Shown piece after piece: positions 1 to 64,000 of a stretch of 64,000 nt of DNA. The first letter of the stretch is position 1. Each line of letters begins with the position of its first letter. The stretch is from contig CM041465.1 of NCBI GenBank assembly GCA_023213395.1, positions 154,883,741-154,947,740 on the forward strand, given 5' to 3'. The DNA is from Cycas panzhihuaensis (lineage: Eukaryota; Plantae; Cycadophyta). The notes beneath the pieces are model-generated. The model was given only the letters and a program-made list of their open reading frames with translations, had not been told where the DNA came from and did not search any database. The position numbers and the translations under genes are program-made.

Positions 1-1029
1 GCTTCAAATCTCAACAAAATTATATCAAAGATGTTACTAAGTCTAAACCTTAGTATAAAACATCAAATGATACATTGAAAAGTCACATGACATGAATTAA
101 GGAGTCACGGCTACCGCTTTAGTTTTCCAGCCTACACACTCATACACAGACAGGCATACTTCAAAAATGAGTGAAGACCTTACAAACAGTTAATAACACA
201 GGTCATATATAGCCCAGTCAACAGAACTAGTGCCCGACTGATATATATTTACTTCCAGCCAGCCTTAAAGGAGATAAAGTACCATAGAAAATAGTCTAGA
301 CAGCTCTAACATGTGCCTGGCTACATTAGTAAGTACATAACTAGCCTTGGTATAGTTGTACTACGCCCAAATCAGATACACAAGTCTCTAAAATAGTATA
401 TAAATAGCCCTAGCTATGTCTTAACATATAGATGTGGGTTTTCAAGTGTGCATATGGCTGAGATACAGGTCTTTTCATATATATAATGGAACTACAACTC
501 AAAGTTCAGTCACAACCATTTGTGGTACTAATAAATATAATCCAATTTTAGTATAGAAGGTAGAAAATAGTCCAAACAATGCTTTAATCTCTCCCTTATA
601 CAGACAAGATGCTTTTAATGGCCACAAAAGCTTTTTTTTTTAAATTTTATAGTGTTTTTGATGCGTAAGGAACTAACTTACGTGTATATATAGATGGTTG
701 TCCTTATAGTCATTGAATCACCATCAGGACGTGCTCTACATGTATCAATGTTTGCAATAGACTTTCAACTGACTTCGGATGGCCCTTGACGAGCCAAATC
801 TAACCATAAACATGGACTTCATGCCTGAATATTGACTCCAATAACCCTTATGTTTTGTTGAATAATGATCTTCACTGCTTCAACCTCCACCAATATAGTC
901 TGTCTGCTTCTACATGTTGCTGGGGTTGATGGACCCTCAAGACTTGTCTTGGGTTAGACGGTGTTACTCGGTAACCAACAATCACAGTACTTTGCTCAAC
1001 ATTAGGCCTTAGTTGTGTAGGACCCTGTA

Positions 1030-1433
1030 ACTCTGATACCATATTTAGGAATATGAAATCATACACAAATGTTCCTAATTATAGAATCTTTCACCATACA
1101 TAGCAAGCAAATAAATAAATATACACATATAATAGATGCATAGTATACAAGAATTTACGTGGGAAAACCCTTTTAGGAAAAAACCCACCACAAAAGGATC
1201 CTTGATTGATCTCTTAGATTATTGCATAATGGATTGATACAATGATCTTTGATGATGAATATATAAGGCCTTAAGGCATTTATATTGTCCAAGAGGTATC
1301 ACTCGATTAGGGTTGTGACCCTCTGAATAAGCCGCACATTTTGGCTTCGCATCCTTTCACTTAATTAAACCATATTAATATTAACTAAGTAGCTTAATAA
1401 TTAATTACCATATTAACAGTTCTCCACCTTAGC
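1030..1433 (-). mobile_element. Copia-type LTR (~1042-1418) flanked by both a PBS-Met (1030-1041) and a PPT (1419-1433)
   Basis: ACTCTGATACCA (reverse of TGGTATCAGAGT) abuts the left end. The right end TATTAACA is followed by GTTCTCCACCTTAGC (reverse of GCTAAGGTGGAGAAC, the same PPT type as 41622-41633). An internal GGGAAAACCCTTTTAGGAAAAAACCCACC motif is typical of Copia LTRs. Confidence 0.7.
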
Positions 1434-1459
1434 CTACCATACACCTAATATCTAGTGGT

Positions 1460-1640
1460 ATTCCTTATCTAATATGAGTAGACCAAAGGCATGTGTATGG
1501 TGGTAACTTCAGGGATCCTAATCATTCACCTTGTAAGGCTAGAGTAAGTGTGGTTAATTTAGGAGATTATCTTGTTAATGTAAAAAAAAAAAAATTTAAG
1601 TGTGGTCTTACTTATGCATACATAGGTTCTTTTTAAAACA
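1460..1640. repeat. Dispersed repeat, diverged copy of ~16995-17175 (probably LTR-derived)
   Basis: GTGGTAACTTCAGGGATCCTAATCATTCACCTTGTAAGG vs GTGGTAACTTTAAGGGTCCTAACCATTCCCCTTGCAAAG; similarity continues on both sides. Confidence 0.6.
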
Positions 1641-4317
1641 AAAAATGAAATAAAAGAAACTTTAAGCAGGTCTAAATATTTAAAATAAAAATAATAAGTA
1701 ATACTTTATATCAATTCACTATGAAAATAAAGCAAATAATCAAAGGTATTCTTTCTTAATAAATCAAAAGATAAATACCAATATATAAGCTAATATCTTT
1801 CAAATTGAAATGCTCTTTAAAACTAAAGTACACAAGAATACTATATGCACCTTCTCTAAGTGATGCAATGAATCAATGAAACTTTTAATCTTTGAATGCT
1901 CTTAAATCTTAGAATGTTAAGTGAACTTAGAAGCATAAAATAAATAAAGGGACTTATAACTATGCCTTTGTAATGCCTTTCTTTAGCTTAAAAGAATGAC
2001 TTTAAAATAAGTTAGAAAACTTCTTTGACTAATGAACCAATGAACTTTAAGATGTATGAAGATTATTACAAATATAATGTAAATAAAACAAAGAGAAGCT
2101 CCTTTGTAAATTTAGAAGTAAACTAGGTATACCTTGAAATTTTTATGTAGATATAATATTTTAAATAGCCAAATATGCTTAGAAAATATTCTAAATTTAG
2201 ATGAAAGTGTTAAATAAAGTAAATGGTCAAGGTAAGAAGTACTAATTTGATGTATTGATCAAAGTAGACCTCTTGATCCTCAAGAAGCTAAAACTAATGT
2301 TAAAAGACTATAAATCAACCTGTAATCTTATAGAAACCAGTAAATATCATCAAAAAATTAATTAGTAGTAAATGATACTCAAATATATTTAATTAAGATA
2401 AAAAATTAGATTAAAAATATTATAAAAGTATTTAATTAGGGCTAAACTAGATCCTTGATTTGAGGAGCTTTAAACACCTACAAAATAGTGCCAAAATAAA
2501 ATGAAACTAGTTACAATGTATAGAGCTCTAAAAATAAAATTTGGCAGTTCTTATGGTTTGAAAAATGAAGTTATAAAATCAAGTTATTAAAGAAATAACA
2601 AATAGACCCTTTTGTGGTTAATGAAATAAGCTCAATAAATAAAGGTCAATTTGGACCTAATTAAACACTGTAAAAATTGGGTCAAATCAAGTAATGAAAG
2701 ATACTAGGCTGTAGAGCTCTGAGTCAACTATCCAATGAATCTAAGGAATCATGAAATTGTCTCCCCAGTACTAAGTTATAGCTAAAAACATACACATCCC
2801 TCCTTTAGAGAAAAAATCAAAATGGAAAATGATTATGACTGTTAGCCCCTTAATGAGTAAGGTCAGGTTTACATGGGACCCAATAAGATCAACAACTAAG
2901 AGCCCAAAGGGTCTAACAGACTTTAAATCTTATAAAAAAGGATTAATTCCCTTAAAAACTAAAATTATAAAATATAATTTATATAATGTTTGAATCCACC
3001 CTTTTAACGTAAAAAACATAGTCACATGGACCAAGATATAATCAAGGCTCAATGATGAAGGGGGCTAAAGTATAAATACATTCTAGAATTAAACTTAATA
3101 TCAAATTTAATTAATTTTTTATGAAACTATATAAAAAAATAAAATAAATTAATAGAGATAATTTCACATTAACTGATGATTAATAGACAGACGAAATAAA
3201 TGAAAATTAATCAAGAATCGATCAAAAAATGATCCAAGAATGGATCAATTCATCCATTGTGAGGGGGGGCAGGGGGGTTGGGGCTTGATATAGATCAAAT
3301 AAATATATTTATTTTCAAAAAATATTTAAAATAAAGGAAAAAATAGTGAAGAAACGATGACCATGCAGTATGCGTTAATGGAGAGCTACGTAGAGGAGTC
3401 GAGAATCAGCAAATATAATTAGCTCTCTCGCTTGCAGCTTGCAAAGATCCTTATCATGTAGTGTCAACACATAGAGAAAGTAGGTGATGAAGATGAATAT
3501 ACAAATTTATATTAAATAAATAAGAAACAAACTGTATGTGTTGGTATCAATGTAGAGGAGATTTGGGTTATTGGTTACTTGATGAAGTTTCCTTTGAATC
3601 AATCTAGATTCCACAAAGGAGGTCACCCATGATGTGTAAAGGGATCCAACCCTTGAAACATACCAAACAATATTATATCTATATATATTTATATATAAAT
3701 TAAAAAATATAAAAGCTTGAAGTATGGGTGGCAGATGGTAACCAGTTCATGGTGAGAGATAGAGTTGAGAGGAGAGCTCTATGATTCACTCAGAATCACT
3801 GGGGAGTGCCCAAGCCTACACACTAGATTAGACTACAAACAAATATTGAAATGTAAAAGAAACAAAGGGAAAAGTAATGGGGTTTTCACACACCCAAGGA
3901 TTACTTGGCAGTATAAAGAGTATATCTCCACGTAGAATGGATGAAACGCCAAACGAATTCCTTTGTTGCGAAGTAGACTCAATTGTAATCAAAACAAGTG
4001 GTCATTTATAGGGCTTCTGTGTAGCATGGTGATCGTACCAGCCTGCTAAACTTAAGGGACCTTGCAAAATCTTTAAAAAATAGTAAAAAAAAAATTAAAA
4101 AACATAAACTTTATCAATTAAATTCTAAACATAATCACACCAGGCTATTGTTGGGCTGAATGCACTTAATTTTATTACAAATTACTAAAGAAATACTGAT
4201 CAAACAAGTGTCATGTAATAAATATATCAAATATTCACAAACTATATAATAAATAATATTAAAAACTATAGAACAAATAAAATACTTAGTAATACTACTT
4301 GTTGTTGACTGAACGTG

Positions 4318-4634
4318 GCTTTGATACCAAATGTTAGAGTTAATGATAGAGCAGTAACATTACTAGGCCATGTTAAATAAGTTAACCATAATTTCAATTT
4401 GAAGGCATTGTTAAAAAACACCAGGGAGGCATTCTCCATCAATATATAAGTTTGGCGAGGTGGCAAGTGCCTCTACCTAATAAATTCAAAAAATAAAGAA
4501 AATAATAGATGAATTATTAAAATAACTCACTTTAGTTAGCTTTGGTGGCTACATGTAAGCTCTAGGTGGCTACATGGTGTTTATAGGTGGCCTGAGGTGC
4601 CATTTGGCGGCCCGAGGATGGCTACACACTTATC
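4318..4634 (-). mobile_element. Degenerate PBS-Met plus adjoining LTR fragment
   Basis: GCTTTGATACCA-AA-TGTTAGAG at 4318-4339; short GGTGGCTACATG repeats at 4543-4625. The right boundary is approximate. Confidence 0.45.
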
Positions 4635-4650
4635 ACACATTGGGTATTAT

Positions 4651-4789
4651 CCCAACAAGATTGAGTTAGTCTACTATAGCATAGAAGAACAAGTGATAGA
4701 CATCTTTACTAAAGCTCTTGGAAAGATTAAATTTCATAAATTCAAATACAACCTTAGAGTCTTCCCAAATGCATATTATGGGGGGGAAA
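4651..4789 (+). pseudogene. Copia RNase H C-terminus plus PPT, followed by an LTR start at 4790
   Basis: KIELVYYSIEEQVIDIFTKALGKIKFHKFKYNLRV (Copia 'ADIFTKAL' motif), then GGGGGGGAAA and TATTGG (eroded TGTTGG). Confidence 0.8.
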
Positions 4790-5089
4790 TATTGGCTAAT
4801 GATCATTTGAAATGTTAACATGTGTGTTGGCATTGGGGTTGGTGGAGTCGATATTGGCCAACCCTAGCCTAGTATTTAATATTTTTTTAAATGTTATTTT
4901 TAAACATTGAAGATAGTAGATATTAGGCTCACACATAACTCCCATCTATTTATACCAAGCTACAAGGCTCCCAGGAATTCGTTAACACTACCTATTCTTT
5001 ACTATAAATTTGTTACCTAAGATGGCTTTGTAGTTTGATTGGTCCCTCTAACTCTCACTTCCTTCACATTAAATCCCATTTCAAGAAAG

Positions 5090-6723
5090 TACATGAAGAG
5101 TACAAAAGAAGTTAAGTTAATCCACACAAATTTGTGTAGTCCAATCATACCAAATTTAATTAGTGGTATAAGGTATTTTCTTACCTTCATTGATGACTTC
5201 TATAGAAAAGCTAGGTTATATTTACTATATAGTAAATCAAAGGTCTTAGCTCATTTTAATGAATTTAAAGTTCAAGCAGAGTTAGAAAGTAAATACAAAA
5301 TAAAAAATCTATGGTCATATAAAGGAGGAGATTATATTTCAAATGATTTCTATTATTTTTGTAAACTAAATAGAATACAAATATAAGTCATTACTTCTTA
5401 TATACCTAAATCAAATGGAGTAGCTAAATGAATGAATAGAATAATAATAGAGATGACTTGATGAATGATAAGTGAAAAATAGTGACAAAAGTATATTAGG
5501 CTTAAGCATTTAATACAATTGCATTTCTTATTAATGGAAGTCTCACTTAAGTCCTTGATAAAATCACTACCAAAGAAGCTTGGATAAGAAAAAAGCTAAA
5601 TGCAAATCATCTCAAAATCTTTGGAAGTAAGGCTTATTTTATATTCCTAATAAAAAAAGAACTAAGTTAAATGACAAAAGTATAGTATACATTATGATTA
5701 GATATAGTAATAAATCTAAAGCATATAGATACATAGACCCAAAAATAAATATATTTTATATTAGTAGAGATGTAACATTTGATGAAAATATATTCAAAGA
5801 AAATAAAAAAGGGAAAATTATTAAAAGATAAGTTGAAAAAAATATAAAAATTTTTATTCTAGTAGAGGAAATGTCTCAAGTAACTATTATTGAAGAAGAT
5901 ACCTTAAACACCAAGGTCCATGAAGAAAATGAGTAGGATATTTTTGAATGTGAGATCCAAGGAGAGAATTAAGAAGATATTTTTAAAGAACAAGATCCAT
6001 TTAAGATAGAATACAGTCCATAATAAGGAAGAGTTGGTAGAAGTCAGTAAAAAAAATTACCAAAATGGTATATAAATATAATCAATGAATCAAAAAGTAA
6101 TGTATTTAAACATAAGACTGAATCTCAAAAACATCAAAGTTTAATTTATTCAATTAAACCACAAAGATATAGAGAAGCATATATTTATTTGGAGTGATAA
6201 AGAGTAATAGATATAGAAATCAATGCTATAAACAAAAATAGGACTTAGGAATGAGTCACTACACCTAATAATAAACCCATTATTGGATGTAAATGAGTAT
6301 ATAAAGTCAAAAAAAAAAAATTAATGGTACCATTAAAAACTACAAAGCTAAGCTTATAGCAGAAAGGTACATTCAAACTATAGGAATAAACTATAGAGAC
6401 CTTCTTTCTAGTAGCAAAATTAGTAACTATAAGAATAATTATTGTTCTAGTAACACAATTTAGATAGAATATTATACAGTTTGATGTAAAATATGTCTTT
6501 CTAAATGAAGATCTAAATGAGAAAGTGTATATGGAACAACCCTCTAGATACATAGAGAAAGGAAAAGAACATCTTGTTTGTTGGATCAAAATAACTCTAT
6601 ATGGTTTAAAATAGGTACCTACAACCTAGTACACAAAATTAGATCAACATCTTAAACAAGAAGGCTTTAGTCAGTGTAAATTTAATACTAGCCTCTATAT
6701 TAAAATAAATAAAAGTGGTATAA
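5090..6723 (+). pseudogene. Copia integrase and reverse transcriptase N-half, decayed
   Basis: LIHTNLCSP...RYFLTFIDDFYRK...KGGDY integrase core; RT motifs KPIIGCK*VYKVK and QFDVKYVFLNEDLNEKVYMEQP; many stops. Confidence 0.9.
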
Positions 6724-6970
6724 TGTAACGAACCTATTCCTATTACCATTCAACATAGAGAAATAGAAATAAAAAATGATAGATAAAAGATAAAGAAGAA
6801 GATAAAGTTCCAAAGAACATTCATTAACATAAGATTACAAAATACATCATGATGATCTCCTTATACATTATATACATATATATGGGGTAATTAAGGTTGC
6901 CCATATCTTAGACTTATGCATGTGGGATAAATACAATACGAGTAACCTCATATGGTGGAGGATCATAACA
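6724..6970 (-). repeat. 3' LTR of the tandem element
   Basis: TGTAACGAACC...GATCATAACA; near-identical to 8577-8821 and 10428-10677. Confidence 0.95.
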
Positions 6971-6981
6971 TGCCCTCCCCC

Positions 6982-7866
6982 CTAAAAATGCTTTGCCCTC
7001 AAAGCATCCTGATTTAATGACCATCTCTTGGTATTATTCTTCAATCGATAGTTCTTATGAATGTTGGTAGAAAAGTTATGCATGGAATAAGGATCTATCC
7101 ATCCCAAGTTGATCTTAATACACCTTGAATATCCTCTTATATACTCTGCATATCTGTAATGTTAACACCATAAGCTTGAATGTTGTTCTTGCCTGGTGTT
7201 TGTAGTAGATGAATGCCTTGCTTGATAAGTTTTCTTGTGCTGGGCCTCTTGATAATGTGGATGTCGATATAGTTCCACTTTAGTTTGCCTTTTAACTATT
7301 TGTAATGCATTTTGTTCCTTATCCTTAGGTGCCACTGATGGTGTGGGGTGGTAAATAACTTTTGTTAAATACTCTTCCATTTGAGGTGATACCTTTTCTT
7401 CCTTGTCCTTGGGTGCAGCCAGTAGTGTAGGATGACAAACAACTTCTATTACCTGCTCTTGACATTCCTCTTCTTTCTCATAATCTTCCTTTTGTTCTTG
7501 ACTTTGTGGAGTTGGGAGAATTCCTTATGCCACACTATGATTATACTTCTCAAGTATTTGTCGTGCTTCTTGTTTATTTTGTTCAAGACTTTGCATCTCT
7601 TTCCACCACGAATCATTATATTTCTTACAAATAGCTAGTTCTAGAAAATAAAATGTATTAAGGAGATGATTTGGGTCATACCAATCTTTAAACAAAAGAT
7701 AAGCCTCTCCTTGTAGATATAATGAGGCTACTATAGTCATCTCCTCATTACGCATGTAGTTTTCATCAAGTGATTTTAAATATACATCCATATCTTTAAC
7801 CCAATCTTTTACAGAAAGAGTCCCATCCGCATTAAAGATGCATGATATGAGCCTTTTTGTAGCCAT
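6982..7866 (-). pseudogene. Gag-derived ORF, copy 1 (294 aa ancestral; 2 premature stops)
   Basis: MATKRLISCIFNADG...DWVKDMDVYL...ASLYLQGEAYLLF (retrotransposon Gag-like); one 885-nt frame ending just inside the PPT. Confidence 0.75.
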
Positions 7867-8576
7867 GATATTGTGGATATAGGAGAGATTAGGGGTGTTT
7901 ATAGCCTGTTATCCCCTAATTTTAATACAAAATTATATATTGGGCCTCACGAGCAATGGTTTTGAGACCATAGTCTTAATGACTAAGAAAATATAGTATG
8001 AAACCCTTAATTTCAAAAACTTTATTTCTAAAAAAATATATAGCTCAAAAATATATAAAATATAGAGTAGAATTATAGCCTCTGAAATATAATTCCAATG
8101 GTATAAACAAAATTGAATTATGATATCTAGATCAAAAGTTATGCCCCTTTTAAGAATTTCATTGTTAGGGTTTTTATAGGCTGAAATAGTACTTGCTGAT
8201 AAAATGTTAATAACTTTTTACTCTAAACTCTGATGAACCACAAACTACTTCCACTAGAAAGTAAATTAAAAAATGCATAGAATTAAAAATAAATTGAGTT
8301 CATTTGGATACTTGTAGCAAATGTTATGGATCTTTGAAGTTGAGGTTACAGATGTGTCCCAGAATTACGGTGATGGAAAAAAAATAGGCCGAAATTAATT
8401 TTGCTACAATTTTCACACTTGCACCCCAAAATCTATAGTGTGACCACTCAAAATTTATAGAACGAGCTATTTCGTCTCAATTTCACCATTTTTTCTTAGA
8501 ATTTTTAATGTTTATTCTCTTGAAGATGCTTTCGAACCTTTGATGACACCTCCAAGATCGTCGCTCTGATACCAAT

Positions 8577-8821
8577 TGTAACGAACCTATTCTTGTTACC
8601 ATTCAACATAGAGAAATAGAAATATAAAATGATAGATAAAAGATAAAGAAGAAGATGAAGTTCTAAAGAACATTCATTAACATAAGATTACAAAATACAT
8701 CATGATGATCTCCTTATACATTATATACATATATATGGGGCAATTATACGCCCATCTCTTAGACTTATGCATGTGGGATAAATGCAATACAAGTAACCTC
8801 ATATGGTGGACGATCATAAGA
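8577..8821 (-). repeat. Shared middle LTR of the tandem element
   Basis: Bounded by a PBS on the left and a PPT on the right. Confidence 0.95.
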
Positions 8822-8832
8822 TACCCTCCCCC

Positions 8833-9717
8833 CTAAAAATGCTTTACCCTCGAAGCATCCTGATTTAATGGCCATCTCTTGCTATTATTCTTCAATCAAT
8901 AGCTCTTACGAATGTTGGTAGAAATGTTGTGCATGGAATAAGGATCTATTTATCCCAAGTTGATCTTGATACACCCTGAATATCCTCTAATATACTCTGC
9001 ATATCTGTAATGTTGACACCATAAGCTTGAATGTTGTTCTTGTTTGGTGTTTGGCATAGATGAATGCCTTGCTTGATAAGTTTTCTTGTGTTGGGCCTCT
9101 TGATAATGTGGATGCCGATATGGTTCCACTTTAGTTTTCCTTTCAACTATTTATGATGCATTTTGTTCCTTATCCTTAGTTGCCACTGATGGTATGGGGT
9201 GGCAAATAACTTTTGTTACATGCTCTTCCATTTGAGGTGATACCTTTTCTTCCTTGTCCTTGGGTGCAACCGGTGGTGCGGGATGACAAATAACTTCTAT
9301 TACCTGCTCTTGACATTCCTCTTCTTTCTCATAATCTTCCTTTTATTCTTAACTTTGTGGAGTTGGGAGAATTTCTTGTCCCATACTATGATTATACTTC
9401 TCAAGTATTTGTCGTGCTTCTTGCTTATTTTGTTCAAGACTTTGCATCTCTTTCCACCACGAATCATTATATTTCTTACGGATAGCTAGTTCTAGAAAAT
9501 AAAATATATTAAGGAGATGATCTGGGTCATACCAATCTTTAAACAATAGATAAGCCTCTCCTTGTAGATATAATAAGGCTACTATAGTCATCTCCTCATT
9601 GCGCATGTAGTTTTTATCAAGTGATTTTAAATATACATCCATATCTTTAACCCAATCTTTTACAGAAAGAGTCCCATCCCCATTAAAGATGCGCGATATG
9701 AGCCTTTTTGTAGCCAT
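8833..9717 (-). pseudogene. Gag-derived ORF, copy 2 (294 aa ancestral; 5 premature stops)
   Basis: Same 885-nt frame as copy 1; the stops fall at different codons. Confidence 0.75.
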
Positions 9718-10427
9718 GATATTGTGGATATAGGAGAGATTATAGGTGTCTATAGCCCATTATTCCCTAATTTTGATACAAAATTATATATTGGGCCTCC
9801 CGAGCAATGGTTTTGAGACCATAATCTTAATGACTAAGAAAATATAGTATGAAATCCTTAATTTCAAAAAAATTATTTCTAAAAAAATATATAGCTCAAA
9901 AATATATAAAATATGGAGTAAAATTATGGCCTCTGAAATACAATTCCAATGGTACAAACAAAATTGAATTCTGATATCTAGATCAAAAGTTATGCCCCTT
10001 TTAAGAATTTCATTATTAGGGTTTTTATAGTCTAAAATAGTACTTGCTGATAAAATGCTAATAACATTTTACTCTAAACTCTGATGTACCTCAAACTACT
10101 TCCACTAGAAAGTAAATTAAAAAATGCATAGAATAAAAAAAAAATTGAGGTCATTTGGATACCTGTAGCAAACGTTATGGATCTTTGAAGTTGAGGTTAT
10201 AGATGTATCCCAGAATTACGGTGATGGAAAAAAAGCAGGCCGAAATTAATTTTGCTGTAATTTTCGCACTTCCACCCCAAAATCTATAATGCAACCACTC
10301 AAAATTTATAGAATGAGCCATCTCATCTCAATTTCACCATTGCTTCTTAGAATTTTCAACATTTATTCTCTTGAAGATGCTTTCAAACCTTTAATGACAC
10401 CTCTAAGATATTCGCTCTGATACCAAT

Positions 10428-10677
10428 TGTAACGAACCTATTCTTGTTACCATTCAACATAGAGAAATAGAAATATAAAATGATAGATAAAAGATAAAGA
10501 AGAAGATGAAGTTCCAAAGAACATTCATTAACATAAGATTACAAAATACATCATGATGATCTCCTTATACATTATATACATATATATGGGGCAATTAAGG
10601 TTGCCCATCTCTTAGACTTATGCATGTGGTATAAATGCAATACCTCATATAACCTCATATGGTGGAGGATCATAACA
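10428..10677 (-). repeat. 5' LTR of the tandem element
   Basis: TGTAACGAACC...CATAACA, adjacent to the PBS. Confidence 0.95.
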
Positions 10678-11210
10678 TCTAATTACTACTATAGCGTCTT
10701 ATGTAGATGATATAATAGTCATTGAAAATGATTATGATATAATTTAACAAGTCACAATTTAGATGGAAAATATGTTTGAAATGATAAAGATGGGATTACT
10801 TTATTACTACCTTGGTATTGAAGCAGATCAAAGAATATTTTGTATTTCTATCCTAAATAAAATATGTAAAAACTCTACTTAAAAAATTCAAAATAAAAGA
10901 TTTCAATGCTAGTATAATCCTAATTGAAATAAGACATATCCTTACTATGGATGAAAGTGAACAAAAAGTTGATGAAATTTTGTACCAATAACTAATAGGT
11001 AGTCTTATTTATCTTATAGCCACCATGTCAGATATTTCATATTTAGCCAAAATAATCTCTAGATATATGTAATCTCTAAAATTTTCTCATTGGAATATTA
11101 TGAAAAGAATTGTGAGGTATATCAAAGGAACTTCAACATTGGGACTTAATTATACAAAGGCATTAAACTTTTAGCTAACAAGTTATAGTAATTTAGACAA
11201 GGTTGGATAT
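10678..11210 (+). pseudogene. Copia RT C-half and start of RNase H (continuation of 5090-6723)
   Basis: SYVDDII catalytic motif, MGLLYYYLGIE, LIGSLIYLIATMSDISY, KRIVRYIKGT, SYSNLD. Confidence 0.9.
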
Positions 11211-11726
11211 TGATGCATCTAGATATCATTTCACTTTTAGGCCTATTATTGTTAAACCTTTATATTTAAATATTAAGTGATATACTTTATATTATAACAA
11301 TATGGACTTTATGTAAAGGTGTCTTATCACATAATATGATAAAGTACATGGCTATATTCTTTTAGTGAAGATTGTTAACAGTCTGTGAGTGCTAATAGGT
11401 ATATTCATAGCTAGGAGTATCTGTAGTGCTCCCCTTCCCTCCCTTGTCTTCATACTTGGTGTTGTAGTATAGGTAGCACTAATTACCTTTGTCTCTCATA
11501 GTGACATCAGGAATGGAAAATAGGAAAACCATACTCGTCATGGTCCACGAAGAGATCACCATCTATGTAGCTGCTATTGCATATCGTTGGCATGCCTTTG
11601 GTTTACATTTTTTAATTTTATTTATTTATTTTTTATTTTAATTTTAATGGGAGTAAACTTTGCCCCTGAGTGGAGACCCCTCGCCTCCCTCATCAAAGTC
11701 ATCTGAGGGTGCCTATCGACACAACA
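11208..11726 (+). mobile_element. Possible LTR fragment truncating the Copia
   Basis: Non-coding, ends in GACACAACA (an LTR-like terminus); no TSD found. Confidence 0.35.
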
Positions 11727-11727
11727 A

Positions 11728-14700
11728 TGTTATGACTTGAGGGTTAATGTATACTAAATTTATTAAGAAGGATTATAAATTAGCTGCATTCAACAATAAA
11801 ATAATGAAAATATGAGATAGAACACCCAATATTAATGTATATTATTACAAAATAATATGGTCATCAAATTTGTTAAGTGATCATTCTTCATTTTAATAGA
11901 GCTTTTACATGGGAAAATAATCAATGTACAAAGCTTAGGGCATGAGCTTAATTTATAAGTAAACCATCCTAAAAATATAATGAAATCATTAGCTAACATA
12001 TTGACAAAGTGGGTGAACCTGACTAGTTTATCAATTACAACATAATTTACGAACAAGTGCCCTTAATATTACATTGAGTATAATGTACATATAAAATACA
12101 ATTACATAGAAGGTGTCATTACATGTTTTAACACCCTCTCTTAATGATAACTTCATTGGATTTAATGCTAAGGTCATGATGAAATCATTTAAATTTTGGT
12201 TTACCAAGTGCTTTAATGAAGATATATGCAACTTAGTCCTTAGTTGGTCGATATATAAGGTCTACTTCTTTATTTTGAACATGTTCATGAATGAAGTGAT
12301 AGTGGACCTTTATGTGCTTGGTTCTAGCATGGAAACAAGATTTTTTCTCATCTTTAATACACTTTAGTTATCACAATATAGAATGATAGTTGAAATCTAT
12401 TAAAGTCCAAGCTTGATAAGAATCCTTCTAAGCTAAATCAACTCTATAGTGGCATGAACAACTGCTTTGTATTCTGCTTTGGTGGATGAGGGAGCAACAT
12501 TAGGTTGTTTCTTACAGTTATAGGAGATTACAACTAAGTCCATGTTAAAATAACATCCTAATATTGAATGGCATGTATCTTAGCAACCTGCCCAATTAAC
12601 ATCTGTGTGTCCTTTCAAGGCAAAAAATTTAGTTTGGTTATATTCAAATCCAAATTGGTGTTTATCACATATGTACTTGAGGATCCTAGTTACAACCCTC
12701 CCATAAGATGCCTTGGACTTTGACATATACTTAGAGCAGATCCCATCTACATAAGCAATATTTGGGCGAGTGTGTATAAGTTAGATGAGGCTCCCAATTA
12801 ACTACCAATGCAATGTGGGATTGAAGAGCTTGCCTTGTTTATCTATGTTAAGTTTGGCTCTTATTTCCATAAGAATTGAGACTAGCTTATAATCTGTCAT
12901 TCTTAACTGATGTAAGAGTTTATTAGCATACTTTGATTGTGATAGGAATGTGTATCCTACTTCTTTCCATATTTCAATGCTAAGGAAATAGTATAACAAC
13001 CCAAGATCTTTCATCTCAAAGTGTCCTTTCAATTTAGATTATAACCAAGCTATGCCTTCATTATTATTACCTATGATTGCCAAGTTGTCCATGTAAAGAA
13101 CATTGATAGCAATTAAATTTCTTCTAATCCAAATGTATAGGTCTGAATTAGAGGGTGAATGATGGAATCTATACTATGTAAAAAAGGTATTAATTTTTGT
13201 ATACCATACACATGGTGCCTACTTCAGTTCATATAAGGCCTTCTTAAGTTTGTAGACTAGGTGTTCCTTACCAAGAATAACATAGTTGGGAGGATGTTTT
13301 AAGAAAACCTCTTCTATGAGCTCTCCATTTAGGAAAGCACTCTTCAGCACCAAATGGAATGTGATCATGTTAGCTATCGGTACAAAGGTCTCATCATAGT
13401 CTATCCCCTCATACTATTTAAAGTCTTTTATAACTAGATGAGCTTTGTGACACTTGATAGTGCCATCTACATAGAATTTAGTCTTGTAAAGCCATTGATA
13501 GTTAATTGGATTTTTACTAGGTGATAGTTCTATTAACTCCCACACATTACTTTTAAGGATATAATTCATCTCTTCATCTATTGCTACTTTCTACATTTAG
13601 TCTTTGATTACCTCCTCAAACATGGAAGGCTCAGAGGTCTTAAGGATACATACCATTAAAGTAAAGTTAGTGGAGTGTCTTATTTTATACTCTCTTTTGG
13701 GAGCTAAGGGAGAAGGACGAGCATCCTTTAGTAATTTTTAAACCCACTAAGGAGGTGATTGAAAACTAATGGCCTCCACTTGAATATCATCAACTGATAT
13801 GGGTGGCATTGATGTGCTAGAATCTAATGTACATGTTAAGGTTGTTATAGCTAAAGATGAACTAGTGTGTAGGAAGATGTGGATGTTGGTGGCTCCAAAA
13901 TTAGTACAAGATGTACTTTAGGTACACCAATATCATTTTCTACTATAAACTAGATTTGTGAAAGATCCAAGTTCTAAGTATTTTCAACAAATATTATATC
14001 CTGAGTAGTGTAGACTTGGTTTCTAATAGTTTTATAAACTTTATAAGCTTTGCAGCTAGGTACATAACCAAGGAAAATATACTCGAGACTTTTGTCATCT
14101 AGCTTCTTCCTATTCTCCTTGGGAATGAATTTGTGGGTTGTGCATATAAATGTCTTTAAGTGAGAAACTGTTGGTTTGATTCCTAGCTAAGCCTCCTCAA
14201 GGATGATATCTCTAACTGCTACTTTGGTATTTCTGTTAGATAGATATACAATAGTTGATATAGCTTCAGCCCAAAACTTAGTAGTGAGATTTGTAGCACC
14301 CAACATGGCTTTTTCTTTATTCATCTTTTGTTAAGGTATATGAGGTTGCCGAGAATTGGCATTTGATATTATATTATTTGCAGAAGTTGGTGAATTAATT
14401 TGATATATATTCCCCTCCATTATTAGATCTTAGCACTTTTATATTTATGCCACTTTTATTCTCTACCTTAGCCTTGAATTATTTGAATTTGTCAAGGGCT
14501 TAGTACTCATTCCTTAGGAAGTAAACCCACATTTTCCTAGAATAGTCATCTATATATGTCATAAAAAGTAGGCTTCCATTGAGAGAGAAAACTAACATGG
14601 GTCCACAAATGTTTAAGTGGACTAATCCTAATGGTTCTAAGGATATCTATGCTTTCTTGGATAGGAAATTTTCTCTTTGTTATTTTTCCACTAAATAGAC

Positions 14701-16790
14701 CTCACAAATACATCTATTTCTCCTAATGATTGGAAGTCTATGCACCATATATAGCCTAGACATGAGATTTAAGCTTTGTAAGGCATTGATTCTATAGTTG
14801 GTCCTTGGTACTATTTCAGGTAGGATTTTTATTAGAATTTAAGCATTCACCTTATTCTTGGACAAAAGATGGGTATTTAACCATAATAACTTTCCCCTTA
14901 TCAAGTTGATTATTCTATGCCATTGAATAGGATTCTTGTGGTGGACTAGTGGTGACGGGAATCCATTGAGCTTGTATAAGCTACTATCATCACATCCTGT
15001 TGCAATAAGTTATCTAATAGCATGGTTACCGATAGTAAAGATGCCTTGAATAAAGAGGACACTTAGGTTCTACATGCCAATTTGATTGATAGAGAGTAGG
15101 TTAATCTTCATGTTTGGGGCTAAGAACATATTGTCGATGTGTTGTTAGATTTTAGAATCCCTTAATGCAATGGGAGCCCTTCATATTTTGGTCATATTAT
15201 AAGTAAGGTTATCTCTAAATGTGACAAATTATGATTGAATTGGATTGGTCTCCTCCAACAACTCTTCAATGCCTATTATGTAATGTCAAGCATCTGAATC
15301 TAGTAACCAAGAATTATTATCATGTTGGGATAACAAGGCTATAAAGAATAAATTTTGGAAGATATCTTGAGTGTCTACCACATTGCCTCCTTATTAAGAT
15401 TTTTAGTTATTCCTTGAGAATCTTGGTTGGAACCTTTATCTATTTGATTGGCATTGGTTCTGATTTTGTCTAGTTGATTTGGTGTTGGTTTGGTTGTTGA
15501 TAAGTTGGTCCTCCTTATGGAAAGTTGTGGTCTCCTTATTAGAAGTGAAGGGCTCATTGTTGAGGACTTGGACCACATGGGTAGGAGCTAGGGCTATCTT
15601 ATTGAACGTTTGACCCACAAAATTAATCCCCTTAATTTTAATACATCTAAAAAATAACTCATCTTCTCCTACAATTAATAGCTAGATGTTTACTCTTCTC
15701 ATAATACATCCAAGTGATATTTTATTAATACTATTGATTCCTTGGTTATTGTAGTTTATATGGTTGTTGAGGTTGTTGAGCCTATTATGATGAAGTACCA
15801 ACCTATTGAGACTATTATTGCTGATATATTAGCTACTAATGTGGTTGTTGTAAGATGTTAAGGGAGTCAAACTATTGCTTAAGTGTTTGTTAATGACATA
15901 GTTACTTGCTTGGCTGTTGAGCTGGTTTATTCTTTCTTGAATTCTTAGTTGTAAATGCAAGCATAGAGTTAGAGGCAAATGCCACTCCTTGGTGATTGAG
16001 GGTGTTTTCCTCCTTAAGTAAAATTCCTTCAAAAGTGATTAAGTATATTTTGGTACAGTTATTAGAAAGTTTGTATACAAAGCTATTGTATTCAATAGGA
16101 AGGATATTAAGGATGTTAGATACTAGGTTATGATCTGAAAAATGTTCACCAAGGATTATGATTTGGTTTCTTCTTGTTTTGACCTCAGTTAAGTGGGTAG
16201 TAACAGTTCTAGCAAAAGGTATTCTACACAAGCATACCTTTGAAGTTAAAGATTAGAGCATAAGATGGTTTAAGCCTCATGAGGGGTTTGGGCAGTTTCT
16301 ATATTTTGATCCACTTGATCTTTTATAATTAGGTGGAGGAATGACAAGGCTATATTATCCTTAACTTTAAAGTTATCTAAGACAATGAGATCAAGTGAAA
16401 TTTTAATTTAAGGATCATTTAGATCCTTGGTAGGTATACGTAGGTGTATGTCTCCATTGACATTATCCTAATAGTCCTTCATGATGAGAAGATTTTTAAC
16501 TTATTTCTTCTAAGTTAAAAAATTATTTATGCACTAAGTGTAATAGTGTTAGATGAGCAGTTGGGTTTCCATTTAATATATCCTTTAATGTAGGCCTTAG
16601 TATCTTTTAGTGGTTTTCTTTTTTTCTTTTTCTTGTCATATCTACCTAGGGGAATACTAAGCTAAAATTCTAAGTTTAGAGGTCTCTAGGAAGCCCTAGA
16701 TTATTATTTTATCTAGTGGCACATGTCTATAAGTGGAAAATTAGTGACCCTATATATTGGTACATGAGGTTAAGGCTCTATATACCTTAG
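11728..16790 (-). mobile_element. Heavily decayed Copia element (gag-PR-INT-RT-RH, 3' LTR ~11728-12133, 5' LTR missing)
   Basis: Minus strand: UBN2-like gag (~16.5-15.9 kb), protease SWLLDSDA (~15300), integrase VHLNICGPM...IDDYSRKMWVYFL (~14600), RT FEMKDLGLLYYFLSIE (12802-13032). PPT TAAGAGAGGG-TGTT at 12130-12143; degenerate PBS GGCTCTATATACC at ~16774-16786. Confidence 0.85.
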
Positions 16791-18232
16791 TACGCAATCT
16801 GCTATGAAGGTCAAAGATCCCTATAACTTATTGATCCACCTACATTAGACTTATGCCTAGCGATAGATCCAGCTGAGAGCTAAAAGCCAAGGCACTTGTT
16901 CCCTCTAAGTTTAGCCTAGTCTCTAAACTCTAAAGTAGGGTTTAACACCTTATACTTCCACTTAATATATCTTATAACCAATAATTTTCTCTAATATCCT
17001 TAGAGTTCAAGAAAAACTAAAGACATATGCAGAGTGGTAACTTTAAGGGTCCTAACCATTCCCCTTGCAAAGTTAAAAAGAGTTTTCTTATAAACTAGGA
17101 ATTATCTTTCTTAATTTTGAGTTAAAAATAAATTTTAGGATGTGATATTATTTACATATAAGGTTACTTTTATAAAAAGTGAAAGTAAAAAAACTAAGAA
17201 AAATAACTTAAAAGAAAGAAAATGATAGGGTTAGGGTACTTTTTTTGATGGACTTTGTACAAACGAAGCCTAACCTCCTTCACCCAAGAGGACACCTATA
17301 ACTATAAAACACAAGCACTTATTAGCTAAAGAAAACTAGATAGGACAATATATAGAAGATGTATAAATAGCATTCAGTAGCTAGAATCTATGCAAAATAT
17401 GAAAAGAGTGGATATATCCTTCATCTCCATACACTAAACACAAAGGAAAACATGGGAGTAAAAGAGATTTGAGAGAAGAGAGTAGCTCTCATAAAATGGG
17501 GAGATAAGAATGAGCCTCTTCCATTGAGCTTTTACTTTTATATTATGAGAGGGAGCATTAAAGTTAGGTGAAATGAAATTATACACAATGCACATGAAAG
17601 TACATTTCACTTAAGTGATATAATCTAAAGTTCATTTAAGATCCTTTTTAGAAATAATCAACTAATGTAATCAACTAATCTAATAGTGATGAAAAGGAAC
17701 CTAAAAATTTAGAATCTGCCCTTTCAAAGGTAGATAACAGTCATATGCAGATAAATATGATAAAAAATTAGGCCCACAGTATAGATCCCAATATAAAATT
17801 AAATTTGATTTAATTTAAACTAAACATTAGAAAAAATTAAAGATGAAAATCAAATTTTCATGAGGAATAACTTTCGTGTAACATTTTACACAGAATAGAC
17901 AACTTTTCATGATGAACTCTCTTCAAAATCAATTTAACTCTAGTTAGATCAACTTTATGAGAGTACAACACCTCCATACAATTGATTTCTAAACTGATAT
18001 GAGGTGAAATAAGTTCAAATAGGACTAGACTGAATCATACAAATGTGGGATGGCCTTAGGGTAAACTGGAGTAATCTAGAGGTGAAATCTCTCTAGAGAT
18101 TAGTCAAGAATATCCTTAAGACTCCTGCGTAGCTCCTCAAATTATCTGTAGACTAACAAAAAATATATTAAAGAGCAAATAGGTAATTTTTAAACCATCA
18201 TACATTGGTATATAGAAAAAATGGAGGCTAAA

Positions 18233-21200
18233 TGTTTCCTGGCTACTGCAAATGGATCAAGACACTATCACATAGGTATGATTAGGTATATACCCTATCT
18301 CTTGCATTCTATCACATTCTTAAGGTCATCATAATATATGATGTTTATATGGCTACTTGAGTGGTTGATTAGCTTGTTTGTGCATGACTTTTTGCCTATG
18401 ATAACTAGGACTCTGGTCCAATGGCATGATAGCTCCCTGATGATCACCCTCCTAGCTGCAGGTACTCATTAGCTTCTATAGCCTAACTTACATGCACCTT
18501 GACCTACTTTGTTATATCTTCCCCTTCTCCTCTCTATCTCATCTATCCCTCGATCTGTCCAGAGTAGTTTACTAAGAGTTTTAGTGGGTACGTATCCCCC
18601 CATTGCCCACTCTTATGAGATTTCCCCATTTACCTCATCAAGATTCACTGCCTAGCCTCTCTTTATATTCTGGCACCTTGATTGTCACCATTTTCATGAG
18701 GTTCTGACCTTATTAGGTGACTTTGTCATGTATTTCTATAAGTTGTTAGCATATATAGTGGTTATAGGTTAGTGCATAGACCTCTAAGGAGGATTCCTAC
18801 GCCTTTGCCAAGGCTTGCTCCTCCTTTCTCACCTTTTTCATTATTTATTTTTATTATTTTATGTTTCTATCATTACCTTGCATCCATTTATGCCTGCCCC
18901 ACCTTGATTATTGTGCACCACTAATATGTAAGTGGTGCTACTTATATATTAGTGATGCTATGAATAAATTTGTGGTGCAACTTTTTTGTGGTTAGTCATG
19001 GCTAGAAATGGCTAGTTCTAATAATTATGGCTGGATGATACACTATCTTGCCTCTGGACCTACCTAGATCAGGCCCTAATGGCCCGAGGCCTCCCAAAAC
19101 GAATAAAATCCCCAAATTTAAATTCATTTTGAGATTCAATCAATTAAGAAAATATTCTATCATCATTTTTTATAGGAAACAAGTTCTCTTCTCTCATTCT
19201 CTCTTCTCCAACTCTCTTCCACTCCTCCTACACAAAAATTATAGGTTTCTTCCACAAGTAAGGAGAGGCTATCCCAAGAGTAAGCCAAGCTTGCAAGGAG
19301 GTCCTTTCAATCAGGAAAACAGTAGGGCATCTCCTTCTTTCCTTCACAAAATAGAGGTTTCTTCTCCTCCAACATTGCTCCTCACCTAGAGTCATTAATC
19401 TTGTATGGTAAATCTATTTTTTCTAAATTTCCTTTGCAAGAATCTCTCTTTTTATGATTTATTCCTTACTATGTTTAGGTATATGACCCTAGATTTATGC
19501 TTAGATTAGTTTTGCATTGATTTTAGGCTATCTTTCACCTAGTATAAAGGGGCAATACCTCCTTTTCATTACTCTACTCATCCTCCACACATCAAATCAA
19601 TTGGCCTATGGAAAAAAGGAATCCAAACCAAGCCAAGGGAGCTTGTGAAGAGGTCCATAGGCTAGAGTTTCAACTCCTAAAACCACCTCTTGCTTGGGTA
19701 ATCCCCTCCCCCATGCTTTGAGGAACCTTTCCTTATGTTCCACCACTAGTTTTAGGATTTTGGTTTGTTGTGAGGCCTATAAACATGCCTATCAACTTTG
19801 TATTTACTTATAAACCCTAGCCAAGTGAGCTATCTATAGCTCATAGGGATCTACCACTATTTAGAGGAGCTTTCCATCCTAAGGCAACATCCATTTTTTT
19901 TCTCTTTTCATATATGTTATGATCATTATACATAGACACAAAAATCATTAAACAAGAAGTATGTAATGTTGTATTTGTTTCTCCTTTAGTTTACAAATCA
20001 ACATACTAATGTTGCTTATTAAGGACACACATATATATACATATGTTGCTTGTGGGAAGACTTGCTCTCTTTCAGGCTATAGGTCAGAGATCGTTTTTAC
20101 GAATCAAATGACATATCACAAAAAGATAACATTTTGTTTGTTCTAAGTTTTGTTTCTGCTTTGTTTCTATTTTTATTCTTTCATTACTTCTTGATTGGGG
20201 ATGGTAAGTAAGCCCTATTTGGAGGTTAGGGGAAGGTAAGGAAGCCCCTCCCTCTAACTCTAGTGACTTTTGTGATAAGCAATGGAAACACAGGTAATGA
20301 CAACTCATGGGGACACATTGTGAGGAGTGATAATAATGGGTGCTACGAAATGCAGCACCAAACGTCACAACCAAGTGCCTTATTTCTTACACACCCTTCT
20401 CCCTCTCTCTTTCTTCCCCATTCCATTTCTCATTTCATAGAATCAAGAAAAAAATAAAGAAAGAATTGGAAAAGTTTCTTTTCTGAAAGGTTTCTTTAAG
20501 TGCATGTCATAAAAAGGGAAGAGAGAAAAGTATACTTTTTGGATACCTTTTAGGAAACATTCATTAGATCCTTCATTTCCCAAAGATGCTAATCCTCCTC
20601 TTACTAAAGATGAGGTATATCCATGCAAGGCAACACCTTGTGTTGAACATTTCCCTTTTGTCCTCCCATACCTTTATCCCTCATTGCATTTATTTAGAGG
20701 CAAAAGAGAGTGAGGGGACTAAAGAGGGAAAGAGTTGCACATTTGTTTTGTATGCTTGTTGTGGTCATTTACATGTTTTATTTCTTTGGCAGTAGCCATC
20801 TTTATATGACTTTGAAATGACACCTCAAACCCACATAAATAATACCAAACTACACCTTACAACATAAGAATTCATAAACTTAAAGACTATTCTATTCATT
20901 TTGGTAACCCGAAAAGACTTCATAACTTAGTCGCCATGAGATATTTGTGGCTTTCCTACACCCTTTTTTTATTACATGCATGCACCATCCCATTCTTCTT
21001 GTTACTCAAGAAGAATTTGCAACTTGGTTGCTTCTTGGATGGTTGTAACATTCTCTCCTTCTTGGAGACTCAACACTCAAAACCCTACCCCCTTTTTGAG
21101 AAACTTCTAGACTTCGAGTAGACTTATTAAAACTGCCTCTTGTCTTTCTACCACTCCTCTTCTTCTTTACTTACCTCTTTTTCTAAAAGGAGGTCTAGCT

Positions 21201-21467
21201 CATCTTCTCTACCTATAAGGATAAGAGAGATCTCTTTAGGCTATTCAACTACCTAAAGATGTCTCGTTGCCCAATTCAAACCAAGAAAGGTATCCAGAAG
21301 GAAGAGAAGGTTATTACGCTATTTGTGGGTCCCTGAATCTAGTTTCAATATGCACACACCCTTTGAGGATGACCTATCATTTCTTCAAGGCCTCTAGGCC
21401 CTTTTTATATCATTAGAATTTATTTATAGGTCCTTATCCATAATGAACCCCTAGAGGTTTGCTTCTA
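18233..21467 (+). repeat. 5' LTR of element A (~3.2 kb)
   Basis: Colinear with 31503-34783 from TGTTTC...AATGGATCAAGAC to GGTTTGCTTCTA. Confidence 0.9.
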
Positions 21468-22779
21468 TTGGTGACCATACTAGGATCCACCAGTAATGGA
21501 ATACCATAGTTCCCTTTGTGTTAGCATTTGCCTTTCTTTTATTTCCATACCTCCTAGGTTTATTGCGTAACCCCGAATGCCTCCATTATTTTATTGTTTC
21601 TTTAGTGATTTCAAGCAAGACGTGAATGTGACATTTCTCTCATCACCTGTGAGGTATTCCCCTTGTCTTGGAAGAGTCTTCATATTCCTCCATCCCCTTA
21701 TCCAATTCCAAATTAGAAATGGAGGGATACCTATTGGAGTGGGTATACCGTGCCTATATTTCTGAAATCTGAGCTCAAATTTTAGCTTTCCTCCAAGATC
21801 CTCCCTAAGAGGGAAATGATCCCATCTTCTACCTAGGTGACCAAGAGCACCCATACTATCACCAATTTCGTACACACAACATAGGTGCATCTACTTCTAT
21901 GGAGTACTATCACCTTGGTGACAGTCCCCATGAGGAACAACATATGGGTTCTGCCTCATATAAAGAGTCTTCCACCTCATATGAGTAAGCAGGAACCCCT
22001 CACGTAGATGTCATAGAGGCATTATAATAATGCTTCCAAGCTGCAAGTGCCCAACCACCTTTGAAGCAGCTGGAAAGCATCCTTTGTAGCATGGCACCAT
22101 CCTCTTCCACATTTGTGCCTTCCAGTTCCTCTCAAATCACATCCATGGTCATGATAGGACCCGCTCCTATTATTTCCTCTTCTTAATACATCCCCCATGT
22201 CTAAGGGACTATTCAAGGTACACTCACATCCCAAATTAGTTTGAGTATGTCTCTCCCAAATTAGGCAACCAAGCCTCAACTAATCATGGTTCATACTCCT
22301 CTTGCACGATCTAAGGGACCTTCACGTCCCAAATCTTTAGGCCATGTGGGACCCATCCCTGCGTGCCCTTATCCATAACCAGTGGACCCTTCTCTTTACA
22401 TGCCTCTAAGGTATATATCCCAACCTTAGGGACATGGAAAGGGAAAACCTCTTCTAGTTTATGGGGTGGATCCATTACACCCTTATAGAGTCACACCTCC
22501 TCAAGTGGCCTATTTGGGCAAAACCCCATGTCTCATCTACCCTCATCTTTTTTACGTTCTACTATGTACATGATGCCTTCATGAGGAGGGTTCACCCCTC
22601 CTCAAGGTGCATTCTCTTATATGCCCTCCTAATAAGGTGCATATCCTCAAGGTGAAGTGGGCGCCTCTTGCTCACTTTCCTCCTATCCAACCTTCCCTCA
22701 AATGTGAATGGTTCCTTCACACTAGTCAGGAGGGAACCCATATCCCTCATATGCTCAAACCCCTCAAGGAGGACCTGGG

Positions 22780-24603
22780 TATTTGTATTTGCCCCCTCCT
22801 TTATCTCTTGTTAACCCTTTATCTCAACTTAGGGTTTGTCCCTTCATTGACTATAGGTCAACCCTATTATCCATCAAGGTGCTTAGGACTAACCTACCAC
22901 CTCACCTTCCAGAGGTACCCAAATTTGATGGTAGCTCATCACAAGACCCAACTCAACATGTCAAGCATTTCTCCATGGTATGTATCGATTATTGGGCTTA
23001 TAACCACATCCTAATAAAATTGTTTCCTTGATCTTTACATGGAGATGCCCTTAAATGGTTTTATCGTCTCCCTAACCACTCAATCCACACCTTCCAACAA
23101 CTTATGGATGAGTTTTTCAATTACTTTGATGTATCTCATCCCTTTAAGAGTGGGATCAAATCCTTACTCTCTCTTAAGCAAGGTCACAATGAAATGAATC
23201 ATGACTTTGTGATGTATTTTCATGACCTTCTCTATTCCACAAAGGCCACATTACCTAAGGAATTGAAGAGGGACATTTTCATGAATGCCCTCTATCCTGA
23301 AGTCCATATCAAAGTCCTCAAAATGGGATCAACAACGTGTGAGTCTGCCATAGTAAATGCTTAGTGCTCAAGGCTATTAAGATCTAAGTTGGTCTCAAAA
23401 AACCTTTTAGGTCACCGCAACAATGTGAGGAACCGCATCTATCATATGACTAAGGATCCCAACAACCTCAAAGGCCTCCTACCCATATAATGGAAAAGAC
23501 CTTGGATCCCCTAACTTCTGCCATATGTTCATTTGAACATATAATAAAGGAGTTAAAGCTCCAACCCTCTCAATCCCCTTCAGATTCTCATAGGCCTCTC
23601 TATCAGGCATCTCAAGCCACACTGCCTAAACATAGAAACACCTAAGCTTCTCAAGTAAGGTGGGCAAAAGCATCCCTTAAGAAGAAATGGTGCTCTATCA
23701 ATGATGAGTGCCTACATGAAGATTCACAATATTGGGTACAACACCCCGAGCTTGCCCCACCATGTGATTCTTCTTCTAAATAGGCATCTAGGCCTAACTT
23801 AGACTAACTTATTTATTATGACCCCTTTCCCAAACAAGGGGAATGGGATTAATCCACTCAAGATAGAGAGACAAGGAACAAGGGATGATCCCCCAATCCC
23901 ACTCCTAAGTAAACTAAAGGAAAGTCGGTAAGGGGTTTGTCTTTCACTCTTGCTTCTCATCTGCAATCTTCTTCTTCTTCTCAACCCTAAAATAAGGGGA
24001 AGAGAGTTATTTAGCTACTTGAGACCACCCCTTTATGCCCTATCATGATGTCTCAAGCAACTAGGGAAGCCATTGGGGCCCCTGCTTCCCAACAAAACCC
24101 CCTTGCAAATAATCTGTCCTCCAAGATCCCTATGGTCCCAAAGACCATTCTTGTCTACCCTAGGCATTATGACTTTTGAAGGGCAATTCCCCAACCTACC
24201 AAGAAGGGGAAATCATTCTCTATAGTTGATAAGCTCCATAATGTGGCCACAAGAATGTCCATGATGGATATTCTACAGAGTTGCCCTGAGCAACATGCTT
24301 TTCTTTTTGTGACTTTGGGTCAAACCAATATCCTTATTCATGCTTTGGGTATTACCCCAATCTAGGAGCTCCTTATTACTTTTGACATTAAATACCTCCT
24401 ACCCATAAGTGAAAGGGAGCACCAATGGCACTACCATTTCACTATTTCTATTGACACTCTTGAGTGTACACTTAGAAGGATGGTTATAGACAATGATTCT
24501 TCTGTTAATGCTATGCCCTTGCACATAATGCAAGAGTTGGGTATAGTAGCCCTTGAACTAGTTCCATGGCAATGTCAAGGCTATGATGGTAATGAAAAGA
24601 TAC
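22780..24603 (+). pseudogene. Gypsy gag and truncated protease of element A
   Basis: PEVPKFDGSSSQDPTQHVKHF...LIKLFP*SLHGDALKWFY (retrotransposon gag); LRRMVIDNDSSVNAMPL (aspartic protease). Confidence 0.85.
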
Positions 24604-26449
24604 CACAAACCCTTAATTAACATTTTAAAGAAAGGGGCTCCATTTGTATGGTCCACTAAAGCCCAGGAAGCATTCTAAGAGCTTAAAAGAGACCTGGTTT
24701 CCCCCCCATCTTGGCATCCCCTCTCTTTAATCACTTATTTATTCTATATACCTTAGCTATTAACAACTCCTTGGGAGCCATGTTAGCCTAAGAAGACAAC
24801 GTTTGAGCTGAGTGAGCTATATATTTCATCAGCTACACGTTTGTAGCAGTTAAGCTAAACTACCCTCCCACCAAAAGGGAATGCCTAGCCTTAGTCCACA
24901 TAACTAAGAAGTTTAGGCACTACCTCTTAGGAAATACCACCCATGTGATCATCCAATCTGATTCATTGAGGTACCTCTTAACCTAGTCCAACTTGATAGG
25001 AAGGACAAGCAAATGGGCCATCCTCCTCCAAGAATATGACCTCAAAATTATCAATAGGAAATCTAAGAAGGGAATGGTGGTTACTGAGTAATTAGTTGAT
25101 GCCCTCATTCCAAATCTCTCTACCCATCTAATCAATGATTCATTACCTAATGAGCCCATCTTGGACCTATAGGATTCATATCCCCATCCACTAACTGACA
25201 ACTAATGGTATGGGTTTATTATTCAATACCTTACCCAACAACAATACCCTTCAAACACTAGTGACAAAGTAAAGTCATATATTAGAGCTACTACTAGGTA
25301 ATACTTCCTTATAGAGGAGGTGTTGTACAAAAGATCTTTTGATAAAATGCTCCTCAATTGCATCAATCCTGATGAAGCAAACCAAATCCTCCATGAGTGT
25401 CATAGTGGCATTTTTGAAGGTCATTTTGGGGGCTAATCCATCGTACAAAGGATCCTTCACATGGGTTACTATTTGATGACCCTCTTCAAGGATGCCCATG
25501 CCCATACACAACATTGTCGCAAGTGCTAGGAGCGTGACAACATCTTCTATTTGCCCTCTGGGACCCTCCATCCTATTATCTCCCCATGGCCTTTCTACTA
25601 ATGGGGATTAAACCTCATTAGAGTTATCACTTCTCTTTTATCGTTACAACATAAGTTTATCTTAATCGTGATAGAATACTTCACCAAATGGGCTAAAGTA
25701 ATCCAATTATCATCTACTACTGGTAATATAATTACCACTTTCATTTATCAATACATTATTTATCCATTCGACATCCCAGATATCCTAATCATAGATAATG
25801 GCACTCTTTTCACAACAAAGAGATGGATAAACTTTATGAGAAATTCAAGATATCTCACAAGACCTCATCTCCCTACTACTCATAGATTAATGGCCACATT
25901 AAATCATTTAATAAATCTTTTATCAACATTTTAAAGAAGATGGTTGCCCAATCCCAAAGGAATTGGCACCTTTAGCTCCATTCTGCCTTATGGGCCAATT
26001 ATACCTTTATTCATACTGTGACAAGAATGACCCCATTCTCCCTTATCTATAGGACTAAAGCAATCCTCTCCCTAGAAGTTGTGATCTTTTGCTTGAGAGT
26101 TTCCCTCAGGGGTCTCGTTGATGAGGAGTCATGTCGCTAGACTCACCTCCTAGACTTTAAAACCTTGGATGAGAGATGCTTGGTAGCATACCACGCTAAT
26201 CTCGCCTCCAAGAATAGAATACAAAAGACATATGATAAACATCTATGCCCTCACCCTTTAAATATTGGGGACCATGTCCTCAAATTAGAGTACCTCCATG
26301 ATCACCTATCTAAATTTGCCCCCAAATGAGTGGGCCCCTTTATTGTTCTCAAGAGCCTCGACAATGACGTGTATAGGATAGTGACATTGGAAGGGCTTGA
26401 ATTTGACAAAGCCATAAACATAAAGTTCCTAAAGAAGTTTTATGTATGA
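24604..26449 (+). pseudogene. Gypsy RNase H and integrase of element A
   Basis: KGAPFVWSTKAQEAF, LNYPPTKRECLALV, HECHSG, WPFY*WGLN, IEYFTKW, IDNGT, FAPK*VGPF, INIKFLKKFYV*. Confidence 0.9.
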
Positions 26450-27090
26450 TCCCTTCTATGTCTGAGTAGAATGGATTCTCTTCATTCACTTCAAAATGAG
26501 CCTAAACTACCTCCCACATGCTTCACCATGCCTTTATATTAGGGGCATGATATGTGACTAGATCTTGGGTTGCTTTGTATGTTGATGAGGAATCCACACC
26601 CCTTTTCGAAGGAGTTGCCTGCCCTTCCCTTTAATAATAAAGTACCCTTTTTTATTTATATATAAATAATTATTTATTCATATCAGTTTGATGCCACACC
26701 TGTGGTTAGGGTTCCATCCAAGGACGCAACTTAGTTTTGCTTCTGAGCATGAGTTGCTACTTGGAAAAGCCCTTGGGGATAATCCATATCCCTCTTTTTG
26801 TTCTTTGCGGTATCTGCACCCTTCTCGTTGCTTTCTTCTTAGGATCCCCATATCCCATCTGAGGGACATGCAAAATCCCCTCATCCTAGTCTCATGCAAG
26901 GTTGCCTACCACATAGGGTGATCATGTGTGCCTAGTGTGAGTGCATGCTACATAAAAGAAGGCATCCCAATTGCAAGCATCCACATATATATGATACAAT
27001 AAATATAAATCAATCTATGCTATGATAACTACATATATACATCCATAATTAAAACAAGTGCAACATGTTAAAATAGGATACCAATGTGGC

Positions 27091-27230
27091 CTCTCTCTTT
27101 TCTCTGTCTCTATCTCTATCTCTGTCTCTGTCTCTCTGTCTCGTCTCATGCATGCATTGTCTCTCTCTGTATCTCTCTCTCTCTCTTTGTATATATATAC
27201 ACACACACACACACACATTCATATATATAT
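27091..27230. repeat. Compound microsatellite (CT/CTCTGT, AC, AT)
   Basis: Seen directly. Confidence 0.9.
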
Positions 27231-27389
27231 AAAGTAATGATATAAAGTATTTGCACCATGTGCTTGAGGAATCTAGAATCCTTATAGGGAGCATGTATAA
27301 TCATGTATCCATGTGTGATAAGGGACCCCTTAGAAGTTTGAAACTTTCCTCTATCAAAGATATATAGTATAATAGGCATGTGAGACTAC

Positions 27390-29730
27390 CATACCCTCTT
27401 GTGGTATCCTCTCTTGGACCACCTGCTCCCTTACCCGGAGACTATATACCTCCCAGGATCCTCCTCCTCCTCTATCATGAGGTCCCAACCTTATTCTCCT
27501 CATCTCTATCCCTCCTCTATGATAACATCACTATATGGGTCCTACTACATGAGGATCAAGTAGCCATCTAATCGACCAAGAGATCATACCTCTCTTGGAG
27601 TTGATCCTTGATACCCACTAGTCAATCCCTCTACATCTCGTGGAGCCTCTCCTCTAGTGCGATGACCCTCACATCACTGAGAGCATCCCCAACTCCTCCT
27701 TAGGCCTCTGGTCCTTGCACCCTAGCTCATAGCTAGTCCCTCTCACCCTAGAGCTAATCCTTCTCTCCTTGTAATTGATTTCCCTTATCTCATAGCTGAT
27801 GGGCCTTTGCAACCCACGTATCTCACATTTGCATGAGTGGAGCAAAAGTTGTTGTATGCCTCTTTGTTGACCTAGGCTCCTCACCAACTATGATGGGAGG
27901 ATGCCCCTCTTTGTATACCTGTGGGAAGAGCTCAGCAACCACCTACCTAATCAGCTCTCCCATTTCATCTTCACCTGCCATCCATACACAACAAGGTATT
28001 AGTAGGAGTATATCCAACAATCCATCAAAACCAAAGGATATCAAATAAACTCTATGAGCATCAAATGACTAAAACTAAGAGCTAGAGCTAGAATAAGAGA
28101 GGATATCTCACCTCTTGGGGTGACTAACACATTCACAGTTGCCACATCTATAGCTACAACCACAACCTCCTCCTCTCCTAGCTCCTCCTCTCCCCTTAGA
28201 GCACCTGGTGCATCACCTCCCTTTACCTCCTTTGCTCTGAGGATCTCTTCTCCACTTATAGCTACAACTATCTTTGTCGCTACTACTATTACTGATACTA
28301 CCTTTGGGTCTCTACTAGTAGCTCTCTTATCTACCTCGTCACCTCTTGACTCCTCTTTAGGAGTGTTAGTTTCCTTACCTCCCTCCTCATCACTCCCCCA
28401 ATGGATGGAATGATATGGATAACTGATATAGTTACCCATTATGAGGAGATCTAGGGATGTCACCACCATCAACTACCTAATATGTGTTGGCTCCTCCATG
28501 ATCTTAAATCGAGTTTGCCACCTGTGTACCATTGGAGCATGAGCTGATATAAGCTGGGAACCTGTCGCTTGAGATACTCCATAGAAGTGGTTAAAGAACC
28601 ATCACAGAAGGAGGGTGCAAAATGATAGTCCTCCTCATATGACTTTCTAGATCTAATCAAGTTGGGCAATGAGATTGGCCACTATTAAAGTAGCTTAATC
28701 GAATCACTCCCTATACTCGTACCTCTAGACTATTGCAATCCATCCTCTAGGGATGTCTTTGTAATTCTATTTCTAGGAAATCTAGAATAGAATAGTAAAT
28801 ACAATCATCTTCCTCACGTGAGGAATCCTAGACATAACAATCATCCTCTAAGGTATCCCCCTCTAGTCCCACCAATCCTAACCTATGAAGAATTAAGCTA
28901 CCTTGTGATGAGTAACATCCGTACTAGGAAGGGTCCCCAGTGCTGCTAGTCAACACCTGTCTAGTACCCTTAAGATCCTCCTAACACATACAAGAGTCAC
29001 AGTGACATCCTCCACTTGATGGAGATGGAACACATGGCACCTAAAATCCTAGTGGGAAATAATATCCACTAGGAAAACCTAATCTGATGCATACTAGGGC
29101 ATCTGAATGATTTTCTTAAGCCTGCAACATTGTAGAAAGACCCTTTCTAGCCTCTCTAGTAGATGTACAAATCTAACCATCACTCTACCTATATTCTTAC
29201 GGTTGTCAACCATGATAATGGGTTATGAAAAGCAATAAAATATTCAACATCATTAGCCAAACTCCACTTTGCTAACCAAAACTCTCTCATATCATTAAAA
29301 ATAGAGAAAATTATCTAGAAATTGGCAAAATTTCTAAGTTTTTTCTTCTTTTCTAACTATTAGCCTGCCACTGCTAATATATTCGTAGTACTACAAATAT
29401 CTTAGTAGGCCTCGTAGGCTAAACTCTGCCCCATGAGAAAGTTTGCGGCACCATGAACAAATTCACAGTCCCATGATGTGCCCCTCCAAAAATAAGAAAA
29501 ACAAAAAAAAAAAGAAAAAAATTATTGTTTTGTGGACTAAAGCTAGTCCACTGGGACTAGGGCTTTCTAATGCCCTAGTCTAGCCCCTCTTAAGTCCTCA
29601 AACTGGTCCCAGAAGGCCCAATTTATCTACTAAAAGCCTAGAAATATTAGAAAAAGCATTAATGACTAAAATCAAAATTGAAAAGCTAAGGCCTAGATCA
29701 ACATACCAGATCATGCCTAGTTATTGCCAT
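27390..29730 (-). pseudogene. Antisense intron-containing Plant Mobile Domain (aminotransferase-like) gene of element A
   Basis: Exon 1 MAITRHDL|GTATGT (29730-29707); exon 2 from 29222 includes LVDIISH*DFRCHVFHLHQVEDVTVTL; second donor at 28111 and acceptor at 27975. Colinear with 62213-63930. The 3' end is approximate. Confidence 0.8.
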
Positions 29731-30452
29731 CTCTCACTCCTAGACTCGATGTCTCTCTCTGCACATTGATATGATGGTCTGATCTCATCCACTGAGTACT
29801 TGATGGGGTGAAACATTGAGGTGACAGAGGTGCAAAGCTCCCAAATTGCATGAGGTCACATGAAAATGAATATCATTTCCCCCCCTTGTCCTTCCTTTTA
29901 TATATAGGGCCCCCGAGTTACTGTGCCCTTTTTCTGCCACAGAAAAGTTGCCAGGACTATCTCCCCTATCTTATCTTTGATTCCTTCATGACCCAGGCCC
30001 AATTCTAATCCTAAATGCACTTTTTTTCTGCCATTTTATGTGTTTATGACACCCTTTTTGCTCCTACATGAGCCCTCTCCCCCTTCTTTTTTAACTACCC
30101 AAAATGGTACTAGTGTTTATACTCCATAGGTTCGTTTTGATATACTAGACCTATTTTTGTGACTATTCTAGCTCACTAGGGCTCCTAACAAGAGTTCCCC
30201 CCTTGCTCTAGCCTCCTTATTAGCCCCATACTAACATTCTAATCTTGTACTTGGATTAATTCCCTGATGACTCCTTGCCTTCCATAAGGCGAGCCCTCCG
30301 TTATCCAAGTAGCCTACTAGTAGGGATCTCCTTTCCTCTTATGCTCACCTTTTTGAGTTGACGTGAGTAGTTAAGCTTTAGTTCTCCATATTTCTTTTAC
30401 TTTACACACTCCTCTTCTAGACTTTTATAAATCTTATCTCTCCTTCTATGCC

Positions 30453-30884
30453 ATGGCTCTCTTCATTTACACTGATGGTGGTATCCATGGAAACTCGAGA
30501 CCCTCTGCAGCTACCTAGATCATCTGTGATCCTTCTAGATATGACATCATGTGTTTTAGGATGTACGTACTTGAGGCCATAAATAATAAACTAGAGTACA
30601 CTACCATTATAGAGGCTCTCACCGATATGCTTTGCTTCCACTGTGGCCCCATTATTCTATTCTACAATTCTCAAATCATGGTGTCATAGCTAACTTAGGT
30701 CTACCAAATCATTTGTCCTCAATTGAGGTCCCTCACCTCAACTATTAAGTCACTTTTATCCTCTTTTCCTATGGTAGACATCTAGCATATCCCTCATGAT
30801 CAAAATGCTGAAGCAGATAGCTTAGTTCGTCTCATTCTTAAGCATCATCTCCCCCTCCTAGACGATCCTTCCCAGGCAACCTAA
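30453..30884 (+). pseudogene. Stand-alone archaeal-type RNase HI (aRH) of element A
   Basis: MALFIYTDGGIHGN...NNKLEY...HIPHDQNAEADSL; its own ATG, 143 codons, several stops. Confidence 0.85.
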
Positions 30885-31502
30885 CAGGTTGGCTCCTTAT
30901 ATAAACCTTTGGATTATCATCTATTCCTTATTGTAACTACTATCACACCTCTGAAAATAGGCCATTGATGAGGCTAAACTATGGTGACCATAGGGTTGTT
31001 TCTTTACTTGGCATTTGTATCATCTGTTATACAATTTTTATATGATCTTTGACTACATTTACATCTTCGTGGATTATGTTTATATTATTTCAAGATTATA
31101 TTTATACCATGTCTATCTTACATGCGAAGGTGATAGGGCATCACACTATCCCCTTTCCTCTCCTACTACTCTCTTGTTTTCCATAGGAATTCTGATCCCA
31201 TTTTGTTCTTCAGTGTCATGAAACTCACCTAGGTGTCACCATCGAGAACCCCCAAGTTACCTTCTCATCATCCTATGTATGACTTGGGTCTAGGGCTTTG
31301 TATCTTGAGGATCGATTAAGCCACACTTCCTCTTCCTTGCCCAAACATATGTTTCCTATCCACATGATCCATTGTGACACTCGCCACCTACCTTGGGTAT
31401 CAACACATGAGTTTCACATACTATTATTAATGAGATTATGTTGACAGCATTCACCATCATTTGATGCTTATGAGGGATGAGGTTTTGTTTCCAAGGGGGT
31501 AG

Positions 31503-34500
31503 TGTTTTATGTCTACCAGGAATGGATCAAGACACCATCGCATAGGTATGATCAATTATATACCCTATCACTTGCACTCTATCACATTCTTAAGGCCATT
31601 ATAGTGTATGATGTTTATATGGATACCTGAGTACTTGATTGATTTATTTGATTAGCTTGCCTATGCACGAATTTTTACCTATGATGACTAGGACTCTAGT
31701 CCAATGGCATGATAGTTCCCTGGTGATCTCCCTCCTAGCTATAGGTGATCTCCCTCTCAGCTACAAGTACTCATGGGCCTCCATAGCCTAACTTATATAC
31801 ATCTCAACCAACTATGTTACATCTTCCCTTTCTTCTCTCTATCTCATCTATCCCTCGATATATCCATGGTAATTTATTGAGAGTTTTAGTAAGTAGGTGT
31901 CCCCCCATTACTTGCTTGTTATGAGATTTCCATTTATATCTCATCAAGATTTACTACTTGGCCTCTCTTTATATTTTGGCACCTTTATTATCACCATTTT
32001 CATGATGTTTTGACACCATTAAGTGATTTTATCATGTGTTTGTACAAGTTGTTAGTATGTAGAGTGGTCCTAAGTTAGTGCATAGACCTCTAAGGAGGAG
32101 TCCCAGGCCTCTACTAAGGCATGCTTCCTCTTTCTCACCTTTTTCATTATGTATTTTTATTATTTTATGTTTTGTCACTAACCCATAGCCATTTCTTTCT
32201 GCCCCATCCTAATTATTATGCACTACTAATATGTTAGTGGTGCTGCTAATATATTATAAGTGTTGCAAATAAGTTCATGGTGTCACTGTTATGTGGCTAG
32301 CCGCAGCTAGAAATATCTAGTTCTGGTAATTATAATTGGATGATGCACTATCCTACCTTAAGACTTGCCCAAATTGGGTGCTAACAACCCTGAGGCCTCC
32401 CCAAATGAATAAAAATCCCAAATTTTAATTCATTTGGAGATTTAATCAATCAAGAAAGCATCATATCATCATTTTTTATAGGAAACATGTTCTCTTCTCC
32501 TATTCTCTCTTCTCCAACTGTCTTCCACTCCTCCTACACATAAGAATTATAGGTTTCTTCCATAAGTAAGGAGAGGGAAACCCAAGAGCAAGCCAAGCTA
32601 AGCAAGGAGGCCTTTCAATAAAGAAAATAGCAAGGGATCTCCTTCTTTCCTTCATAAAATAGACACGTTTCTTCTCCTCTAACATTACTCCTCACCTAGA
32701 GCCATTAATCTTGTATGGTAAATCTATTTTTTCTAATTTTCCTTTATAAGAATCTCTCTTTTTATGATTTATTCCTTGTTATTTTTAGGTATATGACCCT
32801 AGATTTATGCTTAGATTAGTTTTGTATTGATTTAGGCCATCTTTCACTTAGTACAAGGAGGCAATAGCTTTTTCTCACTACTCTATTCATCCTCCACACA
32901 CCAAATCCATTGGCCTATATAAATAAAGAAGCCAAACCAAGCTAAGTGAGCCTTTGAAGAGGTACATAGGCTAGATTTTTGACAACTAAAGCCACCTTTC
33001 ACTTGGGTAATCCCCTCCCCCACTTTTTGAGGTGTCTTTCCTTATGTTCCACCACTAGTTTTAGGATTTTGGTTTGTTGTGAGGCCTATACACATGCCTA
33101 TTGACATTGTATTTACTTATAAACCCTATCCAAGTGAGTTATCTATAGCTCATAGGGATTCACCACTATTTAGAGGAGATTTCTATCCTGAGGTAACATC
33201 CCTTTTTTCCTCTTTTTAGATATATGTTATGATCATTACACACAAATACAAAAATCACTAAACAAGAAGTATATAACATTGTATTTATTTCTCCTTTAGT
33301 TTATAAATCAGCATACTAATGTTGCTTATCAAGGACACACACACACATACGCACACACACACATATATATACATATCTTGCTTATGGGAAGACTTGCTCT
33401 CTTCTATGCTATAGGTTGGAGATTGTTTTTATAAATCAAGTGACATATTACAAAAAGGTAATATTTCATTTATTCTAAGTTTTACTTTCACTTTATTTCC
33501 ATTTTTATTCTTGTATTATTTCTTGATTAGGGATAATAATTAAGCCCTATTTGGAGGTTAGGGGAAGGTAAGGAAGCCCCTCCCTCTAACTCCAATGAAT
33601 TTTTTGATAACCAGTGGAAATAAAGGTAGTGACAACATGTGGAGATGCATTATGAGGAGCAACAACAAGGGGTGCTACAAAATGTAGCACCAGACATCAC
33701 AATCAGGTGAACTCTTTCTTACACACCCTTCTCCTTCTCTCTTTCTCCCCAATTCCATTTCTCATTTTATATAATCAAGGAAAAGAAAATAAATATTTAG
33801 AAAAGTTTCCTTTAAGTACATGTCATAAAAAGGGAAGAGGAAAAAGCGTACTTTTTGTATACATTTTAAGAAATATTCATTAGATCCTTCATTTCCCAAA
33901 GAAGCCAATCCTCCTCTTACTAAAGATGATGCATACCCATGTAAGGCAACACCTTGAGTTGAACCTATCCCTTTCCTCCTCCCATACCTTTAGCCCTCAT
34001 TACATTCATTTAGAGGCAAAAGAGATTGGGGGGACCAAAGAGGGAAAGAGTTATACATTTGTTTTATGTGCTTGTTTTGGTCTTTTGCACATTTTAATTC
34101 TTTAGAAGTAGCCATCTTTATATGAGTTTGAAATGACGCCTCAAAGCTAGATAAACAAGACCAAACCGCACCTTACAACATAAGAGTTTGTAAACTCAAA
34201 GATCACTCTACTCCTTTTGGTAACCTAGAAAGACTTCATAACTTAATTGCCATGAGATATTCGCAGCTTTCCTCTACCCTTTTTCTTTTACATACCTATA
34301 CCATCCTATTCTTCTTGTTACTCAAGAAAAATTTGCAACTCAGTTGCTTCTTAGATAGTTGCAACATTCTCTCCTTCTTGGAGACTCAACACTCAAAACC
34401 CTACCCCATTTTTGACAAACTTCTAGACTTTGAGTAGGCTTATTAAAATTGCCTCCCATCTTATTATCACTCCTCTGCTTCTTTGCTTACCTCCTTCTCT

Positions 34501-34783
34501 GAAAGTAGGTCTAGCTCCTCTTCTCTCCCTCTGAGGATAGGAGAGCTCTTTTGAGGCTATTCAGCTACCTAAAGACATCTTGTTGCCTAATTTAAACCAA
34601 GAAACATATCCAGAAGGAAGAGAAGGTTATTACACTATTTATGGATCCCTAAACATGTGTTCCAATGCACAAATGGCCTTTAAGGATGACCTATCCTTCT
34701 TCAAGGCCTCTAGGCCCTTTTCATAGCCTTAGTGTTTGTCTAAAGGACCATATCTATAATGACTCCCCAAAGGTGTGCTTCCA
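31503..34783 (+). repeat. 3' LTR of element A
   Basis: TGTTTT...GGTGTGCTTCCA, following the PPT. Confidence 0.9.
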
Positions 34784-36241
34784 ATGAATGGCTGAAATAA
34801 TGTATCATTATGTTATTTTTTATCAAAACAAGAATAGAAAGGCTTGAAAACTACTATATACCTATCAGGCTATACATTGTTTCTTAGCTCCCAAGAATGG
34901 GGACTTGGACAATTAACTATGCAAGTTAATTATAGGTATATCTCTATCATTTTACACTCTTTTCATTGATATATGTATATTGAGTTTTTGTGGTAGATAT
35001 ATGCTTGTTATTTTACTTGTTGATTGAGTCATGTCTCTCATTTTTGTCAATGGTAATTAAGACACCTATCTATAGCCATGATGTCCTCTACTAGTATTCT
35101 TAAGTTGGGAAAATAGTACCTCCCCAGCTACATGCAATCGGTTTCTAATTTAATTTATTATTTTTTTACTATTTTATCTTGTCTTTACTTTATTCTCACT
35201 CAATAGTAATAGATCGGTGCCTCTAGGTTCCCCTTTTATAGGTTTGCCTATCTATATCAAGAAAAAATGATGAAAAGTATTTTTTACTACTGTACAACTA
35301 TGATTTTTGTTTATATTTACTGTACCACAAAGTATTTTATGGTACCATAAACATATTTATGGTATCACAAAATAATTCATGCCATGATTGTCACCAACCT
35401 AGATTTGAGTTTAATAATAATAGTCCACTCATTAATGAGCTAAATCTCCAACCTGATAGGCCACGTCAACACCAGGTCATCTCGTACCAATGTTGAGAGA
35501 CTAAACATGCCTTAAATATCCCATTTCCTAGATTTTTTCTTGGTTTCGTCACTCAAAATATTTCAAACCATGAGCATAGTTCATGGTTTCTAGTTGGTGA
35601 TTTTCCCCATATTGTGGGTAGAAAAGAACCACCCCCTCACCTTGGATTTTGCTATAAAACCTCCCTTTTCTTCCAAAGAAGGAGGAGGTGAAATCATTTT
35701 GCAAGGAAGATACTGTGGAGATGCTATCAAAATTCTATTAGAACTACTAGCTTTTAGGAGCACTACTATCGATTCATTGTAAGGATTAGGAGCACACATT
35801 TAATGTTGCTTAGAGAGGCCTTGAGGGAGATTTCTTACTATCATTGGCCATCATCTTCTAATAAAGGGATTGGTAATCCACTCTCTAAGCCTTAAGGTAG
35901 CCTTCTTTTTCTTGTTTCATGTTGTTTACATCATGATATCAGAATGTTAGATGGTTTGGTGCTAGGTTGTGTCTTTATTGTATCTTCTCACATTCTCATC
36001 TTTGATTGCATCCTTTGTTGCTTCATTTTGCTTTCCATTTTGCTTGTCCCACTTAAATGGGTTCGCAAGCCAAGGGGGAGATTTCTTAAGTAGAATTTAG
36101 AAAATCATATATATATGGGATGATGCAATTCTAAGTTCCTTCAATCCTTCCTTATCACTTTGTTTATATACTCAATAGTTCATGGTTGATCTTCACTAGC
36201 TTTTAAGTTTATGTAGTGTTTTCATTGCTTCCTATTTGAAT

Positions 36242-36245
<4 letters not shown>

Positions 36246-36295
<50 letters not shown>

Positions 36296-36312
36296 TGTAT
36301 GTATGTATGTAT
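36246..36312. repeat. (TG)n/(TATG)n microsatellite within LTR B
   Basis: Seen directly. Confidence 0.95.
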
Positions 36313-39300
36313 CATTATAGGAGAAAGTCACTTGTATGAAGGAGCAAAACATAGAATTTTTAAGGCCTGGATTTAACACATTCAGATAAGAGTGTTTGCC
36401 ATCACTAGCCATTGTACCTACATATTATAGAGGTAAGTGGTCATCCTATTGATTTGTAATTTCTCTTGAATTAGTTGAATTTACACTTTCTTTTTCCATC
36501 ATAAGGGTATCCAATAAGCAGAAATTGTCAAATTTCTCTTAGGGGCAGGTACATTAGCCCCCTCCTCCCTTTCTACATCTAGCAAGTAGTGATTGTGGAT
36601 GTCAAGCTCTCTCTTCATCAAGCATCTATTGTTATAGGTACACACTACAACCTTTTCCATCTCTTGCAACCTAATCTTTATTAACTTTCTCTTTTAACAT
36701 TAAAAAAAAAAAGAAAAGAAAGGAAGATTAGAGAGAGAGGTTAGGAAGAGCAAAAGAAGAAAAGGAAAAAGAGAGAGAGGTGTATTTTCACTTGGCTACT
36801 TTCCTTTACCTTTTGCCTTTCTCATACTTTCCCACTCCCATTCTAAAAAAATATATTTAAAAATAAAATCACAAAAAAAGAGAGAGGAAAAAAAGTTCAT
36901 TTTATTCTTTTCTTTTGTCTTTTGTAGCATTTCTTTCCTTCTTTTACCATTTTGCTTGCATCAAGCTAACCCCCCTCTTTTCCAAAAAAACAAAGAAACA
37001 AAAGAAAAATAGAAAAAAAAAAAGGGAGAGAGGACATGCATGCATATACACATTTAGTCTAGTCATTGGATCTCATTAGCAAGAGCCTGAGCGAAGGGAG
37101 GGATCACACGATTGCGGGTCCTCGAACCTGTGGGGTTATATTATTATACTTAGATAGGGCTACCTCTTTTTGTATTTCATTAAAGAAAAGAAAGCATGTA
37201 GATGCATGTATGCGTCGACCCTAATTTCTTCTAAATTACCATAGGCCCCTTTATATTATAAATTAGGAACACACACATGCACAAACCAATAATTAGGTTG
37301 CCCTAAGATAGTCATACTCCCATTACTTAGTTTAGCCATAAACCCTGCATTCGCATCTAAGAGGCACACTTGTTCCTTAAGCTAGATGTCAAATTGCCCT
37401 CATCCTCCAAACTCGTCACCCATGCCTTAGGCTTGTTTAGTTAGGTTTATCAGTATCATTATATGCCTCACTTTAGCACACTTCATTTGTGACCATACTA
37501 GGGACTCACCAATTGGAAGCTTTGTGACATAGCCACACTCTTCCCTTTCCTTCCCTTTTTATTCTTGCTATCCAGGGTGACTTTTCTCTTATTTAAGAAA
37601 GGACCTATGACTTCTCTACTACATTTATATGATTCCTTAGGTATCTCAAAACCTATAAATATGTCACTTATCATGCTGTTTATGTGGTTTCCCACCTTTA
37701 GAAATCCCCTCCATATATACCTCCATTGAGTCAAGTGACTAAGAGTCACCAATCGAGAGCTACCTGGATAGTTGGGCTAATTAGCCATATGCCTAAGAGT
37801 GGCCTTAACTAGAGGCTTAATACCCCTATGAGGGCACCACTCATGCTAGTGATGATCCTTTTCATCAAATACCTTCTCAAGAAGAACCCTATCCTAGCTC
37901 CTCATTTTTATCTACTAAAGGAGCCTCATGTTTATAACCATGCCTTACATCCTGAGCATGTGTTAAATCATTATTCAACTTACCCTGGTCATGATGGTGA
38001 GACATCATCCTCCCATGACCCAACCATATCACTCCTAGGAATGCAGTCGAAGCACTAAAGGAGTGTTTCAAAGTCATTGCTAGCTAACCTCCACCAAGGT
38101 GGCTACAACAATTTCTATCTAGTACTACCTTAACCTCTTCTATAATTCCCCTGCCTTCCTTTGTTCAAATGCTACCTCCCACTTTGTCTAATAATGTCAC
38201 CCCTGCACCCTTACCTTCAACCATATATGTAGAAACTAATCTAATGCAAGGTGCACATCCCCTACAAGAAGGGGCAAATGCACCCCTATTTATACTTCTA
38301 TCCCACCATCCACTACCTTGCATCTACACATTGTCCTTACCATACCCACATAAATGTGTTACCTGGGTAAGGAAGTTTCCCCCCTACCCATCCACATCCA
38401 TATGTGGTAGACCCATCCTTATATATTCCCCCAGGATACACGTTATTGCCTTAGGGGCATGGGGGTTCTAACCCTCTCCCTATATATGGAGTCGATCCCC
38501 TTCACTCGTATGGGGTAGCTCCTCTTGTTGGAGGGCCATTCAAGCAAAACCCATTGCCCCCTCTTTCTTCCTAACTAATTTTACCACCTTCATATGGGTT
38601 TCCTCCTCATGGGGGTCATTCCCCCATTTCCCATTTTATGTTTTATCTATCCACTTATCTTAGTTCTTATTATGGCACCCAACCTCCTTACTTCCTCACC
38701 TAAGTGATAGATAGAGACATCCTTGACCCCTTCCTTATCCATCATAACCTTATAGGGGACCAACCCCATCCTCGCTTTAATTAGGAGGAGTTGTATATAC
38801 CCATCCATCTAATCCATATTATCACCAAGGTCAACTACCCTACTATTATCCTGCTTATTCACCCTATGTGGATAATGGGTACCCTTATTGGGGACCCACC
38901 TATTCTCCCACCCACCTATTAATCCAACTAGGGATATACCTATTTATTAACTATAGGTTGAGTCCCATTTTGGTTGAGGCCCTCCAAACTAATTTACCTC
39001 CACATCCTCTAGAAGCACCCAAATTTGATGGCACTTCCTCCTAGGACCCAATCAATCATGTTAGGTCTTTTTCCATAGCATGCATCAATTATTGGGCCTA
39101 CAATCACATATTAATGAAGCTTTTCCCATGGTCACTTCAAGGCAATGACTTGAAATAGTTCTATCACCTCCTATCCCAATTAATTTCTACCTTCCAATAA
39201 TTAGTTGACACCTTTGTCAACTATTTTGATGTGGCTCAACCCTTTAAAAGTAGGGTGAAGGTGTTACTTTCCTTAAAGCAAGGCAATAAAGAACTAAACT

Positions 39301-40977
39301 GTGACTTTGTGCACTAGTTCTGTGACCTCCTCCATTCATCCAATGCCATATTGCTAGAAGAATTAAAGAGAGACAACTTTATAAATGTATTGCACCTCAA
39401 GGTATACACAAAGGTCCTTAAAATAGGGGCAACCACCTGTGAGCTAGCCATAGATAAATGCTTGGAATTAGAATCTATTGAGATCCAAGCTAGTCTCAAG
39501 AAGATCAGAAAGAACTCATAACATCGCGAGGCATTACCTCCCCTATGTGGTAACAAGCGGCAATAACAACAATGATCTAGACCTCCTATCATCTCAACTG
39601 ATAAGACCCTAGATCCTCTAACTTCTATCATGTGCTCATTTGAGTGAATGATTCATGACTTAAAGTTGCAACCCTCTTAAACCCCATAAGGTCCATATCA
39701 ACCATAACTTGGATATAAGTAAGTCCATCAAACTTCCCAAACTCTGTCACCTAAGAATGAGGGAACTTAAGCACCCTAAGTAAAGAGGATAAGGTCCCAC
39801 CCTAAAAAGAAATGGTGTTTAGTCCATGGGGAGTGCATGCACAATGACTTGAGGTGTTAGACATAACACCTTGAATTAGCACCCCACATGACCCTCTTCC
39901 TTAAGGTGCATCTAAACCAAACATAGAGCAACCTGTACACTATGACCCATTCTTCAATCATGATGAGCACGATTAACCTGCTCAATAACAAGGTAGGTGG
40001 ACTAGGAATAGGAGGCTAACTCAAACCCCTCTCATAGACCAATCAAAAGGAAAGGAACCTATAGATAGTTCCTTACCATGAACTCTAATCAACCAACCAA
40101 CCATGTCCTCTCAACCCAAAAATATAGGTAAAAGAATTATCTAGTTGCTCGAGACCACTCAAGTATATCCTATTATGAGGTCTCAAGCTGTTAAGGAGGC
40201 TAGGGAAGCCTCCACCTTATAACAACTCCCCCAAGGGGATTCTCCTCCCACAGAGATCCTTGTCATCCCTAAGACTATTTCAATCTACCCAAGATGCTAA
40301 GAATTTAGTTGTACTCTTCCCCAACCCACCAAGAAAGGGAAATCTTTCTCTATCATTAAGGAGCTCCATGGTATTTTAGTCGAGATGTCCATGATGGATG
40401 TTATGAAGAGTTGCCCTGATCAAAGGGCACTCTTATTAGAAGCATTGGGGTTCAACGAAGCCCCAATCTATTTTGTTGGCACCTCCTTATTACATGGACC
40501 TAACCTTATTATGTTTTACCCACACGACCTCCCTCTAGCTAATGTTAGGTAATTGTATTGGCACTATCCATTTACCATCACTATTGAGACACCCAACTTT
40601 ACCCTAAAGCAAACTGTTATAGACAACATCTCCTTAGTTAATATGATGCCTATTTGCATGCTCAAGAAGCTAGGTATTAAAGCTCTCAAATTGATTCCCT
40701 AAAGGTTCCAGGGATATGATAGGAGCAAAAAAGCTCCCTTACAAATGGTCAAGCTCTCCCTAACCTTAAAAGATAAGATTGTCCAAGCTGACATAGTTAT
40801 TTATCATATTGATGTCAACTACAACCTTTTATTAAGTCAACCATGGCCCAAGTAAATGGGAATCATGTGTTCATCAAGGTATGGTAAACTCAAATTTTCT
40901 TATCAATGACAAATCATAGTTGTTACACGTGAATTACCCCCAAACCACCTCTCTCATCATTCATGTCAAGTAAATTT

Positions 40978-43900
40978 TGTTGAGAATACAAGGTCCCAAA
41001 TCTTTTAACTGCCACCAAGATCTATTGCATTCTTACAACTAGTTACAGAAATTGAAACTTAAAATTATATGGAAGTTCTAAAATCAAAGATTATATAATA
41101 ACATGGAAATGAAAGCTAAACATCACATATGCACCTGATATAATGTGGTAAAACCCTAGCAGTGTGCTAAGGAAATATCCACACAGGAAAGGTATCAATC
41201 TTTATTGTTGTAGAATGGAGAAATAATACATCTAAGTTATAGAGTGCTCTCAGGAACAACAACCAGCCACCACCCTCTTCACAATACATTACATTACATT
41301 ACAACATAATAAGAAAAGCCCTAAAACAGGCTACATGAGAGGAACATCCAAGACCTAAATCTCAGCTGTAGAATCTAGGGTATTTGTATCAAATGACCAT
41401 GATTCTCTTTACATTTTGATAAGGTTTACATGGCTAATTTTTCAGGTCAGGGGCTATTGCCCCTGAACCCTCTCCTAGCGGAGGGCATTCCACACCCCTG
41501 CACCCCCCGGCCAAGGGGGGCTCCTGCATCCCTTGGAACCCCCTCAGAAAGATTAGGGGAGAAACTACGCCAAAAACATGCTAAAATATTAGCCCCATAA
41601 TTGTTGTCACAATATCCAATAATCTCCACCTTGATAATAATTACCCAGTACCTTTCATGGACCCTTCATCATCTTTTCTGCAAGCCAAGAGAAGTCAAAC
41701 ACCATTTGAACTTCTCTAATGGTACTGGTTTTGTGAATATATCAGCACAATTCTAATTTGTGTGAATCTTCTCAAGTGCCACTCCACCTGCTTCCATAAC
41801 CTGTTTAACAAAATGGTACTTAATAGTAATATGCTTTGTTCTACTGTGATAAGCTGGATTCTTGGCTAAGTAAATGGTACTTTGACTATCACAAAATACC
41901 TTTACATTGTCCTGTCTCTTTTCAAGCTCAACCAATAGACCCTGTAACCAAATTACTTCTTTACAAGCATGTGCTGTAGCAACATATTCAGCTTCCATGG
42001 TTGATACTGTAGTTGTGCTCTGTAATTTGGACATCCAACTAACTGGACTATTTGCAAGAGTAAAAACATAACCCGAAGTAGACCTTCTTTTGTCTAAATC
42101 TTTTGCAAAGTTTGAATCAACATATCCATAAACCACGATTACACTGCACTCCAAAGGTGATACAAGAGTCACTGCACCTCTCAAATACCAAGCACCCATT
42201 TCACTACATTCAATGTTCCTTTCCGGATTTGCCATAACCGCTAACTACATCGATCGCATGTGAAATATCAGGTCTTGTACATACCATGGCATACATCAAA
42301 CTTCCTACTGCATTGGCATAAGACACACGAGACATATAAGCCTTTTCTTCTTCACTACTAGGACTCATATTCAAAGAAAGCTTGAAGTGGGAAGCCAATG
42401 GGATACTCACTGGTTTTACATTTGCCATCCTAAACCTGGTTAGCACCTTCTCCATATATTTCTGGTGTGATAACCATAGCTTACCATTTTTCCTATCTCT
42501 GTGTATCTCCATGCCTAAGATTTGTTTTATAGCTCCTAGATCCTTCATATCAAAAGTCCTAGCAAATTGAGCCTTTAGCTTATTGATTTCTTCCATGCTT
42601 TTGCTTGCAACCAGCATGTCATCAGCATATAATACCAAGATAATGAATAAGCCATTGTCCATAAATTTAAAGTAAACACAATGATCATACTCACTTCTTT
42701 TGAAATTTTGGCTCTCCATGAAGACATCAAACTTCTTGTACCACTGTCTGGGTGATTGCTTTAGGCCATACAATGATTTTCGGAGCCTACAAATAAGTCT
42801 TTTCTTGCCATCTTATACAAACCCTTTTAGCTGATCCATATAGATCTCCTCATCTAAATGTCCATGTAGAAAACCTATTTTTACATCTAACTGCTCCAAC
42901 TCCAAATCAAGAGAAGCTATCAATGCTAACAACACTCGAATTGAAACAAGTTTAACAACTGGTGAAAAGATCTCATGAAATTCAATACCTGTTTTCTGTA
43001 CAAAACCTTTAGCCACCAGTTTTGCCCTGTATTTATTAACCTTTCCATCAACATCTATTTTATTTTTGAAAACCCACCTGCAACCAATAGTCTTCTTGCC
43101 ATGTGGAAGTTCTACCAAGTCCCATGAATTATTTTTCTTCAAAGGATCTATCTCTTCCTACATAGCCCTTATCCACTTCTCACCATGGATATCATCTACT
43201 GCTTCCCGATAACATGTGGACTCACCATCAATAGAAACTAAAGTAATAGAAATAGAAGGGTTATACCTGTCAGATGGATGACTGACTCGTGTAGATATTC
43301 TAACTGTTGGTAGAGGAGTGTCCACATATTCCTGTGAATCTGTCGTTGATTCATCTTCAGAAAGATCTTCATGCTCTTCTGATTCCATAGATGGTTGCAT
43401 TTCAAACTTGACTTGTTGATGTTCAACTTACTACTCATGTTTCATTTCAACTTCTCCACTGTCTGATTTTATAAGGGGAGATTCATCAAATATGACATCT
43501 CTGTTAATGGTGATTTTGTGGGCAGTAGGATCCCACAACCTGTATCCCTTCACACCATCCTTATCACCATAACCAATAAAGATATATCTCTTAGATTTTG
43601 GGTCTAACTTTGAATGTTTATTTTTGTTAGTCTAAGTATAAGCATCATAACCAAAAACTTTTAAATTTGAATAATCACACGGATGTCTAGTCCATACCTC
43701 TTCAAGAATCTTGTAATCTATTGCAAGTGATAGTGACCTATTTACCAGATAGCAAGCTGTTGGAACAGCTTCTGCCCATAAGCCCTACTCCACTCCTGCA
43801 TTACTTAGCATGCTTCTTGCTCTTTCCAAGAGTGTCCTATTCATGCAATCAGCAATGCCATTTTTCTGCGGAGTATAGCTAGTGGTCTTATGTCTTTCAA

Positions 43901-46203
43901 TCCCAACTTCTCTGCAATAGTTCTTAAACTCTAAGGAGTTGAACTCACCTCCATTATCAGTTCTTAAACATTTGATTATCTTACCAGTACTGTTCTCAAC
44001 TAAAGCCTTGAACTGCTTAAATACACTAAACACTTCAGATTTCCTTTTCAAAAAATAGACCCATACCTTCTTGGAGTAATCATCTATAAATGTAACAAAA
44101 TACAGTGATCCTCCATAAGATATTTTAGGGGCTAGTCCCTATACATCTGAATGTATGTAATGAAGAATGCCTTTACTAGTGTGACTTTTTACTTTAAACC
44201 TGAGTCTACACTATTTTCCAAAAACACAATGTTTACAAAAAGTCAAGTCTGAAAGTTGCAAGTTAGGAAGCAACTTATGGTTTATCAACACCTTAAGTCC
44301 TGTCTCACTCATGTGCCCAAGTCTCTGATGCCATAGCTGAGCTAACCTTGGAGGCTTTCATAATAACCAAGGAGCCCTTTGACACCTTTAGGACTCCTTC
44401 ATGACCTGTATGCTTAAAACCACCCGAATCTAATTCACCCAAGGAAATCAGATTCCTTTTCAAATTAGGTACATGTCTAACCTTAGTTAATGTTCTGACT
44501 ACCCCATCAAACATCTTAATTCTAATACTACCTATTCCCACTATCTTATAAGAAACTTCATTTACCATAAGCACATCACCACCATCAAGAGGTTGGTATG
44601 ATGAGAACCAACTCTTGTGTGGACACATGTCGTGCAAAGCACCTAAATCTAATAACCAGTCATGGTGATAATGAGAAACATTATAGGTGACCAAGACATC
44701 ATCATCCATACCTTGATTTAACTCCACCTGATTCGCCTCCTTGGTAGGATCTTCCTTTTTTTGGAACTCTTTCCTTTTGTAACAATCATTCTTGAGGTGA
44801 CTGGTCTTATTACAATGCCAACACCTGAGCTTACTCTTTTTGTTCTTTGACTTAGACCTCGATGTATCCCTGGAGTTTTGTCCTCTCTCAAATGTTCTAC
44901 CCCTTATTGTCATGGCTTCTGGTGTGGAGGTTTCAAGACTGGACTTCCTCTGCACTTCTTCCATTAGCAAAGCACTCATAACAGAATCATATTCTAATTC
45001 ATCTGTAGTGCTAAAACTAATTGAGGTGACAATATTATCCTAGGATTCAGGTAATGAGCATAACATGGTAATAACCTTGTCCTCATCCTCAATTTTAACA
45101 TCGATACTAGTCAATTGACAAATAAGAGTATTGAAAATATTTAAATGGTCGCAATTTTATACCTTCTTTCATCCTGTAATGAGTACAGCTTGCCTCTTCG
45201 TAGATTCAATTCACATCGATTTGGTCATATACAGGCCTTCCAACCGGGTCCATAATCCTACTGTTGTCTATTCGCCTGCAATGTTAAACAAAACTTCATC
45301 TACTAAGCACAATCGTATTGTGCTAAGTGCCTTTTTGCCTAAATCATCCCATTCATCACCGTCCATCCCTACAGGTTTCTTCGATTTGCCTACAAGGGCT
45401 TTGTATAAACCCAGCTATACAATAATATCATACGCTTTTAGCTTCCATAACTCGAAGTTGTTCTTGCTATTGAATTTCTCCACCTCAAACTTTGCACCTG
45501 CTAGTTTCTCCATTTGGTGCAGAAAAGCTGACACCAAAACCTTCATAAACTTGCTGCAAGAAAAAGAGTGGCCCTGATACCACTTGTTGAGAATACAAGG
45601 TCCCAAACCTTTTAACCACCACTAAGATCTATTGCATTCTTACAACTAGTTACAGAAATTGAAACTTAAAATTACATGCAAGTTCTAAAATTAGAGATTA
45701 TACAATAACATGGAAATGAAAGCCAAACATCACATATGCACCCAATATAACATGGTAAAACCCTAGCAGTATGCTAGGGAAATATCCACATAGGAAAGGT
45801 ATTGATCTTTATTGCTATAGAATGGAGAAACAGTACATCTCAGTTAGAGAGTGCTCTCAAGAGCAACAACCAGCCACCACCCTCTTCATAGTACATTGCA
45901 TTACATTACAACATAATAAGAAAAGCCCTAAAACAGGCTACATGAGAGGAACATCCAAGACCTAAATCTCAACCGTAGAATCTAGGGTGTTTGTATCGAA
46001 TGACCCTGATTCTCTTTACATTTTGATAAGGTTTACATGGCTAATTTGGAGTCGGGCTATCGCCTCGAACCCCTTCCTAGCAGTTGCCCACGCCTCGCAC
46101 CGCTAAGGGGCTCCCACCCCTCGAACCCCGAGAAAGATTAGGGGAAACCACTTAAAAACATGCCAAAATATTAGCCCCATAATTGCTGTCATAATATCTA
46201 ACA
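40978..46203 (-). mobile_element. Near full-length Tnt1/Tork-like Copia element
   Basis: LTRs 40978-41621 and 45585-46203; PBS TGGTATCAGGGC (45571-45582); PPT CAAGGTGGAGAT (41622-41633); TSD AATTT/ATTTT. Confidence 0.95.
41669..45513 (-). pseudogene. Copia gag-pol polyprotein with stops and frameshifts
   Basis: KFEVEKFNSKNNFELWKLK, CWHCNKTSHLKNDC knuckle, WLLDLGA protease, [10 protein letters not shown] integrase, LEQLDVK/YADDML RT, GYVDSNFAKDLDKRRSTSGY RNase H. Confidence 0.95.
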
Positions 46204-47533
46204 ATTTTTAGGGCAATGGATGAACAAGATGACCCATCTAACCCATCCATTATAGGGTTCTTCGAGGATGAAGCACTCACCCAAGGAGAATGAGTTACTA
46301 CTCCTCCTCATGGCCTAGTATATTTTTCCTCTATCAGTGTTAGGAGCTATGGTTATTTAGTAGTCCTTAGTGATAAGGAATCCAATGATGAATATGAAAA
46401 ACCACCACACTGAATCAATTTCCTTAATATAAAAAGGGAAGGGCCATTGCATACTAATATGCCTCCCCCTTTTAGCCTAAATTCATATGACTAAGGGTCA
46501 ACGTAAACATTAACTCCTCCCCTCCTACCCATGCAAGAGTCCCTTTATTTGAGTTCTTAATTGACCTACCATTTTTCTCGAATGGTGCTTAACCAACATC
46601 TAGATCATGTGGACCTACTTGCCCATGAGGATATGGCAAGGGGGCACCCCATACCTCTCTATCTATGCAACCTTCCAAGGAGAGGTTCCTTAGGGTGGAA
46701 AATGTGGGTCAACTAATCAAGCATCGAATCCATCCCCTATCTTACCCTAGTTGCCATGAATAATCAATTTGCTTAGGTATGTAGGGAAACCACATGTTCT
46801 AGAACAACCCTTAGGGAACTTCATTTCTTCATCATCAACTTATGACAATGATGATGAATCATACTCAATCTTTTCGCATGATAAGTCAATTATTTATGAT
46901 TTTAAACCATCTACCTCCCCACCCCTATAACCTGTAGGGAGGTTGATCATGTGTATGAATTGTAGCTCATCAGAAGAGTCACCATGCTACTTTGATTAGT
47001 GGTGTGATCGCTACAAGTCTAATACCCTCTTACAAGCTTCCCAAGTCCCTCTAAGAAAAATAATCCATGGGATTGGCTGCTTTGAAAATGATGAAGCTCT
47101 ACTCAAGCATTTAGTAGGCTCTTCGCCTAACTTGCCTGGTGGGCATCACAAGCTAGGTTTCTAGAAGTGCCTAGATATTGGCTCTTTGTTGGCTAACCCT
47201 AATGAGATAACCATACCTCCCAAACATTTTATAGACCAAGCCCCTCCCTACTTTGATGAGGGAAACATTCTATATATAGGAGCAACCAAGGATATCATCC
47301 TTGATCCTAAACAAATCATCAAGATTGGGGCCAAATATTTGCCCCAAGAAGTTAAGGAGTACATGGAGTTATTCTATAAGTTTCATGACATCTTTACTTT
47401 AGATTATTTAGATATAAAGGGTGTTGATCCTAAACACAACCTTACTACAATCCTAGGTAGTCATCCAATTAGGAAAAAGTAGCGCTCATTATACCTAAAA
47501 CTCTCTCCCACTATTAAAATGGAAGTGGTAAAG

Positions 47534-49415
47534 TGTTTCACTAAAACCTAGTCCCTGATTCATCCTTATCACTTTTGGTAGGCCTCTTGTATTATTTCAC
47601 ATGAGAATGATTAATTTCAAGTTTGTTTCATATTGTATTAGGCCATGTTTTGATGAAATATAATCATGAATTTTGTTAGATGATGTATATTGTATGATGA
47701 TGATGTATTATATGATCTTTCACCTGCTGATGAGTGATAACTATGGCTATTATGTCTCTCTTTGTAATCATTCTAACTCATTTTTCCTTTAAGACATTTG
47801 TTTACTTCATTTTTCTATCTTGAACTCACTTTTTTGTGATCTATTTTTAGTATTTTGGGCTTATACTTATAGTTTTCATCCTCCTTAGCTTATTTTTCTC
47901 ATTGATTGAGTCATTTCTGCATTTTTTTTTTTTACTTTTCAATGAGTGATTTGACTTCCTAGTTCATTGCATTTTTTATCTTACCAAAAAACATAATTGA
48001 TCATATTTTGTGAAGAAGATCATATTTTTTGTTATTTATAAAATGTGATCGATTGCATTTTTTATTATTATATATGTAATTTTTTTTTTAGTGTAGCATT
48101 TTTATATGCCACTATCTAGATTTGATGGAAACCTACCTCTTTCTCACTGAGAAGTTTTAGAAAACCATAGTGTATTATATTACTCATATTTTAATAAGTT
48201 AGAGATCAAGTTTAAAGAGATTCTGAGAGATTTTCTAGCTACTATTTGGAGAAGTTTTTTGATTTTAAAGAAAAAGTGAAGCCCAAGGGAAGGAATTTGA
48301 AGCTTTATTTGCTAACTTATTACTACACGAATTTCAATTATTGATCCTTCTTAAAGTACTTAATTTTCTCTCAATTTTTTTAGCTTTAAACTTCCTTTTC
48401 CTAGTGAGATCTTTCCCTTTAGTTTCTTATAATTCTCCTTTCTTGTTGGTGACTATTCATAATCAAAATTATCTCTCTCTTTTTGTTGACATCTAAAATA
48501 CTTTTGTTGATGATTTTTCCTTGGGATACTTGGCTAAAAGATTAGCCCTTTGTGGGAAGAATAGAGGTAGACTATTGTGGAAAATGATCATCTCTCCACT
48601 AAAGAAATAACTACTCTCTCTTATTCCTTTTTAGCTGCCCAAGTCCCCAAGAGATCTAGTTTCACCTTTGCTTATCTGTGGCTACTATTGAGTTGATTGC
48701 CTATGTGTTTCTTCTTTTTTCCTTCTTGATTTTAAAGGAAAACTTGAAGACGCTTAATTGTAGAAAAGAGAGAAGGCCATTATGAGGTAGAAATTCATCA
48801 ATAGACTAGAGATTGCATAAATTATTGATGTTGTCTTATTTGGTTTTATTCCTTTCATTTTCTTCTTGGTTAAGGAAAAAAGATTGAATGTATGAATGGT
48901 ATATTTATGTTATGATCAGATTGCATGGGATTTAAGGATCTTATGGTGTCCAAAAGACTCCATTTGTGATAGAATCTCTTTATTTTCATAATTTATTGTT
49001 TGCTTATGGATGGTGTTTTGATTATGGTTGATCACATATAATTTTTATGGTATGAATATCATTCATTATAACATAAATATATCTTTGAGATCTCTTCCTT
49101 TCTTTCAAATTCATTCTCCAAAAGAAGATAGCATGTGATTGAAAAAAAACTTCATATAACCATCACATGTTACTTGATCTTTTATTAAATTGTATATGTA
49201 GTTATATGTTATGCTAATTACATTTCACGATAGGCATTCTCATTAAAAAAGGTGTGTTTTGTATCTAGAGGAAATAGTTTCTCTTTCATTCTTAATGTGT
49301 TTCGTCTTATAGAAAGAAATGAAAAAAAACATTACATATGTACTTAGTTCTTTTACTTATTTACTAAAAAGTAGATAGTTAGATCTTGTTATCTCATTGT
49401 TTACTCTTGTGATTC
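47534..49415. mobile_element. Non-coding LTR-like fragment that truncates the RT of element B
   Basis: Coding similarity stops abruptly at TGTTTCAC (47534); AT-rich, no ORFs; no partner in the window. Confidence 0.4.
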
Positions 49416-52400
49416 TAGAATCGCACCTTTGGGGGACGTTAACTAAACTTTGATGAGGTCAAGCTAAATGATCAATGGCTTAGGTAGCTATGGACCTATG
49501 GTGGCAAGTGAAAGCAATCACCCACAAAGGGCATCCATGCATCGGAACATAGGTTCAGGACCCGCAAATAGCGCACAAACTCCTTTGAGGCAACCCTTCC
49601 TCGATTTGGAGCAATAGGAAGGCGAGGGATCTCCTCGGTTTCCCAAGTAACCTCAAGAGAGGCCCTCCCATCCTTGGATGGGCGAATGAGAGTAGAAAAA
49701 AGAGAGAAGGAATGGCTCCTCGCATAGGAAAAAGGGGTATGCAAGAGATGACTTTTAGCTGAAAAAAAGGAGAATGGCCCACGCACATGGGTGGTTAATA
49801 TAATGACTAGCATTGTGGGCTAGAAGTCGACCTATAGGCCAAACGAAAGGAGCCTAACCAAGAGAGGCAAAAGAAATGGAGTAGGGTGAATGGCCTTGAG
49901 AGGGGGCTGCCTCTAAGGTGCCAAACCTAATGGGGTCATAGGAATGAAAATTGATAAAAGAAGTTGTTTCAATATTTATGTCTATTTGTGGTAAGATGGG
50001 GTGATGTACAGAGGATGTAGTACATGCAATAATGTGTTTTTATGTGTGAAGGAGTTACTTTTTTAAGTAAGAAAATATTATGAAGTTCTTACTCATTTAC
50101 CCACATATGTAACCTCACTCTCTTTATCTTTTAAATGCAAGAAAGAAAGATTACAAAAGATATCTATATAGTATAAAAACACATGCAAAAGGTGCAAGGT
50201 CACTAGGCAATGCAACAAGGTAGAAGGGGTACACATGCGAAAGTTCTATATGCACTTTATAAGGAAACAAGCAAACTAGTTAAGTGTAAGTAACCTAAGT
50301 TATTACTTCTTCTTTCCCTTTTTCAAATGATGTACAAATGAAGAGAGGAGAGAAAAGGAAGGAAAATTAGGAAAGTGCAAGGTATACCTAGCATATGGCA
50401 ACTAAAGTAGCACTGACCTTACTACATGCATTATCCTTGCTTTTCTACAACCATGGACGACGCAATGGAGTGATGCCAGTGAAGAAGGAGAGGGGGGATC
50501 CCTTACCTTCCCCCAAATCAAAGGAAAAGACAAGAAAAGAAAGCAATAAAAGGAAATGTAAAGTTAAATACAACTTTAACTTACAACTTTGTGAGCTAAA
50601 AGAAATGATGGTTGGAAAGGGAGTAATGTACCCGAAATAGAACCTCCTTCACTTTCCATATGTAACAAGATGACCTACAATCAAACAAGATTTGCCCTTT
50701 CCCAAGGGGCACAAAATATATGCAGGATAGATGTATAATATGGAGAATGATAGGATACATGTATCTTAGTCAAGAAACACATTCATCATAATATCATTCT
50801 TTATCCTCTATATGCCATCTAATAAACAGTATGGGAGAATGGGGTAAAATGGAGAAGAAGGACAACTAGCCTCGGAATGGCTAACCCTCCAGATCAACAA
50901 GTGCTCCACGTTGCCCAAGTACCAAGATGTGAAGAGAGGTAAGTATAAAAAGCTCTTAGAATGTAATCCAAGAAGCAATGAGTAATGTTGTGAATGTCGT
51001 CAATGTTGTAGAGGTTGTAATGTGAAAATTTTGTAACTTTGACAAGGCTAAGCCAAATGGGCAAAAGAGATATGGGACAGGGCTGAAAATTGACTTGTGT
51101 AAGGCCAATAAGGACTGGTAGCAAGTGCAGCAATGGGATGCCTATGCTACTACCAGTAGTGACCTCCCTTCTAATGGCCCTTTAGAAACCCAAAAGAACC
51201 ACAGAGAAAGAAGAGGTGAGGAGAGAAGGGGGCTACCCTTAAGGAGAAGGCTTACTGGGTGCAAAACCCTGCCTTTGCTCCTTTCACTCTCCATGAGTGC
51301 CTCTACTTTACTGCCTCCTTGAAGAAACTAGGGAATAGACAAGAGAGGAAAAGGAAACCAATGAAGAAAAGGAGGGTTTGCCTCCCATTTATAGTAGAGA
51401 AAAAGTGTTGTAAAAGTATTGACAAAGTATGCTTATGTTACTCAAGGGAAGGGAAAATAAAGTATGAGCTCACAAATACTTATTGTGTGTAGATTAGAGG
51501 CAGATCAGCCTAAGAAAAGGGGGAGAGAAACCAACCCTATGGGGTTTATAGGTGGGAAACCCCAAAGGAGCCGCAAGATGGAAAGAAAATGGAGTGAAGA
51601 GGAGAATCTGAGCTTGATGGAGCACTTGGCGTATGATCTTCACTTGGGTGGCCACGTTACAAGCTTGTTGCTACATGCCTGGAGCTTCAGGAGGCTGGTA
51701 GCTCACTAAGAAGTTGATGTAGCAGGTTCTATTCTATTATAGGGTATTTTTTGGTGAAGTGGTAGAAAAAATAAGTGAGAGAGAGTAAATGAGGATGTTT
51801 TTGGACTTTTAAACCCAACCCTAGCTTAATCGAGTGATTAGGGTTCGTCCTGGGCTAAGAATAAGTCATTACCATATGGAAATTTCACAATAAATGCGAA
51901 ATTAGATGTGGTAGATTTAAAAAATAAGTAGTAATAGTTACCTCGCAGTAAACTTAGCAGTACCATAAAGTTTATCATGGTGTAGCAAAAACATGGAGAA
52001 AAATAAAGAAGAAGAAGCCCAGAAGCTCTAAAAAATAAGGGAAACTCAAGCCTAAAAGGGTATGGTACTCTATCTAGGTGGTAGGAAAAGGCTATGGGGC
52101 TTAGGAAATCCTATAACAAATAGGTACAAATGGTGAGAAATTCCCAGAAAGTCAACAAATAGGTGGAGGATGCCAACCAAGCCTAAGTAAGGTGCTAGGT
52201 GTCATGATGCACTAACAGATGACAAGATTGGGCTACAGAGGCCAAATGGTACTTGGGAACACTATGGAGACATAGAGGAGGGTTATGGATCACCATGGAA
52301 TTCATATCCCTAGATCGTCATAGGCTGAAAAAAGTGATAAGGTACAGGATAGCTAAGTAGTCAATGCATAATAATCATGAAGTGAATCAATCATCATGTA

Positions 52401-52474
52401 ATGTAAATGCAGTGCTTTAATCCACCTTTCCTAGAACTGATAAAGGCGAGGGATAGAAGCACATATATGCTTAC
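49416..52474 (-). repeat. Tat-family LTR C (3' or solo), interrupted near its 5' end by element D
   Basis: The left end TAGAATCGCACCTTTGGGG matches the reverse of the LTR-A end (CCCCAAAGGTGTGCTTCCA). Colinear with 52475-55190, both ending ...ATGCTTAC. No PBS at the left. Confidence 0.75.
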
Positions 52475-55400
52475 TGGATGCACATCTACGGAATAGTCAC
52501 TATACTCAATAAGAGTGATAGTAGTCAACAGTTAACATTGAAGGTGTGGGCGAGAACCTATAAGCAAAGAGAGCACTACGCAGGGGGCCCTGTGCGCCGA
52601 AGTGCAAGTTTGGGACCTGCGAATGGAACCCAACTACCTTAAAGTAGCCCTCAATCCATAAGAGAGAGTGCATACAGGGGGTAGCCTGGATGGTCTCGAA
52701 AGGAAGGTCCTCCCACCCTTGGATGGCTAGAAGGGAAGAAGAGGAATCCTGAAGGAGTTTCTTTATGATGAAGAGAAATGAATGTGGAAGAGGTAGGCAA
52801 GGGCCTACGATGTAAGCAGGTCTCCCTTGGTTATTTGGCCTAGGCAAATAGAACCAAGAGAGAGAGAGAGAAGAAAATGGAGTGAAACTACGCTCTCCTT
52901 TTAACAACTCAAAGGAAAAAGAGAAAAGAAGAACAAGTATTATACATGCAAGTAAACAAAGCTAAACGAAATGCATCTAAGGATATGCTTGGATGGATAA
53001 AAAGAGAAAGAGGAATGGGGTTCCTACTATGTCCTCTTCCTACATGGGACAAACATATGACGTATAAATGCAAGTGACCAATATCATTAACCTTTCGCTT
53101 TTACATGATCTATTAAATCTAAGCACATATTTAAAATAAAAGCAAGAAAGGAAAATAGAAGGGTGAAGAGAGAGATGGTGCATACCAGGGAGGTGTAGCA
53201 GTCGACAAGAGACCTCACCTATGCATAACGCATGCCCTCTCGCGTAGTCAATTGATGTGTGATCAAGATTGGTGTGAAGGATGGGGGCTTCCTTACCTTC
53301 CCCTTATGAAAACAAAGCAGAACCAAAAGGAAGCAAATAAAGCGAAGACAAAAGAGAGCAAAGCTTACCTAGATCTGGATGTCTTTTCCCTTCGAGAAAA
53401 AGCCACGTCAACCTACACATACAAGAGCTTATCCCTTCCAAGAAGGGGATGTAAGAAGAGCTATATATAGATATGCAAATATATGTAACACATACATCAA
53501 AACATTATGTTTAAGTTAGAGAAATAACTGCTGCAATTAACTTCAACTCTCCTCAAGCAACTGCACATATTAAGCAAGAAAGAGAGAAGGGAAGCCTCAG
53601 GATGGCTACACCCTCTGCTAAGGTTCTCCACACAGCCCTTTGGTACAAGAAGGTAGGGTCAAATGGCAACTTATGACAACCAACAAACAAGAGGAGATGT
53701 GTAGTAAGGTGTTAGGGAGGTATTAAGGCAACAAAATCGATATGGGTAGTGATCCATCACACAAACCCTTCCTGGGATCTTTAAGGGATACCAAGTAACG
53801 TTGGGGACACTATGGAGGTCCAACAGAGAGGTGTGCAAACCTGAAATCAACGCAACAAGGGCTACACACGCTGATAATCTAGCGCAAGCCTAAGCTTCAC
53901 CTTCTCCTAATTAACTCAAGAGAAGCATGGAAGCAGGAGAAGAAAGGTGGGAAGGGGATTGCCCTTGGGGAGTCAGTCTAAGTGGGATGGATCCTACCTT
54001 ACTCCCTTCACCCAACCTTTATGGATCTTCTCCCGCAACTTTCTTAAGAAAAACTAGTGGAGAAAAGGTGAAGGTATATACAAGGCTAAACTCAAAGGAA
54101 ACTATGTCCACAACAGCCAAACGGGGAGAAAAATAAGAAAATACCCTTGGAAATGAGTCTTATATGGAAATAATATACGATAAACTCTAAAAAGGGATCT
54201 AGGCTACCTGTTGGGATAAGTCTAGGGTAGGTTTGCCCTTGCAACCAACGGAGAAGAAGAGTTCCTGTAGGGCTTGCAGGAGGTTTCCCTAAGGATAGCC
54301 ATAAGAGATGCTTGATGGGGCGAATGTAGAAGAGAACCACACCAAACTTGCTTGAGAGTGCCTGGAGAGGAGCTTCCCACCACGAAAAAGAGCCGTTGCA
54401 GGCAGATCCTGAACTACAGCTACAGGAAATGTAGGCCTGTAGATGCACCTTTGGAAGGAAGAAAGAGCAGCAAACTGCAGCAGAAGAAAGTTAAGTTGGA
54501 GAGCCAAAAAAGATTTAAGAGAGGTAAAATGATGATGGTTTTGGGATTTATACCCATCCCAACCCTAGACAAGTGAATAAGGCATGAATAGGGATGAGCT
54601 AGGCATGAGGCCACGTGGTAATTCCATGGAAAAAGTGAGAATTGCTATTGTAGTTTTTAAAAAATAACTTGCAACAGTCACACCACGGTAAACTTCGTGG
54701 TACCACTAAGTTTATAGTGATGTGGAACCAGAAAGCCAAAATGGCAGTAATCTGAGTTCTGGGAGCCTTAGAAGGTGATGTGGCGGGCCTCGGAGGAGTT
54801 GGCCCCCCTGTCCAGGTGGTTAGGACAGTCCAGAAGACATGTGAATAAGGCCAAAAGTAGTATCAAAGGCTAAAGGTCCCAGAAACGTCATGGTAAGAGC
54901 TTAAAATTAGGGTATGAATGGGTCATATAAATCAAATGAGGCTCAAGGCGATATGGAGGTAACACGGAGGGTCGTAAAGTACTATGGGGATGCCTACCTT
55001 GTGGAAAGGTAGGTCCCACTGGGTCACCATAGGCTCACAATACGATAAGCAACATGATCAAGCCAAATGGATGCACGATAATCATACAAATGAAGCAGTC
55101 TGTCATACAATGAGGCAATATTTCTGTCAACCTTTCCAAAGAAATAGTTAAAAATGAAAAGAAAGAAGTATACCTATGCTTACCTGAGTCAACCTATATG
55201 TATCCATTCCCTTAGTCGAGAAACATCGCCCCATTGGTCGCAGAGCCTCATTTCTTCAAGTATGGTGCGATGACGAATGATGGCAGCAAAACGGTCAGTA
55301 GCATATGTGTATGTACATATATAAATCATGATTGTAACAAGAGTCAAGGGTGCTGGTAAGTGTCGTGGTGAAACGTGTGGATATAAGGACAGGGGTGAGA

Positions 55401-56287
55401 CAACATAGGTATTGGAGTTAATTATCATCACTCCACTCCCACCTTTCCAACCAAGATTATACACCTCATCAACATCAATTTAGACATGTGATGCTCAATA
55501 TGTTAAGGTAAGTTTAACTTTGATTTATGTTAAGTTGAGGTAGTTTCATTTGAGTTAAGTTAACATTATTTTATTATTATTTTGAATTCAGGGGTTGAGG
55601 AGTTTCCTTCCTCCTCCAAATTATAAATATTGAGGGGTGTGCAACCCTGGTGTCTTTAGACACTACCCTCTTTTGGGAAATTTATATTAATCTTCTCACA
55701 ATGGCTTGAATACAATGCTTTCATGTGTTTATGCTATCATGCTACACTGATCTATTGATGATTTATGATTTGTATTAATCTATTGAAGTTTATTCTATGT
55801 TCTGCCTTGTTCTCCTGCAAAATATTTTTCTAACATTTGGTATCAGAGCAAGGTTGAAGTTGATATTTTGCTCATATTCGATTTAGCTTCTCATATATTC
55901 AGTAAAAGACTTGCATATAACTACTGGTTGAGATCCTGGCAAGCACACCTACTCATTAGAGAAAATGATTTGGAGTTTCATCCATCATGCATAAAGTTGT
56001 CTCACTTTGAAGCCAATACTACAAACCTGATTACCAGGTTCTTCATGCTTTGATATTCATATATAAATAAATAAATAAATTTCTTTGATATACTTTGAAA
56101 TTTTTACTTTGTTTCTAGCTCCGTTGTATGGTATATGTTTCCATGATATGTGTTTGAGTTAATGCATCTGTGTACACTCGCATTGCCTCCTTGCACTTGC
56201 ATGCTCGATTTACGTCTATGAGCTCTGCATCAAATCCTTTTCTATAAAGAGGCTGTCCTTTTTTTTCTTTGTTGTTGCCATCACTGT

Positions 56288-56461
56288 GGGAGAATATATT
56301 TCTTGTGCTATAGTATGACGCCTCTTAGCACCATCACCAACAAGGCTAATGCTTATATAGTATTGACCTTGGACCGAAAGTCCCTCACAATTGGATTGTA
56401 CACAAACAGTTTCATTAAGAGGTTCACCAACCCCCTTAGAATCATCATAAAGCAAGCGCCT
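56288..56461 (-). pseudogene. Captured GH38 alpha-mannosidase fragment
   Basis: RRLLYDDSKGVGEPLNETVCVQSNCEGLSVQGQYY...GDGAKRRHTIAQEIYSP matches the plant GH38 motif RRLLxDDxRGVxExLNETVC...GEGAKWRR...GQEIYSP. Confidence 0.9.
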
Positions 56462-56494
56462 ACCCTATCACCTATTTACTACCCTCCATGATTT

Positions 56495-56637
56495 ATCCCT
56501 CTCTACTCTCAGCATGTTCTCCAAATACAAAGCATTCTAATCTTTGTGAATAATTCTGTGGGGTATTCTTCGAAGAATTGTTGGTTGCAACCTTAATGCA
56601 GTAGTTGGCACAAGTTTTGCAATCTGTTGTATTGCCA
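56495..56637 (-). pseudogene. RRN3: Captured RNA polymerase I initiation factor RRN3 fragment
   Basis: AIQQIAKLVPTTALRLQPTILRRIPHRIIHKD*NALYLENMLRVE resembles RRN3 ALxxIxxLVPLAPxRLxPxxxxxMP...YVENMLRLE. Confidence 0.75.
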
Positions 56638-56702
56638 CTTTACCGCCCTGTCGCTTATTTACCGCCCTCCGTTCTTCTCGCCACCCCTCCGTTCTTCCCC
56701 CC

Positions 56703-56964
56703 CTATGGATCAGAGGGGCTTGCCTGAATCAAAAATTCCTTGTGGTAATTATTTAGGTTATCGAATGATTTCATGATATTAACATCATACACAAGAACAC
56801 AGCAATCTACACCGCGATAAAAAGCTACACCAAGGCTATGAAATCTCTCTTAGCCAGTAGTATCCCATATCTGGAGCGTGAACAACCTATCCTCAAACTG
56901 TACTTCTTTAGTTAGGAAATCAACTCCAATAGTCACTTTGTGACTGAATTTCTTATTTCCATAT
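56703..56964 (-). pseudogene. RABG3: Captured intronless Rab7/RabG3 GTPase fragment
   Basis: [83 protein letters not shown]. Confidence 0.97.
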
Positions 56965-57669
56965 CTTTGTTATTATTTAGTGGAGAAGGCATAAGCCAAA
57001 GTTTTAGTCAGTAGGTAGATGGACCTGCATCCCACTAAAAAGGTAACAAACCACCAACAATTGAGCACCATACCGGGACCACAAAGAGGATGACAAGTGT
57101 GTAGTCCACGTGGCCTTTTGCATGCCCATGCCAACTACTTGAACCAGCCAGTCTTGATCGCACCACTGAATTTCTTATTTACATATTTATAACAACGTTG
57201 TGGGAGCCGTTCTTCTCCCCTTTTCATATTCCAGGTAGAGACATTCTTCTTGGTATTTGGGAGACGCTCCTTACATCTGAATGCCACTTACCTATTACCA
57301 GGTAGATGACTGTATATTCTTCATAGCCATTACTGTATATTCTTCACAGGTATTACTTGCTATATATTCTCCTTCACCTCATAGTTAACTGTGACCTGGA
57401 GCTAACTTGTGGCACAATATCCAGCATCCATATCACTTCCTACTTGCATGAACGTAGGTCGGTCACTCCGTCCGGAAAGGAACCTCTATTTTATTAAATA
57501 AAACTAACCTAGACGGACATTGTTCGTATTTTACATAAGTGTGTAGGGTTTAAATAAGCGACTCACATTTTTCTTCTTTGATAAGTGATTAATTCGTGCC
57601 AGCCATTTTTTATTTTATATATATATATTGAGTGATTAATACGTGCTAGTCGTTTTTTAATTTTTTGTC

Positions 57670-57871
<202 letters not shown>

Positions 57872-58196
57872 AGTGCATTGTTTCGTTATTTTCAAGTCTC
57901 GTATTTCTCTATACATTTGCAACAACATTCTTTTTAATCTCTCAATCCTACTATCATTATATAGTCTCATGTCTGCCATTTGCATAATCACGATGACATT
58001 TTTATTTTTCTTCTTCATATATTTTTCATAAACTAAAAAAAAAACAAAGTAAATTATATATTTTTGAGATCCGAACATTTAAAGAGCATTAGCTCCCTTT
58101 GGCAGTTTGCCCCCGGACCTGTGTTCTATCATATAACCAGTCCATTACTAAAAGAGGCTTCATTATTTTAAGTTTATTGTGATTTTTACACTTGAC

Positions 58197-58268
58197 GAGT
58201 GGGTTCACCCTCCTGGCAACGGAGGGGTTTATTTTTTGATAGGTCTTGGGTTCAATCCCTACCCATTC
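58197..58268 (+). other. tRNA-like structure (SINE head or tRNA relic)
   Basis: 72 nt; GAGTGGG/CCCATTC terminal stem, CCCTCC/GGAGGG hairpin, GGGTTCAATCCC B-box/T-arm; no credible anticodon arm. Confidence 0.4.
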
Positions 58269-59716
58269 AACCCTTAGGTTCATATTCTAAGAGGGTTATT
58301 TTAACAATATAACCTTTTACCTTTTAATTTTTAATTTTTTTTTTTTAAACATAAGGTTATTGGCATTTTTTTTTTTTTGCCATAACTCTTCATTGGCTCA
58401 TCGGTTTTAGATGAAACCAACTTCATTAGATCATATTTTCTTTGTAGATCAATTTTGACTGGTCATATGACCAATTTGGTACAAATTTGACCCTGTTTCA
58501 GTCGATTTAAAGTCAATCAACATTTTTTTTTAGGATTTTTTCAATTTTTTACAAAATGATTTTTTGAACTGATTGTATTTTATTACCAAAAAATTATTTT
58601 CTACCTAAATTTATTTTACATTGATCTATATTCAACAAAATTCATTAATCATATTTTATTTTATTTTTTAGAATTTATTTTGACTATAATTTTAATCGTT
58701 GAAATTGACATTTTAGTGGTTTTTAACATTTTTAACATTTTTACATAAAGGTACTAGTTACAGTTTTTACTGTAACTTTTCTGTTTGACATCCAAATTAA
58801 GTTCTATCAATTTCGTTAGGAAGATGACTCATTCCCCTTCGAACTGACATAGTTTTTCATACATTTTAAGATGTTTTTACTTATTTTCAAATCCATTAAA
58901 TTTGGACTACTTAAGAGCATCAATTTGTCATTTTTCACATATTTTCATATAAAATTTTTCAACCAAAAATATATTTAGTATTTTTACAAAATATATTTGA
59001 TCTTTTTCAAACACTTTATAAAATTTTATTAGCAATTTTATGTAAATTTGAGCTCCCTGCTCCTGTTAGGCCTTAAAAGGAGGTCTGTACCTTTGAATCA
59101 TTCAAATCTTGACTTATTGAAATCCATTTTTAAAACGGTTAGTTCCATTGGATTCATATTTTATTAATCTACATATTGGTACAATTTCAAGTTATTCTAA
59201 AATTGTTTAGTATAGTTTTCAAGCTGTCAAATTTGAGCATACAAGTACATCCTAATAGGCTTGCCCTTCAAACTTTTTAAGAAAATTCTATTTTATTGCT
59301 CATTGGTTGTGCATAATATATGTTTAAGGTTTCTACTTAACCTTCATATAAGCTTTTTTAAGTTGTTTAGTAACAAAAATTATTCATAAAGCAACTAAAA
59401 ATATATATATATATATTTTAGTTTCTTCAGCATTATATATTATCATCAAGGCTAAGTATTTATTGCATTAAGAATTTACATCTATTCATTTGTAAAAAAT
59501 CCTCTTATTTTAGATTTATATCATTAAAAGAATATTGGTATATGATTTCAAAGTTACTTCTATATTCATTTTTTCCTTATTAGATTTAATTCATTTATTT
59601 TTAAAAAACATTATATTTCTTTTGAAGAGTATATTTGACATCATATAAGTTTGATCACTTATTGACTTTATTTGATTTGCCAAAAGCATATTTTATATGT
59701 ACTAAAGTTTTATAAC

Positions 59717-60393
59717 ATGGCACAATTACCTATATTTGATGGGCAAAATTTTTCAGAATGGCATAAGGTTATGAAAAACTATTTTATTGCACATGATTTA
59801 TGGAAATATTTACAAGATGACTATGATGTTAGTGTTAAGGAAAATATTAGAAAGGATAATGAATCATTAGGATTATTATTTTACACTATGAATGATGATG
59901 TTTTTTCAACGGTTTCTGAATTAACAACTTCTAAATGAGTTTGATGATATTTTTGATGAGCATGTGAGACAGGTGACAGAACATGTGAAGCATAACGACA
60001 ACACCCATGAGGATTCATATCAAATGCAGGACCAACTCCATTTGAGGGGGAGAATGAATCATATGATATGATGAAGAATGAATCTGATGATATAGCAAAG
60101 AATGAACCTGATGATATGACAGTTGTTCAAAGCATAAAGATTACAAAAGATAAAGTTCAAATTCAAATTTTTCTCAATGTTCCAGTTGACAAAGATAAAA
60201 TTACATCTATACATACATACTTGAATTAAGCATCATCTACTTACAGTTTCTTTACATCATTCCTTAGTAAAGAGATATATTTTATAAGAAGGTTGAAATA
60301 TGTTGATAAAGATCAAGACCAGAATTTTAAAGTTTTTTTTAAGTACAAGTTCCATAAGTTCAAGGAAAAGATACAAGTGTTCGTGATGACATT
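59717..60393 (+). pseudogene. Copia gag N-terminus fused to non-pol sequence and an RNase H-like tail
   Basis: MAQLPIFDGQNFSEWHKVMKNYFIAHDLWKYL (DUF4219/UBN2-type gag); three 24-bp repeats (ENESYDMM/KNESDDIA/KNEPDDMT); ends KFHKFKEKIQV just before the PPT. Confidence 0.75.
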
Positions 60394-61083
60394 AAGAGGG
60401 AGAATGTTGGAGTTAATCATGATCACTTCACTCCCACATTTCTAACCAGGATTGTACACCTCATCAACATCAATTTAGACATGTAATGCTCAACATGTCA
60501 AGGTGAGCTAAGATAAGTTTAACTTTGATTTATGTTAAGTTAAGTTAGTTTCATTTGAGTTAAGTGAACATTATTTTATTATTATTTTAAATTCAAGGGT
60601 TGAGGAGTTTCCCTCATCCCCCAAATTATAAATATTGAGAGGTGTGCAGTCCTGGTGTCTTTAGACACCGCCCTCTTTTGGGAAATTTGTATTAATCTTC
60701 TGACAATGGCTTGAATATAATGCTTTCATGTGTTTATGCTATCATGCTACATTGATCTATTGATGATTTATGATTTGTATTGATCTATTAAAGTTTATTC
60801 TATGTTCTGCCCTATTCTCCTACAAAATATTTTTCCAACAATAGGGGTTGCCTATGTACCACCCGAGAATTGACGGGAAGCTAAGTAGAATGAGGGGGCT
60901 GCCCCCATTGTGAAAATGCAAAGAGAAGTACATGATGATGTCAGGTATAAGTGGTAAATGAGAAAACCTAGTAGTCACCATAGTTTAACCTCATCAGTGG
61001 CTAGCTTTCGAAGGTGCAAACAGATTCACAAAGTGATCTGCGTGACGGCCTGAGACTTGGGTGACAGAGCGACTAGGTAAGTC

Positions 61084-61506
61084 TCAAAGGCGGCCAACAA
61101 GAAGAGGAAGGTGACGCTCAAGGATGAGGCAAACGAGGCTGTCTGCCTCAGTGTTAAGGGCCTGAGGGATATGTTAGATGTCGACATATTAGAAATTAGC
61201 TAGCAGGGATATAGTGGTTAAAGCAAGGGCTTTTAAGTGAGGGCATCGCACCTGGTAAACCTGGGTGAGATGGGACACCACCACTTGGAAGTCACAAAGA
61301 AGAATAATAGATCCACGATAGAAATAGAGTGCATCAGTAAGGGCTTTGATAACGACCATGTACTCAGCTTTGTTATTGGTGGCCTTAGGGAGGAAGACTC
61401 TGGAACGCAGAAAATCATATCCAAAAGGGTCGCAAAGAATCCATGTAGTGACAGAAGGTCCAGGATTACCACGGCTTCCGCCGTCGGTAAAGATGAAGAG
61501 AGTCAT
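61084..61506 (-). pseudogene. Stand-alone archaeal-type RNase HI (aRH) of element D
   Basis: MTLFIFTDGGSRGNPGP...ATNNKAEY...CDFQVVV...HIPQALNTEADSL; all four acidic catalytic positions are present; 2 stops. Confidence 0.9.
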
Positions 61507-62044
61507 GGGTGAGTAAAGAAAGTGTCTCGATAAAGAAAATGTATAATAATATAGGAATCGAGATAAAAGAGGCTCATATGGTAAGCAATAAATGGCCGTG
61601 AAGGGTAGGAGGACCTAGCAATGAGGCTACCTAAGGACAGGAGCAAGCTATCTGACCACTGACTGAGAGACGGCGACAAAAGAGCACCTTGGGATGCCAA
61701 AGGTTGCTTAAGAAAGCAAGGAATGACTCTGAACAAAGGGAGCATTCCCTTTGGAAACCCCAGGGGCTGGAACAGGCTACAAAAATGAGTCCAAGATGGT
61801 GAAACGAGCCAAACGAGTATAAACTCGGGTATGCATAGGAGCGGTACGTAAAATGAGACATAAGGGCCCTGCGAAAATGCATCGATGAAGTGCCATAAAT
61901 GCATCTGAAGGAATGAGCTAAAACAAAGGCTGTGGGAGCACAATGGAAAACAGGGCTAGAAGGAAGTGATGATTGGAGATGAGAAATGATCCAAAGGGCT
62001 TTCACAAGAGCGAAAACGAAGATAGTGCCCGTCAAGGCCCCTGC

Positions 62045-62053
62045 CTATATAAG
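62045..62053 (+). promoter_or_regulatory. Putative TATA box of the PMD gene
   Basis: CCTATATAA about 165 bp upstream of ATG 62213; element A has CCTATATATAAAAGG (minus, ~29894-29908) at the equivalent distance. Confidence 0.55.
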
Positions 62054-62212
62054 GAAAATCGATGAAAATGAAATTCATTTTCACGGGCTCTCAAACGAAT
62101 CCAGAGCCCTTTCCTTATGCAGCGGAGCACCACTTGACTTCAAGGACACGTTGGGAAAGACCTAACTGTTTGATCGAGGCCAGGAGACAATCGTTGGGAC
62201 CACAGATAGAAG

Positions 62213-63930
62213 ATGGCAACTGCACGACCAAATCCAGTGAGTAGATCTTCGAAACCATGTCCCATCTTACAATTTGAAGTTTTAATGCTTTTTATTATTT
62301 TTATATATAGTTTTTGGCCCCACATAGGAAAAAAAGATCTCCAGGAGTCCAGATTGGACCCAGAGAGAGGTGTGATTGGGGCATTAGGTAGCCCTGGTCC
62401 CATTGGGCCTGGGTGTGGCCCACGAGAAAAAAATTTTAGTTTTTTTGGGTAGAAAACCCCTCCTTTTGGGGGGGTGACAATCGCACCACGACAAAGATCG
62501 TGGTGCCGCGATCTTTACCGTGGGGCCCCGATCACCACGGGACTCGGGCCAAACTCTGCGGTACCATGAAGTTTGGTGTGGTGCAAAGGCAGACTAGCTG
62601 AAAAAAGAGGATGGGGACCCAGGGGTCCCCGAAACCGGACCGACTAGGGCTGAGAGACAGTTGAGAGGATGAGGGATGAGGATATGTCAGAGTTGTGACT
62701 TGTTGCATGGCATTTTGCAGGTTATCGTTGCAGTGGAGAACTGCGAGAACATTGGTATGGCTATGCTTAGTTTCTTAGAGATGATGTCAAGGGAGGACAG
62801 GCAGGTACAACTGAGATGTGGCCTATTGAAGGTCATGAGGACACCCTAATATACATCAGACCAGAGATTATTGGTAGACATAGTATCCCACTGGGACATG
62901 CAGAGACATGTCTTTCACTTACCCCAAGTGGGAGACGTATCAGTGACTCTAAGAGATGTTAGGAGGATACGGGGGGTATCAGCGATAGGGAGGCCGGTGA
63001 TATTAGAAGCATTGCCCAGCAATGAGATAACACATAAGGAGGCTGCCGCATTCTTCACAGGCTTGGACAGGTGGGAAAGGCAAGGGATTCCTCTTTAGAG
63101 AATGGTTATGTCTGGGATTTCTCGTGTAAGGAAGCTAATCACGTTGTGCATTATGTTCTAGATATCCCAGAAACAGAACTATAGGGACATACCGGGAGGA
63201 TGGATAGATGCGGTACATCGGTGTGAGGTAGGGGAGAGGATGGACTGGGCTACCCTCATAGCAGTGAACCTCGTCACACAGCTGGATGCCATTCGGGCAG
63301 CAGGGAGAGGTGGACTGTCATACAATATGTTACTACAGTGCTGGTTCTTCAACCACTTTGGAGCAGTGGCGCCGATGGGATCACACTGCTTTGAGTGGGC
63401 CCTGATGGTACACAGGTGGCAGACTAAGTTTAGAGGGACCGAGGACCAGGCTCATGCCCGTCGCTCAGTGGAGGCCACATCACTAGACCTCCTTACTATG
63501 ACAGATTACATAGCAGATCTGTATCGAGTGGCGAGGTGGGATAGTGACGACGAGGCAAGTAGGGTAGGAGTGCCCCCAGGAGATGATGAGGGCGGCAATG
63601 AAGGTGATGGGGCTGGCCCATCATGAGCTGCAGGAGAGGTAGGTTCATCAGGGATCACGGCTAAAGAGGCAGGACCATTCGGGACTGCAGGTGGAGAGGT
63701 AGACTCGTCTGGAGCTGCAGAGGAGAGCAGGGACCCAGTGACACGGGCCTGTAGGCTGCAGATCATCAGGAGGTCTGGAGAGGTAGCTACACCATTTGCG
63801 GAGAGGAGGGATGCCATAGTTGCTAAGGCAGTGGTAGAGGAGGTACCTGAGGAGGAGGAGGTACCTACAACTGGTGGAGTACCTGAGGCAGAGGTAGTCA
63901 CTCGAGTCGAGGAGCTGGCAGCCACACCAG
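62213..63930 (+). pseudogene. Intron-containing Plant Mobile Domain gene of element D (antisense to the element), continuing past the window
   Basis: Exon 1 MATARPNP|GTGAGT; intron 62237-62720 ending TTTTGCAG; exon 2 includes IVSHWDMQRHVFHLPQVGDVSVTLRDVRRIRGVSAIGRPV (PMD WxxxxHxFHLPxGxxxITLxDV motif), DWATLIA, LLQCWFFNHF; next donor CAG|GTGAGA at 63931. Confidence 0.88.
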
Positions 63931-64000
63931 GTGAGACATGACCTTCTCCTATCATCGTTTGATTGCTAGATATATATAGTTTGATTTTGGTTTGATATAC

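Follow-up and report, generated by a model that had tools for sequence, protein, structure and literature searches.

How does host-gene sequence that has already lost its introns come to lie antisense to the retrotransposon that carries it? The question is raised by a locus on contig CM041465.1 of Cycas panzhihuaensis, analysed here within a window of 64,000 nt (positions 154,883,741 to 154,947,740 of the contig; all coordinates below are those of the window). An initial annotation, made from the letters alone, had described a spliced RabG3 fragment lying antisense to its element and had seen in this an orientation paradox. In the published model, the template switch takes place while the element RNA is being copied (Tan et al., 2016; PMC5131818), and we infer that such a minus-strand switch would put the cargo in sense. 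Antisense cargo therefore needs another route: the end of a plus-strand DNA could have been primed on mRNA, an antisense RNA could have been involved, or the cargo could have been inverted later.

The cargo-bearing element spans 5,431 nt (55410–60840, ca. 5.4 kb) and has the two LTRs and the 5-nt target-site duplication of an LTR retrotransposon, its 5′ LTR beginning with TA, not TG:

55405–55409, no strand: left target-site duplication ATAGG, identical to the five bases at 60841–60845
55410–55835, plus strand: 5′ LTR of 426 nt, starting with TA and ending with CA
55838–55855, plus strand: primer binding site (PBS) from a motif scan, 2 nt inside the end of the 5′ LTR and presumably of the initiator-Met tRNA type
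59717–59941, plus strand: degenerate Copia-type gag N-terminus (DUF4219, Retrotran_gag_2)
60394–60404, plus strand: polypurine tract (PPT) from a motif scan, adjoining the 3′ LTR
60405–60840, plus strand: 3′ LTR of 436 nt, TG...CA
60841–60845, no strand: right target-site duplication ATAGG, from comparison of the flanks

The two LTRs are identical at 392 of 426 aligned bases, with 28 transitions and 6 transversions (K2P 0.086). The PBS at 55838, which we assign to the initiator-Met tRNA by assumption, and the PPT at 60394 share the plus strand, and the motif scan found no minus-strand PBS or PPT within the element. The gag remnant is broken, with about 75 codons, and its matches to DUF4219 (E 2.2e-5) and Retrotran_gag_2 (E 5.6e-4) both fall under the curated cut-offs; there was no Pfam match to pol in the scanned intervals 55851–57500 and 57870–60404, and no Rfam match across 55400–60900. 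Contigs about 87–93% alike bridge the cargo junctions, so that the element is multi-copy. Judged from its sequence, it is best classed as a decayed, non-autonomous, multi-copy Copia-type LTR retrotransposon, the Copia assignment deriving from the sub-cut-off gag matches, with pol absent; the present copy is decayed and gives no sign of function. TR-GAG elements are under about 4 kb and contain a gag ORF only, and at 5,431 nt, with a broken gag, this element falls outside their definition.

Several further features were observed within the element. A second PPT-like tract (60043–60053), 350 nt ahead of the true PPT, suggests a duplicated or chimeric 3′ end. There is a (TA)n run of about 200 nt (57673–57869), together with short tandem duplications at 57309–57357 and 57584–57659, with spacings of 23 and 47 nt, and a canonical donor-like AG|GTAAGT on the minus strand near 57292. 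Sequence searches gave no identity for 57187–57500; two matches for this interval and the cargo 5 region were inflated by repeats and were rejected. A contig from DNA run X2 (depth 3.5, 27-nt side) skips the 79 nt of 56214–56292, which have GT..AG ends on the plus strand; this may be a cryptic intron removed when the RNA of the element was spliced, in which case plus would be confirmed as the copied strand.

Other elements occur in the window. A tandem array at 6724–10678 comprises three LTR-like repeats and two internal units (period about 1,851 nt), with PBS motifs on the minus strand and, on the same strand, a degenerate gag-like reading seen by eye and without Pfam match. A Copia element on the minus strand (40977–46205) has LTRs of 620–650 nt (87% alike) and gag-pol fragments. 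The interval 61189–63626, with RNase H on the minus strand and a plant mobile domain on the plus strand, probably represents a Gypsy element that has an accessory ORF in antisense; it, or an adjacent element, may enclose the cargo-bearing one.

Twelve of the 24 sequencing runs listed share a small part of the window (at most 0.16), and none of these is listed as RNA. Four of the 24 were compared with it: the DNA runs X1, X2 and X4, of each of which about half was read and whose depth is not copy number, and X21, a presumed RNA run, its RNA status being guessed, which may be from another species. A metagenome search for family copies gave no match to a 24-mer. The cargo region contains the following:

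56197–56256, minus strand: cargo 1, mRNA fragment for mitochondrial ribosomal protein uS5m (At1g64880-like; 6xyw_Bd, E 7.4e-4), with 3 differences in 60 nt from X21 record 17
56289–56461, minus strand: cargo 2, alpha-mannosidase (GH38) mRNA fragment (6b9o_A, E 7.7e-14), gap-free against X21 record 18 with 11 differences in 173 nt
56463–56489, no strand: linker A, the left-hand of two 27-nt direct repeats on either side of the RRN3 piece
56499–56637, minus strand: cargo 3, RRN3 mRNA fragment (Pfam RRN3, E 4.6e-5), with 6 differences in 139 nt from X21 record 19
56639–56705, minus strand: linker B, a G-rich minus-strand tract, predicted to be G-quadruplex-like, with the right copy of the 27-nt repeat at 56646–56672
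56706–56964, minus strand: cargo 4, intronless RabG3 mRNA fragment (Pfam Ras, E 4.9e-20), with 18 differences from X21 record 20, whose match spans 56706–56964 across both junctions
56958–57035, no strand: cargo 5, transcript fragment (X21 record 21, 7 differences in 78 nt)
57029–57166, no strand: one monomer of a very abundant tandem repeat with a unit of about 153 nt
57165–57186, minus strand: a repeat of the initial 22 nt of the RabG3 piece (21 of 22 identical)

The four identified host-gene pieces thus lie within 800 nt of the 5′ internal region, upstream of gag, and all four are on the minus strand; with PBS, PPT and gag on the plus strand, the cargo is antisense to the element, as had been claimed. 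Records 17–20 of X21 match each identified piece at the expected mRNA position and without an intron-sized gap, and the X21 contigs run on with unlike letters beyond the ends of the pieces. Where these loose ends are shown, the cargo ends inside coding sequence, without a poly(A) of its own. The best relatives of the RRN3 piece, among 3 matches in 16 candidates, are proteins of Taxus and Ginkgo (87%), which points to a gymnosperm as the likely host. Cargo 5, for which the searches found no protein relative, shares 7 nt with RabG3 at one end and 7 nt with the repeat monomer at the other. The monomer has a summed depth of up to 27,757, with joints from 57166 to 57029 with 15 letters between in X1, X2 and X4; abundant in these three DNA runs, it is partly matched by a contig of the presumed RNA run. 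A T-rich plus-strand tract at 56258–56270, some 20 nt ahead of the mannosidase piece and differing in length from copy to copy, may represent either a poly(A) that was copied or a site of priming.

The minus strand of 56706–56964 reads as RabG3/Rab7 without interruption through LFTLQ-IWD and FLIQ-ASP; it begins at an exon start, passes the sites of two lost introns and ends in the exon that follows, with one stop and a 6-nt deletion. The initial annotation had stated that plant RabG3 genes have introns at both points, and a comparison with 65 related loci, counting only those where both flanking motifs were found, agrees with it: a GT..AG intron occurs at LQ|IW in 38 of 41 loci (17 of 20 distinct 60-mers) and at IQ|AS in 40 of 44 (18 of 22), these being redundant plant loci, not the parent gene of this genome. 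An AG acceptor stands one base before the YVN codons in 52 of 60 loci (24 of 29 distinct 60-mers). The contiguous exceptions at the first two junctions, L001–L003 and L049, look like transcript contigs, and five further loci lack the upstream intron alone. Additionally, the match to two X4 DNA contigs (records 29 and 30; 81% and 94.5% alike) ends at 56873, at the CAG before IWD, beyond which they continue with 49 and 247 unlike letters that, from their place, would be intron; X4 record 28 crosses the CAG-IWD junction, as a family copy would. The introns of the relatives, the DNA contigs that stop at CAG and the gap-free X21 record 20 indicate that the RabG3 piece derives from spliced RNA, the source that had been proposed.

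Plant RabG3 contig L003 (948–1211) keeps the upstream intron and lacks the next two, as a partly spliced form would; its spliced part begins at the same exon as the cargo, and L004–L006, L012 and L034 have the reverse pattern. Retention of RabG3 intron 2 upstream of the piece was rejected, given T fractions of 0.175 and 0.30, where 23 plant intron ends all had 0.35 or more. For two other pieces the initial annotation gave intron positions that we take as assumed, GLS|VQG in the mannosidase and KD| in RRN3. No mannosidase relative for intron comparison was found among 361 candidates in genome contigs or 17 in viral contigs; X1 record 4 extends 19 nt beyond the GLS|VQG point, but this contig may represent a copy of the family.

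It had further been claimed that the RabG3 piece starts at AG|ATAT. The start at an exon boundary stands; the AG is likely not a splice acceptor. It sits inside the match to cargo 5 (X21 record 21, 56958–57035), and the second copy of the exon start (57165–57186) is preceded by AA, so that the AG is likely a microhomology junction instead. The AG at RRN3 (56638) is not common to other copies and, with the AA at the second RabG3 copy, led us to reject as a rule that all 5′ ends of cargo are splice junctions. Nevertheless, both RabG3 copies end at the exon start, which would happen by chance in about 3% of cases (on an assumed gene model). This coincidence keeps alive an explanation by antisense RNA, in one of two forms. 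An antisense transcript of the element would have been spliced, either into host exons or across cargo that still had its introns, and would then have returned to the element by recombination; alternatively, minus-strand synthesis would have switched to a complement of the mRNA made by RDR. A splice junction would place the start of the RabG3 piece at an exon boundary in both copies, and the mannosidase piece also, presumably, starts near one. The donors are four housekeeping-type genes, not typical RDR substrates, and nothing was found in support of the RDR-made template suggested earlier. Plant LTR elements can hold antisense ORFs (PMC11963269); however, the AG before RabG3 belongs to another RNA, with AA at the other copy, the RRN3 AG is unshared and the 3′ ends of the cargo fall mid-exon, which together make an origin from antisense RNA improbable.

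The repeats around the inserts bear on how the pieces were joined. The 22-nt copies (56943–56964 and 57165–57186) flank a 200-nt insert whose joints have overlaps of 7, 7 and 1–2 nt. The 7-nt overlaps, between RabG3 and cargo 5 and between cargo 5 and the repeat monomer, come close to the 6 bp given as the median microsimilarity for LTR-mediated retrocopies (PMC5131818); the other cargo junctions are without known partner sequence. The 27-nt repeat flanks RRN3 with offsets of 8–9 nt and scores 18, as against a maximum of 15 in 25 shuffles; shorter similarities between linkers (scores 13–13.5) were within the shuffle range and were discarded. Both repeats flank inserts without a tail, the hallmarks of LINE-type insertion being absent, and they fit an enzyme that leaves its template and then returns.

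Such short flanking duplications would also fit the patching of a break in a DNA copy of the element, whether chromosomal or extrachromosomal, with reverse-transcribed pieces of mRNA, oriented by chance, in a copy that later spread. At breaks in mouse, Ono et al. (2015; PMC4516963) found pieces of spliced mRNA, one of them reversed, and chains of several pieces joined by 1–5 nt of microhomology; a single chain would amount to one coin flip for orientation, and the lack of orientation bias in maize Sirevirus captures (10.1101/777037) fits an unpolarised route. However, that work concerned induced breaks in mouse zygotes, not plants (PMC4516963), and five or six foreign RNAs within 1 kb, in one lineage and a short time, would require RNA and reverse transcriptase to be locally plentiful, as they would be in a particle. 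Break repair would give the same product, and we regard it as a candidate, albeit an unlikely one.

Divergence was used to place the capture in time. Between the five pieces and the transcript contigs there are 45 differences in 709 positions (6.3%), distributed homogeneously among the pieces (p 0.70). The window differs from family copies at 191 of 1783 positions, half of which is 5.4%, as measured on twelve hand-picked contigs of the 24 DNA records listed, aligned full-length in the cargo region; half the LTR distance is 4.0%. Since the transcript divergence is close to half the copy-to-copy and half the LTR distance, the capture would have occurred shortly before the family amplified, and an origin of X21 in a related species would only shorten this interval.

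These matched divergences disfavour the uptake of pre-existing LINE-made retrocopies from the genome, another of the routes offered in the initial annotation, as they leave little time for an existence as separate retrocopies. LINE retrocopies are intronless and occur in either orientation, and an A-rich tract is present on the minus strand at 56259–56270; even so, all pieces end in coding sequence without a poly(A) of their own, and four unrelated retrocopies side by side would be unlikely, so that we give this route very little credence.

X1 and X2 contigs (records 6, 7, 13 and 14) bridge RRN3, linker and RabG3, so that these junctions are common to other copies. None of the contigs listed spans the whole cargo stretch, and in other copies the link between block and PBS consists of overlapping short pieces. 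X1 record 5 and X4 record 27 leave the window after RRN3 or lack RRN3, and one X2 contig joins 56487 to 56639 without RRN3, at a depth of 3.6 and on the 22-nt side, too weak for an empty-site call; contigs of this kind would be expected as much from stepwise gain as from later deletion. The number of separate capture events may be as low as one or as high as about five. Depth declines from thousands on the PBS side to tens at RabG3; this slope was not read as a record of the order of events, because internal deletions would produce the same pattern.

The uniform divergence fits one block, and this would also be expected if the pieces had been captured in sense by minus-strand switching, in a forerunner or in another element, and the block had then been inverted or moved in backwards once. 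A single event of this kind would account for all four orientations with known steps only, and multi-gene sense chimeras have been described (PMC5131818). However, there is no minus-strand Pfam match to gag or pol in 55851–57500 or 57870–60404 and no minus-strand PBS, the longest inverted repeat bounding the block is a 14-nt TA run, and capture, inversion and amplification would all be squeezed into the short interval above. An inverted block is thus doubtful.

The reading that we favour, with a probability of roughly 0.45, is that the plus strand of the element DNA hopped onto co-packaged host mRNAs, yielding antisense, spliced cargo; in its support, PBS, PPT and gag remnant are on the plus strand and the four identified pieces on the minus strand. 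The reverse transcriptase of a helper element would make the plus strand on minus-strand DNA and then leave this template. It would copy stretches of mRNA, whose complement would enter the plus strand, hop from RNA to RNA by short overlaps, and return to the element template. The extra loop would be fixed after integration and then amplified via the intact LTRs, PBS and PPT. A switch within the particle is favoured because the particle supplies both the enzyme and the RNAs; it would give an insertion with a short duplication, and RNA-to-RNA hopping would preserve one polarity. The same polarity would be expected if a chromosomal plus-strand end were primed on mRNA. In the literature searched, chiefly open-access, we found no experimental demonstration that cellular mRNA is captured during plus-strand synthesis; switches of the plus strand onto RNA may have been treated in older studies of retroviruses and Ty1.

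More speculatively, the G-rich minus-strand tract at 56639–56705 could have stalled plus-strand synthesis and so set both place and polarity. Linker B has the highest G4Hunter-type score of the 64-kb window (2.08), reached by 2 of 500 block shuffles of the element, and its G-rich strand is minus, the template of plus-strand synthesis; G-quadruplex-like tracts have been proposed as reverse transcription checkpoints (PMC3902901). The scan was run after the linker had been seen, the score depends heavily on a single stretch of seven G, and linker B may be a piece of cargo in its own right. The RRN3 piece lies on the side that a stall predicts, as does the mannosidase piece beside the weaker linker A; RabG3 lies on the opposite side. 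Because it was found after the fact and RabG3 is on the side not predicted, the tract is only a lead. A second and polarised route of capture in plant LTR retrotransposons, in which a minus-strand G-rich stall leads to a hop onto mRNA and to a pile-up of antisense spliced cargo, is rather improbable; if it exists, the family's own RNA would be antisense to several host genes, and the route would explain much of the half of LTR cargo that lies in antisense.

The paradox is smaller than had been claimed, although the need for another route stands and a plus-strand switch fits it best. Maize Sirevirus elements, of Copia type, carry captured cargo without orientation bias (10.1101/777037), each gymnosperm genome contains about 400,000 fragments captured by transposable elements (Bao et al., 2026; PMC13477047), and the four pieces may be one event. 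If independent, four antisense pieces out of four have a p of 0.0625 (0.125 for either direction); if they represent one event, the count has no weight. A tabulation of orientation across the family, suggested earlier as a test, would add nothing, because other copies share the junctions and would not be independent.

LTR elements commonly capture pieces of host genes, on an enormous scale in gymnosperms, and the mechanism generally accepted for this leaves the cargo in sense. Pieces that have lost their introns and also lie in antisense single out cases beyond the standard model, and the datable junctions of this family allow the alternatives to be tested. If the route is real, elements would make transcripts antisense to housekeeping mRNAs, which bears on the conflict over silencing that sets carrier elements against donor genes. 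Multi-gene intronless cargo in LTR elements is already known, and so is antisense cargo; what may be new is their combination, in the RabG3 piece, with three more identified pieces in the same orientation. In the literature searched, mostly non-subscription and without bioRxiv supplements, we found no treatment of spliced antisense cargo in a plant LTR element, and orientation or antisense is not mentioned in the available text of PMC13317346, PMC3726574 and PMC2774510.

Among known systems, maize Bs1 is likewise a plant LTR element with fragments of several unlinked genes, three of them captured (PMC13317346, PMC5131818), but its pieces form a translated chimeric gene (PMC13317346), whereas those described here are antisense and decayed. 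Maize Sirevirus capture (Muyle et al.; 10.1101/777037) shares the Copia type and the host exon pieces, and antisense cargo is common in it; its text, as available, does not address cargo splicing, with no mention of intron, spliced or mRNA, and offers no capture mechanism. Exon capture in gymnosperms (PMC13477047) involves the same kind of host and Copia examples, with two or more captures in 13.68% of carriers, but its main text makes no mention of antisense or orientation in the parts available. Break repair (Ono et al., 2015; PMC4516963) resembles this locus in its spliced mRNA pieces, possible reversal, microhomology chains and lack of poly(A), and differs in concerning induced breaks at single loci of mouse, in contrast to an amplified family. 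The Retand/Tat elements (PMC11963269) also have extra sequence antisense to gag-pol in plant LTR elements; theirs consists of conserved ORFs that Gypsy elements carry downstream of pol and ahead of the 3′ LTR, whereas here short, decayed pieces of host mRNA lie upstream of gag in a Copia-type element. Closest are the LTR-mediated retrocopies (Tan et al., 2016; PMC5131818), which have in common with the present element partial, intronless host pieces (here the RabG3 piece), short overlaps (here at some of the junctions), several parent genes per element, further non-autonomous copying and, at the cargo, neither poly(A) nor LINE-type duplication. Their model implies sense cargo, whereas all four identified pieces are antisense here; the available text of PMC5131818 gives the transcription strand, not orientation relative to the element, and its Orientation column is filled for non-LTR cases too. 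The element thus works like an LTR-mediated retrocopy, yet stands outside the model of Tan et al. (2016).
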